Shown: in pieces, positions 1 to 64,000 of the stretch
Layout of the letters: the number at the start of each line of letters is the position of its first letter
Numbering within the stretch: position 1 is the first letter of the stretch
DNA from: Patescibacteria group bacterium
GTDB lineage: Bacteria > Patescibacteriota > Patescibacteriia > UBA9934
Direction of reading: 5' to 3'
Assembly (NCBI GenBank): GCA_041659765.1
Contig: JBAZXR010000001.1
Coordinates: 108,537 to 172,536 of the forward strand
Length of the DNA stretch: 64,000 nucleotides
The notes under the pieces: generated by a model
The model's database searches: none
The model's input: the letters and a program-made list of their open reading frames with translations, nothing else
What the model was told of the DNA's origin: nothing
Program-made: the position numbers and the translations under genes

Positions 1-1329
1 TGGATCCACGCCCGCCGCGACATGGGAAAAGTGGCGTTTTTTGACCTTCGTGACAAGGAGGGCTTGATCCAGGTAGTTGCCGTTCCGGCAGAACTTGGTG
101 ACTCGGCGGAGATCTCGACCAAGCTACGTTCTGAATGGGTGGTCGCTATCACCGGTATCGTTCAAGCACGAGGAGCTAAGCAGGTGAACGACAAATTGAA
201 GACCGGCACCGTTGAGCTCTTGGCGAAGTCGATCGTCGTTCTGAACGAAGCAAAGACGCCTCCATTCGAGATAGACAAGGATACTCGACCAGTCAACGAA
301 GAGGCTCGGCTCACCTATCGCTATCTTGACCTCAGAAGCGAGCGCATGCAGAAGAACCTGCGTACGCGCCATGCGGTGTTCCAGGATATGCGTCACTATT
401 TCAACGAGAAAGGATTTATTGAGGTTGAAACTCCGATCTTGACGAAGGGAACCCCGGAGGGTGCTCGCGAGTTTATTGTTCCTTCACGACCGCACCCGGG
501 GAACTTTTACGTGCTCCCGCAGTCTCCCCAACAGTTTAAGCAGCTCCTCATGGTTGCTGGCGTAGAACGCTATTACCAGCTGGCCAAGTGTTTCCGTGAT
601 GAAGACCAGCGCGGCGACCGTCAGCCGGAATTCACCCAGCTCGACCTTGAAATGAGTTTCGTTGAGAGAGAAGACGTGATGGGCATGATCGAAGAGTTGC
701 TGATCCAGCTCGTGAAAACGCACCGTCCTGACGCGAAGATCCAGCAGTTGCCATTCCCACGGATGACCTACAAGGAATCCATGGAAAAGTACGGCAATGA
801 TCGCCCAGACATTCGTGAAGATAAGAATGACCCGAACCTGTTTGCGTTCTGCTGGGTGATTGATTTTCCGTTCTTCGAAAAGACGGAAGACGGTGGTTGG
901 ACTTTTACGCACAACCCATTCTCCGCAGCACTTCCTGAGTGGCGCGAGAAGCTGGCGAACAAAGAAGACATTGGCAATATTATTACGAGCCAGTACGACA
1001 TTGTGCTTAACGGTTTCGAAATTGGCGGTGGTTCTATCCGCAATCATCAGCCCGAAATGCTCCGTCGAGTCTTTGAGATCATGGGCTTCCCAGCTGAGAC
1101 TATCGATTCCCAGTTTGGCCACATGATGAAGGCCTTTGAGCTTGGCGCACCGCCTCACGGCGGCATTGCGCTCGGTGTAGACCGCGTCATGGCCCTCTTC
1201 CAGGGCGAGGCCAACATCCGCGAAGTCATGGCCTTCCCTAAGGACGGAAACGCCCGCGACCACATGATGGGCGCGCCGTCACCACTCCCTGAAAAGGCGC
1301 TAAAGGAAGCGAATATTAAGCTTTCATAG
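1..1329 (+). CDS. aspS: Aspartyl-tRNA synthetase, C-terminal ~440 aa; the 5' end lies upstream of the window
   Basis: The ORF runs off the window start. The translation carries class II aaRS core motifs (FRDEDxRxDRQPEFTQLD, GGGSIR, motif 3 GxALGxDR) and the anticodon-binding N-terminal part is missing. Confidence 0.9.
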   Translation, partial: WIHARRDMGKVAFFDLRDKEGLIQVVAVPAELGDSAEISTKLRSEWVVAITGIVQARGAKQVNDKLKTGTVELLAKSIVVLNEAKTPPFEIDKDTRPVNEEARLTYRYLDLRSERMQKNLRTRHAVFQDMRHYFNEKGFIEVETPILTKGTPEGAREFIVPSRPHPGNFYVLPQSPQQFKQLLMVAGVERYYQLAKCFRDEDQRGDRQPEFTQLDLEMSFVEREDVMGMIEELLIQLVKTHRPDAKIQQLPFPRMTYKESMEKYGNDRPDIREDKNDPNLFAFCWVIDFPFFEKTEDGGWTFTHNPFSAALPEWREKLANKEDIGNIITSQYDIVLNGFEIGGGSIRNHQPEMLRRVFEIMGFPAETIDSQFGHMMKAFELGAPPHGGIALGVDRVMALFQGEANIREVMAFPKDGNARDHMMGAPSPLPEKALKEANIKLS

Positions 1330-1330
1330 A

Positions 1331-1412
1331 GAAAACAAAAGACCACATATCGCTCGAAAATGGAGTCGGATTACCTCCTAACATTTTCTCGCGACATGTG
1401 GCTTTTGTTTTT
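1331..1412. repeat. Conserved-loop hairpin element, copy 1. An imperfect ~30-bp stem flanks the core TGGAGTCGGATTACCTCCTAACA (1361..1383), followed by a T-run
   Basis: Inverted repeat gaaaacaaaagaccacatatcgctcgaaaa / ttttctcgcgacatgtggcttttgtttt. It sits between convergent aspS and the 1464..1883 minus-strand gene. The same 21-23 nt core recurs at 14861, 14951(rc), 43636(rc), 46550(rc) and 59801. Confidence 0.85.
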
Positions 1413-1463
1413 GGGTGAAAATTAAACGCCCGAGCTAGGCTCGAGCGTGTAGGGCGAGGGGCA

Positions 1464-1883
1464 TCAACCTTCTGAGTTCTTCGTGAGAAGCCAGGCGGCG
1501 ACTGCGCCGAGGATGTAGCCGATGATTTTCTCCTTCGTGAGCGGCTCTCCCAGGATGAGAATGCCACCGAGAGATGTGACAACAAGGATGAGGATCACGT
1601 TCGTACTCATGAGGCCGGAGAAGGAGTACTTGCCTCCCAAGAGCATCGTGAACGTAATGAGTCCGATGATGTCCAACACGGCGCAGACGAAGATGAGGGC
1701 GAACTTTCGTTTATCCGGGACCTCGTTTAAAGTTCCCCGATTGATAATGAGGCTCACCACGGCGGCCGGGATGAAGATCAAGAGTGAGACCCACCCCTGG
1801 CTCACGCCAGCGTAGCGGGCGAGGAGAGGCCACAGGCTGATGCCAATGGCGGAGATGATACAAAGCGTAAGACCGGTGTCCAT
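1464..1883 (-). CDS. Small 4-TM membrane protein (EamA/DMT-like fold suggested)
   Basis: 139 aa ORF with four hydrophobic segments. There is no catalytic motif and similarity is only to the small-transporter pattern. Confidence 0.5.
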   Translation of the reverse strand: MDTGLTLCIISAIGISLWPLLARYAGVSQGWVSLLIFIPAAVVSLIINRGTLNEVPDKRKFALIFVCAVLDIIGLITFTMLLGGKYSFSGLMSTNVILILVVTSLGGILILGEPLTKEKIIGYILGAVAAWLLTKNSEG

Positions 1884-1975
1884 GGATGCTCCCAGGGTTG
1901 GTAAGACGGACGGCGAAGATTACCCAAAAATTGGACAATGGTCAATCTCCCGGGTTCTCTAGTAGAATGTGGGGT

Positions 1976-2677
1976 ATGGAATTCGCTGTTCAGCAAGAGG
2001 CGTTTACGGGGCCACTCGGGCTCTTGTTGGAGTTGATCGAAAGTAAGGAACTATCGATCTCGAAGGTTTCACTCGCCCAGGTGACGGACGAGTATCTGAA
2101 GCGGATGGAGACGGAGAAGGTGCCGATTGATGAACTTGCCGATTTCCTTCTCATTGCCTCGCGTCTCATTTATCTGAAGAGTCGTGAGCTGATGCCGTAC
2201 TTGATGCGGGATGACGATGCGGAAGAGGGAATTGATGAGCTGGAAGAACAGCTCCGAGTCTATAAAGAATTCGTCGAGGCCTCGAAGAAACTTGAGGAGC
2301 GATTCGGCAAGACGACGATGATGGCTCGGCCGTTCGTGAGAGTGAAGCTGACCGAGCCGGTATTTTCGCCGCCGCCATCACTTGATGTCGCGATTCTCTT
2401 TGACGCCTATCGGAACGTGATCAAGAGACTCGAGCCATTCTTTGCACTGCAAGAAACGTCGATGGAGCGCATCAAATCTGTGGAGGAGCGAATCGAAGAG
2501 ATGAAAGGCGCGCTTGAGGCGAGGGCTAAAGTTTCATTTTCAGAGGTTGTGAGCGGAGCCAGGAGTAAAATGGAGGTCGTGGTAAGCTTCTTGGCGCTTC
2601 TGGAACTTTTACGTCGGCAGATCGTGACGGTGGATCAGAAAGGTGCCTTTGGCGAGATTGAACTATCTAAAGTATGA
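1976..2677 (+). CDS. scpA: Segregation and condensation protein A (kleisin)
   Basis: N-terminal ScpA signature (GPLGLLLELIESKELSISKVSLAQVTDEYL) lies immediately upstream of scpB and overlaps it. Start chosen at ATG 1976 (MEFAVQQ...); the ORF track extends it to 1886. Confidence 0.8.
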   Translation: MEFAVQQEAFTGPLGLLLELIESKELSISKVSLAQVTDEYLKRMETEKVPIDELADFLLIASRLIYLKSRELMPYLMRDDDAEEGIDELEEQLRVYKEFVEASKKLEERFGKTTMMARPFVRVKLTEPVFSPPPSLDVAILFDAYRNVIKRLEPFFALQETSMERIKSVEERIEEMKGALEARAKVSFSEVVSGARSKMEVVVSFLALLELLRRQIVTVDQKGAFGEIELSKV

Positions 2678-3228
2678 CCCAGGCTAAGATTTCCGCGCTC
2701 CTTTTCCTTTCTACCAAGCCGCTTTCTGTGCGGTCAATTTCGCAATCTTTGAACCAGAAGGCGAGTGATGTTGAGGCTGATCTGATTACGCTCGCAGAGA
2801 AGATGAATGTGGAGGAATCCGGTATTCACCTTGTACGCACGGGCGACGAATGGCAGCTCGTGACAAACCCGTCTTGCGCCGATGTGGCGAATGCGCTCGT
2901 GAAAGATGAGGCGGGGGAGCTGACCCGGCCGTCACTTGAAGCGCTGACGATTATTGCGTATCGCGGTCCCATTACGAAGCCGGAGATCGAGGCTATTCGT
3001 GGCGTGAACTGCACGCTCATTCTTCGCAACCTGCTTATGCGTGGGCTCGTGACAGAGAAGGACGATTCGCTCAAAGGCCAGCAGGTGTATTCGCTGTCAC
3101 CGGACGCGATGCGGTACTTGGGCCTGCACGACGTGGCTGAGCTTCCGGAGTATGGCGAGCTGCATGCGAACGCGAAGATTGATAAACTGCTCGCGTCTTT
3201 GACGGCGAGTATGACGGACACCGTATGA
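2674..3228 (+). CDS. scpB: Segregation and condensation protein B
   Basis: 184 aa with a tandem winged-helix ScpB pattern (PLSVRSISQSL..., AYRGPITKPEIEAIRGV). Its start overlaps the scpA stop. Confidence 0.8.
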   Translation: MTQAKISALLFLSTKPLSVRSISQSLNQKASDVEADLITLAEKMNVEESGIHLVRTGDEWQLVTNPSCADVANALVKDEAGELTRPSLEALTIIAYRGPITKPEIEAIRGVNCTLILRNLLMRGLVTEKDDSLKGQQVYSLSPDAMRYLGLHDVAELPEYGELHANAKIDKLLASLTASMTDTV

Positions 3229-4193
3229 TCGCTCGCGCTTTAGCTCAACTTATTTTTGCGGCCAGTTTATTTTCGGTGGCACCAGTAGATGCTTCTTTGC
3301 TTGAGAACCAGGTGTCGGCCGCGCCTATTCCGCTTGACGCCGCTCATTTCTTGCTAGCCAGCGGTTATTCTCATCTGTCCCCAGCTGCCGAACGGACAAC
3401 TCCGCCGCCAAAGAAGGTAGTGAGCAACAGTTTTGGCGTGGTGACGAGTGCTGATAGCTCTATTGTGGTTGATGCGAAGAGCGGTGCAACGCTGTATGCA
3501 GAGAAGCCGGACGATGTTCGCCCGATGGGTAGCATAACCAAACTAATGACTGCCGTAGTTTTTCTTGATACGCATCCAGATCTCGCCTCGACGGTGAAGC
3601 TAGTTTCTGATGACTATGTTGGGGGTGGCCGAACATACCTCAAGTTTGATGACGGGGTGAAACTTCGCGATGTTCTTGGGACTGCGCTCGTGGGCTCTGA
3701 TAACACCGCCGCGCATGCGCTCGCTCGACTTTCCGGGATGACGGATGAAGATTTTGTAAAAAAAATGAATGAGAAAGCGCGCGAGCTTCGTATGGCGCAG
3801 TCAGTTTTTGTGGACCCGAGTGGTATTTCTTCGGAGAATGTTTCCACTGCTCGTGATTTGAGCCAACTTCTATTAGCCGCCCAACATTCCGAGGTGCTTA
3901 GAAAGTTTATGGTTTCGCCTACGTTTACTCCGACTCAATCGAGCGGTTTTAGCGTGAACATTGAGAGTACAAATCTTTTGCTTGGATCTGGCGCTAACAG
4001 TGCCTACCAGGTCATGGCGGGAAAAACGGGCTACATCCCGCAGGCTGGCTACTGTCTCGCGACGGTCATTGAACATGACGGCAATAGCGTGGTGATCGTA
4101 GTCCTAGGGGCGCAAAAGATTGACGACAGATTTACGGACGCTAAGAACCTGGCCGTCTGGGCCTTTAAAACTTTTGTATGGCCGAAGCCGTAG
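3225..4193 (+). CDS. D-alanyl-D-alanine carboxypeptidase (S11 / PBP5 family)
   Basis: SxxK (SITKLMTA), SxN (SDNTAA) and KTG (GKTGY) active-site motifs, with an N-terminal signal/anchor. Confidence 0.8.
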   Translation: MIARALAQLIFAASLFSVAPVDASLLENQVSAAPIPLDAAHFLLASGYSHLSPAAERTTPPPKKVVSNSFGVVTSADSSIVVDAKSGATLYAEKPDDVRPMGSITKLMTAVVFLDTHPDLASTVKLVSDDYVGGGRTYLKFDDGVKLRDVLGTALVGSDNTAAHALARLSGMTDEDFVKKMNEKARELRMAQSVFVDPSGISSENVSTARDLSQLLLAAQHSEVLRKFMVSPTFTPTQSSGFSVNIESTNLLLGSGANSAYQVMAGKTGYIPQAGYCLATVIEHDGNSVVIVVLGAQKIDDRFTDAKNLAVWAFKTFVWPKP

Positions 4194-4684
4194 CACATTT
4201 TGTCCTGTCGGTTCTTTCGGGGGTTCCGGCTTGGCTCAAGATAATCGTGCTAGCCATGGTTCCGGTTACCGAGTATCAGTTGGCCATCCCTTATGCGGTT
4301 GAGCGGTTCTATTTTTCACCGGCCGCGGCCTACGCCCTAGCGCTTGGCGGTAGTGCCCTCTTATTTTTTCCGCTTTTCTTCGGATTGGAGTTACTTCGGG
4401 CAGCGCTCACTAAAGTTTGTCCACCGCTTCTGCGGCCTTTGGACGCATTTCTTTTACGCGCGGAGCATAAGCTTAAGAACAGTTATGAGAAATATGGCGC
4501 GCTGGCCTTGTTCTTTTTTCTCGCCATCCCTTTTCCATTTACGGGTATTTGGACTGCGACCACGGCGGCGGTTGTACTAAAAATCCCCTTTCGCGGAGCC
4601 GCGGTGGGGATTTTTTTAGGGGTGCTTGTTGGGCAGGCAATCGTGCTGGCTGCGACGCTCGGAATCGGGACCCTCTTGGCGTAA
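4178..4684 (+). CDS. Polytopic membrane protein (COG2426-like small export protein fold, tentative)
   Basis: 168 aa with 4-5 TM helices. It overlaps the upstream stop by 16 nt. Confidence 0.4.
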   Translation: MAEAVAHFVLSVLSGVPAWLKIIVLAMVPVTEYQLAIPYAVERFYFSPAAAYALALGGSALLFFPLFFGLELLRAALTKVCPPLLRPLDAFLLRAEHKLKNSYEKYGALALFFFLAIPFPFTGIWTATTAAVVLKIPFRGAAVGIFLGVLVGQAIVLAATLGIGTLLA

Positions 4685-4687
4685 CTC

Positions 4688-5188
4688 TTACGCAATCTGT
4701 TCTATAAGTTTGACCACCAAGAGAACGAAGACTGCTTGTGCTACTAGCGCGTAGCGGAGTTTCACGTCACCATAGCTGCGGGAGAAATAATCGTGGAAGT
4801 AGAAGTGGAACTGTCGGTAGGATTTTAAAATACGATTCTTCTTCATGACGTCAGCGACCCCAACCATGAGGTCTGGGAGGACACTGCCGATCACCGCTGC
4901 CGCAAATGGAGTGTTAGCGATGCTATCTGGCTTGACGGCTACAAAGACCATCAATAAAACGATGGACAGAGCGCCGTCTATAGTGGCGTAGGCTACGGGA
5001 GCTAGTTTCTCGTGATTATTGTAGTACCGATCTGCTAACCCTGTATCTCCATGAGGGATCATGTCTACGAGAAAATGGGAAATGGCGCCCAACACAAAGC
5101 CGAGGGCCGGTTCGCCCGCTAAAACGCCAATTCCTGCGCCAATTGCTACGTGTGTCGTAAGGGTCATATTCGCCACGGAGAATAGCAC
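4688..5188 (-). CDS. YdjM-like membrane-bound metal-dependent hydrolase (DUF457) family protein
   Basis: HFLVDMIPH and a C-terminal His/Asp pattern on a hydrophobic protein. Confidence 0.5.
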   Translation of the reverse strand: MLFSVANMTLTTHVAIGAGIGVLAGEPALGFVLGAISHFLVDMIPHGDTGLADRYYNNHEKLAPVAYATIDGALSIVLLMVFVAVKPDSIANTPFAAAVIGSVLPDLMVGVADVMKKNRILKSYRQFHFYFHDYFSRSYGDVKLRYALVAQAVFVLLVVKLIEQIA

Positions 5189-5255
5189 AATTTAGAGAAA
5201 ATGTGAAGGGCGCGGAGGTTTTTTTGACTCGCCCTTGGCGGGGCTCGTTCAGAAC

Positions 5256-5286
5256 AAAAAAGATTCGTCCAAGGACGAATCTTTTT
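5256..5286. terminator. Bidirectional rho-independent terminator hairpin (gattcgtcc aa ggacgaatc) flanked by an A-run and a T-run
   Basis: Perfect 9-bp stem with A6 upstream and T6 downstream, immediately 3' of tRNA-fMet on the minus strand. Confidence 0.7.
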
Positions 5287-5363
5287 TGGTTGCGGGAGCT
5301 GGATTTGAACCAGCGACCTCCGGGTTATGAGCCCGACGAGCTGCCTGGCTGCTCTATCCCGCG
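5287..5363 (-). tRNA. tRNA-fMet (initiator, anticodon CAU)
   Basis: Reverse complement folds as a cloverleaf with a C1xA72 mismatch, three consecutive G-C pairs in the anticodon stem, a CAU anticodon and an encoded CCA. Confidence 0.85.
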
Positions 5364-5400
5364 ACAAAATGATAGCAGAATGTATTTAAAAATGCAACTT

Positions 5401-5477
5401 TGGTGGCCGGGGTGGGAATCGAACCCACGACCTAAGGCTTATGAGTCCTTCGCTCTAACCGACTGAGCTACCCGGCC
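5401..5477 (-). tRNA. tRNA with anticodon CAU (elongator Met or Ile2/lysidine)
   Basis: Acceptor GGCCGGG/CCCGGCC, T-loop TTCGATT and anticodon loop CTCATAA. Met and Ile2 cannot be distinguished by eye. Confidence 0.8.
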
Positions 5478-5492
5478 AAAATTGAATATCTG

Positions 5493-5579
5493 TGGTACCA
5501 CGGGAGGGACTCGAACCCTCAATCCCTTACGAGAAACGGATTTTGAGTCCGTCGCGTATACCATTCCGCCACCGTGGCA
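5493..5579 (-). tRNA. tRNA-Leu (anticodon CAA)
   Basis: 87 nt with a long variable arm, anticodon loop CTCAAAA and a G1-U72 wobble. Confidence 0.8.
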
Positions 5580-5642
5580 CAGATGGGGCACATGGTAGCA
5601 GAACTTAGTAAAAAGGCAAAGTATGTTAGAATATCCCCGACT

Positions 5643-6410
5643 ATGGTCCATGTAGTATCAGTTGTGAATCAAAAAGGAGGGGTAGGGAAGACCACCACGA
5701 GCATGAACTTGGCGGCTTTTTTGGCTGACTTTGGCAAACGGGTGTTATTGGTCGACCTCGACCCCCAGGGCAATGCCACGAGCGGACTCGGCTTCCAACC
5801 GTCTGAACTTTCGGGTACCTATGAGGTGCTCTCCGGCGAAAAGCAGATTCGGGATGTGATTATCCCCACTGCCCATGATCGACTATTCCTCTTGCCAGGA
5901 AATCCCGACCTCGCCGGCAGTCAGGTTGAGCTTGTGAACGAATTTAATCGCGAGCGAAAACTCCAGAATGCGATCGCGCCTCTGAAGGATGACTACGACT
6001 ACATTCTTGTGGATAACCCGCCGTCCCTCGGGCTCCTGACCATTAACGGTCTTGTGGCGAGCGATAGCGTGCTTGTTCCTGTGCAGGCGGAGTATTATGC
6101 TCTTGAAGGACTTGGCCAACTTTTACAAACCGTCGAGCTCGTAAAAACAAACATTAAGCCGGAACTTGCCGTCATGGGGGCAGTGATTACCATGTTTGAC
6201 CCGCGGACGAACCTGGCAAATCAGGTTTTGCAGGAGCTTTACAAGCATTTCCCCGGAAAGATCTTCCGCTCGGTCATTCCCCGCAGCATCAGACTCGCCG
6301 AGGCGCCAAGTTACGGTAAGTCCATCATCCACTACGATCCGCTGAGTAAAGCAGCTAAAGCGTATGAGCGATTGGCTCGTGAGTTCCTGGAACGTGAAAA
6401 AACCGACTAG
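5643..6410 (+). CDS. parA: Chromosome partitioning ATPase ParA/Soj
   Basis: Deviant Walker A KGGVGKTT. Start chosen at ATG 5643 (MVHVVSVVNQKGG...) to avoid overlap with tRNA-Leu; the track start at 5574 overlaps the tRNA. Confidence 0.85.
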   Translation: MVHVVSVVNQKGGVGKTTTSMNLAAFLADFGKRVLLVDLDPQGNATSGLGFQPSELSGTYEVLSGEKQIRDVIIPTAHDRLFLLPGNPDLAGSQVELVNEFNRERKLQNAIAPLKDDYDYILVDNPPSLGLLTINGLVASDSVLVPVQAEYYALEGLGQLLQTVELVKTNIKPELAVMGAVITMFDPRTNLANQVLQELYKHFPGKIFRSVIPRSIRLAEAPSYGKSIIHYDPLSKAAKAYERLAREFLEREKTD

Positions 6411-6447
6411 TTAGACAAAGCGGGGTTTCAAACCCCGCATTTACCAT

Positions 6448-7353
6448 ATGAACAAAGCCAAAGGAGGTTTGGGCAGGGGACTTGGATCACTACTGTCGCC
6501 AATGAGCGTCCCTGTTCAAGCACCGAGTGCTCCAGCTCCCGCCGACTTCACACCGGAACCGATCGATGTAGTGGCCGAGGGTGATTTGCGTATCAAGCAG
6601 GTTTCACCGAAGGATATCGTCGAGAATCCCCGCCAGCCACGCCGGCATTTTGCTCAAGAGGAACTCGCAGAGCTTGAAGAGAGCATTAAAGAGCACGGCA
6701 TTCTACAGCCACTCATCGTCTCTGAAATTTCCCCTGGCAAGTACGAGCTCATTGCCGGTGAACGCCGTCTGCGCGCCTCACGCGGTCTTGGACTCGATAA
6801 GATTCCAGTGGTCATCAGGCCCATGGAGGATGACCGGAAGAAGCTCGAGCTCGCCTTGATCGAAAACATTCAGCGCTCAGACTTGAACCCCGTTGAAGAA
6901 GCACAAGCGTATCGCGCTTTGATTGAGGAGTTCGATCTCCGTCAGGAAGACGTAGCTAAGCGCGTCGGCAAGAGCCGTCCGGCTGTGGCTAACGCCTTAC
7001 GATTGCTTGAGCTCGACGAAGAGATGCTTCAGGCGCTCATCGATGGTCGCATCATGAAAAGCCACGCTCGCACCCTCATGGCCGAGCCCGTTCTCAGCCG
7101 CCGCCAGGCTATTTTTCAGGACCTCTTGAAAGGCGGCGTCACCGTTCGCGAGGTGGAGGCTCGTGCCGGTTCGGCCCGTAACCGCGCCCGCTACGCCAAA
7201 GACCCCAATATCGGCGCCCTAGAAATGGAACTCCGCGAAAAGTTCGGCACAAAGGTTACTATCGACATGCAGAACAGCGGGGGCAAGATTTCTATCTATT
7301 TTTACGCGAAAGAGGATTTGAAGAGCTTAGTTGAGAGATTAGCGAAAGACTAG
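6448..7353 (+). CDS. parB: Chromosome partitioning protein ParB/Spo0J
   Basis: N-terminal GLGRGLGSLL, ParB box GERRLRAS and an HTH region. Confidence 0.85.
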   Translation: MNKAKGGLGRGLGSLLSPMSVPVQAPSAPAPADFTPEPIDVVAEGDLRIKQVSPKDIVENPRQPRRHFAQEELAELEESIKEHGILQPLIVSEISPGKYELIAGERRLRASRGLGLDKIPVVIRPMEDDRKKLELALIENIQRSDLNPVEEAQAYRALIEEFDLRQEDVAKRVGKSRPAVANALRLLELDEEMLQALIDGRIMKSHARTLMAEPVLSRRQAIFQDLLKGGVTVREVEARAGSARNRARYAKDPNIGALEMELREKFGTKVTIDMQNSGGKISIYFYAKEDLKSLVERLAKD

Positions 7354-7380
7354 AGTTGTAAAGTTATAAAGTTGTAAAGA

Positions 7381-7406
7381 AAGAGGCTAATATTGGCCTC
7401 TTTTTT
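7381..7406 (+). terminator. Rho-independent terminator of parB (gaggc taatattg gcctc + T6)
   Basis: Stem-loop followed by a T-run 30 nt after the parB stop. Confidence 0.6.
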
Positions 7407-7417
7407 GTATTAAATCA

Positions 7418-7446
7418 TTGACAAAAGCCCATTTTTCTGCTATAAT
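7418..7446 (+). promoter_or_regulatory. Near-consensus sigma70-type promoter P1 (TTGACA - 17 nt - TATAAT) with a conserved spacer AAAGCCCATTTTTCTGC
   Basis: Exact -35 and -10 hexamers at 17-nt spacing. The spacer is shared with promoters at 7850, 50995, 52460 and 54315. Confidence 0.7.
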
Positions 7447-7490
7447 TTCTTGTCAGAGTAACTCCAACATTCATCTATCGGGAGAAGCCA

Positions 7491-7724
7491 ATGTTTCATA
7501 ACGTTGTTGAAGTGATGCCGCTCGCCCTCGGGCTTACCGTACTGCTCAGCGCCTCAATGACGACGATCTGTACTCTGTCGCCGCTTGCGACGGGTCGAAC
7601 GTGGGGATCGGCGATGAAGGAGATCGGGTGGCTGCTTCCGGGGTCCCATATTCACTTCTGCTACATGTTCGCAATCCTGATCGTGCCTACCGTACTCGGC
7701 GTCATCGTCGGATCCACTCGATAA
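7491..7724 (+). CDS. Small hydrophobic protein (2 TM), function unknown; higher-GC cassette gene
   Basis: 77 aa with its own promoter (P1), an SD GGGAGAAG and a terminator. It has a GC3-rich codon pattern unlike its neighbours. Confidence 0.5.
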   Translation: MFHNVVEVMPLALGLTVLLSASMTTICTLSPLATGRTWGSAMKEIGWLLPGSHIHFCYMFAILIVPTVLGVIVGSTR

Positions 7725-7776
7725 CCGCATCACTTGCAACTCTTTACGAAGAGCCGCAAGGGAGGTGCGGTTTTTC
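7724..7776 (+). terminator. Compound stem-loop followed by a T-run (aaccgca ... tgcggttttt)
   Basis: 7-bp outer stem with an internal hairpin and a T5 run directly after the stop of 7491..7724. Confidence 0.45.
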
Positions 7777-7849
7777 TATTAGCCTCGATACTTTTTCACC
7801 TTTTCAATCTTTTTAACTTTTTTATCTAGTATTAGCTTAATTTTCGTAT

Positions 7850-7878
7850 TATTCCATTGACAAAAGGCCATTTTTCTG
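7850..7878 (+). promoter_or_regulatory. Promoter P2 (TTGACA - AAAGGCCATTTTTCTGC - TATACT)
   Basis: Near-identical copy of P1 including the spacer. Confidence 0.7.
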
Positions 7879-7930
7879 CTATACTAGAAGGGTTTTCTGA
7901 TAGCAAATTTCACATCCTTTTGGAGGCATC

Positions 7931-8329
7931 ATGAAGAACTGCATTTGGTGTGGCGGGAGTCTCGTACCTGTGGACCTGCTCATCAACCAGCCGGAGAACC
8001 GTCGCCACTACTCGAACGCTGAGCTCATCGGATTCACTGATTCGAATGGGTTCCGTTGTGAGAACAGCGAGACATGCGGTGCGTTCTACTGTACGTCGCC
8101 GGGCGGTACCATTGAGGTCCTCGTGGGCAAGGCACGCTACGAACCGCTCAAGGACGGTGACTCGGACTACATCTGGGAGATCGTGGACTCGTGGACCATG
8201 TTCATTGACACCGAAGCCGGAAAGCGGGTCCTCGAAGACGTCCAAATCGAACGGGATTTCAAGCGGTACGGCACGATGGTTGATGACTGCTGGGACTTTC
8301 AAGATCTCGACGACTACGATCCTCTGTAG
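7931..8329 (+). CDS. Cysteine-rich (CxxC ... C ... C) acidic small protein, zinc-ribbon-like N-terminus, function unknown
   Basis: 132 aa (MKNCIWCGG..., FRCENSETCGAFYC) with an acidic C-terminus. It has its own promoter (P2), an SD GGAGG and a higher-GC codon pattern. Confidence 0.5.
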   Translation: MKNCIWCGGSLVPVDLLINQPENRRHYSNAELIGFTDSNGFRCENSETCGAFYCTSPGGTIEVLVGKARYEPLKDGDSDYIWEIVDSWTMFIDTEAGKRVLEDVQIERDFKRYGTMVDDCWDFQDLDDYDPL

Positions 8330-8338
8330 CGGTAACTG

Positions 8339-8388
8339 ACCGCACCCGAAGAGCCTCACCGGCCTTCGCGGTGCGGTTCTTCTTTTTA
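8339..8388. terminator. Bidirectional terminator between the cassette gene and the RSH gene (accgcacc ... ggtgcggt + T-rich)
   Basis: 8-bp stem with a large loop and a T-rich tail, between convergent stops. Confidence 0.45.
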
Positions 8389-8389
8389 T

Positions 8390-9868
8390 TTAACCCCTAT
8401 ACTTTTTAATAAGACTCGAAATGATGCCCGTCTTGGAGTCCTTGAGGGCGTCTTTTATTTTGTCGCGGGCGTGGCGGGTTTTTACAAATTTCAACCAATC
8501 CTCGTTCGGAAATTTTCGATTCTTATCCGTGATGATTTCGCAGAGGTCGCCGGATTTGAGGGGAGTTGAGAGCGATGCGATTTCGCCGTTGATGCGAGCC
8601 TGAACCGCTTTGTTGCCGATTTCGGAGTGTACCGAGTAGGCGAGGTCGACCGGTGTCGATTCCTCAGGAAGATCGAGCACGTCACCACGGGGAGTAAAGA
8701 CGAAAATGCGATCACGGAACATGTCGAGCTTGAGCTCGTTCAAGTGCTTCATGAAATCGCTCGCAGAAAGTTCTTTTTGAATAACGGCCAGCTCTTCCAT
8801 CCAGCGGACTTGGCGGGCTTTTTGATCGTCGCCGGACTTGTACTTCCAGTGTGCGGCCACACCGTATTCGTTTTCTTCGTGCATCTGGCGGGTGCGAATC
8901 TGAAACTCAAGGATCGAGCCCTCGTTGTCGAATACCGTGGTGTGCAACGACTGATAGCCGTTTGGCTTAGGTTGGGCGATGTAATCCTTAATGCGTCCAG
9001 GCAGCGGCGTGTACATGCCGTGAAGAATGCCGAGCACGGCGTAACATTCCGGAATGTCCTTCACGATTACTCGTAAAGCCACGATGTCATAGACTTTACC
9101 AATGTCCTGTTTGTAACGGTCCAGCTTACGGTGCAGCGAGTACGCGTGTTTGACGCGGCCATGGACGTCAGCACCCGTGATTCCATGTTTTTTGAGCTCT
9201 ACGTCAACATCGTGCAACGCGCGATCTAGCGCCGGTCCGAATTTTTTTACCCGCTCTTCCAGAAGATGCTGCGTCCAGCTGTACTCTTTTGGCTCTAGAT
9301 ATTTAAAAGCGTAGTCCTCAAATTCTCCGCGGTATTCACCCATGCCAAGGCGGTTAGCAATAGGCGCGTAGATTTCTAGAACTTCTTTGGCTATACGCTG
9401 ACGCTTGGCTTCTGGTAGGGCGTAAAGCGTTTCCAGGTTATGCAAGCGGTCCGCAAACTTGATAAAGATTACGCGGACGTCTTCCGCCATAGCCACGAAC
9501 ATTTTTCGGAGGTTTTCCGCGTAACGTTCCTCGCCTCTATATTTTACTTTTCCGAGTTTCGTAATGGCGCCCACCATGCTCCGGATGTCTGCGCCGAATT
9601 CCACTTCAATGTCGTCCAGCGTTTTTTCTGTGTCTTCCGGAACGTCGTGCAAGAGACCTGCGGCAATGACTTCGCTTGGCAGTTTCAGGTTTGCGAGTTT
9701 TGTGCCGACGTTTGCACAGTGCGCAAAGTATGGTTCGCCAGTGTGACGAGCCTGTCCCGTATGGGCCATCTTGGCAAAATCAAACGCGCGTTCAACTAAC
9801 CGGACATCCTCTTCGGAGTACCGGTCATCAAGCGCTGCACGTAAAGTTGAAAATTCTAGTTCAGGCAT
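8390..9868 (-). CDS. rel: RelA/SpoT-homologue (RSH) (p)ppGpp synthetase/hydrolase, short form (HD + synthetase domains only)
   Basis: HD motif (LLHDVPEDT) and a synthetase region (RVKHAYSLHRKL, YQSLHTTV). At 492 aa it lacks the TGS/ACT C-terminal half of long RSH enzymes. Confidence 0.8.
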   Translation of the reverse strand: MPELEFSTLRAALDDRYSEEDVRLVERAFDFAKMAHTGQARHTGEPYFAHCANVGTKLANLKLPSEVIAAGLLHDVPEDTEKTLDDIEVEFGADIRSMVGAITKLGKVKYRGEERYAENLRKMFVAMAEDVRVIFIKFADRLHNLETLYALPEAKRQRIAKEVLEIYAPIANRLGMGEYRGEFEDYAFKYLEPKEYSWTQHLLEERVKKFGPALDRALHDVDVELKKHGITGADVHGRVKHAYSLHRKLDRYKQDIGKVYDIVALRVIVKDIPECYAVLGILHGMYTPLPGRIKDYIAQPKPNGYQSLHTTVFDNEGSILEFQIRTRQMHEENEYGVAAHWKYKSGDDQKARQVRWMEELAVIQKELSASDFMKHLNELKLDMFRDRIFVFTPRGDVLDLPEESTPVDLAYSVHSEIGNKAVQARINGEIASLSTPLKSGDLCEIITDKNRKFPNEDWLKFVKTRHARDKIKDALKDSKTGIISSLIKKYRG

Positions 9869-9945
9869 ATTTCAAACATAACTCGCCCTTGTTATCCCGT
9901 AAAGGGGAAGCGGTGGGGACGGAAACTGCGGTACAATAGCGCGGT

Positions 9946-10299
9946 ATGATGGGACACGGATCAGGGAAGGATTCCATGCAGAAAATAGCACATGACGCTC
10001 GCGCCACCGGTGAAGAACTGGCGCAGCTTCTTTTGGATTCCCCGCTTCCTCCTTCGGAAAAGAGCGCTTGGGCTGAACTTGTGCCTTTTATGACTGTGGA
10101 ACAGATCGGAAAATTCAGAGATATGCTGCTTTCTCACATGGAGCGTCAGATTTTTGATGAAGCCGAAGATATTATTTTGGCTATGAAAGCTGAGGAATTG
10201 AAGCGCCAGTTTGCGCATGCACATATCTTGGCAGATGCAAATAAAGCACTCGGCGTACTAGAGAAGGAAGTTGATGCTCTTGAGGGAGCTGTTAAATAG
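9946..10299 (+). CDS. Hypothetical alpha-helical protein
   Basis: 117 aa ORF with a TACAAT -10 upstream. It overlaps the next ORF by 29 nt in another frame. Confidence 0.4.
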   Translation: MMGHGSGKDSMQKIAHDARATGEELAQLLLDSPLPPSEKSAWAELVPFMTVEQIGKFRDMLLSHMERQIFDEAEDIILAMKAEELKRQFAHAHILADANKALGVLEKEVDALEGAVK

Positions 10300-12463
10300 T
10301 ATGGTTAAGAAGATGTCGAATATCGGCAGGGAACCCGTATGGCGCGGTTCCAATCGTGAGACGGAACCCGGCGAACCGGATGTATTAGAAGTGACAGAGG
10401 TGATTCATCGGCGAGATCTAAATACCTTAGCTCGGAAGCAGGAAGCTTTGGCTCGAGAGACGGATAATGAAAAAGAAACTGAACCATCCCTGGAGGGCGA
10501 GCTTTATGGACTTGAGCGTAGGGCGCGGATTTTGCAGGCTCACCGGCATGAACCAGCTGATTACGCTCATTTGCGGGAGCAGAAGAAGGCGCTGGCCAAG
10601 CGGATCAAGGGAGATAAAAAGTTAGAAGAACGACTTAGCCGAATCACGTTTAGCGAGATTGTTGGACAAGGCGAGCCGGTCGTGGGGCAAGATGTTGAAC
10701 GGCCTAGATCTAAGGAACTTGAACAGGCCGATTCGGCATATCGGGCCAAGCTAGATTATCTGGCTAACATGCTGGTTACCGTTGATCAGCTGCTTAATGC
10801 CGATGCTCCATCAAAAACAAAAATAAAAAAGATGCTGGATGGCGTGGTGAATGCGCTCGGCGGCGCTCATTTGACGTACGCGGCTGAGACGGAACGGGCG
10901 TTAACGAAGTCTTTGATTGAGCGGGCTGACATGCTGGCTAGAAAAATTATTCTTGATCAGCACCGGTTAGAAAATATTTTGGAAGTTGCACCAGCGCGGG
11001 AGACTAAGCTAAGAAAGCTTCCACGAAAAACGCGCCAAGGAAACCGAAAGAGGATATTGCCGGGGATGGTGCCAGAGCATTTACTTCGTACTGGCGTGAC
11101 ACTTCCGGAGAAACCAGACATCGCCCAGATCGTTCTTCCGTCTGAGGAGAGGCTAGGGAAGAAAACAGAGGGTTTTGGTGAGCGGTTGCGCCATGGTTTT
11201 GCATATTTATGGAATCGTGGGAAGCGTGAGGGCGCGGAGAAGGCTGAACTCAAGGAGATTGAGACATTCGGTGAAACCGCTAAGATGACTGCGGCCCTCG
11301 CGAGGACTGCGGTGACGTTTGGCGGTGCATATTTGGATCCGGAGCTCGTGAAACACATGCCCGCGTCTTTGTTGTCCAAAAAAGAAACTGAGCAGTTGGA
11401 ACTGATGCTGCGGGCTGTTGCGGAAGGTGGAACGAAGAGTCCGGATGAACAGGGGTATGACTCGTATAAGGAAGGAGTTCGCAGACTAGCAGAGCGCGTC
11501 AGTGCGTCGCGTTATGGTACGCCCAAAGAGAAGGGAAAAATTCTGGGGGACATCATGCGGGCAACCATTACTCCGCAGGATGATCGTACGCGTGCGGAGC
11601 GTGAACAACTCAAGGTTTCTGCTGAGCTTTTGACTAAGCCACGCGAGGAAATGACGAGCAATACGACACTTATTTTGGGTGAGCATTTGCTCCGCGCGCC
11701 AGCATATGACGGTGAGGCACTTATCGCTCGATTTAAAACTGTTGCGAGAGATGGTGCGACGGACGCAACGGCTCGCGAGCGCATTAGGAAATTCATCGCA
11801 GATCAGTTTGCGGAAACTGCTAAGACGTGGAACGGAGGCAGTACGAGACAGAAGGCATACGCAGGTCTGAAGACCATTGGGAAAGCGCTCGGTGCTGCTG
11901 GTTTTGCATATGCTACCCGCGAATTATGGGAAGTAATGCCGACGGTGGACACCTTAACGCAGGACGAGCTTCGCGTGCGGATTGACGACGCGCTTGAGGC
12001 TTCTGAAGCTCGCGATGACGTTCACGTGCTGCAGGAGCTTTCCGCTCATGAGGCGCTGTGGTCTGGTGCAGAAACGCTTGGCGAGCACGGGACCGTGAGC
12101 GTTCCCTTGGCTGAAGCGGAAATATCTGAATATTCTGCGGGGCAACTGGCGGCGGGCACGGTTAGGAAGGGCGATGGTATAACGCAGGCTTTGATCCGTG
12201 TGATTGCCGAGAACCCAAAACAGTTTGGCTATGTACACGACCAGTTGGCGTTTGATCTTAATGCCAGAAAACTCGCTCTTACGATGGTGAAGAATGACGG
12301 GCTCTTACGTACATGGCTGAATGATCAAGCCGTAGGGAATTTGCTAGTACTTCCGGTGATGAGATCGGACGGTTGGCATGTGGAGTTTTTAGACGCCAAG
12401 ACGCACGAGGAAATTTCTGGTAAAGCCTTGAAGGCATTTACAAAAGCACAACCGAGGCCTTAA
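10271..12463 (+). CDS. Large hypothetical protein (~720-730 aa, charged, predicted helical/coiled-coil)
   Basis: Long ORF with no recognisable catalytic motif. An alternative start at ATG 10301 lies 2 nt after the upstream stop. Confidence 0.5.
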   Translation: MMLLRELLNSMVKKMSNIGREPVWRGSNRETEPGEPDVLEVTEVIHRRDLNTLARKQEALARETDNEKETEPSLEGELYGLERRARILQAHRHEPADYAHLREQKKALAKRIKGDKKLEERLSRITFSEIVGQGEPVVGQDVERPRSKELEQADSAYRAKLDYLANMLVTVDQLLNADAPSKTKIKKMLDGVVNALGGAHLTYAAETERALTKSLIERADMLARKIILDQHRLENILEVAPARETKLRKLPRKTRQGNRKRILPGMVPEHLLRTGVTLPEKPDIAQIVLPSEERLGKKTEGFGERLRHGFAYLWNRGKREGAEKAELKEIETFGETAKMTAALARTAVTFGGAYLDPELVKHMPASLLSKKETEQLELMLRAVAEGGTKSPDEQGYDSYKEGVRRLAERVSASRYGTPKEKGKILGDIMRATITPQDDRTRAEREQLKVSAELLTKPREEMTSNTTLILGEHLLRAPAYDGEALIARFKTVARDGATDATARERIRKFIADQFAETAKTWNGGSTRQKAYAGLKTIGKALGAAGFAYATRELWEVMPTVDTLTQDELRVRIDDALEASEARDDVHVLQELSAHEALWSGAETLGEHGTVSVPLAEAEISEYSAGQLAAGTVRKGDGITQALIRVIAENPKQFGYVHDQLAFDLNARKLALTMVKNDGLLRTWLNDQAVGNLLVLPVMRSDGWHVEFLDAKTHEEISGKALKAFTKAQPRP

Positions 12464-12465
12464 GC
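12441..12465. terminator. Perfect 10-bp-stem hairpin (caaccgaggc cttaa gcctcggttg) spanning the overlapping stop codons of two convergent genes
   Basis: The TTAA centre holds the TAA stops of both the 10271..12463 ORF and topA. Confidence 0.5.
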
Positions 12466-14736
12466 CTCGGTTGTTTCTTTGGGTTTGCGGGTAAATTTGC
12501 GTTTGGGCGCTTTACGCTTTTTGATCAGCATTTCAATGGCCATTTCGCGGGTGACTGTGGCGGGGTCAACATCTTTTTTGATTGTGACGTTTGTCTTGCC
12601 GTCAGTTACGTAGGGACCGAAGCGACCATCTTTTACAAGTATTTTTCCCTTCGTTTCCGGGTCTTCGCCAAGGTCAGCGAGAGGCGTCATCTGTTTGATT
12701 TTTTTCTCGACGCCGGTCGTGCAAAGTTCTATAGCCTGCTCAAGGGTGATCGTTTTCGGATCCGTCCCTTCCGGCATGGAGATGTTCATTTCGCCGCACT
12801 TTAGATAGGGGCCAAAACGTCCGGTGTTCGCTACAATCTCATAGCCGTTTGGATGTGCGCCGAGCGTGCGGGGGAGGACAAGAAGGTGCAGCGCATCAGC
12901 AAGAGTGATAGTTTCCAGTGCTTGATGTTTTTCAAGCGAGGCGCGTTTGGGTTTGATTTCATCCGTCACTGGTCCTAACTGGACGAAGGGACCGAAACGG
13001 CCGTTTCTGGCAATAACTTCCAGCCCTGTTTTGGGATCAATACCGAGTGAACGTTCTTTCATGACATCTGAGCGGGAGAGATCCTTGGTCTTTTCCTCGA
13101 TGCGTTCGTGAAAGGGCGTGTAGAAATCGCCGATGGCTTTAACCCATGACTCCTGGCCGTCAGCGATATCGTCGAATTGCTTTTCCATCTTGGCGGTGAA
13201 TTCCAGGTCGACAATTTGTGGGAAGTGTTCGACGAGAAGGTCGATAACTATCATGGCGATGTCTGACGGGAATAATTTTTTATTGTCGTCGCGCAGGACG
13301 TACTCGCGCGCCTCGATAGTCGAAAGAGTCGGCGCGTAGGTTGAAGGCCGACCAATTCCGTGTTCCTCGAGTGCCTTAATAAGGGTGGCGTCTGAATATC
13401 TGGCCGGTGGTTCAGTGAAATGCTGTTCTGGTTTTATTTCTTTTGCTTGGCCAATGTCATCGCCCTTCATCATGCTTGGCAAGAGTTTATCTTCAGAGGC
13501 CTGCCAAACTTTCATGTAGCCGTCAAAAACAACCGTTGAGCCAGTGGTGCGGAAGGTGTGGCTATTGCCTTCAAGGTCAATAGCTGTACGACGAATTTTG
13601 GCAGCTGGCATCTGAGAAGCGAGCGTACGACGCCAAATGAGGTCGTAAAGTTTAGCCATGCCGGGATCCAGCGTCGCCTTGGCGTCATCAGGGGAGGCGT
13701 CAGCGTTTGTAGGCCTGATAGCTTCGTGGGCTTCCTGAGCGCCCTTCTTAGACGTGTGGTACGCTACGGAACCCTTGGCGTACTCTGTGCCGAATGACTT
13801 TTTAATGTACGCCTGTGCACCATCTAGGAACTGCGTGCTCAGGTTCAATGAGTCTGTACGCATGTAGGTGATGAAACCAGTTTCATACAGCTTTTGGGCG
13901 AGCGTCATGGTCTGCTTGGCACTCATTCCGAGTCGGTTGTACGCTTCCTGTTGGAGCGTCGAGGTCGTGAGCGGAGTAGGCGGTTTCTTGCTTGCATCTT
14001 TTTCTTCAACCGAAATAATCGAAAAGTTTGCATCTTTTACCGCGTCAACAATTGCTTGCGCATCCTTCTCATTTTTAATGTCGAGTTTATCGAGTTTCTT
14101 GTCTCCGATAGCATGAAGCTTGGCAGGGAATTCGGTGCCAGCTTTTTCGAACAGCCCTTCAATAGACCAGTACTCGTCTTGTTTAAAGGCGAGGCGCTCG
14201 CGTTCACGTTCAACCACTAGCCGAACAGCGACGGATTGTACGCGACCAGCGGAGAGGCCTCGGCGCACTTTTTTCCACAGGAGGGGAGACAACTCGTAGC
14301 CTACTAGACGATCCAAAATGCGGCGCGCCTGCTGGGCGTCCACTAGGTTCATATCCAGTGTGCGGGAGGTTTTGAGGGCGTGTTCAATAGCGCTCTTGGT
14401 GATTTCATGGAACGTAATGCGCTTCGCGGTCTTTTCATCTAGATCCAATACTTCAGCAATGTGCCAGGCAATAGCTTCCCCTTCGCGGTCTTCGTCGGTT
14501 GCGAGGTAGACCTCTGTGGCTTTTTTGGCTGCATCCTTGAGCGCCTTCACCTTATCTTTTTTATCATCAGGGACGATGTAGGTAGGCGCAAAATCATGTT
14601 CAATATCAACCCCCATTTTCCGTTCTGGGAGGTCACGGATGTGCCCGTAGGAGGAAATAACCGTGTAACTTGAGCCAAGAAACTTGTTAATGGTTTTGGC
14701 TTTGGTGGGTGACTCTACAATAAGGAGTGGCGGCAT
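12460..14736 (-). CDS. topA: DNA topoisomerase I
   Basis: TOPRIM N-terminus (LIVESPTKAKTI), an active-site Tyr region and C-terminal zinc-ribbon/repeat domains. Length is 758 aa. Confidence 0.9.
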   Translation of the reverse strand: MPPLLIVESPTKAKTINKFLGSSYTVISSYGHIRDLPERKMGVDIEHDFAPTYIVPDDKKDKVKALKDAAKKATEVYLATDEDREGEAIAWHIAEVLDLDEKTAKRITFHEITKSAIEHALKTSRTLDMNLVDAQQARRILDRLVGYELSPLLWKKVRRGLSAGRVQSVAVRLVVERERERLAFKQDEYWSIEGLFEKAGTEFPAKLHAIGDKKLDKLDIKNEKDAQAIVDAVKDANFSIISVEEKDASKKPPTPLTTSTLQQEAYNRLGMSAKQTMTLAQKLYETGFITYMRTDSLNLSTQFLDGAQAYIKKSFGTEYAKGSVAYHTSKKGAQEAHEAIRPTNADASPDDAKATLDPGMAKLYDLIWRRTLASQMPAAKIRRTAIDLEGNSHTFRTTGSTVVFDGYMKVWQASEDKLLPSMMKGDDIGQAKEIKPEQHFTEPPARYSDATLIKALEEHGIGRPSTYAPTLSTIEAREYVLRDDNKKLFPSDIAMIVIDLLVEHFPQIVDLEFTAKMEKQFDDIADGQESWVKAIGDFYTPFHERIEEKTKDLSRSDVMKERSLGIDPKTGLEVIARNGRFGPFVQLGPVTDEIKPKRASLEKHQALETITLADALHLLVLPRTLGAHPNGYEIVANTGRFGPYLKCGEMNISMPEGTDPKTITLEQAIELCTTGVEKKIKQMTPLADLGEDPETKGKILVKDGRFGPYVTDGKTNVTIKKDVDPATVTREMAIEMLIKKRKAPKRKFTRKPKETTEA

Positions 14737-14805
14737 AGAAGCAAAATTGATAGCCCGAATGATACCTCATCGTCAAGCTGTGGTCGGGGGATCCGCACAT
14801 TCCCT

Positions 14806-14836
14806 CCCGAAATTTGAGTCGGGTTACCTTTTTCGG
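14806..14836. repeat. Truncated or degenerate copy of the conserved-loop hairpin element (ccgaaa / tttcgg stem, loop TTTGAGTCGGGTTACCTT)
   Basis: Contains GAGTCGGGTTACC, matching the element core, within a 6-bp stem. It abuts copy 2. Confidence 0.5.
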
Positions 14837-14910
14837 CGGTGCACCCGTTTCCGTAAAAATTGGAGTCGGATTACCTCCTAACAATTTTTCCGGAAACGGG
14901 TGCACCGCCG
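14834..14910. repeat. Conserved-loop hairpin element, copy 2 (perfect 20-bp stem cggcggtgcacccgtttccg; core 14861..14883)
   Basis: Perfect inverted repeat around TGGAGTCGGATTACCTCCTAACA. It lies in the intergenic region between topA and dprA. Confidence 0.85.
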
Positions 14911-14929
14911 AATGGGATCCTAAGCCGAA

Positions 14930-14992
14930 GGGTGATATCCAAAATAAAATGTTAGGAGGTAACCCGACTCCATTTTATTTTGGATATCACCC
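14930..14992. repeat. Conserved-loop hairpin element, copy 3, core in opposite orientation (GTTAGGAGGTAACCCGACTCC, one substitution)
   Basis: Perfect 21-bp stem gggtgatatccaaaataaaat / attttattttggatatcaccc, immediately downstream of the dprA stop. Confidence 0.85.
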
Positions 14993-15001
14993 GCAGGCGA
15001 A

Positions 15002-16102
15002 TTACACGCGCTCATATCGTGTACCCCCGAGACTGCGCACAACACCCATGAGCTCGAGTTCGAGGAGCGCGCGCGACATGTCAGAAGCTGTCGAGCCTGT
15101 TTTGAGACATAGTTCATCGGCAAAGAGCGAGCTATGTTCGAGATAAGCGCAAATACTCCTATGAAAGGGAATAAGTTCAGGTAGAGGTTTCTTGAGTGCG
15201 ACGGGCTGTGGCGCAGGCGCGCCATCTGTTTTTCGCGGCGTAGCTATTCCAAAGGCTAAGAGGAGATCGTCGGGGCTCGTAGCTACGAACGCTCCATCTT
15301 TGATGAGATTGTTTGTTCCGGCCGAGGTGAGGGAATCAATCGGCCCCGGTACTGCAAAAACTTCTCGTCCAGCGTTAATCGCTGCGTGAGCGGTGAGGAG
15401 CGAACCAGACGGAAGACCGGCTTCCACAACGAGCGTGATTCTGCTCATGCCCGCAATAATTCTATTCCGCATGGGAAAGTGAAACCTGAGGAATGGCGAG
15501 TGAAGACCGTACTCCGTGACGAGCGTGCCTCCAGTTTCGATAATTTTTTCGGCGATATTTTCCTTGTCCATGCTGTTATGTGCGAGGAGCCCGCCGCCGA
15601 GGACGGCCGTAGTATGTCCTTTTGCTTCGATTGCACCCTTATGTGCAATGGTGTCAATTCCTAGCGCTAGCCCAGAGACAATCGACACACCGTGTGCGGC
15701 CAGTCCGTACGCAAAAGTTCTGGCGGTTTTCTTTCCGTATTCGCTGAGATTTCTGGAGCCGACAATAGAGACGCATTGTTCTCTCATTAACTCGCCCTGT
15801 ATAAACAGTGCGAACGGTGGGTCATAGATCGTTTTGAGAAGTGCAGGATATTCGGTATCATCTTTGGTGATGAGTCTGATACCGTGTTGTTCCATGCTTT
15901 TGACGTATACGTCGGGGCGGGCGGCTTGGCGGAACGTAAAAAATCCCGCCAGACGGGATTCGGGGATGCCGAGCTCAAGAAATTCGTGTTCGGGCGCTGC
16001 CCAGATAGCTTGCGCTGTCCCAAATTTGGCGAAGAGTTTTTCAAGTGTTCGCGAGCCAAAGACCGGACAGTTGGCGAGAGCGACCAGAAACGGATCCGTC
16101 AT
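15002..16102 (-). CDS. dprA: DNA processing protein DprA (Smf)
   Basis: Rossmann-like DprA core (GLALGIDTIAHKGA, VVEAGLPSGSLLTA) with a C-terminal winged-helix domain. Confidence 0.85.
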   Translation of the reverse strand: MTDPFLVALANCPVFGSRTLEKLFAKFGTAQAIWAAPEHEFLELGIPESRLAGFFTFRQAARPDVYVKSMEQHGIRLITKDDTEYPALLKTIYDPPFALFIQGELMREQCVSIVGSRNLSEYGKKTARTFAYGLAAHGVSIVSGLALGIDTIAHKGAIEAKGHTTAVLGGGLLAHNSMDKENIAEKIIETGGTLVTEYGLHSPFLRFHFPMRNRIIAGMSRITLVVEAGLPSGSLLTAHAAINAGREVFAVPGPIDSLTSAGTNNLIKDGAFVATSPDDLLLAFGIATPRKTDGAPAPQPVALKKPLPELIPFHRSICAYLEHSSLFADELCLKTGSTASDMSRALLELELMGVVRSLGGTRYERV

Positions 16103-16671
16103 AGCTTGCTGGTTCGGGGGGAGATACCGGCCTCTACGGCGTCGATCAATTCATCGACTGCCAGTGAGATCACTGGCGCGAGCAGCTTCATTTCGTCTTT
16201 TGAAAATTTTGAAAGAACCCAGGCGTCTAGCGGAACGTTTGCTGGCTGCGGATCAACGCCAATTTTTACTCGCGGAAATGCGTCGGTCTTGAACTGTTCA
16301 ATCACGGACTTTAGTCCATTATGTCCTCCAGCGGAGCCCCCCGTTCTGACACGCAGGGTGCCAAGTGGCAGTGCGACGTCATCTGATACCAGAATTACTT
16401 GCTCGGGTTTTACTTTGTAGAAATGAGCGAGGGCACTTGCGGATCTGCCGGACGCATTCATGAACGTCCAGGGTTTAGCGATAATGACTTTGTGTTCGCC
16501 GATTCGTCCTTCAGCAACTTCGGCTTGAAATGCGTCCATGTCCTTAAAAGAAGCGTCGAGTTTCTTGGCTAAGGCCTCGATCACGAGAAACCCGGCATTA
16601 TGCCGTGTCCGTTCGAACTCGTCACCAGGATTGCCAAGGCCGACAATGATGAACGTCATACTTTGCGCCAT
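16099..16671 (-). CDS. pth: Peptidyl-tRNA hydrolase
   Basis: GLGNPG and HNAGF motifs. It overlaps the dprA start. Confidence 0.9.
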   Translation of the reverse strand: MAQSMTFIIVGLGNPGDEFERTRHNAGFLVIEALAKKLDASFKDMDAFQAEVAEGRIGEHKVIIAKPWTFMNASGRSASALAHFYKVKPEQVILVSDDVALPLGTLRVRTGGSAGGHNGLKSVIEQFKTDAFPRVKIGVDPQPANVPLDAWVLSKFSKDEMKLLAPVISLAVDELIDAVEAGISPRTSKL

Positions 16672-16679
16672 TCTACCAT

Positions 16680-18050
16680 CTAGTAGGTGGTGTGTGACTT
16701 ACGACCCGCATCAATGCGGATTCTGATGGGTGTGCCAGTGAACTCGTAGTGCTCACGCATGACATTCTCTAGGAAACGAATATAGGAATCGGCTAGCGAG
16801 TCTTTTCTTGAAAGGTTCACGGACAGCACAAAACGCGGCGGGTTTACGCCCACCTGAACAAATTTTTCAATCTTTGGATGTTTGACTCCCTTGCCCTTTA
16901 CTGGGCGGTGGCGTGAAATTGCTTGAGACATGAACTTTTTAGCTTCGTCATCGGATAGTTCTGTGAAGCGGCTCTTGAAGACACCGTCAATCATCGGAAA
17001 AACCTTCTTGGCTCGCTGGCCAGTTAAGGCTGAAGTAAAGAGAATGGGGGCGTACTTGAGCTGGGGCAGCCAACCGCGGACTTGAGCTTCGAAATCATTA
17101 ACAGAGTTTGTTCCCTTGTTCTCGTAGAGATCCCACTTGTTTACCACGATGACCGTAGAGACGCCCGATTCCGCGAGTACGCCCGCTAGATGTTTGTCTT
17201 GTCCGGTAATCCCTCGGGTTACGTCAATAACAAACAGCGCAACTTCAATACGGCGGAGAATATCCAGCGTCTTTTCTACCCCCTGTGCCTCGAGCTTAGT
17301 GCCGGATCGGACCATGGCGGCATGCTTGCGAATGCCGGCGGTATCAATAAAAATGTAAGTTTTTCCGTCGAACTCAACTGTTGCATCGTTTGGTTCGCGG
17401 GTGGTGTGCGGGAGGTCTGCGGCGATGAATCTTTTCTCTCCGAGAATAGCATTTAAGAGAGTGGATTTGCCGACGTTTGGTTCGCCAAGAACGGCGACGC
17501 GCATGGGTAGAACCTCTGTGATTTCGGCTGGAGCCTTGCCGGTCTTCTCAAGCGCCACGTAGATTTCGTCTAGGAGATCGCCTACGCCTGTTCCTTGTTT
17601 GGCAGAAATGGCTAATGGTTTATTGAGTGGCCAGTTGGCCCACTCTTCAGAATTTGGCTTGGCGCGAATGGCCGCTGAGTCTGCCTTGTTGCCCACTACG
17701 ATGACCGGCTTTTTTCCTGCTACGAGTTCTTTGGCGATGGTTAGATCGTCTGCTGTACAGCCAATTGTAAGATCAACAACCAGTAGAATGACATCGGCTT
17801 GCTTCATTGCTTCCCGCGATTGATCGATGACGTTCTTTTCGATTTCATCCGCTTTGTTCACATCGAGTCCACCAGTGTCGACCACTGTAACTACGTGTCC
17901 GCGCCACAGGCAGGGTGCTTCAAAACGGTCGCGGGTGGTGCCAGCAACATCCGAAACTAGAGACTTTTCTTCTTCAACGAGTTTGTTAAAAAGAGAAGAT
18001 TTGCCAACGTTCGTTCGCCCAATTAGAGCGACTTTCGGTGGTTTGACCAT
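16680..18050 (-). CDS. der: Ribosome-associated GTPase Der/EngA (tandem GTPase domains + KH-like domain)
   Basis: Two G-domains (GRTNVGKSSLFN and GEPNVGKSTLLN) and a C-terminal KH-like domain. Confidence 0.9.
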   Translation of the reverse strand: MVKPPKVALIGRTNVGKSSLFNKLVEEEKSLVSDVAGTTRDRFEAPCLWRGHVVTVVDTGGLDVNKADEIEKNVIDQSREAMKQADVILLVVDLTIGCTADDLTIAKELVAGKKPVIVVGNKADSAAIRAKPNSEEWANWPLNKPLAISAKQGTGVGDLLDEIYVALEKTGKAPAEITEVLPMRVAVLGEPNVGKSTLLNAILGEKRFIAADLPHTTREPNDATVEFDGKTYIFIDTAGIRKHAAMVRSGTKLEAQGVEKTLDILRRIEVALFVIDVTRGITGQDKHLAGVLAESGVSTVIVVNKWDLYENKGTNSVNDFEAQVRGWLPQLKYAPILFTSALTGQRAKKVFPMIDGVFKSRFTELSDDEAKKFMSQAISRHRPVKGKGVKHPKIEKFVQVGVNPPRFVLSVNLSRKDSLADSYIRFLENVMREHYEFTGTPIRIRIDAGRKSHTTY

Positions 18051-18060
18051 ACTTGTGGGG

Positions 18061-19563
18061 TTATCTGAAGGAGAGTGACGTCGAATCCTGCCCTAAGACC
18101 ACCAGAAAGTCAATTGGACTCGCGCTTTTTTTTATCGCTTCGAGGGCTGTCTTTTCCATGACGGCATCCGGGATGACATCATGGGTTTTCATGGAACCAA
18201 GTTTGGTCATGACCACGGCAGCTTTTAAATAGCTCTTCAGGGCGGATAATTCCGCGCCTTTAGTGCCGTCAGTGAAATCGTAGATGGTAGTTTTGGCCGT
18301 GTCACGCTTTTCAGCGTTGGTAACTAGCGAAACGGTGAAGCCTGAGGATTGCAGGAGCTGAGCGGTGTCTCCGCCCAGTCCGGTGGTCAGTGTTCCGTTT
18401 TGAATCTCAATAGTTAATGACTCTGTGGGGGCTTGACCTGGGGAAGGGAGAGGCGTTCGAGTACCGGGAATGTCATGCGCGTAGATATTTGTGGCGAGCG
18501 ATTTTAAATCGCTCCAGTCTTCCTCGTACGGCAATAGTACGTATGCGCCGTTGATGTTTGTCTCATAGAGCAAGCCGCCGGTGGCGTCAAGCACGTGGAG
18601 AGAGATTCTCTCGGTTGAAATGTCCGGGATATATTTGGCAAATTTAATCATCTCAAAAGCGCTCATGTTCGTTTGAACATTTTTCTGGATGATGGCCATG
18701 ATCCGTGAGAGTTTAGTGGGATTCAAGATGACGTCCATGCTGAGCGCGCGTTCTTTGAGTGCTAGGAGAATCTTTTGTTGCCGAGCTGCTCGAGCGAAGT
18801 CCGTACCCTCTCCGCTGCCGCCGTGGCGGGAGCGCGCGTATTCCAAAGCGAGAGCGCCATCCATGTGCGTCCAGCCTTTTACGAAAGCCACGGTCTTCAC
18901 ACTGCCCAAGTCATCGTCAACGGGATAGGTGCTGTCCGTAAAGCTTCGGTCCACATAAACATCTACTCCGCCCAAGGCGTCAATTACATCGGCGAAACCG
19001 TGAAAGTCGATTTTGACACTGTAGGGAGCTGGCTGTCCTAAGATGCCGCTGACTATTTTGGCGGACGCATCCCGACCAGTGCCGGATTTCTCTTGTTCTG
19101 CGAGTGCGTTGACGGCGTTGATTTTGCGGTAGCCCTGGCCAGGTACAAAGACCGTGAGGTCTCGGGGAATGGAGATGAGTCCCAGCTCCTTGGTGCTTGG
19201 CCGGTAACTCCCAAAAATCATAGTATCAGTAAGCTCTGCGCCGTCATGTCCAGCTCCGCCAATGCCTAGAAGTAGGATATTTACGCGGTCTTCGGTTTCA
19301 CCTGAAATAGCCTTTTCACCGGACCGGACGAGACGGGCGAGTGTGTCAAAGATGGAGAGCGGGGCGCCGTCCTCGTAGTTAGTGCTTTTGGCGATGCCGG
19401 CAAATAACAGGAAACCTCCTACCCCTATAATGCAAGCACCAAAAAAGAACAGCTGAAAAATGGACTGAGATTTTTGTTGTTTTCTAACGGGCAGCGCCTC
19501 GGCCTGAGCTGAGACCAGCAGTTCGTCTGAAGGATGAAGAAGATCCATGGGTTTGTGATCCAT
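18061..19563 (-). CDS. LytR-CpsA-Psr (LCP) family cell-envelope phosphotransferase
   Basis: LCP core (NILLLGIGGAGHDGAELTDTMIF ... ISIPRDL) after an N-terminal TM helix. Start chosen at ATG 19563 (MDHKPMDL); the track ORF extends to 19647, abutting tRNA-Val. Confidence 0.75.
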   Translation of the reverse strand: MDHKPMDLLHPSDELLVSAQAEALPVRKQQKSQSIFQLFFFGACIIGVGGFLLFAGIAKSTNYEDGAPLSIFDTLARLVRSGEKAISGETEDRVNILLLGIGGAGHDGAELTDTMIFGSYRPSTKELGLISIPRDLTVFVPGQGYRKINAVNALAEQEKSGTGRDASAKIVSGILGQPAPYSVKIDFHGFADVIDALGGVDVYVDRSFTDSTYPVDDDLGSVKTVAFVKGWTHMDGALALEYARSRHGGSGEGTDFARAARQQKILLALKERALSMDVILNPTKLSRIMAIIQKNVQTNMSAFEMIKFAKYIPDISTERISLHVLDATGGLLYETNINGAYVLLPYEEDWSDLKSLATNIYAHDIPGTRTPLPSPGQAPTESLTIEIQNGTLTTGLGGDTAQLLQSSGFTVSLVTNAEKRDTAKTTIYDFTDGTKGAELSALKSYLKAAVVMTKLGSMKTHDVIPDAVMEKTALEAIKKSASPIDFLVVLGQDSTSLSFR

Positions 19564-19649
19564 AGCGGTAGCAATGAGTATAGCTTGCTTTTTATGTCTT
19601 GAGAAGGACTCTCGACAAGCGTGAAAAATTACGATAAACTGCCACACGC

Positions 19650-19726
19650 GGATGTTTAGCTCAGCTGGTTAGAGCGCTGTACTCACACTGCAGAGGTCGC
19701 AGGTTCGAGTCCTGCAACATCCACCA
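19650..19726 (+). tRNA. tRNA-Val (anticodon CAC)
   Basis: Cloverleaf with GGATGTT/AACATCC acceptor, anticodon loop CTCACAC, T-loop TTCGAGT and an encoded CCA. Confidence 0.85.
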
Positions 19727-19809
19727 CTTGATTCGCTACGCTCGCTCATGGTCTTTGACCATAAATGTCGGAGCTACGAGTTGACTGCTCGTGCTATTAT
19801 TCGCTTACT

Positions 19810-20424
19810 ATGCTGTTTAGAAAAAGATCGGAGCCGGTTGGTCCGAGCACCCTCGAAAGAATGTTTGGTCCAACAGTGGGTGCGGTTGGTAATTTTTTTC
19901 TAGAGATCGCCCAGATTGCCATCTTGGCTTTGGTCATTATTCTTATCACTCGGCATTTTCTCATTTTGCCTTTTATTGTGAAAGGTGCGTCCATGGAGCC
20001 GAATTTTCATGACAATGAATATTTGATTGTGGACGAGGTGACTTATCGGTTTCGCGCGCCTGAACGTGGCGAGATAGTCGTGTTTCATCCGCCCGAAAAC
20101 GAGGGTCAGTATTACATCAAGAGAATTATCGGCTTGCCAAAAGAACGGGTTGAAGTTAAGAACGGCAAGATAACTATCTATAATGATAAGTATCCGTCCG
20201 GAATTGTTTTACCGGAGGAGTACTTGACGGAAACCACGACCGGTAGCGATAGTGTGACGCTTGGGCCGGACCAGTACTATGTAATGGGAGATAACCGCAA
20301 CGCTAGTCTTGACTCCAGATCGTTTGGTTATGTGCCCAAGGATCATATTATTGGCCGAGTGTGGATCCGTGGTTTGCCACTTGAGAAAGCAGGAACTTTC
20401 ATGACCCCGGTTTATCAGTATTAA
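19810..20424 (+). CDS. lepB: Signal peptidase I
   Basis: Catalytic Ser box (KGASMEPN), Lys box (YIKRIIGLP) and GDNR motif. The start is ambiguous (ATG 19765, 19810 or 19861). Confidence 0.85.
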   Translation: MLFRKRSEPVGPSTLERMFGPTVGAVGNFFLEIAQIAILALVIILITRHFLILPFIVKGASMEPNFHDNEYLIVDEVTYRFRAPERGEIVVFHPPENEGQYYIKRIIGLPKERVEVKNGKITIYNDKYPSGIVLPEEYLTETTTGSDSVTLGPDQYYVMGDNRNASLDSRSFGYVPKDHIIGRVWIRGLPLEKAGTFMTPVYQY

Positions 20425-20438
20425 CCATCTTCTTCCCT

Positions 20439-21824
20439 ATGCCGTCTAAACCGACTTCCGCCCCGAAAGTTGAAAAACCTGTTGCTCCGGTTACCAGCGC
20501 CAAGAAAGCGAAAGTACCTGAAACATTGCGCGGCTTCCGAGATATACTCCCGGAAGAGCAGGCTGCTTGGGATAAAATGGATGCGGTCATGCAATCCCTT
20601 TCTAGGGCCTATGGTTTTGGGCGTATTCGCCTGCCGGTAGCTGAACAAACAGCACTTTTTGAGCGAGGGGTTGGTAAGGATACGGATGTGGTAGAGAAAG
20701 AGATGTTTACGTTTACTGATCAGGGCGGCGTGCGCATGACCATGCGTCCAGAAGGCACGGCCCAGATTGCCCGCGCCTACATTGAGCACGGTATGTTGAA
20801 CCAACCGCAACCGGTGAAGCTGTGGTATGCGGAACAGTTTTTCCGCCACGAACGTCCGCAGGCTGGCCGCTACCGCCAATTCTGGCAGTTCGGTTTGGAA
20901 TCTATTGGTTCTGATGATCCGGTGCTTGATGCACAGATCATCCTCATGTGCGAGCGTTTTTGTCGGGATATGGGGCTCGATGTCACCATTCAGGTGAACT
21001 CGCTTGGTACGCCAGTTTCTCGCCGTTCTTATGTGGCGGAGTTGGTAAAGTTTTTTAAAGCGAACAAGAAGAAGTTGTCCGAAACTGATCAGAAGCGTTT
21101 GGCGAAGAATCCGCTTCGCTTGCTCGATTCGAAGGAGCCGGGCATGGAAGAATTGAAGGCGGAAGCTCCTCAGATTATTGACTACCTTGATGATGAATCC
21201 AAGCAGCACTTTATGAAAGTGCTTGAGTACCTTGATGAGGCTGAGGTGCAGTACACCTTAAACCCGTACTTGGTACGCGGACTCGACTATTACACGAAGA
21301 CTGTGTTTGAGGTTGTACTTACTAACCCAACTGCCGAAGAGGGCGCGCAGAGCTCACTCGGTGGAGGCGGACGGTATGATGGGTTGATCCCACTTTTTGG
21401 CGGACGCGAAGGCACGAGTGCGGTAGGTGCAGCAATTGGACTGGAACGGGTGCTCATGGCGGCACGTGCCGCGGGGAAACTTCCTGATCCTCGCCGTCGG
21501 TCGGAAGTATTTTTCTGCCAGTTGGGCGAAGCTGCCCGCCGCAAGGGTCTTAAGACATTCGAAAAGTTCCGCGAGGCCGGAATCGATGTAGCTGAAGCAT
21601 TCTCGAAGTCGAACCTAAAGGCACAGCTTGAAATCGCTGATAAGGTAAAAGCGCCTATTGCGGTCATCCTTGGCCAGAAAGAAGTGCTTGATGGCACGAT
21701 CATTATCCGTGACATGGAATCCGGCGCGCAGGAGATTGTGGACGTAGAAAAGGTGGTGAGTATTGTGGCGAAACGGCTCATGGAGCTTAAGGCCAAGGCT
21801 CTCGCGAAAGCAGAGGTTAAGTAA
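20439..21824 (+). CDS. hisS: Histidyl-tRNA synthetase
   Basis: Class II motifs with HisRS-specific regions (GGRYDGL), 461 aa. Confidence 0.9.
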   Translation: MPSKPTSAPKVEKPVAPVTSAKKAKVPETLRGFRDILPEEQAAWDKMDAVMQSLSRAYGFGRIRLPVAEQTALFERGVGKDTDVVEKEMFTFTDQGGVRMTMRPEGTAQIARAYIEHGMLNQPQPVKLWYAEQFFRHERPQAGRYRQFWQFGLESIGSDDPVLDAQIILMCERFCRDMGLDVTIQVNSLGTPVSRRSYVAELVKFFKANKKKLSETDQKRLAKNPLRLLDSKEPGMEELKAEAPQIIDYLDDESKQHFMKVLEYLDEAEVQYTLNPYLVRGLDYYTKTVFEVVLTNPTAEEGAQSSLGGGGRYDGLIPLFGGREGTSAVGAAIGLERVLMAARAAGKLPDPRRRSEVFFCQLGEAARRKGLKTFEKFREAGIDVAEAFSKSNLKAQLEIADKVKAPIAVILGQKEVLDGTIIIRDMESGAQEIVDVEKVVSIVAKRLMELKAKALAKAEVK

Positions 21825-21888
21825 TTTGCCATGTTTGGGGCCTTGTGCTAACCTTCCGCCAACCTTGAAAGGAAGGTCAAAATATATT

Positions 21889-22149
21889 GTGGCATCATCT
21901 ATAGAAGTCAAACGAAAGAAAGGGGAGAGCTTTGAAGCGGTTTTTCGCCGTTTCTCCCGCCGTCTCCAACAGAGCGGTAAAGTATTAGACGTCCGCGCCG
22001 GCCGCTTCTTTGAGAAAACTCCAAAGAAGAACCGCGTGCACGGTTCCGCACTCCGCCGTCTTGAAATGGGCGAGAGACGCGAATTCCTTCTCAAAACAGG
22101 CAAGATTAAAGAAGAAGATCTCCGCGCTAAAAAGCACGGAAGTCGGTAG
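21889..22149 (+). CDS. rpsU: 30S ribosomal protein S21
   Basis: SIEVKRKKGESFEAVFRRFSRR matches the S21 N-terminus. A GTG start at 21889 is preceded by AAGGAAGG; the track ORF is an upstream extension. Confidence 0.8.
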   Translation: MASSIEVKRKKGESFEAVFRRFSRRLQQSGKVLDVRAGRFFEKTPKKNRVHGSALRRLEMGERREFLLKTGKIKEEDLRAKKHGSR

Positions 22150-22156
22150 GCATAAA

Positions 22157-22177
22157 GGAGCCGCAAGGCTCTTTTGT
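22157..22177 (+). terminator. Rho-independent terminator of rpsU (gagcc gcaa ggctc + T-run)
   Basis: 5-bp stem with a tetraloop and T4 just after the stop. Confidence 0.5.
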
Positions 22178-22194
22178 GTTAATATACCCATCAT

Positions 22195-22641
22195 ATGAAA
22201 CTCATCGACAAACTCTCAGAAGACATGAAGGCGGCCATGAAGGGGAAGGACGTGAAAACGCTTGAGGTTCTGCGTATGGTCATTTCCTCTATTCGCAACA
22301 AGGCGATCGAACTCAACAAGGAGCTTGAGGATGCCGAAGTTATTGCGGTTATTAAGAGTGATGCGAAGAAGATCAGGGACGCCATGGAGACGTTTGCGCA
22401 AAATGCTCGACAAGATTTGGCTGACGAAGCGAAACGCGAAATTGCAATTCTTGAAACATACTTGCCGGAACAGATGCCGGATGCTGAGCTTGAAGCAAAG
22501 GTGAAGGCGAAGATTGAAGAGTTGGGTGCTAAGGCATCGAGTGAAGTTGGAAAAGTTGTCGGCGCGCTCGCAAAAGAATTGAAGGGATTGGTTGACGGCT
22601 CCCGGATTAAAGAAAAAGTAGAAAAGTTTTTGAATGAGTAA
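22195..22641 (+). CDS. GatB/YqeY domain protein
   Basis: 148 aa matching the YqeY family N-terminus (LSEDMKAAMKGKD...LRMV). Confidence 0.75.
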   Translation: MKLIDKLSEDMKAAMKGKDVKTLEVLRMVISSIRNKAIELNKELEDAEVIAVIKSDAKKIRDAMETFAQNARQDLADEAKREIAILETYLPEQMPDAELEAKVKAKIEELGAKASSEVGKVVGALAKELKGLVDGSRIKEKVEKFLNE

Positions 22642-23719
22642 TCCTGCCGGGGCGTACAAGGCAATTTTAGCCGACGTAGTTCATTTTTCGGTCACTAAAG
22701 CGGAAGCGCTGGAACGGATGGCCGAGCTTGAAGCTCTGACGCAAACATACGGTGGTATTGCGGTGGTTAAAGCTATTCAGCGCCGGGACAAGCCGGATTT
22801 TCAAACCTTTATTGGTAGTGGAAAATTGGAGGAGATAATTGCTGAGGCCAAGGACACTGGGGCGAACGTACTTATAGTGAATGACATTCTAAAACCCGGT
22901 CAGCTGTTCAGGCTCGAAGAAGCGCTTGAGCCCGTAAAGATGAAAGTCTGGGATAGAGTTGATCTCATTTTGCATATCTTTGACCGTCATGCCACGAGTG
23001 CGGAGGCGAAGCTCGAGATCGAATTGGCTCGCTTGCGCCATATTGGCCCGCGTATTTACAACATGGGGGCGCAGTTGGGCAAGCAGGGTGGAGGAACGGG
23101 CGTCCGCGGAGGTGCCGGCGAAAGTAACACGGAAAAGATGAAGCGCCATATTAAGGAGCGCGAGCGGGCGATTGTGAAGAAGCTCGAGGGTTATGAGAGC
23201 GGTCGAGCAGAACACCGGAAAAGCCGGGTACGGGCGGGTTTTAAGACGGTGGCGTTGGTCGGCTATACAAATGCTGGAAAGACGGCGCTGTTAAACGTGC
23301 TGACTAAGCGTAAAGAGATTTCTGCAAACAAACTATTCGCGACGCTTGATACTCGCGTCGGCGAGATATATCTGCCTGAGCTCGGAGCCTCGGCGCTCTT
23401 GTCTGACACTATTGGTTTTATCCGCGATCTTCCGCCTTCGCTCATTAAGGCCTTCCGCTCTACTTTGTCTGAGGCAGTTCATGCTGACCTTCTTTTGCAT
23501 GTTATTGACTCCGCAGACCCGAAGCTTGATCTCAAGCGCGCGGTGGTTGAAAACATCTTGGCGTCTCTTGGGCTGGCTGATCGCCCGACCATTTTGGTTT
23601 ACAACAAGTGTGATTTATTGCCTAAAAATTTGAAAAGAGAAGATGGGATTTGTGTTTCAGCGGTCACGAAAGACGGTCTACCCACACTTAAGGAAAAAAT
23701 TGCAGCCATGCTTCGATAG
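22634..23719 (+). CDS. hflX: GTPase HflX
   Basis: HflX N-domain and G-domain (GYTNAGKTALLN, DTIGFI). Confidence 0.85.
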   Translation: MSNPAGAYKAILADVVHFSVTKAEALERMAELEALTQTYGGIAVVKAIQRRDKPDFQTFIGSGKLEEIIAEAKDTGANVLIVNDILKPGQLFRLEEALEPVKMKVWDRVDLILHIFDRHATSAEAKLEIELARLRHIGPRIYNMGAQLGKQGGGTGVRGGAGESNTEKMKRHIKERERAIVKKLEGYESGRAEHRKSRVRAGFKTVALVGYTNAGKTALLNVLTKRKEISANKLFATLDTRVGEIYLPELGASALLSDTIGFIRDLPPSLIKAFRSTLSEAVHADLLLHVIDSADPKLDLKRAVVENILASLGLADRPTILVYNKCDLLPKNLKREDGICVSAVTKDGLPTLKEKIAAMLR

Positions 23720-23746
23720 TTCGTGGTAAAATGTGTGGGAGTTATG

Positions 23747-25471
23747 CTAAGCCGTTGGGCTCAGAATACGTTTGCAGTAATCCTTGTTATGGCAGGGGGC
23801 TTTTTATTTTCTGCGCCACAGGTTTTCGCTCAAGCTGATCAAACGGCTCAGGTGGCTGCTACGGCCGGGTTTGGGACAGCTGATCTACCGACTATTATTG
23901 GCCAGATCATCAGTGTTTTTCTGGGACTACTTGGCGTAGTTTTTCTGGTCCTGACTATTTACGCCGGCACCATGTGGATGACGGCCGCCGGTGATCCTAA
24001 GAAAGTTGAGAAGGCTAAGAATATTTTGATTCAGGCGGCCGTTGGGTTATTAATTACGATCAGTGCTTACGGAATCACCACCTTTATAGTCAATGCGATT
24101 ACGGGCGGAACTGGCGGCGGTGGGGGCGGGACAGGCGGTGGAAGTAATGGCGGAGTCTCGGTCGAGAGCCTGTCTGGTGCTTTGGGCGCCGGACCAATTC
24201 GCGACCATTACCCAACCAGAAATCAGACTGATGTGGCCCGGAACGCTAAAATAATGATTACGTTTAAGGAGGCCATTGACCCGGCCTCGGTGACGGTTAA
24301 TTCCGTGAAGATTTTCCCTGCCTCCACGGGTGTTACTGGTGCGCTCACGGACACGGTTATTAACTTTACAGACGATCACAAGACTTTTGTCTTTAGGCCG
24401 GCCGCCTATTTGGGCTCGCCGACCGCTAAGGTCCAGTACACCGTCCAATTAACTACTGACATTAAAAATGCCGGTGGTGCCAAGCTGTTCTCCGGCTCAT
24501 ACAGCAGTGGGTATAAGTGGTCATTTGAAACTGGCACGGTGCTTGATCTGACGCCGCCGACAATTGTGTCCGTTACTCCTGCTAACTCTGGCGCCTATGC
24601 TCGGAACATCGTAGTGCAGGCTACTTTTTCCGAACCGGTTGACCCAACTTCTGCTTCGGGCGTCCGAACATCTTCCGGAGGTTTCTCGAACATTGGGATT
24701 ACAAGTAATGCGACTGTGCAGGTGCCTGGCGAATATCAGATTTCCAATGGCTATACTTCTGTAACCTTCATCTCGGCTGAGCCTTGTGGCACTAACTCTT
24801 GCGGAGAAAAGATTGTCTGCTTGCCGGCTAGCAGCAGTTTGAATGTCACCGTTAAGGGTGCAAGTACTACGGCTAATCCTCCGCAGGCAGATACCTTTCC
24901 GTATGACGGTGTGGTAGACATGGCCGGTAATTCTTTTGATGGCAACCACGACGGCACGGCTGGAGACTTTTTTGGCTGGAGTTTTACGACCACCGGGGAT
25001 ATCGCGCTCGCGGGGCCAAAGATTGTGTCTGTTTCGCCGAATATTTCCGAAGAAGATGTGCCGCTTGATCAGCCGGTCACGATTACGTTTGGCGATGTCC
25101 TGATGACCTCTAGCGTTTCTCAAGACACAGTCCAGTTATCTAATAAAGAACAGGTGTCTGGCATTTCTCATGAAATGTGGTTTTCGCCGAGCACCTCCTA
25201 TTTGACGAGCGATGATCAGGTGGTGACTTCGGCTGCTCAGATTCCGGCCAAGACGGTGGTTGAAGTGACTCACGGAACGTTCTTGCAGTCGGTGGACGGC
25301 AAGTCATATTTGTATGGCTCGACAGTCACGAGTGGTTTGTTGAACCAGTATCAAAATTGTTATGTGCCCGGAGCGGGACCTGATGCGGTTGGCGGATTGT
25401 GCGGTGTGTCGGCCGCAGAGCCGTACTGCTGCAACGGTATCCCATCTTCCTCGGCTTGCATCCTCTTCTAA
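23747..25471 (+). CDS. Secreted surface protein with a TrbC/VirB2-like two-helix N-terminal anchor, Gly-rich linker and Ig-like (Big) domains
   Basis: Signal peptide, then two hydrophobic helices separated by GDPKKVEKAKN (VirB2/TrbC pilin-like), a G-rich stretch and beta-rich repeats. A TGnTAAAAT -10 precedes it and its stop abuts the giant gene. The track start at 23723 is possible. Confidence 0.65.
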   Translation, partial: LSRWAQNTFAVILVMAGGFLFSAPQVFAQADQTAQVAATAGFGTADLPTIIGQIISVFLGLLGVVFLVLTIYAGTMWMTAAGDPKKVEKAKNILIQAAVGLLITISAYGITTFIVNAITGGTGGGGGGTGGGSNGGVSVESLSGALGAGPIRDHYPTRNQTDVARNAKIMITFKEAIDPASVTVNSVKIFPASTGVTGALTDTVINFTDDHKTFVFRPAAYLGSPTAKVQYTVQLTTDIKNAGGAKLFSGSYSSGYKWSFETGTVLDLTPPTIVSVTPANSGAYARNIVVQATFSEPVDPTSASGVRTSSGGFSNIGITSNATVQVPGEYQISNGYTSVTFISAEPCGTNSCGEKIVCLPASSSLNVTVKGASTTANPPQADTFPYDGVVDMAGNSFDGNHDGTAGDFFGWSFTTTGDIALAGPKIVSVSPNISEEDVPLDQPVTITFGDVLMTSSVSQDTVQLSNKEQVSGISHEMWFSPSTSYLTSDDQVVTSAAQIPAKTVVEVTHGTFLQSVDGKSYLYGSTVTSGLLNQYQNCYVPGAGPDAVGGLCGVSAAEPYCCNGIPSSSACILF

Positions 25472-25477
25472 AACATT

Positions 25478-28400
25478 GTGAACATAAACCGCTTAAAACA
25501 CTTGGTTGTCGGGTTACTCGTCGCTACGAGCTCGGCTTTGCCGTTGGCTTTGCCAATGATCGCTTCCGCGCAGACGGACACGGTGACGAGCGGGCTTGAG
25601 ACCGTGGGTACAGCTACTGGTTTAGGAAATGAGGATCCGCGGATTATAGTGGCGAGAATTATTAGAGTAGTGATTTCTTCGCTCGGCGTAATCGCCGTGG
25701 TTATTGTTCTTTACGGCGGTTTCGTCTGGATGACCTCGGCTGGCAATGAAGAGAAGGTGAGTAAAGCTAAGAAGATTTTGTTGAGCGGCGGTATCGGTCT
25801 AATGATTATTCTGATGTCATGGTCCATCACCACCTTCATTATTAGTTCACTTTTGAGTGCAACTGGCGGTGGTGGTGGCGGTTCTGGCGGCGCAGGTGAC
25901 GGTGTAGGCGGAACTAGTCTGGGTGGCGGTTCTGGCAGTGGCTTTGTAGTAACCGGTATTGTTCCTAAGGGTGAGGTGACGATTAGAAATGTGCAGGTTC
26001 GTGTAACATTCTCGAAGAATGTTGATCCTGCAAGCATTGCTAACGCCTTTACGGTTAAAAATACCCTGACGGGTGCAGTCATTGCTGGTACGCCATCTGT
26101 TTCCGGAAACACCATTACTTTCAAACCTAGCACGCCTTGTTCGGACGCGGCACCAGCTCCGCTTTGTTTTGACGCGAGCACTCAGTTTACGGTCACCATG
26201 ACTACGGCCATTAAGAGTACCTCGGCGGTTGCTTTGACGTGTCCGACTAGCCGTCCCTGTGCTGGCAGCTTCACGACTGGAACTATAGTCGACGAGGTTC
26301 CGCCAACAGCTTTGATTACTGACCCTGACGCTGGACAGCGCGTGCCAGCCAATAGCTTTCAGAACGTTCAGGTGGTTGGTACTGATGATGTTGGTGTCGC
26401 TAGTGCTACCTTCTTGGCCGGTACTGTCAGTTTTGACGAAGTTCCGGCTACCGGAGCGGATCTCACGAGCGTAACAATTAGCGCTGATTGGGATACGAGC
26501 AACGAGGATGCTGGAAACTCGGTAAAATTGTCTTCCACTATTACTGACCTGGCTGGTAACACGGCTGAAGACTCAGTTGGGGTGCTCTTAGCACCAGCTT
26601 CATGCCAAAATAACGTCTTAGATTCCGGCAGTGGAGAAACGGGGATTGATTGTGGCGGTGATCCGACTAGCGCGAACTATTGTGGCGCGTGTGACGGCTC
26701 GGCTTGTACTTCTTCTACTGATTGTCAGTCCGGTTCTTGTGTGAGCGGTGTTTGTCGGGCTACGACCGTTATTAGAGCGGTTTCGCCATTGTCGGGTGCG
26801 CCTGGTACTTACGTCACAATTTCTGGTAATTCTTTTGGGGCAACGCCGGGCAAAGTTTTGTTTGTTGGTCCGGGCGCGCCAGTTGAGGCGGTTCTAGCTC
26901 CGTGTGCTGATGGTTGGACAGACCGCCAGGTAGTAGTCATGGTGCCGCCAGGTCCGGCTGGAACTGGTCCGATTACTATTGTGCGAGCAAATGCGGTAGA
27001 TGATTTTGATAAGGATTTAACTAATGATAATCGGGGTCCGCTCATTGCTAACTTCGTCGTGAACACGGTGGCGCATCCAAATCTGTGTGGTCTTTCGGCT
27101 ACCAGTGCCAAAGCTGGCGATTCGCTCACGCTTACCGGATCCGGTTTCGGCGCTAGTCGAGGGACTTCGGTAGTGGCCTTTGGTAGTAATCGTCCCGCCT
27201 CCACCTATTCGTCATGGTCTGATTCTTCCGCTCAGGTAGTGGTGCCGGTCGTAGCCTCTCGTGATGGCTCGTACGCTGTACATGTGGTTTCCGACGCCGG
27301 CATTTCGTCGAATAGCATTAGCTTACGCTTTACCTCGGCCGCTTCTTCTGGCGGATCTACAACCTCAGGTGGGACAACTACGCCGGGAGGCGTGACTACA
27401 CCAGGCGGGACTACTACTCCCGGTGGAACCACAACTCCAGGCGGAACCACTACGCCTGGCGGTTCAGCCGCCTCTGCACTTGTTCCGTCGCTCGTTTCGA
27501 TTGATCCTGGTCAGGGTGGAATAGGGCGTTACGTTAGTTTGACGGGCACAAATTTTGGTTCCGCTAAGGGGATTGTCAAGTTCACTAATACCGCGACCGG
27601 CGATACTGCGGTGGCTAGCTTGGATGTTTCTGCAGCCTGCGGTGCGGAAAACCCATGGGGTAACACGCTGATCAGATTTGTCGTTCCCGGCACCTATACA
27701 AATGGCACGGCCATCGCGGTCGCCGCACATACTGTGTCTATCACCTCAGCCAGTGGCCAGATTTCTAATACTGTTCCATTTACTATAATCGCTGATGATA
27801 CAAGACCGAATGTGTGCGGAATCGTGCCCGCTACTGGCCAGGCCGGGGATACGATAAAAATTGTTGGCGATCGGTTTGGCTCAACCAATGGCGCGGTTAC
27901 TTTTTCGTCGAGTGTGACTTCAGTCATCACCTCTTGGAGTAATACCGAAGTCAAAGTGACCGTTCCGGCCAGTGCTCAGAGCGGCAGTGTCACCCTAGCC
28001 AACGCCGCCGGAGTAAAAGGTAACAATGTTTATTTCAGCGTGGCTTCGCCTACTTCATCGGCTGGCGCGGTGGGCGGCGGCTATGCTTGGAGTTTTTCTT
28101 CCGGTTCCATTCCTAAAGTTCCAAGTTTGGTAACTGAGTGTTCGGCTTCGGTCGTTTCTGCTGTGCCGAATAACCGGTTTACGGACTCGGTTTGTACCAA
28201 TGCTGTGGTGTATGCCGAATTCACTCAGCCGATGAACCAGGCCACAGTGCAGGGTGCGGTGAAGGTTGACCGCTGTACCGGCGAAGGCTCTAACCCGTGT
28301 TCTTCGGTGATGGCGGTGACAGGTCAGACGCTCACTACTTTAAAATCTTTTACTTTTACGCCAAGCACGCCGCTGGCTATAAGTTCAACTTACCGCGTGA

Positions 28401-31400
28401 CCGTGGCCGCTACGGCTGAATCCGCCGATGGGGCAACTTTGGCTAGAGACGCTGAGTGGACTTTTGTGACAGCATCAACTAATACAGCTTGTTTAGTTGA
28501 TAGTGTCAGAGTGTCACCGGCCAAGGCGACTATTAACGTAAAGAACGGGACGGAAAGCTTCTCGGCCCTGCCGACGGCTGGTTGTGTGGTGCTTGACCCA
28601 GCTGGGGTTGAGTGGGATTGGGCACTGAATCCTAGTTTTGCGGCTCGTAATACAACGGCCAATCCGTCCTGTGTGGGCGGGTCTACGGCTTGTTTGACTG
28701 CTGAGGCTTTGGCCGAGGGTGTGACACCGGTCACGGCCACGGTGAGCAATACAGCGACAAACAGTTCAGCTAGTTTGACAATCGAGTTTACAGATCCGTA
28801 CGTCACCGGCGTTTGGCCTGATTGTGACGCCGCCTGCATGAACGCACAGATTGGGGCGAGCTTTAACATTCCAATGAATAAGCAGAGTCTTGAGGCCTCG
28901 GGGAACGTTCGGCTGTTTGAGTGTACAAACGAACTTTGCTCCGCTACTTCAGAGATTACGAGCCCGGACGCTAGATGTATGACGGTGACCGGTCAGTCTC
29001 CTGAGTGTACGGGCTTCGCCTTGAAGACCGTTACGCTCAACCCCGGTAAGTTTTATAAAGCACGGATTAGCGGCTCGGTTAGAAGCGTAAGCGGGGTGCC
29101 GTTGACTAGAACTAATGACGGAGGCGATTATTCTTGGGTGTTCCGCGCTCGGGAAGACGCTAGTGCTTGCGTGGTCAGCCGAGTTTCTATTTCTCCGGCC
29201 ACTGCTCTAGCCAAGGCGGTTGGTGACAAAACAACCTTTACGAGTACGGCCTTTGGCGAAGCTGATAGCTGTTCACAGTCTGGTCAGCGACTAACCGGCT
29301 TCTCTTACTCATGGACCTGGGCCAACCCGATTATTGATGAGGATCTGGATAGCAATCCGGCTACTAAAGTAGCAGAGTGGCTAGGTTCTTCACTTCGAGA
29401 CACTTCTCCTTCAGCTATTCCATCTGCCTGCTCCGCATCATGTACTCCTGGTGGCAGCGTGCCTTATGAAGCGATTTGCGGTGACGGGGTGCTTGATCTT
29501 ACAGGCGGCGAGGAATGTGAAGATGGCAACGTGGCCAATGGCGACGGTTGTTCAGCTTCTTGTTTGCATGAGGGGACTAGCGCGCCAACTTGTGGCAACG
29601 GCCTTATTGATACCGCCGAGGATTGCGATGACCGTAATCTGATTGATGGTGACGGTTGTTCAAATAGGTGTCAGTCCGAAGGTTCGCGCTCAGTTGGCGC
29701 AACCTGTGGAAATAATGATATCGCTCGTAACGCCACCACAAAAGCTGGCGAAGAATGTGATGATAGTAACGCTAAAAATGGTGATGGCTGTTCTTCCAAC
29801 TGTACCAATGAGGGGACACCGTCATTAGCGTCTATCGGCGGGGCGGTTTGCGGTGACCGCGTAGTCAACATACCGGGCGAGGGTTGCGACGATGGAAACA
29901 TTATTAACGGCGATGGTTGTTCGTCGGTTTGTTTGCATGAAGGCTCGCTTACGACTTGTGGAGTTGGCGGGGTTGACGCTGGCGAGGATTGTGATGATGG
30001 AAACGGGTTGAACGGTGACGGCTGTTCCTCCAGATGTTTGTTTGAGGGCTCTTCGGTGGCTTACTCGCTGCCATCTTTCTGTGGCGATGGCGTGGTTGGA
30101 ACGGGCGAATATCCGGCCTGCGAAGCTGGTGTAACAGGTGACGGTCGAATTGATCCTTTGCAAACCGCCATCATCAGTAGTGATGCAGCTTTTGAGGTAG
30201 ACTTGGCGACCAAGCGGGCGCACGCTACGGTTGAGGTTAAAGAAAACTCCTCTGGTCTATCTACTACCGCTGATCTTTCTTTGTCGTGCGTAGCCACCTC
30301 TGATGCCAGCTGTTCGGACCCTGCTCACAACGGCGTCGGTTCAGCTAGCTGCTGCATGCCACGGCCAACGGTGACGCTGATCCCAACCTCTGCTTCTACA
30401 ACCTGCCGTAATCCGGCCTTGTACGGTATCTTTTCTCAGAAGATGGATCTAGAATCATTTACTACTACCAACACTGACAGAGCGCTGACGGTTGAGACTG
30501 ACCACTTGTACCTGCAACTGGACTTGCCGGCTACCACTGCTCTTCCTGGAATGCCAGGTTCTGAGATTAGGTGTCCAAGTGGGTATCGCGTAGCTTTTGG
30601 TCATGATCCAAAGGGCTTCTTAGCTCGGGCAAAAAATACCATCGTTCGCTTCTTCGTTGGTGATTCAGCAGTCGCCGCGGAAGGTAAATGCTTGCTGCCG
30701 GTTACTGGCTACGAGCAGGTTGAACAGGACGATGGAACGTACAAAATTTATCTAAAATACGCTAAAGCGCTTGAGCCAAATGCGTCTTATACCCTTGTGG
30801 TTGATGGTGATCCAAATGTTCAAGATGGAGTAATAGTTGGAGTTACTTCAGTTTCAGGTGTTGGTTTGAACGGCACGGCCTCGTCTACATTTAGAACTGG
30901 CCCGAACCTATGTTCGTTAGATGAGGTCAAGGTGACCGACAACTACCGTGCGTCGCCCTACCTCTTTACGCGGGGTGATGAGGTGCATGCGTTTACGGCT
31001 GCAGGTATTTCTCATACGAATGGCCTAATTCAGGAAATCCAACCGATTCTCGGAGTCTACGATTGGGATTTTGATAAATGGAAGATTGCTGATGAGACCC
31101 TGTTTGGAGTGTCAGCTATCGGACCCAATATTCCTCATGACACTGTTGATATTAAATCCTTAGCGAAAAACGGCTCGACGAGTCTTTCAGCGCAGGCCAC
31201 TATTGGAGCAGACACGTTTGGCGGCACGACAGGCAAGAAAGTGATCGGTTCGACTGGGATAACGGCATTTTTATGTGAGAATCCTTGGCCGCCTCTACCT
31301 AAGTTCCCGTGGTCTGATGACCCGGCGGGCGAAGCTAACGGACTCGCATCGCAGGGGACTGAGGGCTGGATGAACATTTCTAGTTATTACTGTCGCGATC

Positions 31401-34400
31401 AGGGAGCGGTGGGCGTAGCTGCTGATCTGCCGACTGTTACGCCGGTTCGTCCGCCGGTAGCCGGAACTTCAAATATTATCAAGCAATACTTGTTTGAGGT
31501 GAGTGATGGTTCTGGCGACGCAATCGGCCTTCGAGTGGTGAGCAATCCGGGCTACCTCTCGCCGATGGCTTGGTATCGGGCTCAGAACTTCAAGGGCGGT
31601 CCCAAGGAGACTGTAGTGGATGGTTTTGCGGCGGTACAGGACGGCAGTACGGTGTATGTGGCTGCTCCTAACTATGCCAATGGCAAGTTCTATTCCAATA
31701 TCTACGTTTTGTCTGCCAATGAGGGGGCGAACGAAGCGACGCTAAAGATTTTTGCGAGCATGCTTGAGAATCTTAAGTTTGCGATTGACCTGAATGACGT
31801 GACTGTCTGTACTATTGGCGGATCCTTGTCGGATACAAGCTGCTCTTCGGATGATGATTGTCTGGCTCTTGGGGCTGGTGCAGTTTGTCCGTCTTTAAAG
31901 GCGAAGGTGCGCCGTGATACTCAGAGACTATCTGATTTGACGACTATCCGTTCAGCTATTACAGCCTACGGCGTGGATAATAGAGTATGTTCCATCACCA
32001 GGTCTCAGTCTTGCGCTTCAAATATTGAATGTCCGGTTGGCGAGTCCTGCGCATCAATTATTCCGGCGCTGTCTGCTGGAACCTTCGTGCGCAATTTCTC
32101 TGCTAGCCCGTGGACTAGCTGGGGCGACATGCTGGGTGGCGCGCTTGGCGCGAAGGAACTGCCAGTTGACCCGTTGAATGCCTTCACACCTAATACTTGC
32201 GGAGTAGTGGGTGGGCCATTAGCTAGTTTTGATCAGGCCAACTGCGTTGACCAGTCAAAGGGAACGTATACATGTCCGTTTGGTTCTCACGTGTACCAGT
32301 ATTTGGCGCAGGGAGACAGCTCGGTGAAACTATCGGCTAACCTTGAATTCTTTGAGGTGTGGGCTAGTCCAATTGATAATAATGGTTCGGCCGATGGAGT
32401 GGATATTACAGTTGGTAGAGCTAACGTGTCGGCTGATGGCTTTAGCACGGGGGACGTATGTTCAGGCGCGGTGCTTGGCAGTTCTGCCGTTTGCGGCGAC
32501 GGCGTAGTGGGCAGTGGCGAGGCCTGTGAACTTGGTCAGCGTGAGACTACAGTCGCCATCTGTGATGGTAATAATGATGGAATTATTGATGGTTTCAAGA
32601 CCAGGGTTTGTAATTCATCCTGTACCGCTTTTGTGGATGATCCTCAAGCCGTCTGCGTTTCACCTACTTGCGGGAATGCGGTCAAAGAGGGTTCTGAAGA
32701 GTGCGATGACGGTTCAAAAAATGGCTCGTACGGTTTCTGTGGAGCTGACTGTAGACGAGCCAGCGCCTTCTCTTGCGGAGATGGCTCTTTGGCCGGTGGC
32801 GAGAAATGTGATTGTGGCTCAAGCGGATCTCTGACTGGTCGTCGGGCTAATGGCAACGGCATCTGTCAGGTTTATAACGGCGTGTATCAGTCCAGTCCTT
32901 CAGCCTCATGTGCTTGGGATTGTTCCGGTCCAGCGCCATACTGCGGCGACAAGCATGTTGATAGCGGCGAACAATGCGATGGTACAGATGAGTTCTGGGA
33001 CGGAAAGTTGTGTTCAAGCGGCTCGCTGATTGGCCAGCCATGTACATCTGACAGTATGTGCGGAACCGCTGGCTTATGTGGCGGAACTAGCGCCTATGCG
33101 GCTTGTCCGGTCGGGGAGACGCGCACTCATGATTGTAATGACGCCGTGGGTGCTAGCTGTGCCTACTCAAATACTTGGCTAGCTGCTACCTGCGTCAGGG
33201 TAGGAACTTGCGGAGATGGTGTTGTCCAGAGCGGTCTAGAGCAGTGTGACGACGGAAATCAAAATGACACTGACGCCTGCACTCATTTGTGTAAGGTTAA
33301 CGTTTGCGGTGACGCTGCTCTTAACCCGCAGACAGAAGAATGTGACCTGGGCACGCAGAACGGCGGTTCTTGCAGCTCATCTTACGGCTCTACTTGCACC
33401 GCTTGTTCTGTGACCTGCCGCAACGTTATTTCATCCGGCGCGTTCTGTGGTGACGGCGTGAAGAATGGCACGGAGTTCTGTGATGGTTCTGACGTGCCAC
33501 TGACTTACTTCGATTCTGCCACCATGAAGGCCGGTGGGTCATGTGCTACGGACGGGGCAACGTCCAGCATTTATACCTGTCGTAGTTTAGGCGTGTGTAA
33601 CGGTGGAGCTAAGAATGGTCAGCTCTGTACAGCCGGATATATTGGTAGCACTGGTCCTGATTCCTACGCTCTTGATGTAGCTGACTGTACAGATTTAACC
33701 GGCAGTTACGAATGCGTTAAGCCGGCTTGTTCCGGTACTTGTTCTTCCTCCTGCCCGCTAACCTTTGCTAGTACCAGCTTGCTCATGACAGCTAATCAGC
33801 CAGGTTCGCGCCCAAGCCCAAGTGTCGATCTCTACTCGTACAACACGAGCTCTACCTCAACTCTGCCCAACGCGGCTACTATTACGGTTCCTGCTTGTAC
33901 GGTATTGCCCTCGGTTTCCGCGAACATCCGTTACGCCGAGAACTATGAACCACCGCAGGTGTACGTGATGTTCATCACTGATCTTTCGCAAACGATGAAA
34001 TACCGGGTCCGTGACGATGTTCTTCCTGGTTCAGGCGAAAAATCTCGGTTGGCTGTGGCGCAGGCTTCCATGGACTCAGCAACTGCAAGTTTGTATGAGA
34101 AGTTTGGTGCTAACGTGCATATCGGTTCGATCGGCTTCAAAGGTTTGGCGCAAGGAACTTGCTACAATAAAACCAACACATCCTGCACGGCGGGGACGGC
34201 TGCGGGCGATACTACTTGTTCAAACTTAACTCCGGGTGACTTCTGCTTGGACAAAACATCTCAGATTTCTGCTTCAACTATTACCTATCCGTTCGGTGAT
34301 ATCTATAGCTATAAGCTTGCTGATAGCACGGGGGCGTATTCGTTCGCTGATCAGCCGCAGATGTCTTCGCTAGTTTCGGCTATTGACTCAATGTTCGTTG

Positions 34401-35020
34401 ACAAAACGGGACCAACTGGTTGTACATCTAGTCCTTGTCAGTCAACAAATATCCATGGGACGAGAACTTATGAAGGTTTGGTTGAAGCTCGTCAGATGTT
34501 TAAGAAGATTAATGATTTGTCGACCACGGATAAGACTAATACCCGGTACATCGGGATCCTGCTATCTGATGGCGAGTATACGAACACAGACCCGCTCATT
34601 GAAGCAGCTGCATGGAAGGATAAATACGAGCTTTATACGGCCACAATCGGCAATGATTCGGCGTTCATTGCGCAGATGAACAGGTGGTCGACGAATAGTT
34701 GGGATGGAACTACGGCCAACACGAGTTCTGACACGTACAATGGCGTTGATTATTCCTTTACGGCATCAACGGATACGCAATTAACGGGCATTTATAGCCA
34801 GATAGTTAATACGATCCAAAATATTAGCGTTAAACTGGTTGTTGATAGTGGAGCTGCCTCGACTAGCGTGAATACTGGAAACGGAATCTCGCTCGTTTTG
34901 CCGCAAGGCTTTGCCTGCGACAAGCTTCACTCACAGAACGTGCCTATTCAGGTGACCTTTGCAGGCAAGGGGCAAATGACTATTAGTGACGTGCGTGTAA
35001 ATTATTGTGCGGCTCCATAG
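25478..35020 (+). CDS. Giant (3180 aa) VirB2/TrbC-anchored surface protein with Ig-like/IPT domains, Myxococcus-type cysteine-rich repeats (DUF4215-like) and a vWA domain with MIDAS
   Basis: GTG start 7 nt after the upstream stop. Its N-terminus is paralogous to the 23747 gene. It has IPT/Big-like segments, a (TTPGG)n linker, about six CG(D/N)GxxDxxEECDDGNxxxGDGCSxxC repeats (aa ~1330-1530) plus a second array (aa ~2340-2660), and DxSxS (ITDLSQTM) of a vWA/MIDAS at aa ~2830. Confidence 0.75.
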
Positions 35021-35900
35021 TATGGAAGACCTAGAGACCCAACAACCGCCAGTTGCCCAGCCAACGGTAGCTACTACCGCGCCGGTCTTTTATTCGCTCG
35101 CTCCAGAAGAAGCCCCAAGACCGACTCCGTGGTACAGGAAGCGTCAGCTGGTGGTGATGGCGGTTTCGTTCGCGGTTGCCCTTTTTGTGATCGGAGGGGT
35201 GGTGATCTTTGCGTCTAATTGGTTCGCTCAAAAAAATGCCCCGGCTAAAATAGCGGCTGAGGAAGCTTCCTCTATGTTGGCTGATAAAGTGTCGGCTTGT
35301 GATCAGGCGCTGGATCCAGAGACATGCAAAAACGGAGCCGGGATGCAGGTGGCGAACGCTACGGGTACGGCTGAGGTTTGTAACGGTTTGACGGGGGAGC
35401 TGCTTGATTCTTGCGTGTCCTTGGCCGCTCGGGCTGCGGCGAGCATCTCTGCCTGCGGTAAGCTAGATGGAGCTGCTAAGACGGCTTGTGAAGACGGTGC
35501 TTATAACGCTGAGGCTCAGACAAAGAATGATTTGACCTTGTGTGCCAAGATTGTAGACCAGGCTTTGGCTCTCGGTTGCGGATCTCGTGTGACGGAGGCA
35601 GCTTTGGCGAATAACTCCTGTGTTGCATCACACGTTGACCCGGTTCTTTGTTCCGATAGGCAGAGTTTATTAACAGCTATGAATTCTGGATTAGAGAGCG
35701 CCTGCACGGCACTATCTGATGAAGAAGCGAGGATAGATTGCATAAACGGTATCCATTCACTTGATGTAGACGGCGATGGTCTATCCGTTTTTGACGAAGT
35801 AAATACCCACCACACAGATCCTGTAAAACCGGACACTGATGGAGACGGGTATACTGATGGAGACGAGGTATCCACCGGACATGATCCTTTAAAGAAATAA
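35007..35900 (+). CDS. Bitopic membrane protein with Cys-containing extracellular domain and C-terminal Ca-binding DxDxDG (thrombospondin-type-3 / dockerin-like) repeats
   Basis: Pro-rich N-terminus, one TM helix, then DVDGDGLSVFDE and DTDGDGYTDGDE repeats. Overlaps the giant gene by 14 nt. Confidence 0.6.
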   Translation: MRLHSMEDLETQQPPVAQPTVATTAPVFYSLAPEEAPRPTPWYRKRQLVVMAVSFAVALFVIGGVVIFASNWFAQKNAPAKIAAEEASSMLADKVSACDQALDPETCKNGAGMQVANATGTAEVCNGLTGELLDSCVSLAARAAASISACGKLDGAAKTACEDGAYNAEAQTKNDLTLCAKIVDQALALGCGSRVTEAALANNSCVASHVDPVLCSDRQSLLTAMNSGLESACTALSDEEARIDCINGIHSLDVDGDGLSVFDEVNTHHTDPVKPDTDGDGYTDGDEVSTGHDPLKK

Positions 35901-35901
35901 T

Positions 35902-36549
35902 ATGTTTGACCAAGAACCTCAGGATATCTTTGCTGGAACGGATAAAGCTCCGGCGCCAGTTCAACCGCCAAGCGCAGTAGAGCGCGCTTCGGTTAATGCG
36001 TCACCAAGGCCGGCCCCAGCTATGGCTCCTGCTCCGGTTATGTCTGCTCCAAGGCAGCCTATGGAACCTTCGCCAACCTCTCATTTAATGAGAAATTTGG
36101 TGATCATCGTGATCGTAATTGCGGCTGTAGGCGGAGGAGCATACTTGGCTTATGCGCTTATGATTAAGCCGATCATGAATGCTAGCGTAGCGCCGGTGAT
36201 TCCGTCGGCCGTTAAGACTCCGGTTGTGCCAGCGGAGGAGACGCCACTCGCACCAGTTGAAACTCCGGTGGAGACTCCAGTGGCGGCTCCAGCCGAGCTA
36301 AACCCAAATTTCCTTGATAGTGATGGTGACGGTTTAAATAACGCCGCTGAACTTGAGGCGGGAACTTCGTCAACCAATCCTGACACTGACGGTGATGGTT
36401 TGGGAGATAGAGAAGAGGTGAGGGTTTATGGAACTGACCCTAATCGTACTGACACTGATGGCGATGGCTTCCTCGATGGGGCCGAAGTTCAGGGCGGTTA
36501 TAATCCGAACGGACCAGGCAAGCTCATGCAGATTCCAACCACCCCATAA
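35902..36549 (+). CDS. Paralogous bitopic membrane protein with Pro-rich linker and DxDxDG Ca-binding repeats
   Basis: TM helix, PV/PA-rich linker, then DSDGDGLNNAAE, DTDGDGLGDREE and DTDGDGFLDGAE. Confidence 0.6.
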   Translation: MFDQEPQDIFAGTDKAPAPVQPPSAVERASVNASPRPAPAMAPAPVMSAPRQPMEPSPTSHLMRNLVIIVIVIAAVGGGAYLAYALMIKPIMNASVAPVIPSAVKTPVVPAEETPLAPVETPVETPVAAPAELNPNFLDSDGDGLNNAAELEAGTSSTNPDTDGDGLGDREEVRVYGTDPNRTDTDGDGFLDGAEVQGGYNPNGPGKLMQIPTTP

Positions 36550-36552
36550 ATT

Positions 36553-37536
36553 ATGTTCGGATCTAAGGAGGCTCAACCGGTGACTCCAGCGGTGCCGGCA
36601 GTTAAAACTGACGACATGATTATTCATGTCATGCCCAAGGATTTTGCGGGAAAGCCGGCGTCTGCGGCAAGCGCGGGGTTGCAAACCCCGCCTTCTCAGG
36701 CGCCGATTCCGGCCCCGCAGCCTATGCCCGCACCAAAGCCGGTGGCAGCTCCCGCCCCGGCTGCACCAAAGCCGGCCGTGATTCCGCCTCCTAGGCGGAA
36801 GTTTGGCTTTGTTATCTTCCTGTTTGTTTTTCTTTTTGTCCTGTCACTTGGGGCTGCCGGAACCGTTTACTATCTCTATTTTATGCCGGTCGCGCCGTCT
36901 GAGAACGCGGGGTTAGTAACCCCGCCTTTACCGGCGCCTATTCCTGAACCCACCCCAATTCCGGTCGCGACGGAACCTGAGCCAGGCAAGGACACGGACT
37001 CAGACGGGCTGACTGATGTTGAAGAATTGCTATACGGAACTGATTACCGCAATCCAGACACTGACGGCGATACCTTCCTGGATGGCAACGAAGTCTTCCA
37101 CCGCTATAACCCGAACGGCCCGGCGCCGTTGACGCTCCTTGATACTGGCGCGGTGCGGGTGTTCGAATCGCCTGACATGCCGTTTACTATTTATTATCCG
37201 TCGGCTTGGACTCCGGTGGCTGACCCTATTGAAAAGAAGGTCACGTTCCGATCGCCCTCAACCGCGTCCGTGCTCATTACGGTTGAACTCAAAGATGCGA
37301 CCGCTAGCCTGGAAGGTTGGTATCAACAGAACGTACCAGACGAAAGCTCGCAGAAGCTTGAGGCGACATATACGTCTGAGGGCCTGCTCGCGCTGGCTCG
37401 TCGAGACCAGAGAATCGCGTATATTGATGGTGGTAGTAACGTCTTCACGCTCACTTATGACCTTGGAGATGAAAAAACCATTGAATTCCTATCTACCTTC
37501 CAGATGATGCTCAATGGTTTAAATCTTCTCCCATGA
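36553..37536 (+). CDS. Third paralogue: bitopic membrane protein with Pro-rich linkers, DxDxDG repeats and a C-terminal beta domain
   Basis: TM helix, PAP-rich linkers, DTDSDGLTDVEE and DTDGDTFLDGNE. Confidence 0.6.
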   Translation: MFGSKEAQPVTPAVPAVKTDDMIIHVMPKDFAGKPASAASAGLQTPPSQAPIPAPQPMPAPKPVAAPAPAAPKPAVIPPPRRKFGFVIFLFVFLFVLSLGAAGTVYYLYFMPVAPSENAGLVTPPLPAPIPEPTPIPVATEPEPGKDTDSDGLTDVEELLYGTDYRNPDTDGDTFLDGNEVFHRYNPNGPAPLTLLDTGAVRVFESPDMPFTIYYPSAWTPVADPIEKKVTFRSPSTASVLITVELKDATASLEGWYQQNVPDESSQKLEATYTSEGLLALARRDQRIAYIDGGSNVFTLTYDLGDEKTIEFLSTFQMMLNGLNLLP

Positions 37537-37958
37537 TTACTTTCGACGTCGAGCAAGAGTCTATCCCGAAGGGGAGCCGATTCTCTGGAGCGAGACTTAA
37601 GAAGATCGCCGGCGAGTTTGACGTTGCTCTGCGGAAGAAAGTAACCGGCATTGTTTCCTTGAGTTTTGTCGACGACCTAGAAATTCGTCGGCTTAACCGC
37701 ATGTACCGCAAGAAGGACAAGGTAACCGATGTTTTATCGTTTGGTTCCCCAGATGGCGATCGATCCGGGTATCTCGGTGACGTGATCATTTCGTACGAGC
37801 AGGCGGTGCGGCAGGCCGAAGACGAAGACCTCGAGCTTGAGCTGACTGATCTTCTCGTTCACGGCATCCTTCATGTGCTTGGTTACGACCACGAAAAGGC
37901 GGAAGATGCGGATGAGATGTTTCCTCTTCAGGATAAAATTGTGGCCGAAGTCCTATGA
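37533..37958 (+). CDS. ybeY: Endoribonuclease YbeY
   Basis: HGILHVLGYDHE metal-binding motif, 141 aa. Confidence 0.85.
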   Translation: MITFDVEQESIPKGSRFSGARLKKIAGEFDVALRKKVTGIVSLSFVDDLEIRRLNRMYRKKDKVTDVLSFGSPDGDRSGYLGDVIISYEQAVRQAEDEDLELELTDLLVHGILHVLGYDHEKAEDADEMFPLQDKIVAEVL

Positions 37959-38347
37959 TTTCTTTGCGAGCATTTTTCAAAAGTTTCCACCATGCTCTTC
38001 GCGGTCTCGCCGAATTATTTAAGACCGAACAAAGTTTTCGCCTTCAGGTGCTGGCGACAATTATCGTTGGCGGTCTCTTGATTGGGCTTGATCTCGCCGC
38101 TTGGCAAAGAATTCTGCTTATTTTGTTATGTTCCGCCGTCTTGATTCTCGAAATAATCAACAGCATCATCGAACGGGTCGCTGATGCAGTCCAGCCTCGG
38201 TTGAGTCCGATGGTGAAGGATGTTAAGGACATGATGGCGGGCGCAGTTCTTTTGACGGCGCTAACCGCGCTCGTGGTCGGGACGGCGATTTTGTACCTCC
38301 CGGTATGGGAAAAGGTCTGTGCTATAATTCAGTACTGTAAGCCCTAA
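37955..38347 (+). CDS. dgkA: Diacylglycerol/undecaprenol kinase (DgkA family)
   Basis: 130 aa, 3 TM, conserved ExxNSxIERxxD region. Confidence 0.7.
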   Translation: MISLRAFFKSFHHALRGLAELFKTEQSFRLQVLATIIVGGLLIGLDLAAWQRILLILLCSAVLILEIINSIIERVADAVQPRLSPMVKDVKDMMAGAVLLTALTALVVGTAILYLPVWEKVCAIIQYCKP

Positions 38348-38354
38348 ACTTCTC

Positions 38355-39635
38355 TTGATTGCTCCTTTTTTGGCTATGGCCGATGAGATTATCACGGGCT
38401 TGGACATTGGAACCTCCTCCATTCGTATTGCTATTTGCAAGGTTTCGCCAGGGGAAGATGGTAAACCGGCCCTCCATGTGATTGGGGCGGTTTCTTCACC
38501 GTCTGCAGGTATGCATCGCGGAGCAGTCTCCAGTATGGAGGATGCAGTTTCGGCGGTGTCTAAAGCCCTTGAGAAATCTGAACGCATGACAGGAATCGGC
38601 GTGAACACCGTTTGGGCGAGCATTGCCGGGCAGAGCATTTTGGTTCAGGAGAGCCGTGGCGCCGTGGCGGTTGCACGTCCCGAGGGCGAGATTTCTGAGG
38701 GGGATGTGGAGCGATCTATGGAAGCAGCTCGTACAGTAGCTGTTCCTTCGAATTATGAAATTCTCCATGTTATTCCGAAGGGCTTTGCCGTTGATGGGCA
38801 GCGTGGGATCAAGGACCCAGTAGGGATGTCCGGCATTCGGCTAGAGGTCGATGCAGTGATCATCGAGGCGCTCAATTCGCACATGAAGAATCTGACTAAG
38901 TGTGTTTATCGCACGGGTCTTGATATTGAAGATTTGGTCTACGCTCCACTTGCGACCGCGGAAGCCGTGCTTACGCAGCGGCAAAAGGAGCTTGGCGTGT
39001 GCCTGGTGACGGTGGGTTCAGCCACGACGTCTCTGGCTGTGTTTGAGGAGGGCGATCTGTTGCATACCGCTGTGCTTCCGCTCGGCGGTGACCACGTGAC
39101 GAATGATATTGCTATCGGCTTGCGTACCTCCATTGATATTGCTGAGCAGGTTAAGATAGCTTATGGCCACGCCGTGCCAGACGCTGTAGATAAAAAAGAC
39201 CAGTTTATTCTGCGTGACTTTGGAGCTGAGGCTGATGATGAAGTGAAGCGCCGATTTGTCGCAGAAATCATGGAAGCTAGAATGGAGGAGATCTTTGAGG
39301 CGATTGATAATGAACTTAGAAAGATTGATCGTTCGGGAATGCTTCCTGTCGGTGTTGTCTTTACCGGGGGAGCTATGAAGACTCCAGGTGCAATTGAAGT
39401 AGCGAAACGCGTACTCCGGCTGCCGTGCGCTGTAGGCGCTCCGGTCGGCGTTACGAGTGTTATCGACGAGGTTCAGGATCCTGCCTTTGCCACGGCTATC
39501 GGTCTGGCTGCTTGGGGTTTTGGTATCAGGCAGGTTTCGGGCAGTAAGTTTAACTTTGGAAAAATGATCCCGCTCAAGTCAATGGACAAAGTGGCCGACC
39601 AATTGCGAAAGTGGATGAAATCCTTGATTCCTTAG
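38355..39635 (+). CDS. ftsA: Cell division protein FtsA
   Basis: Actin-like ATPase motifs (GLDIGTSSIR, VVFTGGAAM). An alternative start at 38376 is possible. Confidence 0.85.
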   Translation: MIAPFLAMADEIITGLDIGTSSIRIAICKVSPGEDGKPALHVIGAVSSPSAGMHRGAVSSMEDAVSAVSKALEKSERMTGIGVNTVWASIAGQSILVQESRGAVAVARPEGEISEGDVERSMEAARTVAVPSNYEILHVIPKGFAVDGQRGIKDPVGMSGIRLEVDAVIIEALNSHMKNLTKCVYRTGLDIEDLVYAPLATAEAVLTQRQKELGVCLVTVGSATTSLAVFEEGDLLHTAVLPLGGDHVTNDIAIGLRTSIDIAEQVKIAYGHAVPDAVDKKDQFILRDFGAEADDEVKRRFVAEIMEARMEEIFEAIDNELRKIDRSGMLPVGVVFTGGAMKTPGAIEVAKRVLRLPCAVGAPVGVTSVIDEVQDPAFATAIGLAAWGFGIRQVSGSKFNFGKMIPLKSMDKVADQLRKWMKSLIP

Positions 39636-39718
39636 ATGGTGTACTATACGGTAGGGTACGAAACGTACTCATAGAAACAGAGGACTGAACACACTTGGTG
39701 TTCAACATCTACTGCCGT

Positions 39719-41035
39719 ATGGCTGAGTTCAAGCCGGAAATAGAAACCTGTGCAAAAATTAAAGTGGTGGGGGTAGGCGGCGGAGGAGGCTCCGCCATTA
39801 ACCGCATGATCACGGAGAAAATCCGTGGTATTGAGTTTTTGGCAGTAAATACTGACGCCCAGGCGCTTCACGGCAGTTTAGCAAGCACGAAAATTCCGAT
39901 CGGTAAGACGGTCACGAGGGGTCTCGGTGCTGGCATGAACCCGGAGATGGGTCGCCGAGCGGTAGAGGAGAACGCAAATGATATTCGGAACGCCATCACC
40001 GGTGCGGACATGGTTTTCTTGACTGCCGGCCTTGGCGGAGGAACTGGCTCGGGGGCTGTCTCTGAGATCGCCAAAATCGCTAAGGAGATCGGGGCGTTGA
40101 CCGTGGCGGTTGTGACTAAGCCTTTTTCTTTTGAGGGGGCTCAACGTCGAAGAATCGCTGAAGACGCACACCATGAGCTGGCTCAGCATGTAGACACTAT
40201 TATCACCATTCCGAACGACCGAGTTTTACAAATTATCGATAAGAAAACATCTTGGGCTGAATCTTTTAGAATTATTGATGACGTTTTGCGGCAGGGCGTG
40301 CAGGGCATTGCGGAGATGATCACCGTTCCTGGGCAGATCAATGTGGACTTTGCTGACGTAAAAGCCATCATGCAGAACGCGGGCAGCGCCCTCATGGGTA
40401 TCGGCAAGGCGTCTGGCGAGTCCAGAGCTGTTGACGCTGCTAAGCAGGCTATCGCGAGTCCGCTCCTCGAAATCTCGATTGATGGTGCGAAGGGCATTCT
40501 CTTCACTGTCGCAGGCTCATCGGACGTGACTATGTTCGAGGTCCAAGAAGCTGCGAAGATTATTACTGGTTCAGCTGACGACGACGCTAAGGTAATCTTC
40601 GGCATCATCCAGGATGACACCCTCGGCGACGAGGTTCGCATTACTGTTGTGGCCACCGGATTCGATAGTCGGGATCACCGCCGAGCTCCGTCGCTTGGCG
40701 GGGAGATTGGTATTGCGCCGAAGTCCGGCTGGCGCCCGCAGGCAGAACTAGAGCCGGTTAGACGCTATACACCTCCGCCACCGCCATTTAACCCGCCACC
40801 TGAACCAGTCCAGAAGCAAGAAGCACCTGCTTCCCCTTTTGGTCGCCGGCCGGTTTCACAGTTTACCCCATCGGAGCCGTCTCCTGAGCCGTCAGTTTCC
40901 TCATTTAACCCATCTCCAGTTTCTCAGCAGAATAGAGTGACCCCGGCTCAATCTTCGCCTTCCGCCCAAAATTCCCAAAAAGAAGATGATGGAGAGTTTG
41001 GCATCCCGGCTTTTATTCGCAGAAAGATGATGTAG
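39719..41035 (+). CDS. ftsZ: Cell division protein FtsZ
   Basis: Tubulin signature GGGTGSG and T7 loop, with a Pro-rich C-terminal linker and conserved C-terminal peptide (DDGEFGIPAFIRRK). Start at MAEFKPE...; the track start at 39695 is 8 codons upstream. Confidence 0.9.
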   Translation: MAEFKPEIETCAKIKVVGVGGGGGSAINRMITEKIRGIEFLAVNTDAQALHGSLASTKIPIGKTVTRGLGAGMNPEMGRRAVEENANDIRNAITGADMVFLTAGLGGGTGSGAVSEIAKIAKEIGALTVAVVTKPFSFEGAQRRRIAEDAHHELAQHVDTIITIPNDRVLQIIDKKTSWAESFRIIDDVLRQGVQGIAEMITVPGQINVDFADVKAIMQNAGSALMGIGKASGESRAVDAAKQAIASPLLEISIDGAKGILFTVAGSSDVTMFEVQEAAKIITGSADDDAKVIFGIIQDDTLGDEVRITVVATGFDSRDHRRAPSLGGEIGIAPKSGWRPQAELEPVRRYTPPPPPFNPPPEPVQKQEAPASPFGRRPVSQFTPSEPSPEPSVSSFNPSPVSQQNRVTPAQSSPSAQNSQKEDDGEFGIPAFIRRKMM

Positions 41036-41039
41036 CCGT

Positions 41040-41492
41040 ATGCGCTGTCCAGTCTGTAACTTTAAGTCCACCCGCGTCGTTGATTCCCGCTTGTTGTCGG
41101 ATGGACAAGGAGTTCGTCGGCGCCGGGAGTGTGAGAAAGAGAAATGCGGTTTTCGGTTTTCTACAGTAGAAGAAATTGAATTGTTGGATGTAACCGTAGT
41201 GAAGAGGAACGGCAAGCGTGAAGCATACTCGCGCGAGAAGCTGATCAATGGGCTCAAGCAAGCCTTACAGAAGCGCCCTTACACGGATATTCAGCTGCAA
41301 CATTTAGTGCATGCTATTGAGCGTGATATTCAGAAGATTCGCGGGGGGGAGCTGACGAGTACTGAGATCGGCGAGATCGTGATGAAGCGACTTAGGACTT
41401 TCGATAAGGTTGCTTATATTCGTTTTGCTTCAGTCTATAGATCATTTGAAGACGTGGGTGCTTTTGCCAAAGAATTGAAGAACATTTCTTGA
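41040..41492 (+). CDS. nrdR: Transcriptional repressor NrdR
   Basis: N-terminal zinc ribbon (CPVC...C..C) and an ATP-cone. Confidence 0.85.
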   Translation: MRCPVCNFKSTRVVDSRLLSDGQGVRRRRECEKEKCGFRFSTVEEIELLDVTVVKRNGKREAYSREKLINGLKQALQKRPYTDIQLQHLVHAIERDIQKIRGGELTSTEIGEIVMKRLRTFDKVAYIRFASVYRSFEDVGAFAKELKNIS

Positions 41493-41511
41493 GGTATACT
41501 TTGAGGGCTCT

Positions 41512-42918
41512 ATGGAGGATGCCCGAACACGTATTGTATGCACAGTTGGGCCAGCGTCAAACACCCGCGTCATGCTGGCTCGCATGATGAGGGAAGGGAT
41601 GGACGTGGCGCGTTTGAATTTCTCCCACGGAACATATCCTCAGCACGCAGCACTTTTACGTGAGGTGCGTGGAGCGGCCAAGAAGACGGGGAAAACCATT
41701 GCTATTCTCCAGGATCTCCAGGGGCCAAAGATTCGCGTTGGGGACTTGGGCGAAGGGATTCAGCTTCATGCGGGGGAAACGGTGACGTTTTCGGCGGCCA
41801 AGAATGTCAAAGCGGGGAAGGGAATTATTCCGTTGTCGTATGATCGACTCGGTAAGGACGTGAAGGTGGGGGATCGAATCTTGCTCGACGATGGCTATTT
41901 GGAAGTCGAGGTTATTAAATCCGGCGGGATGACGGCGACAGCCGTAGTAAAAGTAGCGGGACTTTTGAAATCTCATAAGGGGGCGAATTTTCCCGATTCA
42001 ACGTTATACGTCAGCTCGTTTACTGAGAAAGATAAGGCAGACCTTTTATTCGGTGTTGAACATGGAGTTGATTATATTTGTTTGTCGTTTGTGACTGGTC
42101 CTGAGGTACTGCACAAAGTGAGAGCCCTTATTTTGAAGACTGCGAGATCGTTCGGCGTTCGTCCGCCACTGTTGATGGCTAAAGTTGAGCGCAAGGCTGC
42201 TTTAGCTAGAATCGACGAAATCATTGACGCGTCTGATGCGATTATGCTCGGTCGAGGCGACCTTGGAGTCGAGATCCCACCGGAAGAAGTGCCAGAAGTG
42301 CAGAAGGACATAGTCGAGCGTTGCCGGTTGTCTGGGAAGCCGATTATTGTCGCTACACAGATGCTCGAGAGTATGCGAGAGGCGCCGAGAGCCACGCGGG
42401 CCGAGGTTTCCGATGTTGCGAATGCTGTTTTCGATCATGCCGACGCCGTCATGCTGTCCGCCGAATCTGCTGCGGGTAAATATCCGGCCGTCACCGTTAA
42501 AGTAATGGCTTCGGTTATTAGAGAAGCGGAGGCATCTCGGTTTGACTCGGTTCACGAAGATGATGCTGACGTGAATTGTTTGCCTTCAGCCATCGCTCAT
42601 ACGTTGTCCATGATGGCGCGGCTGGAGATTATTCGCGCAATCGTTGTCGCATCCTCGCTTGGCCAGGCTGCGGGGGCGCTTTCCATGTTCAGACCAAGAG
42701 CACCGCTTATCATTGTTGTTCCTGACGAGGCTGCGGCTAGGCAGGCAATCCTCCGAGCCGGCGCAGTTCCACTGGTGCTAGACGACCACGGTGGCACGTT
42801 TGTCCCGCGCCTGCACGCCATCCTTCACGCTCGACTCAATCTTCCAAAAGGGAAGTGCGTGGCGTATTTAACGAAGACTGGATACGGCGGGATATCACTG
42901 ACCCTCATTCCTGTTTAG
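41512..42918 (+). CDS. pyk: Pyruvate kinase
   Basis: PK barrel motifs (TRIVCTVGPAS, MLGRGDLGVEIP, MLSAESAAGKYP), 468 aa. Confidence 0.9.
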   Translation: MEDARTRIVCTVGPASNTRVMLARMMREGMDVARLNFSHGTYPQHAALLREVRGAAKKTGKTIAILQDLQGPKIRVGDLGEGIQLHAGETVTFSAAKNVKAGKGIIPLSYDRLGKDVKVGDRILLDDGYLEVEVIKSGGMTATAVVKVAGLLKSHKGANFPDSTLYVSSFTEKDKADLLFGVEHGVDYICLSFVTGPEVLHKVRALILKTARSFGVRPPLLMAKVERKAALARIDEIIDASDAIMLGRGDLGVEIPPEEVPEVQKDIVERCRLSGKPIIVATQMLESMREAPRATRAEVSDVANAVFDHADAVMLSAESAAGKYPAVTVKVMASVIREAEASRFDSVHEDDADVNCLPSAIAHTLSMMARLEIIRAIVVASSLGQAAGALSMFRPRAPLIIVVPDEAAARQAILRAGAVPLVLDDHGGTFVPRLHAILHARLNLPKGKCVAYLTKTGYGGISLTLIPV

Positions 42919-42919
42919 T

Positions 42920-43387
42920 ATGAAGACCGTCTGGCTCATTCCTGGATTTGCGGTGCTCCTCTTGGGCGCCGGTTGCGCGTTGTCAAAATCGCAAACGAAC
43001 CAGGTACCCTCAGAGACAACCCCCATCGCTGAAAAGAAAATGGATGCTCCGGTGTCCGGTGTCCGAGCTCCGGATCCCGGATCCAGGGAATCGGAAGAAG
43101 CTTCTTCCGAGCCTTCTTCCCCTCACATCGTCACCGTTGACGGCGGAGAGTTCTTTTTTGATCCTTCGAGCATTACTGCAAAAACCGGAGAGACGTTGAT
43201 GATCAATTTCGGGACAGTCACTGGTCACCATATTTTCACCATTGACGAACTCAATATCGCTCAGGCTATGACTCCAGGAGGGTCTGTGACGTTTACGGTT
43301 CCCTCCACGCCCGGTCGATACACCTACTATTGCTCAGTCGGACCACATCGCACGCTAGGGATGACGGGAACGTTGATTGTTGAGTAA
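42920..43387 (+). CDS. Cupredoxin (plastocyanin/azurin-like type-1 blue copper) lipoprotein
   Basis: Lipobox LLGAGC and type-1 Cu ligand pattern H...YYCSVGPHRTLGM. Confidence 0.7.
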   Translation: MKTVWLIPGFAVLLLGAGCALSKSQTNQVPSETTPIAEKKMDAPVSGVRAPDPGSRESEEASSEPSSPHIVTVDGGEFFFDPSSITAKTGETLMINFGTVTGHHIFTIDELNIAQAMTPGGSVTFTVPSTPGRYTYYCSVGPHRTLGMTGTLIVE

Positions 43388-43488
43388 CCCGATCTCCGCG
43401 AGTTCCGGGACACCTGTAAGCGCTAATGTTGGCGAGTCTTGCCAATAATTGGCGGTATGTTAAACTACTGCCGTTCGAAAAACAGGTT

Positions 43489-43565
43489 GGGACGGTAGCT
43501 CAATTGGTTAGAGCGCTGCCCTGTCACGGCAGAGGTTGCGGGTTCGATCCCCGTCCGTCCCGCCA
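43489..43565 (+). tRNA. tRNA-Asp (anticodon GUC)
   Basis: GGGACGG/CCGTCCC acceptor, anticodon loop CTGTCAC, T-loop TTCGATC and an encoded CCA. Confidence 0.85.
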
Positions 43566-43567
43566 GA

Positions 43568-43600
43568 AAGTCGCTTCCTTTACGGAGGCGATTTTCATTT
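43568..43600 (+). terminator. Terminator hairpin after tRNA-Asp (tcgcttcc tttac ggaggcga + T-run)
   Basis: 8-bp stem with one mismatch, followed by TTTT. Confidence 0.4.
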
Positions 43601-43609
43601 TCTTCAAAA

Positions 43610-43682
43610 GCAGATGAATATCCTGTTGAGAAAATGTTAGGAGGTAATCCGACTCCATTTTCGAGACAGGAGATTCATCTGC
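43610..43682. repeat. Conserved-loop hairpin element, copy 4 (core GTTAGGAGGTAATCCGACTCC at 43636..43656)
   Basis: Stem gcagatgaatatcctg / acaggagattcatctgc, between tRNA-Asp and the convergent 43736..45175 gene. Confidence 0.85.
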
Positions 43683-43735
43683 TTAAAAAAAGAAGTCGGA
43701 GATCCGCGTGGGGATCTCCGACCGTTACGTTCTGG

Positions 43736-45175
43736 TCACTTGCGGGTGCAGGCCGTTTGGCCTTGAGTAGTGGGGCAGTACACGGTGGCGCCGAGGATGT
43801 TGATTTCCACGAGCTCGCCGCTTTTCTGCTTGCGCATCTCGTCCACGATCGCTTCGGGGGCGAGTTTGGCGCCATGCAGCGTGATCAGACCTTTGCCTGT
43901 GGCGCTGGCCGCTACTCCCTGGCCGCAGATGGTGATTTCCTCCTGCCCGTTGGTGGTGACATCCACGTTTTTGAGCGTGGCTACCACACAGTTCTGACCG
44001 TCGCCGAGCGCATAGCTTGAGATCACCGTGAAGGTGGGTTTAGCTGCGGTCGTTTCAGGCGGCAGTGTCGGGAGGCTGATCTTCGGCGGTTCGGCCGGGG
44101 CCACGGGTGCGGTAGGCACTTGCTCCACGTTGGTCGGCTGAGCTGTGGTGGCTTGAACCTCCGTGGCCGGTTTCTCGGTTAGGCTGATGCCGTAACCAAT
44201 CAACCCGAGCGCTCCGATGACGGCTATCACCCCCAGGCTGATGCCGAGGATTGCGCCGAGGTTACTTACTTCCTTCGACTCCGGGCGGATCAGACGAGTC
44301 GCTGGAGCGACCGGCGTTTCAAGGTCGCTCGCCAGGTCAATCAGGGTAATGTTCTGATCATCCTGTTGCTCTTTGAACCGGTTACGGGTGGTGGGGGAGA
44401 CTTCCTTGTCGTCCAGACCCGGTTCATCTTTGGGGAACTGCCGGTGCGGTTTGACCGGCGCAATGGCCGGGGCAGCCGTCGCTGCTTCCGCCTTGAGCGT
44501 TTCCACCATCTTCGCCGTTTGTTCTTCCAGTTCGGCCTTGGCTTGATCCACCGCCGATCCCAGGGTAGGGGCGGGCATTTGTACGGCCCTTGGCTGGGCT
44601 GGTGCCGGGGTCGGCTCCATCATGGGCGGGGCAATGTCCGGCGGTACCGTGTCCGTTCTGGCTGCCGAGGATTGCACAGACCTGAGCCTCTCCATAAAAT
44701 CCACGAGGTTGTCTCGGGGCTCAATTTTTTTACTGACTGGCTCAGTGGTCGAGATAGGTCCGACCCGTTCCACCATCTCAGCTGGTGAGCGTGCAGCACC
44801 ACCAGAAGGTGGCGACATGACAGCGTCATCCCAGACGACATCTGATGAACCAATGTACTCGGTCGTTACGGGATGTTGACCCGTGTACGGACTTGGACCA
44901 GGGTCGTCATCGTCAGGAATCCTGGTCGGTTTCCGTTCGATGATCTGTTCCGCCTTTTTCTTGAAGTGCTCAAGGCGCTCCAGCTCTTTGGGGCTAAGCT
45001 TGCTCACGAAGATGATGGCCCCCATGAGAATAGTGGCATTCGGGGCGGGCGTACCTTCTTCCCCCGCCTTCCCGGTTACCACGAGCTCCTCAATGAATTC
45101 AAGACAAGCTTCTCGGTCATCGGGGTTGAACCCGTCATCGCTGATGATCGTTTGACCATTGGAATTGCTGGACAT
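43736..45175 (-). CDS. Hypothetical bitopic membrane protein: ~300 aa cytoplasmic N-terminal region with Pro-rich linker, one TM helix, ~150 aa extracellular Cys-containing C-terminal domain
   Basis: 479 aa with a single strong hydrophobic helix (LGAILGISLGVIAVIGALGLIGYGI). Its own promoter is at 45246..45275. Confidence 0.55.
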   Translation of the reverse strand: MSSNSNGQTIISDDGFNPDDREACLEFIEELVVTGKAGEEGTPAPNATILMGAIIFVSKLSPKELERLEHFKKKAEQIIERKPTRIPDDDDPGPSPYTGQHPVTTEYIGSSDVVWDDAVMSPPSGGAARSPAEMVERVGPISTTEPVSKKIEPRDNLVDFMERLRSVQSSAARTDTVPPDIAPPMMEPTPAPAQPRAVQMPAPTLGSAVDQAKAELEEQTAKMVETLKAEAATAAPAIAPVKPHRQFPKDEPGLDDKEVSPTTRNRFKEQQDDQNITLIDLASDLETPVAPATRLIRPESKEVSNLGAILGISLGVIAVIGALGLIGYGISLTEKPATEVQATTAQPTNVEQVPTAPVAPAEPPKISLPTLPPETTAAKPTFTVISSYALGDGQNCVVATLKNVDVTTNGQEEITICGQGVAASATGKGLITLHGAKLAPEAIVDEMRKQKSGELVEINILGATVYCPTTQGQTACTRK

Positions 45176-45245
45176 GGTCCACCTCAGAGTGAAAAAGGAC
45201 GCAAGTCGCGCCCAAATGGTTATTGGGCAGTTGACTTGACCGCCA

Positions 45246-45275
45246 ATATTAGCAACAAAAAAGTGATTTTGTCAA
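45246..45275 (-). promoter_or_regulatory. Promoter for the 45175 gene (minus strand: TTGACA - 18 nt - TAATAT), related to the shared promoter consensus
   Basis: Reverse complement reads ATTGACAAAATCACTTTTTTGTTGCTAATAT. Confidence 0.55.
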
Positions 45276-45277
45276 TC

Positions 45278-45303
45278 AAAAAGTCCCCAATCGGGGACTT
45301 TTT
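45278..45303. terminator. Bidirectional terminator downstream of rplT (A5 gtcccc aatc ggggac T5)
   Basis: Perfect 6-bp GC stem with an A-run and a T-run. Confidence 0.7.
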
Positions 45304-45310
45304 GCTGATC

Positions 45311-45658
45311 TTAGCTTTTTACTGAAGAAACTACTTTCGAGAAGATGGCTGGATGGTTTTCTGCCAGATCGGCCAGTACCTTGCGGTCCAAACCTACGTT
45401 TGCCTTCTTGAGCATATCAATGAAGCGGGAGTAGGAAAGACCAAATTCACGAACCGCGGCATTGATCTTCAGGTTCCAGAGGCCACGGAAAGTGCGCTTC
45501 TTGGCCCGGCGATCGCGGAAAGCGTAGACACCAGCTTTCAGCATGGCTGGGCGAGCGAGACGGATCTTGCTCTTACGTCCCCACTTGTAGCCCTTAACGC
45601 GCTTCAAGAGTGACTTTCTGCGCTTTACATGTTGTGTACCTCGTTTGACTCTTGGCAT
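45311..45658 (-). CDS. rplT: 50S ribosomal protein L20
   Basis: MPRVKRGxxxxKRRKxxLKxxKGY N-terminus. Confidence 0.9.
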   Translation of the reverse strand: MPRVKRGTQHVKRRKSLLKRVKGYKWGRKSKIRLARPAMLKAGVYAFRDRRAKKRTFRGLWNLKINAAVREFGLSYSRFIDMLKKANVGLDRKVLADLAENHPAIFSKVVSSVKS

Positions 45659-45661
45659 AGA

Positions 45662-45859
45662 TTAAAGGCTATAAGGGAGAGAAGTCTTGATTATTCCCCG
45701 GAGGGCTTTTGACACGGAGACATCCGTGCGCTTGGCGCGGGTGGTATCTCCGCTTTCGCGAGAGTTAAAGTGGCCTTGGCCGGCTTTTCGCTTAATGATT
45801 TTGCCGGTGCGCGTGATGGTGATGCGCTTGGCCATTGCTTTGTGCGTTTTCATTGCCAT
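45662..45859 (-). CDS. rpmI: 50S ribosomal protein L35
   Basis: MAMKTHKAMAKRI matches the L35 N-terminus. The track ORF extends to a TTG at 45874. Confidence 0.8.
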   Translation of the reverse strand: MAMKTHKAMAKRITITRTGKIIKRKAGQGHFNSRESGDTTRAKRTDVSVSKALRGIIKTSLPYSL

Positions 45860-45914
45860 ATGGGGGTCAAACAATAGTGGGCGGAGTGTACGTTAGAGGC
45901 AAACTTCGGTCAAG

Positions 45915-46472
45915 TTAGCTTTCCCGAGCCAGGATCATACTCATGCGGCCTTCCTGGTTTTTGATTGGCTGTTCAACTTTTACAGGGTAATGCACCTTGA
46001 GCTTAGCTAGGAAAGAATCAAAGACGGCACGGGCCACGTCCATGTGGGCGCGTTCGCGTCCGCGGAGGATCATTTCGGCCTTAATCTTATCTCCCTGTTC
46101 AAAGAATTTCTTGGCTTGCTCAACGCGGATATCCAGGTCTCCTACGCCAATACGTGGCGTCAAACGGATACCCTTAATTTCAACTTCCTTGCTCTGAGCG
46201 CGCTGTTTTCTGGCTTCCTTCTCCTTTTGATATTTGAACTGGCTGTAATCGCCAAATCGGCAGACCGGCGGTTCGGCCTTAGGTGAAACCTCAATCAAAT
46301 CAAGTCCGCGTTCTTTGGCTTGAGAAACGGCATCTTTAGTGCTCATCACGCCGAGTGACTTGTCTTCCTCGTCAATCACTCTGACCTCTTCCGCTAAAAT
46401 AGCCGCATTGGCGCGGTACTCAACAACGGAGAACTTTGGCTTTTGAAAACGTCGGTGTCTATGAATGCGCAT
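45915..46472 (-). CDS. infC: Translation initiation factor IF-3
   Basis: IF3 N- and C-domain patterns (EVRVIDEEDKSLGV, VSPKAEPPVCRFGDY, GRMSMILA). The true start may be a downstream non-ATG codon. Confidence 0.85.
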   Translation of the reverse strand: MRIHRHRRFQKPKFSVVEYRANAAILAEEVRVIDEEDKSLGVMSTKDAVSQAKERGLDLIEVSPKAEPPVCRFGDYSQFKYQKEKEARKQRAQSKEVEIKGIRLTPRIGVGDLDIRVEQAKKFFEQGDKIKAEMILRGRERAHMDVARAVFDSFLAKLKVHYPVKVEQPIKNQEGRMSMILARES

Positions 46473-46530
46473 GGCCGTGGGGTTAATTGGTCGAAAGTAT
46501 AGGTAAGGAATGTGTTTTTGTCGAGCTGGA

Positions 46531-46589
46531 GGATATGTTCGAAAAATTTGTTAGGAGGTAATCCGACTCCAAATTTTTTGGACATATCC
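46531..46589. repeat. Conserved-loop hairpin element, copy 5 (core 46550..46570, rc orientation)
   Basis: Stem ggatatgttcgaaaaatttg / caaattttttggacatatcc, located between ssrA and infC. Confidence 0.85.
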
Positions 46590-46603
46590 GTAAGCTCTAA
46601 CAA

Positions 46604-46632
46604 TTGGTGGACCACGTCGTTCGCGAACGACG
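46604..46632 (-). terminator. Palindromic terminator hairpin (ccacgtcgttcg cgaacgacgtgg) immediately 3' of tmRNA
   Basis: 12-bp perfect palindrome abutting the CCA end of ssrA on the minus strand. Confidence 0.55.
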
Positions 46633-47027
46633 TGGTGGACCTGGCGGGAGTTGAACCCGCGTCCGAAAGTGATTAGAGAATGACTTGTTACATGCTTTGC
46701 CCGGCTGGGTAATGAAATCGCTCGAGCCGAGCAAAAGACGATTTCATATGTCTCTGAACCGTAATCGCAGTGAAGGCAGAGACGCCCTATACTGCACAGT
46801 CAGTCTTTATAGCACCCGGACTCTTCCCGATTGACATGGAAGGCGGATGTGGCAAGGGCGCTTAGGCCGTGGCCATGGAAAGTGATGGGGCAAATGCGAA
46901 ACGCATTGCTTCCTTCACCTTAGAGAATACATTGGCGTGTATGTCGTTGTACCAGGTGATACGGAGTCCGGTACCTCTCCTGCATGATCATTTCCCCTCA
47001 CAGCTTTCGTCGAAGCCTGGCAGGCCC
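46633..47027 (-). ncRNA. ssrA: tmRNA (SsrA), ~395 nt
   Basis: Reverse complement begins GGGCCUGCCAGGCUUCGACG and ends GGACGCGGGUUCAACUCCCGCCAGGUCCACCA. The acceptor stem GGGCCUG/CAGGUCC includes the G3-U70 wobble, with T-arm GCGGG-UUCAACU-CCCGC. An internal ORF ends ...SLSMATA-UAA. It lies directly downstream of smpB. Confidence 0.85.
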
Positions 47028-47032
47028 AGCAT

Positions 47033-47482
47033 CTATACATCGAACTCACTATGTCGTCGCACGTCGCGGTCAAGGTCTCGCTGTTTGATGCTATCCCGTT
47101 TTTCGAATTGCTTCTTACCTCGGGCTAGCGCGAACTTGACCTTAACAAGCGACCGCGCAGTATAGAGCGAAAGTGGGACAATAGTCAACCGTTCAATTTC
47201 CCGTTTTGCTTGAAGTTTAGCAATTTCTTTTTTGTTGACCAAGACCACTCTATCCCTGATGGGATTATAGGCTTCCAGATGTCCGGCCGGAGCGTATGCA
47301 CCTATGTGCATGCCTTTGAGAATCAACTGTCCTCGTTCGACTAATAGAAAAGCGCCTTTGAGGTTTACGTTTCCACCTTTGGCTGATTTTACTTCCGCGC
47401 CAGTCAGCACTAAGCCGCCCTCGAAAGTTTCCAGGATTTCAAAGTCGTGCAGGGCTTTGCGGTTTTGGGCTAAGTCAGCCAT
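47033..47482 (-). CDS. smpB: SsrA-binding protein SmpB
   Basis: 149 aa with the conserved SmpB core (GAEVKS, RVVLVNKKEIAKL). Confidence 0.9.
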   Translation of the reverse strand: MADLAQNRKALHDFEILETFEGGLVLTGAEVKSAKGGNVNLKGAFLLVERGQLILKGMHIGAYAPAGHLEAYNPIRDRVVLVNKKEIAKLQAKREIERLTIVPLSLYTARSLVKVKFALARGKKQFEKRDSIKQRDLDRDVRRHSEFDV

Positions 47483-47506
47483 ACGGGTGCTACAATACAG
47501 TCATCT

Positions 47507-48562
47507 ATGGCACAAAGCCAAATTAAGGATAGTCGGGAGCGAGTTCTGGTAGTTTCGTCGGGGACTGTCATTCGTGTTTGTTTAACTCTCTTAGCGATCG
47601 TGGTTATTTACTTGATAAGGGATATTGTTGCCTTATTTTGTGCCGCTTTATTTCTGGCAGCGCTGATTGACCCCTTTGCTGATTTTTTTGAGGATCATAA
47701 AGTACCAAGAGGTTTGGCCGTACTTTTGGTGTACATAGTTGGGATCGTGGCGCTTGCCTCGGCTATTGTCCTCCTTTTGCCTCCGGTCTTGAGCGAGCTA
47801 AAAACGGTGTCGACTATCTTTGCGCCGCTCCTACCACAGGTCTTTGGCCAAAACGCCGATCTCTCAGTTATCCTCCAGGGCTCGGTCACTGAGTCGGTTA
47901 CCAAGTTTATAAACACTTTGCGCGGGTCAGGCATTTCAGCAGCTGTCCCTCAGTTATTGGCGATTGGTTCCACTGCCTTCGGGGCGATCGCGGCCCTGCT
48001 CGTTGTGCTTATTCTCGCCTTTTATTTGGTCAGCGAAAAAGAAGCCTTAGTGAAAGCGCTGTCATCTGTTACTCCGGACGACTATCAATCATTCGTGTCT
48101 CAGGCTGCGATGAAAATTCGGGTCCGACTAGGCGCTTGGCTGCGGGGAGAACTGATGCTTATGACGAGCATTTTCTTGTTGACGTATATTGCGCTGTCCC
48201 TCATTGGCATTCCGTATGCGATCGTGTTAGCACTACTGGCTGGGCTGTTTGAAATCATTCCATTTGTGGGGCCGTTGCTCGCCGGTATCCCATCGGTAAT
48301 TCTAGCTTTCGCCATTTCGCCCATCCTCGGAGTCGTCACCATCCTTGCCTATATTCTTATCCAGGTGCTCGAGGGCAACGTCCTGGTGCCCAAAATTATG
48401 CAACGGGCAACCGGGCTCAATCCCATCATTACTCTCTTGGTTGTCTTGATCGGACTAAGATTGGGCGGTATTGTGGGGGCGATCCTGTCTATTCCACTAG
48501 CTAACGCTGCCGCTGTCTTTATTCAGGAAGTATATAGAGAAAGAAAATCCCATCTAGCCTAA
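47507..48562 (+). CDS. AI-2E family transporter (PerM/YhhT-like)
   Basis: 351 aa, 8 TM, with the characteristic C-terminal PxxG (IPFVGPLLAGIP) region. Confidence 0.7.
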   Translation: MAQSQIKDSRERVLVVSSGTVIRVCLTLLAIVVIYLIRDIVALFCAALFLAALIDPFADFFEDHKVPRGLAVLLVYIVGIVALASAIVLLLPPVLSELKTVSTIFAPLLPQVFGQNADLSVILQGSVTESVTKFINTLRGSGISAAVPQLLAIGSTAFGAIAALLVVLILAFYLVSEKEALVKALSSVTPDDYQSFVSQAAMKIRVRLGAWLRGELMLMTSIFLLTYIALSLIGIPYAIVLALLAGLFEIIPFVGPLLAGIPSVILAFAISPILGVVTILAYILIQVLEGNVLVPKIMQRATGLNPIITLLVVLIGLRLGGIVGAILSIPLANAAAVFIQEVYRERKSHLA

Positions 48563-48566
48563 CTAT

Positions 48567-48932
48567 ATGAATCATCGCTCGTGGTTTCCCTCTATTCTCA
48601 TGGGTCTGTCACTAATGTTGGCTTTAGTATTTTTAGTCGTGATGAAAGGCTCGCCTATCAGTTTTTCAGGCGGGTCTATTAGCGAGTCCATCCCTACAGT
48701 GACAGTCGGTGATTATCGTACCGCGGTTAATTCCATTCTTGATGCTTACGCTGTTAGCCACGATGCCGGTAAAACACACAGTGCTTTAATTTTACTGCGC
48801 GTGCCTAAGGAAGATCAGATTGTGCATTTTGATCTGGTGGTCGCCTTCGGTAAACTTGTCACCAAAGAAACTAAAGACGGGGAAGCGCGCTTGGCTGCGG
48901 TTAAAGCTGCAAATTCCTGGCTTCATCTGTGA
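48567..48932 (+). CDS. Hypothetical protein with N-terminal TM anchor
   Basis: 121 aa, immediately downstream of the transporter. Its stop overlaps the next start. Confidence 0.4.
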   Translation: MNHRSWFPSILMGLSLMLALVFLVVMKGSPISFSGGSISESIPTVTVGDYRTAVNSILDAYAVSHDAGKTHSALILLRVPKEDQIVHFDLVVAFGKLVTKETKDGEARLAAVKAANSWLHL

Positions 48933-49693
48933 TCCTTCTTCACCGCTTCACCCCCTTTGCCATAGCTCTCGCTTCTTGCGTGCTTTTTTTGGTCTTGTCC
49001 GTGGCGCCGTTCACCCTCTATCCGGTAGCGATCGTGGCTGGTTTGCTCGTGCCTATTTTGTTCGCACGTCTCTTGCTGTTTGAAGTTAAGCGTCCGGCAT
49101 TTTACGTTTTTCTTGGGACGCCTTTTCTTCTTTTATTGTCTTCACTCATGTTTTTTCTGCTACTCGAATCTTCGGAGGCAAAGTGGGTACTGGGAGGAAT
49201 CGTGACCATCGCTTTGTTCCTCTACGCTGAGAATCTGTTTGCGTTCTATCACTTGCCTAGTACTTATCAGGCCTATTCTCTCGAGTACCTGACACTCATG
49301 ATGTACATCGGGAGTGCGTTCTTCTTCACGAGTAGCGCCTATATGGGCCAGCTCTTCTTGGAACTGCCTCTCTGGGTGCCGGCTATTATGGTTTTTGCGA
49401 GCATCCTGTATGCTATGCTGGCGGTTTTTTGGGTCAGTAAAATTGGTTTTGAAACTGGTATTCCGTACGCAGTACTCGGAGCTATCTTGATGACCGAGCT
49501 CTATATCTCGCTCGCTTTCCTGCCGGTCAGTTTCATCGCTAACGCCGCCGCCTTTTCGGTCTGTTTGTCTACGTATTTTGGTCTAACACGGGCGCACGTG
49601 CTCGAAAAACTGTCGCCTACGGTTACTAAAAGGTATTTAGCTTTTGGTCTTTTGCTCTTGGTCGTAATTTTTGGTACAGCTACCTGGATATAA
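48929..49693 (+). CDS. Hypothetical polytopic membrane protein
   Basis: 254 aa, ~7 TM. Confidence 0.45.
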   Translation: MILLHRFTPFAIALASCVLFLVLSVAPFTLYPVAIVAGLLVPILFARLLLFEVKRPAFYVFLGTPFLLLLSSLMFFLLLESSEAKWVLGGIVTIALFLYAENLFAFYHLPSTYQAYSLEYLTLMMYIGSAFFFTSSAYMGQLFLELPLWVPAIMVFASILYAMLAVFWVSKIGFETGIPYAVLGAILMTELYISLAFLPVSFIANAAAFSVCLSTYFGLTRAHVLEKLSPTVTKRYLAFGLLLLVVIFGTATWI

Positions 49694-49696
49694 CCT

Positions 49697-50758
49697 ATGA
49701 AAACAGATCAACGAATATTTGGCGCGGTCATTGTCCTGTCCATTATTTTAGGCGGGGGAGCGGGCATTATTAGCTCGACTATGACGTCTAGAGCTATCGA
49801 GTCTTATGCGGCTCAACTGCTAAATGATCAAAAGTTGATTTCACTTATTCCTCGGAAGTCACCGGCCATTCCGGGAACTTTTGAAGAAGCAATGAAGAAA
49901 AATAGAGAAGCGAGTCTTCGTTCGCTGGCTGTTTTGCTTCCGGCGAGTACGCCAAGCACCGCTGCTTCCGGTTGGATTTTTCCGGAAGGTGCTTTGAAAC
50001 TGGGCGTGCCAGTGACGAGTGACGGTTGGATTTTGACCTCCAGCGCTACTTTTAGTTCTAAGCTTTTGCCAAAAGATTGGGATGTTTATGTAGAGGGTAA
50101 GAGATTTGTGATTGATCGAGTCGTCCGGGATCCGCATTCAACCTTGGTTCTATTAAAACTGCAGAATGCGAGTGGACTTTTAACCGTTAGCTTTGGTAAA
50201 CCTGAAGATGTAGAAAGCGGCAGTACGGTTATTGGTTGGGGCGGGGAAGAAGATGTTCGAGCCACCCTGCTCGAAGCTGCCGATGCTGACACCAGACAGG
50301 GTCCGCAGAGCGCTGAGGTTTTTGCTACTACTTGGCGAGTTGGTTCGAGCTTACCGGCCGGCGTGCCAGTTTTTTCTTCTGACGCTGAACTCTTAGGCTT
50401 TGTGACTAGCGGAACGGATATCTTCCCGCTCCATCACTCCGGTGAGTTTGTGCAGGATGTACTTAAGAGCGGTTCGCCTAAGCTGGCTAAACTTGGGGTG
50501 ACGGTACTTGATCTCTCGCGCTCCTATAATGTGAGCGCTGAGGTGACTCAGGGCAGAGGGGAGGGCGCGTTGGTTCTGAATGCGGTTGGTCTGCTCCAGG
50601 CGTTGGACATCATTCTGGATGTAGACGGCCGGGCGGTCACCCATGCGGATACGCTGGCTGAGATATTGGCCGATTATGAACCGGGCGAAATAGCTAACAT
50701 TCATGTACTTAGAGCGGGCCAAAATGTGCAATTGGCCGTTACTTTGGGAGAATTATAG
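49697..50758 (+). CDS. HtrA/trypsin-like fold protein with C-terminal PDZ domain; canonical GNSGGP catalytic motif not seen (possibly inactive)
   Basis: N-terminal TM, a beta-rich middle region and a PDZ-like C-terminus (GVTVLDLS...GALVLNAV...LRAGQNVQLAVTLGEL). Confidence 0.5.
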   Translation: MKTDQRIFGAVIVLSIILGGGAGIISSTMTSRAIESYAAQLLNDQKLISLIPRKSPAIPGTFEEAMKKNREASLRSLAVLLPASTPSTAASGWIFPEGALKLGVPVTSDGWILTSSATFSSKLLPKDWDVYVEGKRFVIDRVVRDPHSTLVLLKLQNASGLLTVSFGKPEDVESGSTVIGWGGEEDVRATLLEAADADTRQGPQSAEVFATTWRVGSSLPAGVPVFSSDAELLGFVTSGTDIFPLHHSGEFVQDVLKSGSPKLAKLGVTVLDLSRSYNVSAEVTQGRGEGALVLNAVGLLQALDIILDVDGRAVTHADTLAEILADYEPGEIANIHVLRAGQNVQLAVTLGEL

Positions 50759-50994
50759 TCCCCAGCCTCTCTTGCGGGTTTTTTGCATCCCTGTTAATTT
50801 TCTGCGGACATGCCCCTTTTGAGGGCCCGATGGAACGGTCGTGACGCCTCCTCCTCGTCGCGATTTGTGACCGTTGGGCCTTCAAAGGGGGTATTGTAAT
50901 TTTGGCTAACAATAGCCTATAAAATCGTTTTCGGGATCCGGTTTCCGGTTTCATGGATCCGGAGTCCCGGACATCGGACACCGGACGCAAATAC

Positions 50995-51023
50995 TTGACA
51001 AAAGCCTGTTTTTTTGCTATTAT
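50995..51023 (+). promoter_or_regulatory. Promoter P3 (TTGACA - AAAGCCTGTTTTTTTGC - TATTAT)
   Basis: Copy of the shared promoter. It is preceded by CGGACA-type direct repeats (50967..50988). Confidence 0.65.
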
Positions 51024-51220
51024 AGGTTGTTCTTTCAAACGAAAGAATTGGCTAACAAAACCTCCAGAATCGTCGCTCCGACGGCTTGGTATCCTTTGGC
51101 GTTCCTCCTCCAAACGCTAAGGTTGATGCCAGGTCATTGGAGCGCCGATTGCAGGCGCCGGTAAACTGACGTGTTGTCAGAACCGTCTTGCAGCGGACTC
51201 AAAAATCCCTTGGAGGGTAC

Positions 51221-52381
51221 ATGTTGACCATGATCCTGTGCGTCTTGACGAATTTTGCTCTGGCGACCGGCCCTGCGCCGACGCCTCCGGCCGCCACCGA
51301 GCCGGCCCCTGCGGTTTTGGTCGAGCCCCCGGATGAAAAGCCGGAGTGCAAGATCCAGGACGCCTGCACGGAGGCCGAACTGGCCGCGATGAAGCTGTGG
51401 ATGGCGGACATGGATGCCTGGCGCGCCCGTATGGGCAAGCCGAGCGCCACGACCGTCGAATTCCGCAAGAAGGTGGCGTGGTTGTGCGCTCAGCACAACG
51501 ACTGCCTCGACCCTGTCGCGGCAGCCCCGGCAGTCACGCGGCCGCCGGTGGTCACGCCCGTGGAGCCGCCCAAGAAGACCCCCCTCGAACAGCTCAAGGG
51601 GATCGTGACCGGTACGCCGAAGCCCGACGAGGGCGGAACGCGGCCGAGCCCGGACATGCCGACGACCATCGATCCGACGCCGACGATGCCGAGCGCAACT
51701 GCGACGGGTGGCCAGGCCACCGCCACGAACATCGTGGAAACGGTGGAACCAGCCACGACGGTCGAGCCCGGTCCGTCGAGCGCCTCCATCACCCGCACGG
51801 TGACGGAAGCGGACGGCCCCCGGCTCGGTCCCATCGCTGGGATCGAGTTCGTGCGCCAGGCTGAGATCCGCGGCGTGACCGCTCCGAGCATGCTCACTGA
51901 GCTGATCGGTGCGTCCCTCCGTCTGGGTGACAGCCATGGTCCGTTCGTGTCCGGTCGAGGCGCAGGCTTCGTCGGTTCGGAAGGGGCGCAGGGCGCGCTC
52001 GGTGGTCTGACCATCGGTGCCGGCCTGGACGGCCTGCTGGAATTCGGGGTTCTCTCCGAGTTCTACGTGTACGAGGTGCGCGGTGCTGGCGAACGGAGCA
52101 ATCCGTACGTCCAGGCCAAGTACTCCGGCCTCCGTAACGGCTTGAGCCTCTCGCTCTCGCCGGGTTCGGAAGACCGCGTCCTCCTCACCGCCAGTGGCTC
52201 CGTCGACCTGTTCCATGGTCGGGTGGAGACCAAGGACGGCCGGTGGGCGGACCTGTCGCCCACGCTCGGCCTCAGCCTCACCTGGTTCCCGAAGATCAGC
52301 GATCGGACGGAAACGGTGACGGTCACCGGTATGGCTTCGGACTCGAAGCCGCCCCGTGGTCAGGAAGTCCCGCTGCACTAG
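51221..52381 (+). CDS. Secreted Pro/Thr-rich protein with C-terminal beta-rich domain (high-GC island gene 1)
   Basis: Signal peptide (MLTMILCVLTNFALA), PAPTPP linkers, a Cys pair and a Gly/Ser-rich alternating C-terminus. SD GGAGGG precedes it. The coding sequence is much more G+C rich than its neighbours. Confidence 0.6.
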   Translation: MLTMILCVLTNFALATGPAPTPPAATEPAPAVLVEPPDEKPECKIQDACTEAELAAMKLWMADMDAWRARMGKPSATTVEFRKKVAWLCAQHNDCLDPVAAAPAVTRPPVVTPVEPPKKTPLEQLKGIVTGTPKPDEGGTRPSPDMPTTIDPTPTMPSATATGGQATATNIVETVEPATTVEPGPSSASITRTVTEADGPRLGPIAGIEFVRQAEIRGVTAPSMLTELIGASLRLGDSHGPFVSGRGAGFVGSEGAQGALGGLTIGAGLDGLLEFGVLSEFYVYEVRGAGERSNPYVQAKYSGLRNGLSLSLSPGSEDRVLLTASGSVDLFHGRVETKDGRWADLSPTLGLSLTWFPKISDRTETVTVTGMASDSKPPRGQEVPLH

Positions 52382-52401
52382 CGGGCAATCGAATGGGCGG
52401 C

Positions 52402-52438
52402 GGCTCTGGTGAAGGATCGAATCCTTGTCACCAGAGCC
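52402..52438 (+). terminator. Long GC-rich hairpin (ggctctggtga...tcaccagagcc) after island gene 1
   Basis: ~16-bp stem. No T-run follows, which is typical of high-GC donor-type terminators. Confidence 0.4.
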
Positions 52439-52459
52439 GTCGCACCTCTCTTTCAATGA

Positions 52460-52488
52460 TTGACAAAAGTCTAAAAATCTGCTATAGT
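52460..52488 (+). promoter_or_regulatory. Promoter P4 (TTGACA - AAAGTCTAAAAATCTGC - TATAGT)
   Basis: Shared promoter consensus inside the high-GC island, followed by a ~180-nt structured 5' UTR. Confidence 0.65.
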
Positions 52489-52671
52489 AGTTCGTTACAG
52501 AATTAGTGAAATCCCGTGATGTTAGCGCATGAAGTTCATGCCCTGACATCGCCGGATTTCTCTCACGGCGATAAGCGAGTAATCGCGAATTGCTTGTGAG
52601 AGAGTGTTCCGGAGTGTTCCTTTCCTGCTAGACAAACAACCCGGGCCATCGTGCCCTATACGAGGTGACTA

Positions 52672-54225
52672 ATGTCACGCTTTGCAACGATTGCTGTTCT
52701 GTTCTTGGGTGCGTGCGGTGGGCAGTTCGCCCCCGACGAAATCGAGACCGGCGGCAACGACACCGGTTCCAACGCTGACGCCGACACCGACGCCGACTCG
52801 GACTCCGATACGGACTCCGATACGGACGCCGACGCCGACGTCGACACGGGCACCAACGAGGTCCCGTTCTACGACATCGACGGCGACGGGCGCGAGGACA
52901 AGCCGGCCACGGACGGCCTCATCCCGGTTGGGATGAACGTCTCGATCGCCGAGTTCAACACGCCGCCCGCGTTCCTGGACGAGTTGTACTTCGTTCCGTA
53001 CGGCGAGAACTGCAGCACCAGCTACAAGCTGTGGCGCGTCACGACCGTCGACGGCGCGGGCTACTTCGCCTGGACGCTCCGGAGCAATACCGGAACGATC
53101 GCAGGGAACGTCCGCAAGGTCACCTGGAACGAAGACGGCAGCTGCTACCTGGACGACGGATCGCTCGACTTCTGGGGCAACCTGGAAGCGGACAACATGG
53201 TCGGTGATCCGGCCATCGTTCCGAGCCTCGTGGACACCTACGAGGACGAGCAGACCCACGAGGTCAAGCACCGCATGATGGTGTGCCTCGAAGTCCGCGG
53301 CATGAGCACGATCCCGGGCAACCCGCTCGCCTGCCAGCAGATGCAGCAGGACGCTGGGCCGGTCGTGGATCCGGTCGAGACCATCTGGTACCGCGACTTC
53401 GACAACGACGGGTACGGCGATGCGGGAACCACCAAGTGGTCCGTGGCGCAGCCGGCAGAATACATCGGAGTCCCCGGCGATTGCTGGGATGACAACGACG
53501 AGGTTCACCCCGGTGCGACCGAAGTGGTCGATGGCCTCGACAACGACTGCGACGTGGTCAAGGACTGCGCCGACGCGAACGTGTCGAAGGTCTCGGAGAT
53601 CACGGGCGACGGCTACGACAACGACTGCAACACGTCGACGTCGGACACCGTTCCCTCGGCTACCCCGACCGACTGGTACCTGGACTCGGACGGCGACGGC
53701 TTCGGCAGCGCAGTCTCGAAGCTCTCGGCCGTGGCGCAGCCTGCGGGCTACGTCAGCAACGGCACCGACTGCGACGATGCGAAGAGGGACCGCTTCCCCG
53801 GCGCGACCGAGATCGCGGGCGACGGCATCGACCAGGACTGCAACGGCAGCGACCTGGCGACGGTACCTTCGGGTGACGGCCGCACGCTCGGCACGTGGAC
53901 CTTCACGTTGGATTCCAACGTGTCGGCGAGCGTGACCCAGTTCGAGATCCGGAACACGACCGCGAGCACCGTGGTCAGCCAGCTCAGCCGGAGCGGCAAC
54001 GTCTTCACCGTGCAGATCATGGGGAAGACGGGGGACGATCTGTCCGCGCAGTGCTGGTACACGAAGCCGGACGGGGTCACCGAGTGGTGCGCAAGCAACA
54101 ACCACTCGGGCAAGATCCTCTCGGCCACCGGTCCCGGCGGCGCGTACACGGTCGGTCAGCTCACGGGCGACTTCAAGTACGCCTCCGTGGACTCCGGTAA
54201 GCGGTACAACGGCAAGGTCAAGTAA
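52672..54225 (+). CDS. Lipoprotein with poly-Asp/Thr/Ser acidic linker and MopE-like putative metal-binding repeats (high-GC island gene 2)
   Basis: Lipobox LFLGAC, a (DxDx)n acidic tract, and repeats DNDGYGDAG...PGDCWDDNDEVHPGATEVVDGLDNDCD and DSDGDGFG...GTDCDDAKRDRFPGATEIAGDGIDQDCNG. Confidence 0.65.
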   Translation: MSRFATIAVLFLGACGGQFAPDEIETGGNDTGSNADADTDADSDSDTDSDTDADADVDTGTNEVPFYDIDGDGREDKPATDGLIPVGMNVSIAEFNTPPAFLDELYFVPYGENCSTSYKLWRVTTVDGAGYFAWTLRSNTGTIAGNVRKVTWNEDGSCYLDDGSLDFWGNLEADNMVGDPAIVPSLVDTYEDEQTHEVKHRMMVCLEVRGMSTIPGNPLACQQMQQDAGPVVDPVETIWYRDFDNDGYGDAGTTKWSVAQPAEYIGVPGDCWDDNDEVHPGATEVVDGLDNDCDVVKDCADANVSKVSEITGDGYDNDCNTSTSDTVPSATPTDWYLDSDGDGFGSAVSKLSAVAQPAGYVSNGTDCDDAKRDRFPGATEIAGDGIDQDCNGSDLATVPSGDGRTLGTWTFTLDSNVSASVTQFEIRNTTASTVVSQLSRSGNVFTVQIMGKTGDDLSAQCWYTKPDGVTEWCASNNHSGKILSATGPGGAYTVGQLTGDFKYASVDSGKRYNGKVK

Positions 54226-54250
54226 GCTAGGCATTCGGCCTGGCACGTAA

Positions 54251-54300
54251 AAGGGCGGCTATCGCGAGACATCATCGCGAAGCCGCCCTTCTTCTATTTT
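54251..54300 (+). terminator. Terminator after island gene 2 (aagggcggc ... gccgccctt + T-rich)
   Basis: 9-bp stem enclosing an inner hairpin, followed by a T-rich stretch. Confidence 0.5.
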
Positions 54301-54314
54301 AGGGGTTGTCAGGC

Positions 54315-54343
54315 TTGACGAAAGCCATTTTTTAGACTACAGT
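54315..54343 (+). promoter_or_regulatory. Promoter P5 (TTGACG - AAAGCCATTTTTTAGAC - TACAGT)
   Basis: A diverged copy of the shared promoter. Confidence 0.55.
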
Positions 54344-54384
54344 TCTCGGTCCGTTCGGATAGCATCCGTCGGCAAGGAGGACTC

Positions 54385-54921
54385 ATGAATCGCATTCTGT
54401 TCTTGGCCGTTCTGGCCTTCACCGCGCTCACTGGTTGCCAGATGCATCCGGATGCGCCCAATGGGAACCAGTCCGGCGGCGGCAACAACGATCAAGGCGA
54501 CGACATCATCCAGCAGGAGCCTGCGCTCGTCGAGATCATCGCCACGCAGGAGGACATCGACGGCACGAACGTCAGCCTCTACGCGAAGGGCGAGGGCAAC
54601 GACAACGTCAACTGGATCGCGAACCCGAACGCCGTCCCGATCGACACGGACTCGGACGGCCGCGGCGAGATCGGCAACTGGACCCAGTTCGAGGTGGCCT
54701 GCGGGGAGGAAATCACCCTCCAGTGCAACTTCCGCGACCGACAGGGTCGCGAGCGTTGGTGCTTCGAGAACGACCCGGACGACGGCGGGACCAACCAGTT
54801 CCTCGCGGACGACGTTTGGGTGGACGGCGTGGTGTCCAGGCTCCGGCCCGTCTTCAACGAGTGGACCGGCGCCAACGACTCCCACGGCTACAACGCCGTC
54901 ATCACCCGGAACTGCCGGTAG
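54385..54921 (+). CDS. Small Cys-containing lipoprotein (high-GC island gene 3)
   Basis: Lipobox LTGC, a Gly/Asn-rich linker and SD AAGGAGG. Confidence 0.6.
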   Translation: MNRILFLAVLAFTALTGCQMHPDAPNGNQSGGGNNDQGDDIIQQEPALVEIIATQEDIDGTNVSLYAKGEGNDNVNWIANPNAVPIDTDSDGRGEIGNWTQFEVACGEEITLQCNFRDRQGRERWCFENDPDDGGTNQFLADDVWVDGVVSRLRPVFNEWTGANDSHGYNAVITRNCR

Positions 54922-55090
54922 ATCGTCACGTTCGGCTCGTCCCCTGGGGCGCTGTGCAGCAATGCATGGCGCTCTTTTTTATTGGGCGTGGCGAGCCACG
55001 CCCTTACAGCGAACTTGCTATGTACAGCTCGGCTTGCCCGTTTAGCTCGTTCTGCTACCCTCAACAGAGATATCTTAGAGGAGGCTTTTT

Positions 55091-55621
55091 ATGACTACAC
55101 GCTTGATTGCAGGGATTATTACTAGCGCGGTGCTTTTGACGGCGGGTTGGGGATGTGCAAAGACCACCCCCTCTATCCCCCTGGAAGGGGGAAGCGGCGA
55201 ACCCGAGGTGAAGGGCGTAGTCGACGAGTTGCCCGACGGAAAGGGGCCGGCGCCTTTTGAACTGTGCATCAGTACTGATGGCCCGGTTACCGGCGCGGTT
55301 TGGTTGTACGCCGCAAACAATACGGCGCCTCGTCTTAACTGGACGCAGTGGTTTTCTGCAGACCCAGTTGCGGCTGGGGATGCCGGCCAAGAAATTTGCG
55401 GAGCCCTTAATTTCTCCATTGAATCTGGCGATACCCTTTATTTGAACGGCACCTGGTCCAAAGGCAAGAACTTCCTAGTTAACAATCGCGGCGAGCAGGG
55501 CACACCAAGCGATCAGATCAAAGAAATTTGGCTTGATGATCAATTCTACGAGATTGGTAGGGATTGCGCTTACGAGAATAATAATATGGGAGGATATAAC
55601 CTAGCCTGCACGGTTCGGTAA
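55091..55621 (+). CDS. Small Cys-containing lipoprotein, distant paralogue of 54385..54921 but with host-like GC
   Basis: Lipobox TAGWGC, shared NWTQ(W)F and C-terminal Cys patterns, and SD GAGGAGG. Confidence 0.55.
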   Translation: MTTRLIAGIITSAVLLTAGWGCAKTTPSIPLEGGSGEPEVKGVVDELPDGKGPAPFELCISTDGPVTGAVWLYAANNTAPRLNWTQWFSADPVAAGDAGQEICGALNFSIESGDTLYLNGTWSKGKNFLVNNRGEQGTPSDQIKEIWLDDQFYEIGRDCAYENNNMGGYNLACTVR

Positions 55622-55642
55622 GGAGTTCGGTATACTGTCAGC

Positions 55643-56818
55643 ATGAAGATTCTACACGTTCATAAATACTTTCATGCCAAAGACGGTGCTGGGCGCTATT
55701 TGTTTGATTTGATGCGGTTGCAGGAGGGCGCGGGACATACCGTTGCAGGTTTTGCGATGGAGGATCCGCGGAATGCACCGAACGCCTGGAGCAAGTATTA
55801 CGTCTCTAACCTGGATACCACAGGAGTGGGAGGAATAAGGAGCTCGCTGAAGCAAATCGGCCGAGCTTGGTGGAGCTTGGAGGCTAAGGATAAAATGGAG
55901 GACATGCTGGAGGCGTTCCGGCCAGATATTGTGCACATTCATAACATTTACACGCATCTTTCGCCGTCCGTTCTCGTCCCTTGTAAGAAGCGTGGGATTC
56001 CCGTGGTGATGACCGTCCATGATTACGCACTGTTATCCGCGGACTATACGCTGAGCGGTGACCAGCGGTTCATTAAGGGATCGAGGCTGGCTACTTTAGT
56101 TTTGAATTTCATCACACAGGCTCAGCGAGTATTGAAACTGTACGACAGAGGGATCGCGCGATACTTTCCGGTGTCAGCATTTGTGAAGGGTAAACTGGTT
56201 CACGGCGGATATCCTGAGGAAAAGATGGCGGTGATTCAGCCTGCAGTTTCTCCAGCGCTGTATGGCCGAACATTCGACCACGTTCGTGAAGATGCGGTGT
56301 TGTTCGTCGGGCGCCTTGAGGCGTATAAGGGTGTGGGTGTGTATCTGGAGGCGGCTGCCTTGCGGCCGGACCTGACGTTCTATGTGGTCGGTACCGGTCC
56401 GCTTGCTTCTACGGTTCAAGCCTTCTCCCAAAACCACACGAACGTTTCATACTTAGGATATCTTGAGCCGGAAGAGGTTTATAAAAAAATGGCGAGCGTG
56501 AAAGCTGGTATTTTCCCGAGTGTGTGGCAAGAGCCTTTTGGAATGGTGGCGCTTGAATCTCTGGCCGTTGGCACGCCGATTATTGTGAGCGACATTGGCG
56601 GATTAGGCGAGCTTGCGGTAAAGAGCGGGGGAGGCAAAGCGTTTACACCGGGGAATGCAGACGCACTCGTGGGCGCCATCGATGCCATGCTTTCGGATCC
56701 CGATTACGAAAAGATGGCAGAGCAGGGGATTGCGTACGCCAACAAAGAACATTCGCCGGAAGCATTCCTCAGAAAGATTATGGTTGAATATGGACGAGCC
56801 GAAGATTTTATCCGTTAA
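55643..56818 (+). CDS. Glycosyltransferase family 4 (GT-B, Glycos_transf_1)
   Basis: EPFGMVALESLAVGTPIIVSDIGGLGE motif and N-terminal GT4 region. Confidence 0.8.
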   Translation: MKILHVHKYFHAKDGAGRYLFDLMRLQEGAGHTVAGFAMEDPRNAPNAWSKYYVSNLDTTGVGGIRSSLKQIGRAWWSLEAKDKMEDMLEAFRPDIVHIHNIYTHLSPSVLVPCKKRGIPVVMTVHDYALLSADYTLSGDQRFIKGSRLATLVLNFITQAQRVLKLYDRGIARYFPVSAFVKGKLVHGGYPEEKMAVIQPAVSPALYGRTFDHVREDAVLFVGRLEAYKGVGVYLEAAALRPDLTFYVVGTGPLASTVQAFSQNHTNVSYLGYLEPEEVYKKMASVKAGIFPSVWQEPFGMVALESLAVGTPIIVSDIGGLGELAVKSGGGKAFTPGNADALVGAIDAMLSDPDYEKMAEQGIAYANKEHSPEAFLRKIMVEYGRAEDFIR

Positions 56819-58070
56819 AGATTTCTTAGCCCTGGTAAATGACACGCTGGCGATGATTCCGTCAGAGGCTTTTGTGATTGAGGGTGAGGTTTCGGATTTT
56901 AAGATTAGTCAGGGCAAGTGGATCAACTTTGATCTGAAGGACGAATCCGTAGACATGAAAGTGCCGTGTTTCACGACCATCTACAAGCTGGGTATTCCTA
57001 TTCAGAGCGGCATGCGCGTGCGGGCCAGGGGGAATGCGCGGGTCTTTGAGCGCTTCGGCAAGTTCTCGCTCAACGTTGACGAGGTAATTCCGGTGGGCGA
57101 GGGGGCTCTCCAAAAGGCCTATCTCGAATTGAAAAAGAAACTCACCGCTGAAGGGATTTTCGATGTACGTCGCAAACGACTAGTTCCTCAGTTTCCGGAG
57201 CGGATCGGTCTCATTACCTCGAAAGAAGCTGCGGCATATGGTGACTTCATGCGATTACTCGGCAACAGAATGGGGGGTTTAACCGTCATCCATGCTGATT
57301 GTCATGTGCAGGGTCAACACGCGGTCTCCGAAATCCTCGGCGCGTTTCAATCGCTCGCCGCGTTGCCGGAAAGCGAACGGCCACAAGTGATTGTGCTCAC
57401 GCGTGGGGGAGGCAGCCTTGAGGATCTGCACGCCTTTAATGATGAGCGAGTAGTGCGTGCTGTGTTTTCGTCGAGCATCCCGGTCATTGTCGGCGTAGGG
57501 CACGAGCGCGACGAGAGTTTATGTGACTTCGCTGCTGATGTTCGAGCCTCGACACCGTCTAATGCGGCCGAGCTACTAGTGCAGTCACGCAGCGAGTTGC
57601 TACGACTCGTTCATATTAGTGAAGACCGCATGTGGTACGGGATGAGTGAGCGGATTCGAAAATACAATAATAGAATTGAGCGCTCGCTACAGGTTTTTGA
57701 CCACGCAATTTCTCGGACTTCGCACGGCATTCACGACACGATTATGCGGTTCACGAATTCGTTTGACCGGTATCGGTTGAGCGTCGTTCAGACTCGCGAT
57801 CACATTGAACGTCGAGAGCGGGCGGTCATGACGCTGTTCGAGTCTTCGGTGATGCAAGTGAGGGCGAAGGTAGATGGGCTTGCTCGGCTGATTAAGAATG
57901 TTGACCCTACGCTTGTCCTTGCCCGAGGTTACTCGATCATTCGAAAGAACGGGGAATTAGTGCGCTCAGCTTCGGCGCTTGCTCCCGGAGACGCTTTCTC
58001 GGTACAGTTGTCACAAGGGACGCTCGACGCTGAAGTAATCGGCAAGCGAAGACAAGAACGATTATTGTAG
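56790..58070 (+). CDS. xseA: Exodeoxyribonuclease VII large subunit
   Basis: OB-fold N-terminus (ILSVKDFLALVNDTL...FVIEGEVSDFK) and catalytic core (RGGGSLEDL). Start chosen at ATG 56790; the track ORF begins 45 codons upstream inside the GT gene. Confidence 0.8.
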   Translation: MDEPKILSVKDFLALVNDTLAMIPSEAFVIEGEVSDFKISQGKWINFDLKDESVDMKVPCFTTIYKLGIPIQSGMRVRARGNARVFERFGKFSLNVDEVIPVGEGALQKAYLELKKKLTAEGIFDVRRKRLVPQFPERIGLITSKEAAAYGDFMRLLGNRMGGLTVIHADCHVQGQHAVSEILGAFQSLAALPESERPQVIVLTRGGGSLEDLHAFNDERVVRAVFSSSIPVIVGVGHERDESLCDFAADVRASTPSNAAELLVQSRSELLRLVHISEDRMWYGMSERIRKYNNRIERSLQVFDHAISRTSHGIHDTIMRFTNSFDRYRLSVVQTRDHIERRERAVMTLFESSVMQVRAKVDGLARLIKNVDPTLVLARGYSIIRKNGELVRSASALAPGDAFSVQLSQGTLDAEVIGKRRQERLL

Positions 58071-58074
58071 TATT

Positions 58075-58308
58075 ATGGCAAAGAAAGCAGCATCATTTGG
58101 CGAGGCATTTCAGGAGCTGGAAGAAATCACCGCTTGGTTTGAGCGTGGCGATGTAGATCTTGATGAAGGCTTGAAGAAATTTGAGCGCGGACTCGAGCTC
58201 GCTGGAGTGTGTAAGGCAAAGTTGTCCGAGGTAGAAAATACCGTCATTGCTTTAAAGAAAAAATTCGCAGTTCTCTCTCTAGAGGACGATAACCAAACGA
58301 TCGTATGA
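58075..58308 (+). CDS. xseB: Exodeoxyribonuclease VII small subunit
   Basis: 77 aa helical protein with the XseB pattern (FEEALxELEEIV..LE). Confidence 0.8.
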   Translation: MAKKAASFGEAFQELEEITAWFERGDVDLDEGLKKFERGLELAGVCKAKLSEVENTVIALKKKFAVLSLEDDNQTIV

Positions 58309-58655
58309 TGAAACTTCTCTTGCGTTGGGTCATTACTGCCTTGGTACTTTTGGCGGCGACGCAGTTTGTGACTGGTTTCCATGTAGCTAACTTCTACGCA
58401 GCGCTCGTCGCAGCATTGATTCTAGGGCTCTTGAACGCCATCGTTCGACCAGTCCTTGTCGTTCTGACCTTGCCGGTGACGGTGGTTACTCTCGGCCTTT
58501 TCCTCTTTGTTATCAACGGCCTTCTTATTTGGTTCATGAGCTCCTTTGTAAAAGGTGTGACAGTTGAGGGATTCCTTCCGGCCTTGTTCGTCGCAATCCT
58601 CCTTTGGGCCACGGGCGTGGTCACGAACTGGTTTTTGAAGGCGGACAAGGAATAA
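58305..58655 (+). CDS. Phage-holin-family-4 / YvlD-like small membrane protein
   Basis: 116 aa, 4 TM, with LNAIVRPVLVVLTLPVTVVTLGLFLFVING matching the YvlD/holin-4 pattern. Confidence 0.6.
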   Translation: MMKLLLRWVITALVLLAATQFVTGFHVANFYAALVAALILGLLNAIVRPVLVVLTLPVTVVTLGLFLFVINGLLIWFMSSFVKGVTVEGFLPALFVAILLWATGVVTNWFLKADKE

Positions 58656-58662
58656 TGGGTGT

Positions 58663-58691
58663 TTGGCTAGGTTGACAAGATTTTTGTAATT
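58663..58691 (+). promoter_or_regulatory. Promoter P7 upstream of rplJ (TTGACA - 17 nt - TAATCT)
   Basis: Consensus -35 with an appropriately spaced -10-like hexamer. Confidence 0.5.
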
Positions 58692-58832
58692 GGGTAATCT
58701 CCTCGCACCATCGAATTCGTAGAACGCCAGTAGTGGTTAAACCCACGTAAGCCTGGTCGAGAAATCGATGAATCCACCATCTGGTGGGTTCATATTCTAC
58801 GGCCTCATGGCCGTAATTTTTAATCTCCGCGT
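58692..58832 (+). promoter_or_regulatory. rplJ 5' leader (candidate L10(L12)4 autoregulatory leader)
   Basis: ~140-nt untranslated leader with hairpins (gaatccacca/tggtgggttc and cggcc tcat ggccg) between the promoter and the rplJ start. Confidence 0.4.
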
Positions 58833-59357
58833 ATGCCAAAATCACGCGCTCAAAAAGCCGGCATCGTGGAAGAGATCGCCGCTCGTTTCCGTGGAATGAA
58901 AGCCGCCGCCTTTTCGGAGGTGTCGGGACTGACCATGGAAGACGCAGACAAGCTCCGCGCTAAAGCAGCGCTCCAGAACGTAGAGGTCTTCATTGCCAAG
59001 AAGACGCTCCTCGCGATGGCCGCTAAAGAGGCAGGAATTGAAGGTCTCTCCGCGAACACGCTTTCAGGTTCTATCCTGACAGCGGTCGGTATGAGTGACG
59101 AAGTCTCCGCAGCGAAGCTCTTGAAGGAGCTCATGAAGGAGAAAGAAACGATTAAGCTGGTAGCCGGCGTCCTAGACGGACGCATGATGAGCAAGGAAGA
59201 AGTCACGCAACTGGCGTCGCTTCCGTCCAAGCAGGAACTCCTCCAGAAGCTGGTGGGAACCCTGAACGCTCCGGTTTCTGGTTTCGTCAATGTCCTTGCA
59301 GGTAACCTGCGCGGGCTGGTCACGGTACTTGGTGCAATTAACGAAAAGAAAGCTTAA
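58833..59357 (+). CDS. rplJ: 50S ribosomal protein L10
   Basis: 174 aa matching the L10 family pattern. Confidence 0.85.
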   Translation: MPKSRAQKAGIVEEIAARFRGMKAAAFSEVSGLTMEDADKLRAKAALQNVEVFIAKKTLLAMAAKEAGIEGLSANTLSGSILTAVGMSDEVSAAKLLKELMKEKETIKLVAGVLDGRMMSKEEVTQLASLPSKQELLQKLVGTLNAPVSGFVNVLAGNLRGLVTVLGAINEKKA

Positions 59358-59366
59358 CTTTATCTT

Positions 59367-59771
59367 ATGTCCGACGAAATGAAGTCAGTTGAGGTGCCAG
59401 CTAAGTTCTCCGCTTTGGTCGAATCTATTGAAAAGATGTCCGTTCTTGACTTGGCAGAACTCGTGAAGGTTTTGGAAGGAAAGTTTGGCGTGTCCGCTTC
59501 CGCTCCAGCTATGATGATGGCTGCTCCAGCTGCTGGTGGCGCCGCTGCCGCAGAAGAGAAGTCCTCTTTCACGGTTGAATTGACCTCCGCTGGCGAGAGC
59601 AAGATCAACGTGATCAAGGTCGTTCGTGAAATCACGGGTCTTGGACTTAAGGAAGCTAAGGACATTGTAGACGCTGCTCCAAAGGCAGTGAAGGAAGGCG
59701 CAAGCAAGGCAGAAGCAGAAGACATGCAGAAGAAGATCGAAGCCGCTGGCGGTAAGGTCACCTTGAAGTAA
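59367..59771 (+). CDS. rplL: 50S ribosomal protein L7/L12
   Basis: N-terminal dimerisation region, an Ala/Pro hinge and a C-terminal domain ([16 protein letters not shown]). Confidence 0.9.
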
Positions 59772-59853
59772 GCAAAACAAAATAGCACTCTCTCTCGGAA
59801 ATGGAGTCGGATTACCTCCTAACATTTCCTCGAAAGAGTGCTTTTTGTTTTGC
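59772..59853. repeat. Conserved-loop hairpin element, copy 6 (core 59802..59823)
   Basis: Stem agcaaaacaaaatagcactc / gagtgctttttgttttgct. It exactly fills the gap between the rplL stop and the stop of the convergent 59854 gene. Confidence 0.85.
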
Positions 59854-61953
59854 TTACTTCACCAGGTGGTCGGCGGTAAATCCGAGTGCTTTGTCGCCGG
59901 TGACGACTATGATGCGGTTTGCAGATTCCTCGACGGTGAAGCCGACGGCGTTTTTGAAGCTGTCATTTGTGTATTGTGCTTCTAGGTTGCCTGTTGTTTT
60001 ATCAAGGACCACTACGCGACTAGTGCCTGGATCGAGGACGTATAGATATTTACTAGCAACGTCTGTCCAGATGTCTGTTGGATTTATGAGAGCCGGATCA
60101 AAGCTGGCGTGAGTCCAGGCGACTTCTTTGCCAGCATGGAACTTCACGACGTCATGCTTGAGGAGCACATATACGTCGCCGTCAATCGTCAGCGCTTGGG
60201 CGGTAGAAAGATCGCTGTCCTTGGAGATGATCCAAGGTGTACCCGCTTCATAGGCGGTGCCGATGGGGCGCATCTTTACAATCTGTCCGCTGCCGGCCGA
60301 GAGCGCGTAGAGGTTTGAGCCGTAGGTAATGATGTCTTCAACGCTGAGCATGGCGTTCGTGCCGCTTTGGAGCGGGTTTACGGTGTGGGCGGTGAGATCA
60401 ACGCGGCCGAGCTGTTTGTTCAAATCCATGACGAGCGCGTTGCCGCCTTCCGGGGTCATGCTACGGACGGATTCCAGGATTCCCTTCGTAGCTTCTTCTT
60501 TTGTCCAGGCACTCTTAAGTCCGTCTAAACGGTAAACGTCCAGATTTGAGGTAATGGCGAATAGCGAACCGCTGGTTTCCGTGATGCTCGTGATCCCGTT
60601 GCCGTTCGCGCTATCCGCCATGGTGGCGAGTGTTTGCGGACTGACGGCGATGATGCCTCTGATTTTATCTTCGACCACGTGAAGTTTGACTAACAGATCA
60701 GTCACCTGCTTTTTTTGATCGGCAGTATTTTTTGGCAGTGTTTCTAAGATGCTTTGGGCTTCTGTCAGGGATTTTCTCGCTTCTTCCGTGTTGCGGTAGA
60801 TCAAGCTAGCTTGAGCGGCCAGAATTCGGTCATCAATGCTCTTAACCGTCTGTGAGAACTGGAGCTCGGCTTTGGCTCGTTCGCCTCTGCCTTTTGAGAG
60901 GTAGAAGAGGCCGGTACCGAGCACGATGACGAGCAGGATAGAGAAGAGAATGCCGGCCCGGAGGGGAGTTATTACGGGAGCGCCTTTTCGGCCCTTGGTG
61001 TTGGCGAGGAAGATATTGGAAGCTAAGGCGGCTACTGCAGTGAAGGTTTTTTGAGCCAGAGTGAGCATTAACGCTAAGCCGCGTTTTAAAATGGCTACGG
61101 CGCCTCTAGTTCCCGGCGCGGAGAGTGATTGGCGAATGCTTTGGGTGACATTTTTTACCAGACTGGAGAGCTCGGTGTTTGATTCGCCGAGCACATTGGC
61201 GGTTCTGTCTTTTGATGATTGCAAAGCGGTTAGTGAACCGATCGGGTTGGCTTTTTTTGGAGGGCCGGACGGTTTTTCTTCTTCCGCAAAGGAGAAGCTT
61301 ACGGCCGCGTAGACATCCCCCGGCGGAACGAACTGTTTGATTCGTTGGAGGGCTGAGGCCGGGGGGAGCGTGACTAAGATGTCATGCAGTTCGTCTGATC
61401 TGAGAGCGTGAGTCGAAACGGGCGTGGCGACATAAAAAACATCACCGCCGTGGGTTTCGCCGTCTAGGATAGTGTGAAAATACCTAGGGTCATCCGGGGT
61501 TCGTCCCTCTCCAAACTGATCATGAAGCTCGTAGACGCTAAAGCGCTTATCTGCGGTTTTGTGCAGAAAGAGAGCATCGATATTGCCGATGCCGGAGAAA
61601 AAAATCTGGTCTCTAGTGGCCATGCCAACCACGCCCTGCACTTGAATCATTTTCAAGTTCATCTCATGGGCTGCGGCGAGTAAATCTGTGTTCAAAGCAC
61701 CTAACATTTGTTCGAATCTACGGGCCGAGTTTAATTCCGAGGAAGCGTCAGCGGAAAGATGTTCAAGATGACTGGCGGTCATGTGTAGCAGGCGATCTCG
61801 ACCTTCTTCATCCTTGGAATCAATCACCATGACGCCAAAAATCGCACTCTTTCCTCCGGGGAGAGAGTGAAGCATTGTTTTGGCGCCCATCTGCGGACGC
61901 TGGGGGAGCACAAGCAGCTCGCCACTTTTCACGCTGTGTTGGTATTCCGCCAT
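59854..61953 (-). CDS. Hypothetical bitopic membrane protein: ~330 aa cytoplasmic domain, TM helix, coiled-coil, beta-rich extracellular C-terminal domain
   Basis: 699 aa with a single TM (ILFSILLVIVLGTGLFYL). No catalytic motif recognised. Confidence 0.5.
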   Translation of the reverse strand: MAEYQHSVKSGELLVLPQRPQMGAKTMLHSLPGGKSAIFGVMVIDSKDEEGRDRLLHMTASHLEHLSADASSELNSARRFEQMLGALNTDLLAAAHEMNLKMIQVQGVVGMATRDQIFFSGIGNIDALFLHKTADKRFSVYELHDQFGEGRTPDDPRYFHTILDGETHGGDVFYVATPVSTHALRSDELHDILVTLPPASALQRIKQFVPPGDVYAAVSFSFAEEEKPSGPPKKANPIGSLTALQSSKDRTANVLGESNTELSSLVKNVTQSIRQSLSAPGTRGAVAILKRGLALMLTLAQKTFTAVAALASNIFLANTKGRKGAPVITPLRAGILFSILLVIVLGTGLFYLSKGRGERAKAELQFSQTVKSIDDRILAAQASLIYRNTEEARKSLTEAQSILETLPKNTADQKKQVTDLLVKLHVVEDKIRGIIAVSPQTLATMADSANGNGITSITETSGSLFAITSNLDVYRLDGLKSAWTKEEATKGILESVRSMTPEGGNALVMDLNKQLGRVDLTAHTVNPLQSGTNAMLSVEDIITYGSNLYALSAGSGQIVKMRPIGTAYEAGTPWIISKDSDLSTAQALTIDGDVYVLLKHDVVKFHAGKEVAWTHASFDPALINPTDIWTDVASKYLYVLDPGTSRVVVLDKTTGNLEAQYTNDSFKNAVGFTVEESANRIIVVTGDKALGFTADHLVK

Positions 61954-62004
61954 GGTTGCTATTCTTCTGAACTTTCAGTATACAGTATACTCAAAGTACT
62001 CATT

Positions 62005-62634
62005 ATGGATACCCCTAAGAGTGAAGAAGAGTTCGAAGGCGGGGCTTTTCGCATAGAACAACTCTTTGGTTCGCGAACGCGTGCTCGGCTATTGAGCGTC
62101 TTTTTGGAGCATGCGGATCGCGCTTTTTATGTTCGAGAATTGGCACGGCGAGTGGATGCCCAGATTAACGCTGTACGCCGTGAACTTAAGAACCTTCTCG
62201 CGATTGGGATTGTTATTGAAGGCGAGGAGAAGGAATCAACTGATAAAGAAAATAAGAGGTTCTATCGGGCGGACTCGAATTTTCCACTATTTGATGACTT
62301 AAAAGCGGTGATGAAAAAAGCGGCGGTTCTTATGAATCGTTCCTTGCTTGAAGCGCTCAAGGCCGCGGGAGAAGTTGATCTTGTGCTCCTTACGGGAAAG
62401 TTTACGGAGTCGGCCAATGTTCCTACTGATGTGCTGATTGTGGGCGATATTGTTCCGGACGCCGTGCAGAAAGCCGTGCAGGAGTTCGAGCGCGAGATTG
62501 GCCGAGAAGTGAACTACACTTTTATGCCGCGCGAAGAGTTCAAATATCGCTCGGACGTAGGCGATCGGTTTTTGACTTCGCTCTTGAGCGGCAAGCGAAT
62601 AGTGCTTTTAGATGCGCTTGAAAAGAAGCTATGA
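62005..62634 (+). CDS. Winged-helix DNA-binding protein with C-terminal nucleotidyltransferase-like region (hypothetical)
   Basis: HTH-like FYVRELARRVDAQINAVRRELKNL. Start chosen at ATG 62005; the track ORF starts at 61867 inside the divergent gene. Confidence 0.45.
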   Translation: MDTPKSEEEFEGGAFRIEQLFGSRTRARLLSVFLEHADRAFYVRELARRVDAQINAVRRELKNLLAIGIVIEGEEKESTDKENKRFYRADSNFPLFDDLKAVMKKAAVLMNRSLLEALKAAGEVDLVLLTGKFTESANVPTDVLIVGDIVPDAVQKAVQEFEREIGREVNYTFMPREEFKYRSDVGDRFLTSLLSGKRIVLLDALEKKL

Positions 62635-63002
62635 TTTTGACGCTCGATGGTCACGACATCACGCAGCTCTCGCTCGGTCTCGTCAACGACGACCGAACGG
62701 AGTTTGTGCCCCCGCAAATCATTCCCTGCGTCCCAGAGGGTTATCTTGGTATCATTGATGGGTTTTTGCAGGCCCATGAGCTAGGGCTATCTAGGGTGAC
62801 CGGGATCGTAGTGTCCTCGACCGACGGTTCGGCAACCGCGTTACGCGTTTCCCACGCGATTGCTAATGCCTGGGGATTTGCCCGCGGGATTCCGCTTTAC
62901 CGATCGCTTGAGGCTTCTCCGCTGGCCATTCTTCTGCCTGAATATAGGGAGACTGCACATGTGACGGCGAGAAAGAAGGATGCATTGTATAGAAAAACAT
63001 GA
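62631..63002 (+). CDS. tsaB: TsaB/YeaZ-like protein, short (N-terminal domain only)
   Basis: MILTLDGH... and GSATALRVSHAIANAWGFARGIPL resemble the TsaB N-terminus. At 123 aa it is about half the typical length. Confidence 0.5.
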   Translation: MILTLDGHDITQLSLGLVNDDRTEFVPPQIIPCVPEGYLGIIDGFLQAHELGLSRVTGIVVSSTDGSATALRVSHAIANAWGFARGIPLYRSLEASPLAILLPEYRETAHVTARKKDALYRKT

Positions 63003-64000
63003 ACCAAACTTTTGGCCAATACGGGAAACACAGATTCTGGGAAATGGTCCCGGGAGCTTTAGTCTGGTCGGTTTTGCTGAGCTCGCTTTTCTTGTCGCTC
63101 TTTGCGCCGACTGTGGCGATTGTTTGTATCATCATCTTTGATCTTTATTGGATGCTGCGGGTATTTTATTTTGTTATTCACGTGGTAGCGGCTTACAGTT
63201 CTTACAGACAGACTTTGAAGGTTGATTGGCGGAAGAAGGTGGAGGAATTGCCGGGTTACGAACGTCTGTACCACGTAATCATGCTGCCGACGTTCCAAGA
63301 AGATCTTCAGATTGTCGAGGAAGCTTTCGAATCACTCCTGCGTACGAAGTATCGAACTGACCGCATGATTGTGGTACTCGGCGGCGAAGAACGTGATGAG
63401 GTTAATTTCCGTAGCTATCAACAGGTGATCGAAGGGCGTTACGCGGGGAAGTTTGCGAAGTTGTTATTTACAGTTCATCCGAAAGATATTCCCGGCGAGA
63501 TTCCGGGCAAAGGTTCGAACTTGAAACACATGGCCACCGTTCTTCAGGGGGTGATCGACGAGCTCCAGATTCCGTACGAGGACATTGTTGTCTCTGCCTT
63601 TGATGTTGATACGGTGGCGCATGAAATGTACTTTGCGCGGCTGGCGCATTTGTACCTCACTGAGCCGAATCCGACGCGCAGCTCTTATCAGCCGGTGACG
63701 CTTTTTTCCAACAACATTTGGTCCGCGGCCGCGCCGATCCGTATTGCCGCGTTCGGTACGACTTTTTGGTTGCTCGGCGAACTAGTTCGACCGGAAAGAA
63801 TGTGGACCTTTTCTTCGCACTCCATGCCGTGGCAGATGCTTGTCGATGTCGGTTTTTGGGAGCCGGATTTGGTGAGCGAAGACTCGCGCATCTTCATGCA
63901 GGCACTTTTACATTATGACGGCGCATATCGGGTGACTCCGGTGTTCTTGCCGGTCTCGATGGACACTGTCGCAGGCGGCTCGTATCTTCAAAGCCTGGTT
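62999..64000 (+). CDS. Membrane glycosyltransferase (GT2-like), 5' portion; continues beyond window end
   Basis: Open frame from ATG 62999 with no stop to 64000. It has N-terminal TM helices then VIMLPTFQEDL...VVLGGEERDE. It overlaps the TsaB stop (ATGA) and is not in the supplied ORF track. Confidence 0.55.
   Translation, partial: MNQTFGQYGKHRFWEMVPGALVWSVLLSSLFLSLFAPTVAIVCIIIFDLYWMLRVFYFVIHVVAAYSSYRQTLKVDWRKKVEELPGYERLYHVIMLPTFQEDLQIVEEAFESLLRTKYRTDRMIVVLGGEERDEVNFRSYQQVIEGRYAGKFAKLLFTVHPKDIPGEIPGKGSNLKHMATVLQGVIDELQIPYEDIVVSAFDVDTVAHEMYFARLAHLYLTEPNPTRSSYQPVTLFSNNIWSAAAPIRIAAFGTTFWLLGELVRPERMWTFSSHSMPWQMLVDVGFWEPDLVSEDSRIFMQALLHYDGAYRVTPVFLPVSMDTVAGGSYLQSLV

Follow-up and report, generated by a model that had tools for sequence, protein, structure and literature searches.

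A family of extragenic palindromic repeats with a conserved hairpin tip, possibly REP-like, in a Patescibacteria genome

Introduction

What kind of element are the hairpins that recur, around a near-identical 21-nt core, in the gaps between housekeeping genes of a Patescibacteria genome? CPR (Patescibacteria) genomes are tiny and tightly packed, and most intergenic gaps in the stretch of DNA analysed here, 64,000 nt in length and referred to throughout as the window, are shorter than 40 nt. Against this background, one would not expect a single repeat family to occupy about one third of the large gaps. It is also unexpected that the repeat has remained intact while the genes flanking it have diverged to around 70% DNA identity.

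Copies of the repeat and their setting

The core reads GGAGTCGGATTACCTCCTAAC on the strand designated F and GTTAGGAGGTAATCCGACTCC on strand R. The 21-mer is present exactly in copies w1, w2, w4, w5 and w6, and with a single mismatch in w3 (Table 1), whereas 100 dinucleotide-preserving shuffles of the window yielded no match. The six copies with a near-identical core and one A>G change that were described in an initial annotation of this DNA are thus borne out, and a long inverted repeat is centred on every one of them. The truncated copy placed by the same annotation near 14806-14836 is also real, its span being that given in Table 1. Copy w6 was reproduced base for base in an independent Logan assembly (SRR18595301), and the repeat is therefore not an assembly artefact; one contig of that assembly breaks inside the core of w1, as expected for a repeated k-mer.

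Table 1. Hairpins of the repeat family in the window, with their cores and immediate surroundings
Feature	Span	Strand	Core	Remarks
w1	1331..1412	-	1362-1382 (+)	GGAG... on +; better-folding strand -; hairpin begins 2 nt past the aspS stop codon; arms bear A and T tracts
Remnant	14786..14828	-	positions 2-14 (GAGTCGGGTTACC)	truncated: one arm and part of the core; ortholog of hairpin 'b' in the MAG (L021) and L007
w2	14832..14912	-	14862-14882 (+)	31-nt arms, 97% complementary; second hairpin in the dprA-topA spacer; orthologs in L006 and L008
w3	14930..14992	+	14951-14971 (-)	A9>G; perfect 22-bp stem; directly 3' of dprA; inverted relative to w2
w4	43608..43684	+	43636-43656 (-)	flanked by the tRNA-Asp terminator (43566-43596, +) and the terminator of a 479-aa gene (43694-43723, -)
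w5	46523..46597	+	46550-46570 (-)	flanked by the tmRNA 3' hairpin (46606-46641) and the -35 box of the infC promoter (46524-46496)
w6	59764..59861	-	59803-59823 (+)	arms reach 8 nt into rplL and 8 nt into a convergent 699-aa ORF

As had been claimed, the copies fill intergenic gaps: all of them are intergenic, their neighbours being aspS, topA, dprA, infC, smpB, rplL and the tmRNA gene, and the family has a density of about one copy per 10 kb. The further claim that they lie mostly between convergent genes applies to three of the five sites; copies w2 and w3 (dprA-topA) and w5 (tmRNA-infC) are found between co-directional genes. At w6, rplL and the 699-aa ORF both end in GAAGTAA within the arms, such that both ORFs take their final codons and their stop from the palindrome. 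The 699-aa ORF, which follows rplL in the 59367-61953 region in convergent orientation, has no family match and is not rpoB or rpoC.

Structure of the hairpin

The initial annotation had taken the conserved 21 nt for a loop. Covariation, counted on a 20-copy alignment of sequences from the window and its relatives, contradicts this. Core positions 1 and 21 form a G-C pair in 17 copies and a U-A pair in three, with T1...A21 found in L007 and in two copies of a related metagenome-assembled genome (MAG), whilst positions 3 and 18 form A-U in 15 copies and G-C in five, the entire L008 lineage carrying G2>T, A3>G and T18>C. Pairs 4-17, 7-14 and 8-13 are invariant G-C. Free variation in the core is limited to positions 9-12 (ATTA, GTTA or AGTA), and in one copy (L008 9774-9847, the same as L012 9118-9191) a 13-nt insert, CGCACAAGGCGGG, replaces the apical tetraloop and leaves both halves of the core intact. 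The covarying pairs and the variable apex thus indicate that the conserved 21 nt are an apical helix with 2x2 and 2x1 internal loops, capped by a tetraloop, and minimum-free-energy folds yield the same core structure.

Each copy is an imperfect palindrome of 65-100 nt in which a conserved module of approximately 45-55 nt forms the hairpin tip. Read from the tip outward on the R strand, this module comprises the variable tetraloop, two G-C pairs, a tandem G·A/A·G mismatch, G-C and A-U pairs, the 2x1 internal loop, a G-C pair, an A/U helix of 5-7 bp and a second tandem G·A mismatch, followed by 3-5 bp that include a U·G wobble, below which the locus-specific outer stem begins. Conservation is highest at the tip and falls toward the foot; the feet are rich in GG.../...CC and have no tetranucleotide in common. 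A K-turn or box C/D reading of the GUUAGGA/CCGA segment was rejected by hand, there being Watson-Crick pairs on both sides of the tandem G·A and no 3-nt bulge where one is required. A GAGTC (PleI/N.BstNBI-type) site at the tip was also rejected, as it is lost in the L008 lineage.

The stems were originally reported to covary, and they do: the proportion of paired cells in the arms is 90% (63% in shuffles), and both sides are changed in 157 cells (46 in shuffles). The tip is far better conserved than the arms, in which pairing is kept via double changes, and simple duplication is insufficient to account for the family, as had been argued. The description of the stems as unrelated is correct for part of their length. 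Over the outermost 20 nt, window copies compared two by two are mostly no more alike than shuffles, the exceptions being 1/6, 3/5 and 4/6. The inner 12-17 nt beside the core are, however, homologous among copies and follow a degenerate consensus with conserved irregularities. Moving outward from the core, every copy has an A/T helix of 4-7 bp and a tandem mismatch, with ATRTCC.../...GRACAT in most of them; the exception is the MAG copy L002, where a GC-rich GGCT/AGCC segment takes the place of the A/T helix. The locus-specific part of the arms is confined to the outer 8-20 bp.

Strand asymmetry

When each left arm is matched to the reverse complement of its right arm, the irregularities of the stem prove to be strand-specific. 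Almost every transition mismatch is G·U when read on R, the F strand having A·C; R has 20 G·U cells in all and F four, and within columns 9-14 the figures are 17 and none. The mismatches beside the A/T run, which read TC/TC on F, are GA/AG on R, and the GA/AG motif is repeated within the core (GGAG/CGAC). What appear on F as CTCG...CTCG 'direct repeats' are, on R, C-G, G·A, A·G and G-C, and in L011 the closing pairs become U-A (TGAA...TGAA) with GA/AG retained. An interpretation of CTCG...CTCG as a target-site duplication was rejected, since the central TC (GA on R) is invariant and the closing pairs covary. In RNA folding R is better than F by 4-10 kcal/mol in nearly all imperfect copies, and for the three copies that were folded as DNA its advantage is 1.4-3.3 kcal/mol.

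The asymmetry goes with the element itself and is unrelated to the direction in which the host transcribes or replicates the DNA. Among independent co-directional loci the F strand is sense at four and the R strand at four. GC skew is positive in every 4-kb bin of 1-64000, whatever the gene strand, which places the window on one replichore with + as the leading strand; the R strand of w1 to w6 nevertheless reads -, -, +, +, + and -, and a replication-strand explanation of copy orientation was rejected on these grounds.

Distribution in a single clade

Homologs of TopA and SmpB put the window in the Patescibacteria, near the Uhrbacteria. An SmpB with 100% identity to that of the window (47033-47482) is encoded on a Patescibacteria MAG contig of 897 kb. 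The exact core was found in one of 185,579 GTDB representative genomes, a related MAG, and had no match in JGI metagenome contigs or IMG/VR. A degenerate core pattern recovered five metagenome loci, all from one sister lineage, and no viral match. Syntenic loci of relatives were fetched via the TopA and SmpB proteins. All of the closer relatives, as judged by TopA identity (L006, 93%; the MAG, 90%; L007, 89%; L008, 83%), have the element, whilst more distant ones (75-78%) have a dprA-topA spacer of 36-38 nt that is devoid of it. Sequences used as outgroups include GCA_023246145.1 and a JGI contig of 586 kb. The family is thus confined to about one genus-level clade. The MAG GCA_964348985.1 (CAYGEQ01; L001-L005, L015 and L021) is titled 'uncultured Gammaproteobacteria'; its TopA and SmpB are 90-95% identical to those of the window, and their other homologs are labelled Patescibacteria where named, suggesting that the title is probably wrong.

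A covariance model run over 246 kb of the clade scored intact copies at 62-83 bits; in all, the model gave 25 matches to intact copies in relatives (23 + 2), some of them from overlapping loci. Besides intact copies it detected one truncated remnant and one variant hairpin; no half-decayed copy was found in the 246 kb, and the one outgroup locus searched gave no match. With no decayed copies other than the remnant and the variant, maintenance by selection, conversion or a partner protein is implied, and a purely selfish element would be expected to look otherwise. The variant (L017 10857-10930; L018 7705-7778) occupies the tmRNA-infC site of an organism of the L007 lineage and is a distinct hairpin of 28 bp, the 14-nt loop of which reads UAGGAGGCGAAAAC. 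Its five G·U pairs are all on one strand (-41.1 versus -30.0 kcal/mol), and it may be a diverged relative of the repeat family.

An Rfam scan of the window at the gathering threshold passed only tRNAs and tmRNA, and permissive searches with the hairpins gave generic miRNA-precursor-like matches of 10-38 bits against thresholds of 38-139. A full-text literature search with the core sequence returned no paper, nor did a literature search return one connecting REP-like repeats with CPR bacteria.

Turnover and concerted evolution

Close relatives differ from one another through the gain, loss, truncation and overwriting of copies. The dprA-topA spacer contains one to three hairpins in the clade, compared with 36-38 nt in outgroups: in the window these are hairpin a, a w2-type hairpin and the remnant of b; in L006 the w2-type alone; in the MAG and L007, a and b; and in L008, a (with the apical insertion) and the w2-type. 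L007 has a copy between hflX and a pilin gene, in a block that also holds an ordinary terminator. This copy is missing from the window, L006 and the MAG, where the hflX stop codon is 3 nt from the next start and the genes are directly adjacent. The tmRNA-infC spacer is different in each lineage, to the point of being unalignable, and contig 40 of the MAG has an N-run exactly at this spacer, where the window carries w5. No target-site duplication was found, and there was no clean pair of empty and filled sites at the aspS 3' end, hflX-pilin or tmRNA-infC; at the aspS 3' end gene content is different in the L008 lineage.

The flanks identify two pairs of loci as orthologous, one lying downstream of murA (L003/L010) and the other between adk and map (L004/L014). 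The same three core substitutions are seen in each of the three orthologous pairs that include the L008 lineage, and the arms of these pairs differ at 41-57% of ungapped positions. The arms of L004 match those of its paralog L003 at 51 of 56 positions, as opposed to 40 of 56 for its own ortholog L014, and L003 and L004 are near-identical over the whole hairpin, with homology ending at its foot. Judged from these alignments, the pattern is one of concerted evolution with occasional whole-hairpin overwriting. The possibility that L001 is the rplL ortholog of w6 was considered and rejected; tblastx finds no genes common to the two loci, and L001 is therefore a paralog.

Role in transcription termination

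The hairpins had been described as probable bidirectional terminators. This is plausible for w1 and w6, which have A-tract and T-tract arms and for which no other hairpin is present to serve aspS or rplL. Like intrinsic terminators, w1, w6 and L001 have the arrangement A-tract, stem, T-tract, lie between convergent genes and are accompanied by no other hairpin, and their outer arms resemble the ordinary terminators of the genome, of the form CAAAAG-stem-CTTTTG. The role does not extend to the family as a whole. A T-run is missing from half of the copies, including w2, w3 and w5, and a consensus terminator scan called none of the copies, whereas it did call canonical convergent terminators on both sides of w4, in a zone that is expected to be transcriptionally quiet. 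Intrinsic terminators differ further in having a loop of 3-8 nt in place of a conserved module of 45-55 nt, and w4 and w5 stand beside separate canonical terminators.

Sigma-70-like promoters are present upstream of topA (TTGACG...TATCAA, 14737-14790, identified by eye) and infC (TCGACA-17-TATACT, 46496-46524, identified by scan), and both start no more than a few bases away from the foot of the neighbouring hairpin. The leaders of topA and several other genes are very short or absent, and many genes in the window overlap by 4 nt. The tmRNA (46633-47027, -) has an unusual predicted tag, ANVFSKVKEAMRFAFAPSLSMATA, which ends in ATA and not the usual LAA, and its 3' end lies within an 18-bp near-perfect palindrome (46606-46641).

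Candidate explanations

An asymmetry that is unrelated to transcription or replication, together with the turnover, overwriting and clade restriction of the copies, points to propagation or homogenisation at the DNA level by a dedicated factor. The reading that we favour, to which a probability of about 0.5 is attached, is that the family consists of clade-specific REP-like extragenic palindromic repeats in a genus of Patescibacteria related to the Uhrbacteria. Each copy would be a dispersed DNA repeat that a putative protein recognises, and copies or homogenises, in the form of a folded single strand. The bound form is most likely to be R-strand ssDNA, and the protein a dedicated, structure-specific one, comparable to the RAYT-type HUH transposases that act on REPs and REPINs; ectopic conversion between copies would keep the core uniform, and w1 and w6 may have been co-opted as bidirectional terminators. 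A search for Y1/HUH transposases with phmmer and three Y1 queries gave no match in 303 kb (including duplicate loci and one outgroup locus), a weak negative given that less than 10% of the 897-kb source genome was covered. No transposase of any kind was seen among the ORFs scanned with Pfam or NCBIfam, the neighbours of the copies being housekeeping genes.

A more tentative suggestion, to which we give rather low weight, is that of a REPIN-like 'nested replicator' of different construction in an ultra-small CPR genome. Here a putative and possibly non-HUH protein would recognise a structured single-strand module, in which two tandem G·A motifs and a bulge are spaced by one helical turn, and would both maintain and rewrite the copies, such that the core, and sometimes the whole hairpin, is overwritten in concert at old, orthologous loci while the outer stems remain locus-specific.

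The main rival of the REP-like reading, although an unlikely one, is that the element acts in cis as RNA. The hairpin would then be transcribed at gene 3' ends, and a host RNA-binding protein or RNase would bind its conserved tip, with the tandem G·A motifs and the small bulge, so as to stabilise, process or terminate transcripts or insulate downstream promoters; the concerted changes in the core would reflect co-evolution with the protein. Sequence alone does not separate ssDNA from RNA, and G·U wobbles and tandem G·A mismatches, which are classic RNA features, are at least as typical of the latter. Every copy is at a gene end or before a promoter, the near absence of decayed copies suggests selection at each locus, and the terminator-like tracts of w1 and w6, where no alternative terminator exists, also speak for it. 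The orientation of the copies argues against it, however. At w3, w5, L004/L014, L007a and L007c the strand that folds better runs antisense to the genes on either side, whereas at other loci it is sense, in keeping with the four-to-four split noted above. Moreover, there is no conserved promoter, w4 lies between two canonical terminators, Rfam yields no match beyond generic hairpins far under threshold, and one orthologous locus has had its arms replaced with those of a paralog, which is how a DNA repeat behaves.

A further reading, an improbable one, is that ectopic gene conversion alone keeps the tips identical and that the copies are otherwise long terminator or insulator hairpins of the ordinary sort, with neither a dedicated trans-acting factor nor mobility. 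There is evidence of conversion or overwriting, and the outer arms of w1, w6 and L001 resemble those of ordinary terminators. Nevertheless, at 21-33 nt the common core is short for conversion of the RecA type, T-runs are absent from half of the copies, and this explanation accounts neither for the strand-specific non-Watson-Crick features and the clade restriction nor for new copies at sites that are spacer-free in relatives.

A DNA-uptake signal of the DUS/USS kind, in which lineage 'dialects' arise by biased uptake and homologous recombination during natural transformation, appears very improbable. DUS of Neisseria are often located within terminators, the core evolves in concert at orthologous loci, both orientations are present, and the genome has competence-type genes such as dprA. 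The repeat is found, however, about once per 10 kb and only between genes, against roughly once per kb, genes included, for DUS/USS, and its motif is always part of an elaborate strand-specific hairpin, for which a double-stranded uptake signal would have no need.

Least credible of all is the initial proposal that the core is an anti-SD mimic or SD decoy shown on terminator hairpins, whatever the appeal of AGGAGGU on the R strand and of GGAUUACCUCCUAA on the F strand, which agrees at 12 of 14 positions with the E. coli 16S tail. Shine-Dalgarno sequences are hardly used by the host: GGAGG occurs within 20 nt upstream of one of 53 predicted starts, which is background level, and its genome-wide count of 128, against 144 expected, shows neither avoidance nor enrichment. 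In addition, the CCTCC/GGAGG segment sits inside the covariation-supported helix, no start codon follows the SD-like sequence, and orientation is unrelated to transcription. The resemblance to the 16S tail also fades in sister lineages, where some of the bases concerned change with their pairing (CCTCCTAA to CCTCCCAA, matched by A3>G) and others vary freely at the apex (GGATTACC, GGAGTACC and GGGTTACC).

Comparison with known systems

The REP/REPIN-RAYT systems of Proteobacteria, which typically have a single-copy RAYT (Y1 HUH) gene flanked by repeats, provide the closest frame for the REP-like reading. REPINs have been described as joining a conserved part to one that is conserved only in pairing, with flanking A/T runs that may be co-opted for attenuation, and as persisting over the long term, by vertical inheritance, together with a RAYT (PMC3337134). 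The present repeats are likewise short, imperfect, dispersed extragenic palindromes, often just after stop codons, with A and T runs at their flanks and sometimes a terminator role; they too combine a conserved part with one conserved only for pairing, are inherited vertically with lineage variants and imply recognition of a folded single strand. They differ in geometry, the tip being conserved and the foot variable, in contrast to the conserved ends and variable central spacer of REPINs. They also have no GTAG head, their density is far lower, the host is a CPR bacterium with a genome of around 0.9 Mb, and no RAYT was found. Most copies are singlets; inverted doublets are seen at one locus, dprA-topA, in four lineages (w3/w2 and the a/b pairs of the MAG, L007 and L008).

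MITEs and PATEs derived from IS200/IS605 share with the repeat a small, non-coding, hairpin-forming character, presence/absence polymorphism and strand-specific structure. The present family, however, lacks terminal inverted repeats and an accompanying target-site duplication, a search for a parent IS was negative in the ORFs scanned, and a single hairpin replaces distinct left and right ends. Integron attC sites are also hairpins at gene 3' ends in which structure takes precedence over sequence and one functional strand is marked by unpaired or extrahelical bases. Unlike the present family, they conserve the base (the R''/R' boxes) and vary the tip, and they occur in one-directional cassette arrays beside an integrase gene, whereas the copies here are scattered among housekeeping genes. 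TIGR units, which have been reported in CPR bacteria, form tandem arrays beside a tas gene, which encodes a Nop domain, with two variable spacers of 8-12 nt in the loop that are flanked by box C/D (PMC12045711). TIGR-Tas elements are similar in having variable palindromic stems and short conserved motifs near the loop, but the copies here are dispersed and have an invariant tip of 19-21 nt; a TIGR-Tas stem-loop array was rejected, as there are neither arrays nor variable spacers.

Small extragenic palindromic repeats are a known kind of element, seen here with a tip-conserved geometry and in a CPR genome. If a partner protein exists, long-term associations of repeat and host of the REPIN-RAYT type would extend to a very different phylum and to another geometry, and the family would offer a simple system for studying the concerted evolution of dispersed short repeats. 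At a practical level, the repeats break short-read assemblies, as seen from the contig end in a core and the N-run at an orthologous site, and core variants could serve as lineage markers.

Other features of the window

Two features of the window elsewhere may be recorded. Positions 52001-56000 form a GC-rich island (0.60 versus approximately 0.52) in which the ORFs at 52672-54225 (+) and 52675-54246 (-) fully overlap, the former encoding MopE-like Cu-binding motifs. At 25478-35020 (+) there is an ORF of 3180 aa, located directly after a T4SS_pilin/Big_5-type gene (23723-25471).

Follow-up and report, generated by a model that had tools for sequence, protein, structure and literature searches.

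A probable array of moron-like gene cassettes between parB and a RelA/SpoT-homologue gene in a member of the Patescibacteria

In integrons, each cassette carries, at the 3' end of its ORF, an attC site with R'' and R' cores (RYYYAAC...GTTRRRY); these systems further include intI, attI and a common Pc, and the cassettes themselves are promoterless. The minimal mobile elements of Neisseria, which reportedly go back to Saunders and Snyder in 2002, are said to be alternative whole genes that occupy the space between the same conserved flanks across strains and are not accompanied by mobility genes; elements of this type are exchanged via transformation, with homologous recombination taking place in the genes on either side. 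The term 'minimal mobile elements' is used for Neisseria in two papers (PMC1797815, PMC3787668). Phage morons of the HK97/HK022 type are presented by Cumby, Davidson & Maxwell (2012, PMC3594210) as single ORFs with their own promoter and terminator that are located between genes adjacent in relatives and show deviating GC content. Finally, putative mobile promoters are highly similar promoters found upstream of non-homologous genes, within as well as between genomes (Nijveen, Matus-Garcia & van Passel 2012, PMC3575422).

The genomes of Patescibacteria are tiny and streamlined, and the route by which these bacteria gain and try new genes is poorly understood. The locus described here comes from a 64-kb stretch (hereafter, the window) of the 897-kb genome of an Uhrbacteria-like member of the Patescibacteria. 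The sequence patterns suggest that two moron-like single-gene cassettes form an array in this region and that such cassettes are likely swapped through recombination at their conserved promoter and terminator modules, a reading to which we assign a probability of roughly 0.6.

Layout and signals of the parB-RSH locus

Positions 7380-8390 of the window hold two co-oriented units flanked by the convergent genes for ParB and a RelA/SpoT homologue (RSH). Each unit includes a promoter, a Shine-Dalgarno (SD) site, an ORF and a hairpin terminator, in full agreement with the first-pass annotation of this DNA. The features of the locus are as follows:

6448..7353, plus strand: parB, the conserved left flank of an insertion hotspot
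7377..7406, plus strand: parB terminator hairpin (AAAGAAAGAGGCTAATATTGGCCTCTTTTTT); fold -16.5 kcal/mol, z -5.6
7387..7446, plus strand: unit 1 promoter module with a palindrome, the -35 box TTGACA (7418-7423), a T-rich spacer and TGC-TATAAT (7441-7446)
7447..7490, plus strand: unit 1 5'UTR with SD GGGAG (7480-7484), 6 nt upstream of the ATG at 7491
7491..7724, plus strand: orf77, 77 aa, called by JGI; hydrophobic at two places, about residues 5-27 and 53-75; GC3 0.69
7723..7775, plus strand: terminator T1 (ACCGCATCAC...GGTGCGG followed by a U-run) of the CCGCAYC...GGTGCGG family; -24 kcal/mol, z -3.4
7779..7796, plus strand: 18-nt copy of an L002-type allele of the RSH 3' end (TTAGCCTCGATACTTTTT); 17/18 against the RSH end of L002
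7826..7885, plus strand: unit 2 promoter module with a palindrome remnant (TAGTATTAGCTTA), the -35 box (7857-7862) and TGC-TATACT (7880-7885)
7886..7930, plus strand: unit 2 5'UTR with SD GGAGG (7922-7926), 4 nt upstream of the ATG at 7931
7931..8329, plus strand: orf132, 132 aa, with a CxxC...C-x5-C N-terminal domain (residues 1-94); GC3 0.74
8338..8388, plus strand: terminator T2 (ACCGCACCCGAAGAGCC...GGTGCGGTTCTTCTTTTT), a hairpin with a U-run, ending 2 nt short of the RSH stop codon; -29.4 kcal/mol, z -4.7
8390..9868, minus strand: RSH gene, with HD, RelA_SpoT and TGS domains; conserved flank on the right side, transcribed towards parB

Other genes around the locus include tRNAs, parA, topA, dprA (15002-16102) and pth. 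Both units are present in identical form in a separate short-read assembly (Logan SRR18595301, L001). The sites at 7418-7446 (TTGACA-17-TATAAT, 12/12, TG-extended) and 7857-7885 (11/12, TG-extended) are the top two sigma70-type sites between 5 and 11 kb. They share a 27-nt core that occurs only twice in the 64 kb (0 expected), and both are embedded in a 58-nt direct repeat with 83% identity. The SD sites were read by eye from the sequence. With these signals, each gene would give rise to a separate transcript that starts at a near-consensus promoter, and its own terminator would insulate it. The left edge of unit 1 is a palindrome (GCTAATATTGGC) within the loop and 3' arm of the parB terminator hairpin, and the homology to the units of the relative L002 starts within this hairpin.

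The order parA-parB with a convergent RSH gene is syntenic in 8 loci, and the parB-RSH site is variable among these relatives. The spacer is about 10 nt in L005, about 60 nt in L007 and about 80 nt in L009 (a plain bidirectional terminator in the latter two), 341 nt in L003 and about 380 nt in L004, and in L006 and L008 it contains a retroelement and measures about 2.8 kb; in the window it is about 1 kb with the two units, and likewise in L002, which has two different units, both bracketed by ATTAGCCTC. The closest relatives lack the two window genes at this site, L002 carrying two other units and L003, L005, L007 and L009 having the spacers given above. The first-pass annotation had called for such a check of related genomes, and the same genes with host-like composition are not found in the parB-RSH regions of close relatives. 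Both units are autonomous insertions of atypical composition at the parB-RSH site.

The remnant of an RSH end at 7779..7796 stands between the units, and the true RSH end (8390-8407) has different synonymous codons. Together with about 30 unrelated nucleotides, this remnant makes up the interval between T1 and the promoter of unit 2, which therefore is not a clean junction repeat, and this speaks against the cassette reading. Origin of the two units by simple tandem duplication is out, given their unrelated cargos and the RSH-end remnant and unrelated sequence between them.

Cargo proteins and their composition

As proposed earlier from the sequence, unit 1 is predicted to encode a peptide with two potential transmembrane segments, which would be a small inner-membrane peptide. 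A word-indexed search of 5.8 billion proteins returned only the self-matches of Orf77 and Orf132. For unit 1, this result fits a reading in which the unit specifies a small RNA and orf77 is a chance ORF, as do the marginal GC3 excess of orf77 (p of about 0.02), a 24-nt imperfect inverted repeat that joins the start of the ORF to the terminator arm, and the apparent absence of orf77 from the NCBI annotation. This reading nevertheless appears highly improbable. The ORF has a correctly spaced SD and fills the promoter-terminator interval exactly, its stop codon running into the start of the hairpin; it encodes two clean hydrophobic segments, and its GC content at the three codon positions is 0.54/0.46/0.69. 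Moreover, the L002 unit built on the same chassis also encodes a membrane-anchored peptide, of 81 aa, and Rfam covariance models found no match in the window region (best 23.7 bits against a gathering score of 50). In the L003 spacer, an Rfam search likewise gave nothing near threshold.

Orf132 fits its earlier description as a Cys-rich acidic CxxC protein, with 6 cysteines, 26 D+E against 12 K+R and a pI of 4.2. The N-terminal domain opens with the conserved CxxC and is rich in beta-strands, and the remainder is an acidic helical or disordered tail. By eye, without a predictor, no hydrophobic signal segment is seen at the N-terminus. In NCBI, the protein is represented by a 119-aa version that starts at codon 14 (MFA5946522.1). 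Orf132 may be a cytoplasmic zinc-ribbon protein whose fast-changing acidic tail would bind a basic partner. No fold match was obtained for either protein, and neither these two nor the two L002 cargos matched Pfam, PHROGs or PADLOC; a ROKNT match, the only one in these searches, was sub-threshold and was discarded. The first-pass annotation recognised no known family in either protein; this is correct, although Orf132 has a small family of its own. The word-indexed search was insufficient to recover this family, which emerged from a full phmmer search and is rare, with about 10 members. Two giant repeat proteins among the phmmer matches, P0003 (cadherin-like) and P0011 (MBG/TPS), were judged spurious low-complexity or repeat matches.

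Homologues of orf132 occupy at least four different chromosomal contexts; promoter type and terminator family are constant throughout, and a T2-type terminator directly follows every stop codon. The contexts include the position after transketolase-C (L142, L144-147), sites adjoining IleRS (the P0002 contig and L148) and the interval between uppS and a tRNA methyltransferase gene (L143). The unit 2 promoter module can be aligned with those of the homologues; its 5'UTR lacks a 5' stem-loop that is present in six other family members. RNAalifold found no consensus structure on an automatic alignment of the family 5'UTRs. In a manually defined stem, pairing reaches 87.5%, compared with 8-62% for slid controls, and just 2 pairs are compensatory; this is suggestive only.

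Genes of toxin-antitoxin and toxin-immunity pairs are co-transcribed or coupled by antisense RNA, and are conserved together. The proposal in the first-pass annotation that orf77 and orf132 form one such two-gene system, or a secreted-peptide pair, draws on their adjacency, small size and strain specificity, the membrane peptide encoded by one of them and the strong promoter of each. It does not stand up well and has to be considered very unlikely: the genes belong to separate transcription units with a strong terminator in between, no antisense promoter was found in unit 1, no orf77-like partner was detected beside the orf132 homologues elsewhere, and orf77 has no homologue, so the pair is not conserved. 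The lack of PADLOC, Pfam and PHROG matches and of an evident signal segment in Orf132 points in the same direction. Both proteins are probably accessory and strain-specific.

The codon usage of both genes had been noted as GC3-rich compared with parB (0.61) and RSH (0.58), and this impression is borne out strongly for orf132 and marginally for orf77. The 38 host ORFs average a GC3 of 0.549 +/- 0.045 (maximum 0.665). Among host-gene windows of the same length, 0/2263 reach the GC3 of orf132; the GC3 of orf77 on its own is only marginal because 2.4% of such windows reach it. Codon shifts in both units (CTC, TCG, ATC, AAG, TAC, TTC, AAC) match those of a high-GC island at 51-55 kb, of which the two units had been taken as a miniature. 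Outside the locus, the window contains the following related elements:

43694..45275, minus strand: related unit with a promoter (TTGACAAAATCAC..TGCTAATAT) at 45275 and a terminator at 43723-43694; its 479-aa ORF (43736-45175) has GC 0.59 and GC3 0.67, and no Pfam match
50995..54975, plus strand: three units within the high-GC island, whose promoters (50995, 52460 and 54315) are of the type seen in units 1 and 2
51188-52381, 52672-54225 and 54385-54921, plus strand: island ORFs, GC3 0.82-0.91

The likeness to the island extends to promoter type and codon bias but not to the terminators: the island genes and the minus-strand gene at 45275 share the promoter type of the two units and do not have their terminator family. 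Cassette cargos have a GC3 of 0.60-0.90 against 0.39-0.56 in neighbouring genes. Selection, and not a foreign origin, could account for the high GC3.

Shared modules and proposed routes of exchange

Unit 1 and unit B of L002 have identical promoter cores (29/29, positions 11525-11553 of L002; 54/60 including the upstream part) and terminators identical at 71/74 positions (96%). Their leaders and interiors cannot be aligned and the encoded proteins show no similarity. At the DNA level, the parA, parB and RSH genes of the two genomes share only about 80% identity, against 93-97% for the modules, which are therefore indicated as the recombination arms. The contig L050 carries three co-oriented tandem units with unrelated cargos of 150, 125 and 54 aa, and its terminator-promoter junction of 139 nt recurs with 95% identity; the array occupies the IleRS/RuvA site, at which other small ORFs are present in L148 and the P0002 contig. 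The junction comprises the CCGCAYC...GGTGCGG base, a U-run, the ATTAGC palindrome and TTGACAAAAG..TGnTATAAT. Since the recurring element is a terminator-promoter junction of about 140 nt, homologous rather than site-specific exchange is indicated. The terminator family is joined to at least 7 unrelated cargos in a small sample of about 12 loci.

In principle, these could be ordinary, vertically inherited lineage-specific genes subject to differential loss, with no mobility and with promoters and terminators that converged on strong signals. Promoters near the consensus of this pattern are indeed common (at least 120 metagenome contigs), and hairpin terminators are generic. Such convergence hardly seems credible for the 139-nt junction and the 74-nt terminator, which span positions with no known signal role, and for near-identical modules that, in this small sample, adjoin genes of only 80% identity. 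The occurrence of one cassette in four unrelated contexts and the plain bidirectional terminators at empty sites are also difficult to reconcile with this reading.

Under the cassette interpretation, single-gene units would circulate among Uhrbacteria-like Patescibacteria, each with a tripartite structure: a promoter module spanning about 60-70 nt (GCTAATATTAGC-like palindrome, TTGACA, T-rich 17-nt spacer, TGnTATAAT), a stretch with its own leader, SD and single GC3-rich ORF, and a terminator module, that is, a hairpin with the base CCGCAYC...GGTGCGG followed by a U-run. RecA-type homologous recombination would bring cassettes in, remove them and exchange one for another, with the two conserved modules, or the complete terminator-promoter junction, acting as short homology arms. 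The incoming DNA might arrive by natural transformation or as circles excised between junction repeats; the window has a dprA gene, and natural competence is reported for Saccharibacteria (PMC10633639). This mechanism is drawn from sequence patterns, in which no recombination event or intermediate was seen, and the shortness of the arms (about 60-75 nt) speaks against RecA exchange.

Several traits are compatible with an integron-like, site-specific system, in which a recombinase encoded elsewhere would act at the GCTAATATTAGC-type palindrome or at the conserved hairpin base of the terminator. In 9/9 copies, the lower stem CCGCAYC/GGTGCGG is unchanged and the upper stem varies, a palindrome marks the homology edge of nearly every unit, the arrays are co-oriented, and the L002 units have the same sequence on both sides. 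The invariant stem and the conserved palindrome could be sites of a dedicated recombinase or regulator encoded elsewhere. Such a system appears unlikely, given that no integrase or transposase family matched among the 41 scanned ORFs of the window or in the L050 flanks, that inspection by eye, with no dedicated attC model, revealed no attC-type RYYYAAC/GTTRRRY ends in the aligned terminators, that every cassette has its own promoter, and that the homology between units covers entire modules of 60-140 nt and not a short core. Searches with blastn and tblastn against a phage collection (50,697 records) and a plasmid collection gave no match, and a scan of IMG/VR for the terminator tail returned 23 chance matches, all in unrelated coding sequences with no hairpin.

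A broader, rather doubtful possibility is that the cassettes represent an undescribed gene-cassette system of Patescibacteria, a functional analogue of integrons derived from portable promoter and terminator modules. Exchange would then take place at the junction, through RecA or through a recombinase recognising the CCGCAYC/GGTGCGG stem or the ATTAGC palindrome, hotspots at housekeeping-gene 3' ends would receive GC3-rich, expression-ready ORFs, and high-GC islands such as that at 51-55 kb would be larger products of this process.

Comparison with described systems

If the cassette interpretation is correct, promoter-terminator cassettes at insertion-tolerant sites would explain the fast turnover of strain-specific small proteins beside essential genes; many of the cassette-borne small proteins look like membrane, lipoprotein or zinc-ribbon proteins. 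The modules would also offer ready-made, naturally validated expression parts, and the parB/RSH site is a candidate neutral landing site. Genetics in Patescibacteria is recent and began in naturally competent Saccharibacteria (PMC10633639).

The units resemble phage morons in that each surrounds one ORF with its own promoter and factor-independent terminator, lies between two genes that are separated by 10-80 nt in L005, L007 and L009, and deviates in composition from its neighbours (strongly for orf132, marginally for orf77). Unlike morons, they reside on a bacterial chromosome, at a housekeeping site rather than in a phage or prophage, and have no phage matches; near-identical modules shared across unrelated cargos and arrays with repeated junctions are absent from the moron concept. 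With integrons, they share co-oriented arrays of single, unrelated ORFs, mostly of unknown function, a structured element that recurs 3' of each ORF, and a cassette content that differs between close relatives. In contrast to integrons, no IntI, attI or attC signature was found for the Patescibacteria cassettes, and each of them is equipped with a true terminator and a strong promoter of its own.

The parB-RSH site further resembles minimal mobile elements in its alternative gene content between the same flanks, the lack of mobility genes and a host lineage with natural transformation. It differs in that the apparent arms are the modules of the cassette itself and not the flanking housekeeping genes, and in that one cassette is found at several chromosomal sites. 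Finally, the identical promoter core upstream of unrelated ORFs in the window and L002, and the same pattern in L050, recall mobile promoters; here, however, the promoter is coupled across the cargo to an equally conserved terminator, and the cargo is consistently GC3-rich.

Setting and anatomy of the two units

The two small units between parB and the convergent gene for a RelA/SpoT homolog (RSH) reside in the core chromosome. The first-pass annotation described each as a promoter, an SD, an ORF and a terminator, and this organization is borne out in every detail:

5574-6410, parA, near the units
6448-7353, parB, left flank
7377-7406, parB's own terminator
7418-7446, promoter of unit 1, sigma70-type, 12/12, TG extension
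7480-7484, SD of unit 1, GGGAG, in a short leader
7491-7724, orf77, 77 aa
7723-7775, terminator of unit 1 (T1), hairpin and U-run directly 3' of the ORF, -24 kcal/mol, z -3.4
7857-7885, promoter of unit 2, sigma70-type, 11/12, TG extension
7922-7926, SD of unit 2, GGAGG, in a short leader
7931-8329, orf132, 132 aa
8338-8388, terminator of unit 2, hairpin and U-run directly 3' of the ORF, -29.4 kcal/mol, z -4.7
8390-9868, minus strand, RSH, 492 aa, HD, RelA_SpoT and TGS domains, convergent with parB

Three tRNA genes are also found in this neighborhood, and scpA, scpB, a D-Ala-D-Ala carboxypeptidase gene, topA, dprA and pth lie farther out; the setting is not a prophage. The window is part of a Patescibacteria MAG: the orf132 product corresponds to NCBI MFA5946522.1 ('Patescibacteria group bacterium'), encoded on an 897-kb contig, and the closest relatives of the window in the genome collection are labeled Candidatus Uhrbacteria. 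Both units are found, identical, in a separate short-read assembly. Elsewhere in the window (23723-35020), the gene for a 582-aa protein with a T4SS-pilin domain and Big_5 domains precedes a 3180-aa ORF and the genes for two TSP3-repeat proteins, and the block is reminiscent of surface or secretion-related genes.

The two promoters are the strongest sigma70-type sites in the scored 5-11 kb of the window; they lie inside a 58-nt direct repeat and share a 27-nt core that occurs twice in the 64 kb against zero expected. As described previously, orf77 contains two hydrophobic segments, and the orf132 product is Cys-rich and acidic (6 Cys, pI 4.2). The GC3-rich codon usage is also confirmed (0.69 for orf77 and 0.74 for orf132 vs 0.549 +/- 0.045 for 38 host ORFs): of 2263 host windows spanning 133 codons, none is as high as orf132, and 2.4% of host windows are at least as high as orf77. 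The proposed likeness to the 51-55 kb island extends to individual codons, with shifts in CTC, TCG, ATC, AAG, TAC, TTC and AAC running the same way. A 24-nt imperfect inverted repeat (7495-7518/7727-7750, 71% complementary) connects the first codons of orf77 with the 5' arm of its terminator and could reflect long-range mRNA pairing or chance.

Variable content and constant modules at the parB/RSH site

The synteny of parA-parB and convergent RSH is kept in eight related loci, with the following spacers.

Length and content of the parB-RSH spacer in the window and related loci
L005: ~10 nt, no content
L007: ~60 nt, plain bidirectional terminator
L009: ~80 nt, plain bidirectional terminator
L003: 341 nt, without a substantial ORF
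L004: ~380 nt, 88-aa ORF on the other strand
Window: ~1 kb, two small units
L002: ~1 kb, two small units
L006, L008: ~2.8 kb, reverse transcriptase, small helical accessory protein, target-like gene

What would have refuted the reading of the first-pass annotation, the same genes at this site in relatives, is thus not seen: the closest relative, L002 (ParB 93% and RSH 95% identical), carries two different units, A and B. In the more distant relatives (L006 2112-4954 and L008 1769-4484), the spacer encodes a reverse transcriptase of 330 and 334 aa, an accessory-like protein of four helices (114 and 123 aa) and a third product, 246 or 217 aa long, with a Gly/Trp-rich C-terminus, a gene set that appears to represent a diversity-generating retroelement. 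The L003 spacer (10850-11190) contains a promoter-like site (TTGTGG-16-TAAAAAT), ~170 nt of structured sequence and a terminator, with no convincing ORF and no match in Rfam; it may encode a small RNA. Three tandem 8-nt repeats (GTTGTAAA, GTTATAAA, GTTGTAAA) immediately 3' of the parB stop codon (window 7351-7379) are absent from L002 and L003.

Unit 1 and L002 unit B have nearly the same modules around different cargo. Their promoter cores are identical at 29/29 positions (54/60 including the upstream palindrome) and their terminators at 71/74, whereas the 275 nt between the modules (leader, SD and ORF) are not alignable, and orf77 shows no similarity to the 81-aa peptide of unit B. Vertical descent, or convergence on good signals, is a highly improbable explanation here because these non-coding modules are far better conserved than the adjacent essential genes (parA, parB and RSH share only ~80% DNA identity), while the cargo is unrelated. 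Immediately after T1, positions 7779-7796 hold an 18-nt copy of the RSH 3' end that matches the L002 allele type at 17/18 positions; the genuine RSH end in the window uses other synonymous codons. The copy is apparently a recombination scar at the T1 junction.

Recurring cassettes, tandem arrays and the wider promoter pattern

Neither orf77 nor orf132 has a match in Pfam, PHROG or PADLOC, in agreement with the original impression that no known family is recognizable, but orf132 does have a family of its own: a word-indexed protein search retrieved only the query, whereas phmmer against 1.84 billion representatives yielded ten relatives. These share a ~90-aa N-terminal domain with invariant C7, G8, P21, A30, L32, G34, G40, C43 and W82 (CxxC...C-x5-C), followed by unrelated acidic tails. 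This conservation indicates that orf132 is a genuine protein-coding gene with the true start at ATG 7931. The 119-aa NCBI protein begins at codon 14 and so loses the conserved CxxC (window 7931-7969); both the GGAGG SD and the alignment of the family favor the 132-aa start. For orf77, there is no NCBI protein, and the sequence is present in the JGI and Logan sets only.

The relatives are encoded on Patescibacteria-like contigs at sites other than parB/RSH, namely after the gene for the transketolase C-terminal subunit (L142, L144-147), adjoining ileS (L148 and the contig of protein match P0002), and, in L143, between uppS and a gene for a tRNA methyltransferase. All copies share one promoter type and have related leaders. 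The terminator (CCGCACCC..GAAGAGCC..GGTGCGGTTCTTCTTTT), too, is the same in each and lies immediately 3' of the stop codon, and homology between the cassettes stops at the U-run. The family GC3 is 0.74-0.90, and the host contigs have 49-59% GC. Unit 2 thus appears to be a cassette that travels whole. Six family leaders (L142, L143, L144, L148, L149, L141) have a putative 5' stem-loop, 8-9 bp long, in which 87.5% of cells are paired and some changes are compensatory; the window leader (7886-7930) has lost it via a ~12-nt deletion. In L142 (6676-7226), a gene for a RelB-type antitoxin (98 aa) and an ORF of 85 aa come after the cassette, a putative toxin-antitoxin pair at that variable site.

The lower terminator stem, CCGCAYC/GGTGCGG, is invariant in 9/9 aligned terminators with five unrelated cargos, and the upper stem is variable and partly covarying; among the fetched loci, this terminator family accompanies at least seven unrelated cargos. 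A second, related type (GCGCATC...GGTGCGC) is common to L002 unit A and a unit of L149. The metagenome contig L050, fetched solely via the promoter pattern, contains three co-oriented units with unrelated cargos of 150, 125 and 54 aa (GC3 0.73-0.79 vs 0.48-0.56 in neighboring genes), between which a 139-nt terminator-promoter junction recurs at 95% identity; in promoter, palindrome and terminator alike, the array falls into the families seen in the window. The array lies between ileS and a ruvA/femAB block, at the same ileS site that is occupied in L148 by two other units and in the P0002 contig by six small ORFs, one of them an orf132 homolog. Nearly every cassette has a GCTAATATTAGC-like palindrome 30-45 nt upstream of the -35 (window 7386-7399 and 7828-7838; L002 10909-10924 and 11497-11508; L050; L141-L149). 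The palindrome also resembles an extended -10 (TGCTAATAT); it may act as an operator, as a second promoter or as a core for recombination.

The 21-base promoter pattern TTGACAAAAGNCNNNTTTTNTGCTAT matches at least 120 metagenome contigs and 9 viral contigs. With crude gene calls, 28% of the genes just downstream of the pattern have a GC3 more than 0.15 above that of their neighbors, vs 6.7% of other genes in the same loci (Fisher p = 1.6e-4), and in the window the same promoter type precedes 6/7 ORFs with GC3 >=0.665. The extreme case is a ~600-nt block of ~60% GC inside the ~32% GC contig L028 (3900-4650), consisting of a consensus promoter, a 150-nt AT-rich leader, a 153-aa ORF (GC3 0.83) and a strong terminator. 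This block sequence is also found in the IMG/VR viral contig L135, and similar GC3-rich ORFs follow the pattern in L021, L068, L081 and other loci. The high-GC island of the window (50995-54975, 62-66% GC) is made up of three units, each with this promoter type; their products are of lipoprotein or secreted-like type, and one has metal-binding repeats of the MopE type. Weak similarity (26%, E 0.006) links the GC-rich 178-aa lipoprotein (54385-54921) to its 176-aa neighbor (55091-55621), a lipoprotein whose gene has host-like composition. A further unit on the minus strand (43694-45275) combines promoter TTGACAAAATCAC..TGCTAATAT, a 479-aa ORF (GC 0.59) without a match in Pfam, and a terminator with a 12-bp stem.

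Probable recombination mechanism, protein products and comparison with known systems

Across the few loci sampled, the units are most likely cassettes whose insertion, deletion and replacement proceed through homologous recombination, with arms supplied by the modules for promoter and terminator or by the entire junction. Direct junction repeats would also permit excised circles, each with one junction and one cargo, that could enter any other junction via a single crossover; such entry would account for the co-orientation of the arrays. This route is plausible given that integrase and transposase families have no match among the 41 window ORFs or in the L050 flanks, that homology between units extends over entire modules and is not confined to a short core, that dprA is located 7 kb from the units and that natural competence has been demonstrated in another Patescibacteria lineage (PMC10633639). 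A site-specific recombinase that targets the invariant stem or the palindrome is a less likely but serious alternative.

Phage and plasmid collections contain no relative of the units. The best guess for orf77 is a small inner-membrane peptide. For orf132, structure prediction (pLDDT 80) gives a beta-rich domain (residues 1-94) and a helix (95-114), with no structural neighbor in PDB or BFVD; the best guess here is a cytoplasmic zinc-ribbon protein whose fast-diverging acidic tail would bind a basic partner. The earlier suggestion of a toxin/immunity-like or secreted pair is not supported, since the two genes are separate transcription units and are not conserved together, and orf132, read by eye, has no N-terminal hydrophobic signal segment.

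The architecture of the units agrees with four of the five features in the definition of phage morons (PMC3594210) and departs from the fifth, phage residence. The locus works like an integron array but differs from integrons with respect to attC, IntI and promoterless cassettes. It also resembles the minimal mobile elements of Neisseria, with two differences: the arms are apparently modules belonging to the cassette itself, and the cassette is present at several sites. Finally, promoter reuse (PMC3575422) is extended here by a linked, conserved terminator.

Follow-up and report, generated by a model that had tools for sequence, protein, structure and literature searches.

A lineage-wide extended promoter motif and the autonomous, GC3-rich gene cassettes it probably heads in Patescibacteria

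A conserved promoter motif recurs in the 64,000-nt stretch of Patescibacteria DNA analysed here (the window), is spread across a whole candidate-phylum lineage, and is linked to ORFs rich in GC at third codon positions (GC3). The cassettes behind it are old, their GC excess is limited to third codon positions, and we found one presence/absence difference between relatives. The window copies probably belong to a lineage-wide promoter module that heads autonomous cassettes with maintained GC3, and these cassettes would not be recent foreign imports.

The window is a chromosome segment of a Patescibacteria MAG. Its chromosomal origin is indicated by tmRNA, parAB and other housekeeping genes, and the cassettes are flanked by parAB, relA, infC-rpmI-rplT, a PDZ protease, GT4 and xseAB. 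A phage origin of the window was considered and rejected; a 7 kb megablast matched tRNA genes only. The window's giant ORF had no match by tblastn. Rfam recognized only tRNAs and the tmRNA in the window, and the cassette leaders matched no family even at E <= 1.

Direct reading of the sequence recovered all five promoters of the first-pass annotation as well as its looser sixth. Its coordinates were correct for copies 1, 3, 4 and 5, but copy 2, placed at 7850-7878, was off by 7 and lies at 7857-7885. The promoters and two associated upstream elements are as follows.

7418..7446, plus strand: promoter copy 1, TTGACAAAAGCCCATTTTTCTGCTATAAT; TTGACA-17-TATAAT with a TG extended -10, 12/12 consensus
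7857..7885, plus strand: promoter copy 2, TTGACAAAAGGCCATTTTTCTGCTATACT
50995..51023, plus strand: promoter copy 3, TTGACAAAAGCCTGTTTTTTTGCTATTAT
52460..52488, plus strand: promoter copy 4, TTGACAAAAGTCTAAAAATCTGCTATAGT; spacer tract A5 where the others have T5
54315..54343, plus strand: promoter copy 5, looser, TTGACGAAAGCCATTTTTTAGACTACAGT; TTGACG-17-TACAGT, without TG
45246..45275, minus strand: promoter copy 6, looser, TTGACAAAATCACTTTTTTGTTGCTAATAT; TTGACA-18-TAATAT, TG present, directly 3' of the rplT terminator hairpin
7393..7398, plus strand: upstream element TTGGCC (TTAGCC variant), 25 nt 5' of the cassette 1 -35
7832..7837, plus strand: upstream element TTAGCT, 25 nt 5' of the cassette 2 -35

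As first annotated, the sites are sigma70-type promoters close to the consensus, and the conservation of their spacer is non-random. Copies 2, 3 and 4 each match 11 of the 12 sigma70 consensus positions and copy 5 matches 9/12, all five of the first copies having a 17-nt spacer; copy 6 scores 10/12 with a spacer of 18 nt. The TG lies at -15/-14 in copies 1-4 and 6. The only 11-12/12 consensus matches in the 64 kb are these motif sites. The 29-mer consensus at no more than one mismatch gave 3 matches against 0.00 in shuffles, and a relaxed pattern, TTGACNAAAG-N13-TANNNT, gave 6 against 0.23 expected. Had the 30-mer preceded most housekeeping operons, it would have been the organism's generic promoter. 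In the window the tRNA-Asp, tRNA-Val, tmRNA/smpB, infC-rpmI-rplT and rplJL promoters are simpler, reading TTGACA/TCGACA-N16-18-TAnnnT without the full spacer.

We then looked at the motif beyond this genome. In full it reads TTGACA-AAAG-N4-T5(or A5)-N-TGC-TATAnT; as a search core we used TTGACAAAAG-N4-TTTTT-N-TGCTAT, with 21 fixed bases, against species-representative genomes totalling 1.2e12 bases. The core occurred at at least 120 loci, compared with ~0.3 chance matches expected; because the seed pattern fixed the spacer, spacer conservation across genomes is partly a product of the search design, a concern that independent sites ease only in part. Among the matches listed, 58 were named CPR, 46 carried the placeholder label 'uncultured Gammaproteobacteria' and 14 were assigned to other phyla. 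Three MAGs with this placeholder label (those containing loci L084, L062/L132 and L078) have genes or gene order in common with the window, and the majority of labelled matches listed are Uhrbacteria, Magasanikbacteria or relatives, the taxon proportions being rough. Positions that the search left free followed the pattern of a promoter among the matches listed, with A at -10 position 4 in 83/117 and T at -10 position 6 in 113/117, and 6-8 nt 3' of the -10 the bases G, T and T occur in 64, 69 and 76 of 117 copies. In independent promoters of the lineage the T of the TG is present in 38/64 and the G in 37/64. Counted from the -35 hexamer, the element TTAGC stands at -25 in 15 of the 127 copies among the matches listed, where 0.09 would be expected, and it peaks less strongly at -35 and -14, which amounts to helical phasing.

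Genes headed by the motif are mostly lineage-restricted, lack a Pfam match, often encode envelope proteins and each have their own hairpin terminator; ordinary enzymes, GT4, SHMT and PPDK among them, also occur, and in Firmicutes MAGs the motif lies 5' of tRNA genes as well. A scan of 2.9 million viral contigs returned only 8 matches; thus, the motif is not a phage feature. To our knowledge almost nothing is known of transcription control in CPR/Patescibacteria, and our literature search on a CPR promoter motif or a GC3-rich gene class found nothing relevant.

These data suggest that the sites would constitute an extended housekeeping-sigma (sigma70/sigmaA-type) promoter module of a CPR lineage that includes Uhrbacteria, Magasanikbacteria and relatives. 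Its 5' half would comprise an optional, phased TTAGCC ~25 nt before the -35, then TTGACA, AAAG and about 4 free bases; its 3' half would consist of the T5/A5 tract, a TGc extended -10, TATAnT, ~5 nt and a G-T-Y start. The spacer may be conserved as a part of the promoter itself (extended -10 plus A/T tract), and a bound factor is also possible; recent copying would not be the reason for its conservation.

The first-pass annotation had raised a regulator binding site within the spacer. More broadly, the extended motif, through the upstream TTAGCC, TTGACAAAAG and the spacer tract, might serve a dedicated regulator or alternative sigma factor, making the cassettes one co-regulated set, for example the surface or host-interaction genes of an episymbiont. 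We entertain this possibility tentatively; it is compatible with the housekeeping-sigma module and could hold in addition. The phasing of TTAGC points in this direction, as does the comparison of orthologous promoters, in which AAAG and the A/T tract are kept even though other spacer bases vary. It would also account for the absence of the full motif from housekeeping promoters of the same genome and for the way in which spacer score tracks gene class; N-terminal hydrophobic or membrane-spanning features are found in ~60% of GC3-rich products versus 37% of others. However, no activator is needed at the core, which matches the primary-sigma consensus perfectly, carries a TG and has its hexamers 17 nt apart, and the interchangeability of T5 and A5 suggests that DNA shape matters over base-specific reading. 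TTAGCC occurs in just ~20-25% of copies, the motif also precedes the ordinary enzymes and Firmicutes tRNA genes mentioned above, and no candidate factor was identified.

It is highly improbable that the motif is a fused terminator-promoter, in which the TT...AA of TTGACAAAAG and its flanks would form a hairpin with the -35 in the loop and T5 as the U-tract, so that an upstream unit would end exactly where the next begins. Five or more extra complementary pairs do flank the -35 in 14/117 copies, compared with 3.5 in partner shuffles, the stem sequences vary among hairpin copies (for example L069, L051 and L034), and in copy 5 the -35 sits inside a short GGCTT/AAGCC hairpin (GGCTT-GACGA-AAGCC) followed by T6. 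Yet such hairpins occur in ~12% of copies only and are absent from window copies 1-4, A5 variants cannot serve as U-tracts, and most copies are already preceded by separate strong terminators. We therefore rejected the -35-in-loop hairpin as a general explanation, enriched though it is.

Each promoter heads a unit that continues with a Shine-Dalgarno sequence, an ORF and a GC-rich hairpin:

7491..7724, plus strand: cassette 1 ORF, 77 aa, small hydrophobic protein, GC3 0.69
7724..7776, plus strand: cassette 1 terminator hairpin, ACCGCAtC...CGAAGAGCC...GGTGCGG followed by T5
7931..8329, plus strand: cassette 2 ORF, 132 aa, Cys-rich N-terminal domain, GC3 0.74
8339..8395, plus strand: cassette 2 terminator, CCGCACC-CGAAGAGCC-...-GGTGCGG-TTCTTCTTTTT
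51029..51220, plus strand: cassette 3 leader, with a 5'-terminal hairpin, GUUCUUUC-AAAC-GAAAGAAU, and a long conserved hairpin with a UCCUCCUCC loop
51221..52381, plus strand: cassette 3 ORF, 386 aa, ATG after GGAGGG, GC3 ~0.82
52402..52438, plus strand: cassette 3 hairpin, GGCTCTGGTGAAGGAT...ATCCTTGTCACCAGAGCC
52672..54225, plus strand: cassette 4 ORF, 517 aa lipoprotein with MopE-type Cys-rich repeats, GC3 0.90
54253..54300, plus strand: cassette 4 terminator, GGGCGGC...GCCGCCC followed by TTCTTCTATTTT
54385..54921, plus strand: cassette 5 ORF, 178 aa lipoprotein, GC3 0.91
54946..54982, plus strand: cassette 5 terminator, 13-bp stem and T-tract
43736..45175, minus strand: cassette 6 ORF, 479 aa, one internal membrane-spanning segment, GC 0.59, GC3 0.67
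43686..43723, minus strand: cassette 6 terminator, 12-bp stem and T-tract

The standalone promoter-ORF-terminator layout described at first is thus present in each unit, but the long UTR attributed to all of the first five is found in two only (~197 and ~183 nt), the other three having 41-45 nt. The cassette 3 leader folds with an MFE of -82.9 kcal/mol (z -6.4) and is nearly invariant between the window and L122, the differences being a 2-nt loop indel and compensatory changes. The cassette 3 protein has a signal peptide and a Pro/Thr/Ala-rich region. The cassette 1 ORF had no Pfam, PHROG or PADLOC match, the cassette 6 ORF had no family match, and PHROG and PADLOC scans of all six cassette proteins gave no match. 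We also inspected 37 GC3-rich ORFs and found a strong hairpin 3' of most. We propose that the module would head insulated monocistronic units that each bring a Shine-Dalgarno sequence and a strong terminator of their own, often with a 5' hairpin as well. The proteins they would encode are small, fast-evolving and restricted to the lineage, and many are lipoproteins or secreted or membrane proteins. The terms 'strong' and 'highly expressed', as we apply them to these putative transcripts, are read from the consensus match alone.

The coding regions are GC-richer than their neighbours, as first annotated, though unevenly so: ORF GC in cassettes 1-5 is 0.56, 0.56, 0.67, 0.65 and 0.64 (vs ~0.52 in neighbours), and GC3 rises from 0.69 in cassette 1 to 0.91 in cassette 5 (vs 0.45-0.63). 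The same holds across loci. Among the matches listed, the ORF downstream of the motif averages 7 GC points above the rest of its locus, exceeding it by more than 5 points in 66/109 cases and falling more than 5 points below it in 2/109, and GC3 surpasses locus GC by over 0.2 in 40 of 92 downstream ORFs. About half of motif-driven genes lack a GC3 excess and ~40% are strongly GC-rich. In a frame-free test, a codon phase above 0.75 GC was present in 31% of downstream segments vs 7% of controls (p = 3e-10). Spacer score correlated with downstream GC excess (rho 0.41, p = 4e-6, n=116 independent sites). In the 40 ORFs with marked excess, mean GC1, GC2 and GC3 were 0.59, 0.44 and 0.81; GC1 and GC2 are native-like, and the excess lies at codon position 3 only. 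The 5'UTRs have a GC of 0.467, close to the locus value of 0.479.

We compared the cassettes with genes that are classically highly expressed; this set consisted of the ribosomal protein genes of the window, L105 and L132, the fetched loci holding few others or pilins. In the genome under study GC3 is 0.56 for L7/L12, 0.62 for L10, 0.57 for L20 and 0.62 for L35, and neither the full motif nor the GC3 excess is present in the ribosomal protein genes of the window. In L105, the genes for S12, S7 and EF-G have GC3 of 0.61-0.64, 4/5 other ORFs of the locus 0.44-0.56, and the cassette 0.79. Ribosomal proteins and IF3 in the window show a mild codon shift in the same direction as the cassettes for Tyr, Ile, Phe, Asn and Lys; Glu codons shift in opposite directions in the two groups. 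Since ribosomal protein genes have ordinary GC3, ordinary translational selection poorly explains values of 0.8-0.9. Nor is strong codon selection expected in slow-growing bacteria with tiny genomes.

Cassettes 3-5 and their promoters are orthologous in L122, L123 and L132/L133, giving four species in all, with cassette GC3 of 0.79-0.94 vs 0.39-0.64 for native genes. The L122 orthologue of cassette 3 is 30% identical with GC3 0.79, and the cassette 4 orthologues (L122, L123, L133) have GC3 of 0.86-0.94. Neighbouring genes are 74-89% identical at the protein level (63-73% for one hypothetical lipoprotein), their four-fold sites are saturated (0.33-0.48 identity), and cassette proteins are 30-70% identical between related species. 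Promoters orthologous to copy 5 occur in L122, L123 and L132; copy 3 and its L122 counterpart differ only in the variable part of the spacer; and the A5 variant of copy 4 is kept in three species. For the tiny cassette 2 and cassette 5 families, the genomic contexts obtained (L123, L132/L133, L138) showed an unchanged promoter and cassette architecture. The recent duplication first put forward for the promoters is not supported, given these orthologous positions in relatives with saturated four-fold sites and the lineage-wide motif; function accounts for promoter conservation better than recent mobilisation does.

The first-pass annotation also described the cassettes as compositionally foreign, and we consider it decidedly unlikely that they are genes acquired horizontally from GC-rich donors ('morons' or islets) with a portable promoter and an un-ameliorated GC signature. 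In favour of this reading, cassette GC and GC3 stand far above the neighbours, codon usage resembles that of a generic high-GC genome (AAG 100%, CAG 97%, TAC 100%), MopE-type repeats like those of cassette 4 are common in Myxococcota and Bacteroidota, and cassettes 1-2 are missing from L084, a relative in which parB abuts relA. The architecture also fits the moron definition (PMC3594210). Against a foreign signature, the excess is confined to third positions and the 5'UTRs are at host GC, and cassettes 3-5 keep GC3 of 0.8-0.9 in four species despite saturated silent sites. The cassette proteins have few or no homologues that could mark a donor lineage; the cassette 2 family has 11 proteins, including the genome's own copy, among 1.84 billion representatives, and the cassette 5 family has 3 members among 5.8 billion proteins. 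The ~50 larger ORFs that we scanned over the 64-kb window included no integrase, transposase or recombinase domain, and both the viral contig count and the lack of phage or defence family matches speak against the foreign reading.

In the promoter-module explanation, silent-site GC would be actively maintained over long evolutionary time and would not be a foreign trace, most likely through selection on codon choice or on some mRNA property in strongly expressed transcripts. The ordinary GC3 of ribosomal protein genes leaves room for a bolder version, which we regard as unlikely: a dedicated 'expression chassis' for the fastest-evolving, lineage-private genes, with GC3 held by a force other than ordinary translational selection. 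Such a chassis would combine the extended promoter and a factor site with a 5' hairpin, a strong Shine-Dalgarno sequence and a strong terminator. The force might be mRNA resistance to A/U-specific or ribosome-dependent RNases, extreme mRNA longevity or, most speculatively, tuning to the translation machinery of a GC-rich host cell that receives the transcripts or genes.

The suggestion that the units are portable was borne out in part. The two parB-relA units are the ones absent from L084, and unrelated ORFs can carry the same promoter and terminator; cassettes 3-5 are present in all relatives seen, so that only cassettes 1-2 are patchy. It seems unlikely that promoter and terminator together form a mobile 'chassis' between whose conserved ends ORFs spread or swap by recombination, the spacer being conserved by common descent of the copies as in integron cassettes or propagated mobile promoters. 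By the published criterion (Matus-Garcia et al. 2012, PMC3488235), putative mobile promoters are stretches of 50-100 nt that precede non-homologous genes and are at least 80% identical; the promoter regions of cassettes 1 and 2 agree at 83% over 58 nt, including 31 nt upstream. Their terminator family is common to L111, L035 and L138 and borders unrelated ORFs in the window, in L111 (twice) and in L035; L111 has two tandem cassettes with unrelated ORFs and the same promoter and terminator. L138 carries a homologue of cassette 2 at 50% aa identity, with promoter, UTR and terminator all retained. Units occur in tandem arrays, and the genome encodes DprA, which makes natural transformation plausible. 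On the other hand, other pairs of promoter regions share only ~42 nt at 69-79%, similarity between different cassettes stops just 3' of the promoter, and the terminators of cassettes 3-5 are unrelated to one another. Neither attC-like core sites nor an integrase was found in the window, a metagenome scan for the cassette 1/2 terminator family yielded 4 unrelated matches in GC-rich contigs, none with the promoter, and orthologous cassettes are positionally stable across four species. We favour the promoter-module explanation, under which units may come and go over longer times and may be re-used with other ORFs, in the manner of chromosomal 'morons'.

For the CPR, this would provide a concrete lineage-wide promoter model (upstream element, -35, spacer tract, extended -10 and start context) that could help in annotating transcription units and in developing genetic tools. 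It would also define a new class of autonomous, rapidly evolving, mostly envelope-directed genes, recognizable from DNA by the motif and high GC3, which are good candidates for host-interaction factors. Base-composition methods for detecting horizontal transfer would call these cassettes foreign, and the UTR and orthologue tests say otherwise. The GC3 of 0.8-0.9 occurs in genomes of 35-55% GC, while ribosomal protein genes lack the excess.

Compared with known systems, a MerR-type mechanism acting at the spacer is unlikely, since the spacer is 17 nt; MerR-type regulation uses an over-long spacer of 19-20 nt with a dyad-symmetric operator, and we found no dyad symmetry within the 17-nt spacer of the window copies. 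A horizontally acquired island would have atypical composition over the whole segment and plausible donor homologues; here UTR GC is close to that of the locus, and cassettes 3-5 are syntenic in four species. Like integron cassettes, the units can be tandem and single-gene, carry diverse, mostly unknown ORFs and end in a palindromic element, but every unit has its own promoter and the units are dispersed in groups of 1-3. The attC cores RYYYAAC/GTTRRRY are absent, the hairpins, which differ between cassettes, having AAC/GTT at their outer and not their inner ends, and there was no IntI tyrosine recombinase among the ~50 larger ORFs scanned in the window.

Cassettes 1-2 fall within the definition of a mobile promoter and other pairs lie below it; unlike mobile promoters, most copies share just a functional core of ~29-35 nt, and sometimes the 3' terminator is common too. 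The phage moron is an independent promoter-ORF-terminator unit of deviant composition inserted between genes that are adjacent in a relative (PMC3594210). The cassettes resemble it in having their own promoter, ORF and factor-independent terminator and, for cassettes 1-2 but not 3-5, in lying between genes adjacent in L084. They differ from phage morons in their housekeeping chromosomal context without PHROG matches, in the single promoter type used across all units and many species, and in a composition that deviates at third codon positions only and is kept in orthologues.

The closest known system is the extended -10 (TGn) promoter of sigma70/sigmaA, with which the motif shares TTGACA, the 17-nt spacer, TATAAT and a TG one base before the -10, as well as A/T-rich, UP-like upstream DNA and an A/T tract in the spacer just 5' of the TG. 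Relatives of this promoter type include the Gram-positive '-16 TRTG' region, the chlamydial 'spacer A/T region' and the zipper-contacted spacer element. In contrast to extended -10 promoters, the motif has a fixed AAAG after the -35, a T5/A5 tract at a fixed place, a C between TG and -10, the phased TTAGCC and a GTY start, and these extras are kept across a whole candidate-phylum lineage and preferentially tied to one gene class.

The window, a stretch of bacterial chromosome with a GC content of ~52%, carries the housekeeping genes parA-parB, relA/spoT, topA, dprA, der, hisS, ftsA-ftsZ, pyk, infC-rpmI-rplT, smpB, xseAB and rplJL, together with tmRNA and five tRNA genes; a scan of ~50 ORFs turned up neither integrase nor transposase nor phage genes. 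Its best matches to the sigma70 consensus are the five promoter copies described in the first-pass annotation and their minus-strand relative. All five copies are real, with the second lying at 7857-7885 and not at 7850-7878 as originally placed; the relative is also real and has an 18-nt spacer. A Shine-Dalgarno sequence, a single ORF and a GC-rich hairpin come after each site, and, as had been described, the coding regions are GC-richer than ordinary window genes, whose GC at third codon positions (GC3) is 0.45-0.63. The long UTR ascribed to every unit is confined to cassettes 3 and 4 (~190 nt).

7418-7446, plus strand: promoter copy 1; cassette 1 ORF 7491-7724, GC3 0.69
7857-7885, plus strand: promoter copy 2; cassette 2 ORF 7931-8329, GC3 0.74
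50995-51023, plus strand: promoter copy 3; cassette 3 ORF 51221-52381, GC3 0.82
52460-52488, plus strand: promoter copy 4; cassette 4 ORF 52672-54225, GC3 0.90
54315-54343, plus strand: promoter copy 5; cassette 5 ORF 54385-54921, GC3 0.91
45275-45246, minus strand: promoter relative; cassette 6 ORF 43736-45175, GC3 0.67

Copies 1-3 have at most one mismatch to the 29-nt consensus, whereas shuffled sequences gave no such site, and a relaxed pattern recovers all five copies against 0.23 expected. Copy 4 has A5 in place of the T5 of the other copies, and copy 5, with TTGACG, TACAGT as its -10 and no TG, is weaker. A weaker relative, TTGACC-ATTGTCCAATTTTTGGG-TAATCT at 1945-1917 (minus strand), lies upstream of ORF 1883-1464 (minus strand), whose GC3 is raised (0.76) and whose product is an EamA-like membrane protein of 139 aa. 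The rplJL promoter, at ~58672-58700 by hand-derived coordinates, has the similar form TTGACA...TTTTT...TAATCT.

The observation holds and reaches far past the window's genome. Scanning one genome per species with the pattern TTGACAAAAG-N4-TTTTT-N-TGCTAT (21 fixed bases) returned at least 120 loci, against ~0.3 expected by chance. By a tally of labels, 58 of the matches listed are named CPR bacteria (Uhrbacteria, Magasanikbacteria, Patescibacteria group, Parcubacteria, Saccharibacteria and others), and 14 matches are from other phyla, mostly Firmicutes, several of the latter lying upstream of tRNA genes. Another 46 among the matches listed are titled "uncultured Gammaproteobacteria", the placeholder names of one MAG series (TPA/"binchicken", L003-L121). 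Because three of these assemblies (those of loci L084, L062/L132 and L078) have genes or their order in common with the window, the label is untrustworthy and appears to be a placeholder or error. Many MAGs of this series (e.g. L084, L062/L132) have loci of CPR type, and ~0.7-1.0 Mb is the size of some of the contigs or chromosomes in them. Viral contigs rarely bear the motif (8 of 2.9 million).

The positions left free by the search pattern were compared in 117 aligned motif copies from the matches listed, and their conservation is that expected of a promoter. The -10 element has A at position 4 in 83 copies and T at position 6 in 113; 6-8 nt past the -10, the bases G, T and T occur in 64, 69 and 76 copies and likely mark the start region. 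The tRNA-Asp promoter in the window is also trailed by GTT. The 20 nt upstream of the motif are A/T-rich, and in 15 of 127 copies from the matches listed (0.09 expected) TTAGC(C) starts exactly 25 nt upstream of the -35, with lesser peaks a helical turn away on both sides; the element is present in window copies 1 and 2, at 7393 and 7832. Elsewhere in these loci, other TTGACA-N17-TAYNNT sites display a weaker trend toward AAA after the -35, a T-rich stretch and T-G-C before the -10. Recent duplication, one of the origins that had been suggested for the conserved spacer, does not hold up. Orthologous promoters differ only at the 4-6 free spacer bases, and the A5 variant of the cassette 4 promoter is kept in three species, which points to a requirement for DNA shape (an A or T tract) plus an extended -10 rather than to recent copying. 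Binding of a factor in or near the promoter is possible.

Among the matches listed, the first ORF after the motif averages 7 GC points above the rest of its locus, with an excess greater than 5 points in 66 of 109 and a deficit beyond 5 points in 2 of 109. GC3 exceeds locus GC by more than 0.2 in 40 of 92 downstream ORFs from these matches (mean GC1 0.59, GC2 0.44 and GC3 0.81; mean locus GC 0.49), even in genomes of 35-38% GC. In a frame-free test, a codon phase above 0.75 GC was found in 31% versus 7% of segments (p = 3e-10), and across 116 independent sites the downstream GC excess rose with the likeness of the spacer to the motif (rho 0.41, p = 4e-6). Among 87 downstream proteins, Pfam matches were few and were to ordinary enzymes, e.g. 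GT4, SHMT and PPDK. N-terminal hydrophobic, lipobox or membrane-spanning features occur in ~60% of GC3-rich proteins versus 37% of other downstream proteins, and strong hairpins lie 3' of most of the 37 GC3-rich ORFs examined. From these counts, the motif is not exclusive to the GC3-rich gene class, yet is strongly enriched on it.

The cassettes had been called compositionally foreign, a description that did not survive: the excess is at codon position 3 only, orthologues exist in relatives, the cassettes are old and donors are missing. The 5'UTRs of 31 GC3-rich cassettes have a GC of 0.467 versus a locus GC of 0.479. Cassettes 3-5 and their promoters are orthologous in L122, L123 and L132/L133, flanked by the same PDZ protease and lipoprotein-GT4-xseAB genes, and their GC3 there is 0.79-0.94 versus 0.39-0.64 for native genes. 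Neighbouring genes share 74-89% protein identity (63-73% for one hypothetical lipoprotein), with four-fold sites saturated at 0.33-0.48 identity; the cassettes share only 30-70%. These values indicate that cassettes 3-5 are old and fast-evolving, with GC3 nonetheless high in every lineage. Of 5.8 billion proteins, just 3 belong to the cassette 5 family, and cassette 2 has 11 matches, its own protein counted, among 1.84 billion representatives. A cassette 2 homologue at L138 (50% identity, GC3 0.77) is built alike, with the same promoter, the same TTAGCC element and the same UTR and terminator. No cassette protein matched phage or defence families. The Cys-rich N-terminal domain of cassette 2 recurs as a repeated module in two giant proteins, P0126 (3047 aa, 17 matched stretches) and P0134 (2783 aa, 7).

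The cassette 3 leader (51029-51220; L122 3995-4190) is a very stable structured RNA (MFE -82.9 kcal/mol, z -6.4), with a 5'-terminal hairpin and a ~35-bp hairpin whose loop, UCCUCCUCC, is anti-SD-like. It is near-invariant across two species with saturated silent sites, differing by compensatory changes and by an indel of 2 nt in the loop. Rfam has no match for this RNA, which may be a cis-regulatory leader.

The idea of a portable cassette stands in part. In L084, whose ParA shares 72% and whose RelA shares 67% identity with the proteins of the window, parB abuts relA; at this junction the window has cassettes 1 and 2. The promoter regions of these two cassettes are 83% identical over 58 nt, and they share a terminator family, CCGCACC-CGAAGAGCC-...-GGTGCGG-TTCTTC-T(n), which likewise closes both units of a tandem pair in L111 (an Uhrbacteria MAG) whose ORFs are unrelated, one L035 unit and the L138 homologue. 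The cassette 3-5 terminators are unrelated to it, and a metagenome scan for the family gave unrelated matches only. Units thus sometimes come and go, or are duplicated with another ORF; a recombination signature was not found. Directly after the parB stop codon (window 7354-7379) lies a direct repeat, AGTTGTAAAG-TTATAA-AGTTGTAAAG; in comparison with L084, the insertion of the two cassettes has its left edge here. In a 28% GC genome (L038 1579-2856), two tandem paralogous membrane-protein genes without GC3 excess have identical promoter and UTR copies, so the promoter module also duplicates along with its gene.

A second repeat family, AAAATGTTAGGAGGTAATCCGACTCCATTTT, is a ~32-nt near-palindrome with six copies at native transcription-unit 3' ends and convergent gene junctions (after asnS/eamA, dprA, tRNA-Asp, tmRNA and rplL):

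1353-1387, minus strand: AAAATGTTAGGAGGTAATCCGACTCCATTTT repeat
14850-14891: AAAATGTTAGGAGGTAATCCGACTCCATTTT repeat
14943-14980: AAAATGTTAGGAGGTAATCCGACTCCATTTT repeat
43628-43665: AAAATGTTAGGAGGTAATCCGACTCCATTTT repeat
46542-46579: AAAATGTTAGGAGGTAATCCGACTCCATTTT repeat
59791-59832: AAAATGTTAGGAGGTAATCCGACTCCATTTT repeat

One strand has a long Shine-Dalgarno-like TTAGGAGGTAATCC and the other an anti-SD-like GGATTACCTCCTAA. The repeat probably serves as a bidirectional terminator that is conserved in sequence; a ribosome-binding element is another possibility. The tmRNA (46633-47027, minus strand) encodes an unusually long tag, ANVFSKVKEAMRFAFAPSLSMATA, ending in ATA where LAA is usual. At 23723-35020 (plus strand), proteins of 582 and 3180 aa share one layout, a T4SS-pilin-like domain at the N terminus and then Ig-like (Big_5, TIG) and DUF4215 Cys-rich repeats, and look like giant surface or pilus-associated proteins; the region contains five 68-nt repeats (29507-30048), and two TSP3-repeat proteins come after the pair.

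The restriction of the GC excess to third codon positions speaks against mutation bias or biased gene conversion and argues for selection on codon choice or an mRNA property. Cassette codon preferences are alike in low-GC and higher-GC hosts and most pronounced for Tyr, Ile, Phe, Asn, Lys and Gln. The window's ribosomal proteins and IF3 are mildly shifted in the same direction for Tyr, Ile, Phe, Asn and Lys, and at L105 the GC3 of S12, S7 and EF-G is modestly raised (0.61-0.64 versus 0.44-0.56 in four of the other five ORFs there). However, GC3 is ordinary in the genes for L7/L12 (0.56), L10 (0.62), L20 (0.57) and L35 (0.62), which lack the full motif, and Glu codons run in opposite directions in cassettes and ribosomal proteins; ordinary translational selection is therefore at best a partial answer.

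We lean, with modest confidence, toward a lineage-typical and putatively strong promoter module that would head insulated, rapidly evolving native genes, probably highly expressed, whose silent sites selection would hold GC-rich. No description of such a promoter or gene class was found in the searchable literature. The nearest known concepts are the extended -10 promoter, the putative mobile promoter (PMC3488235) and the phage moron (PMC3594210).
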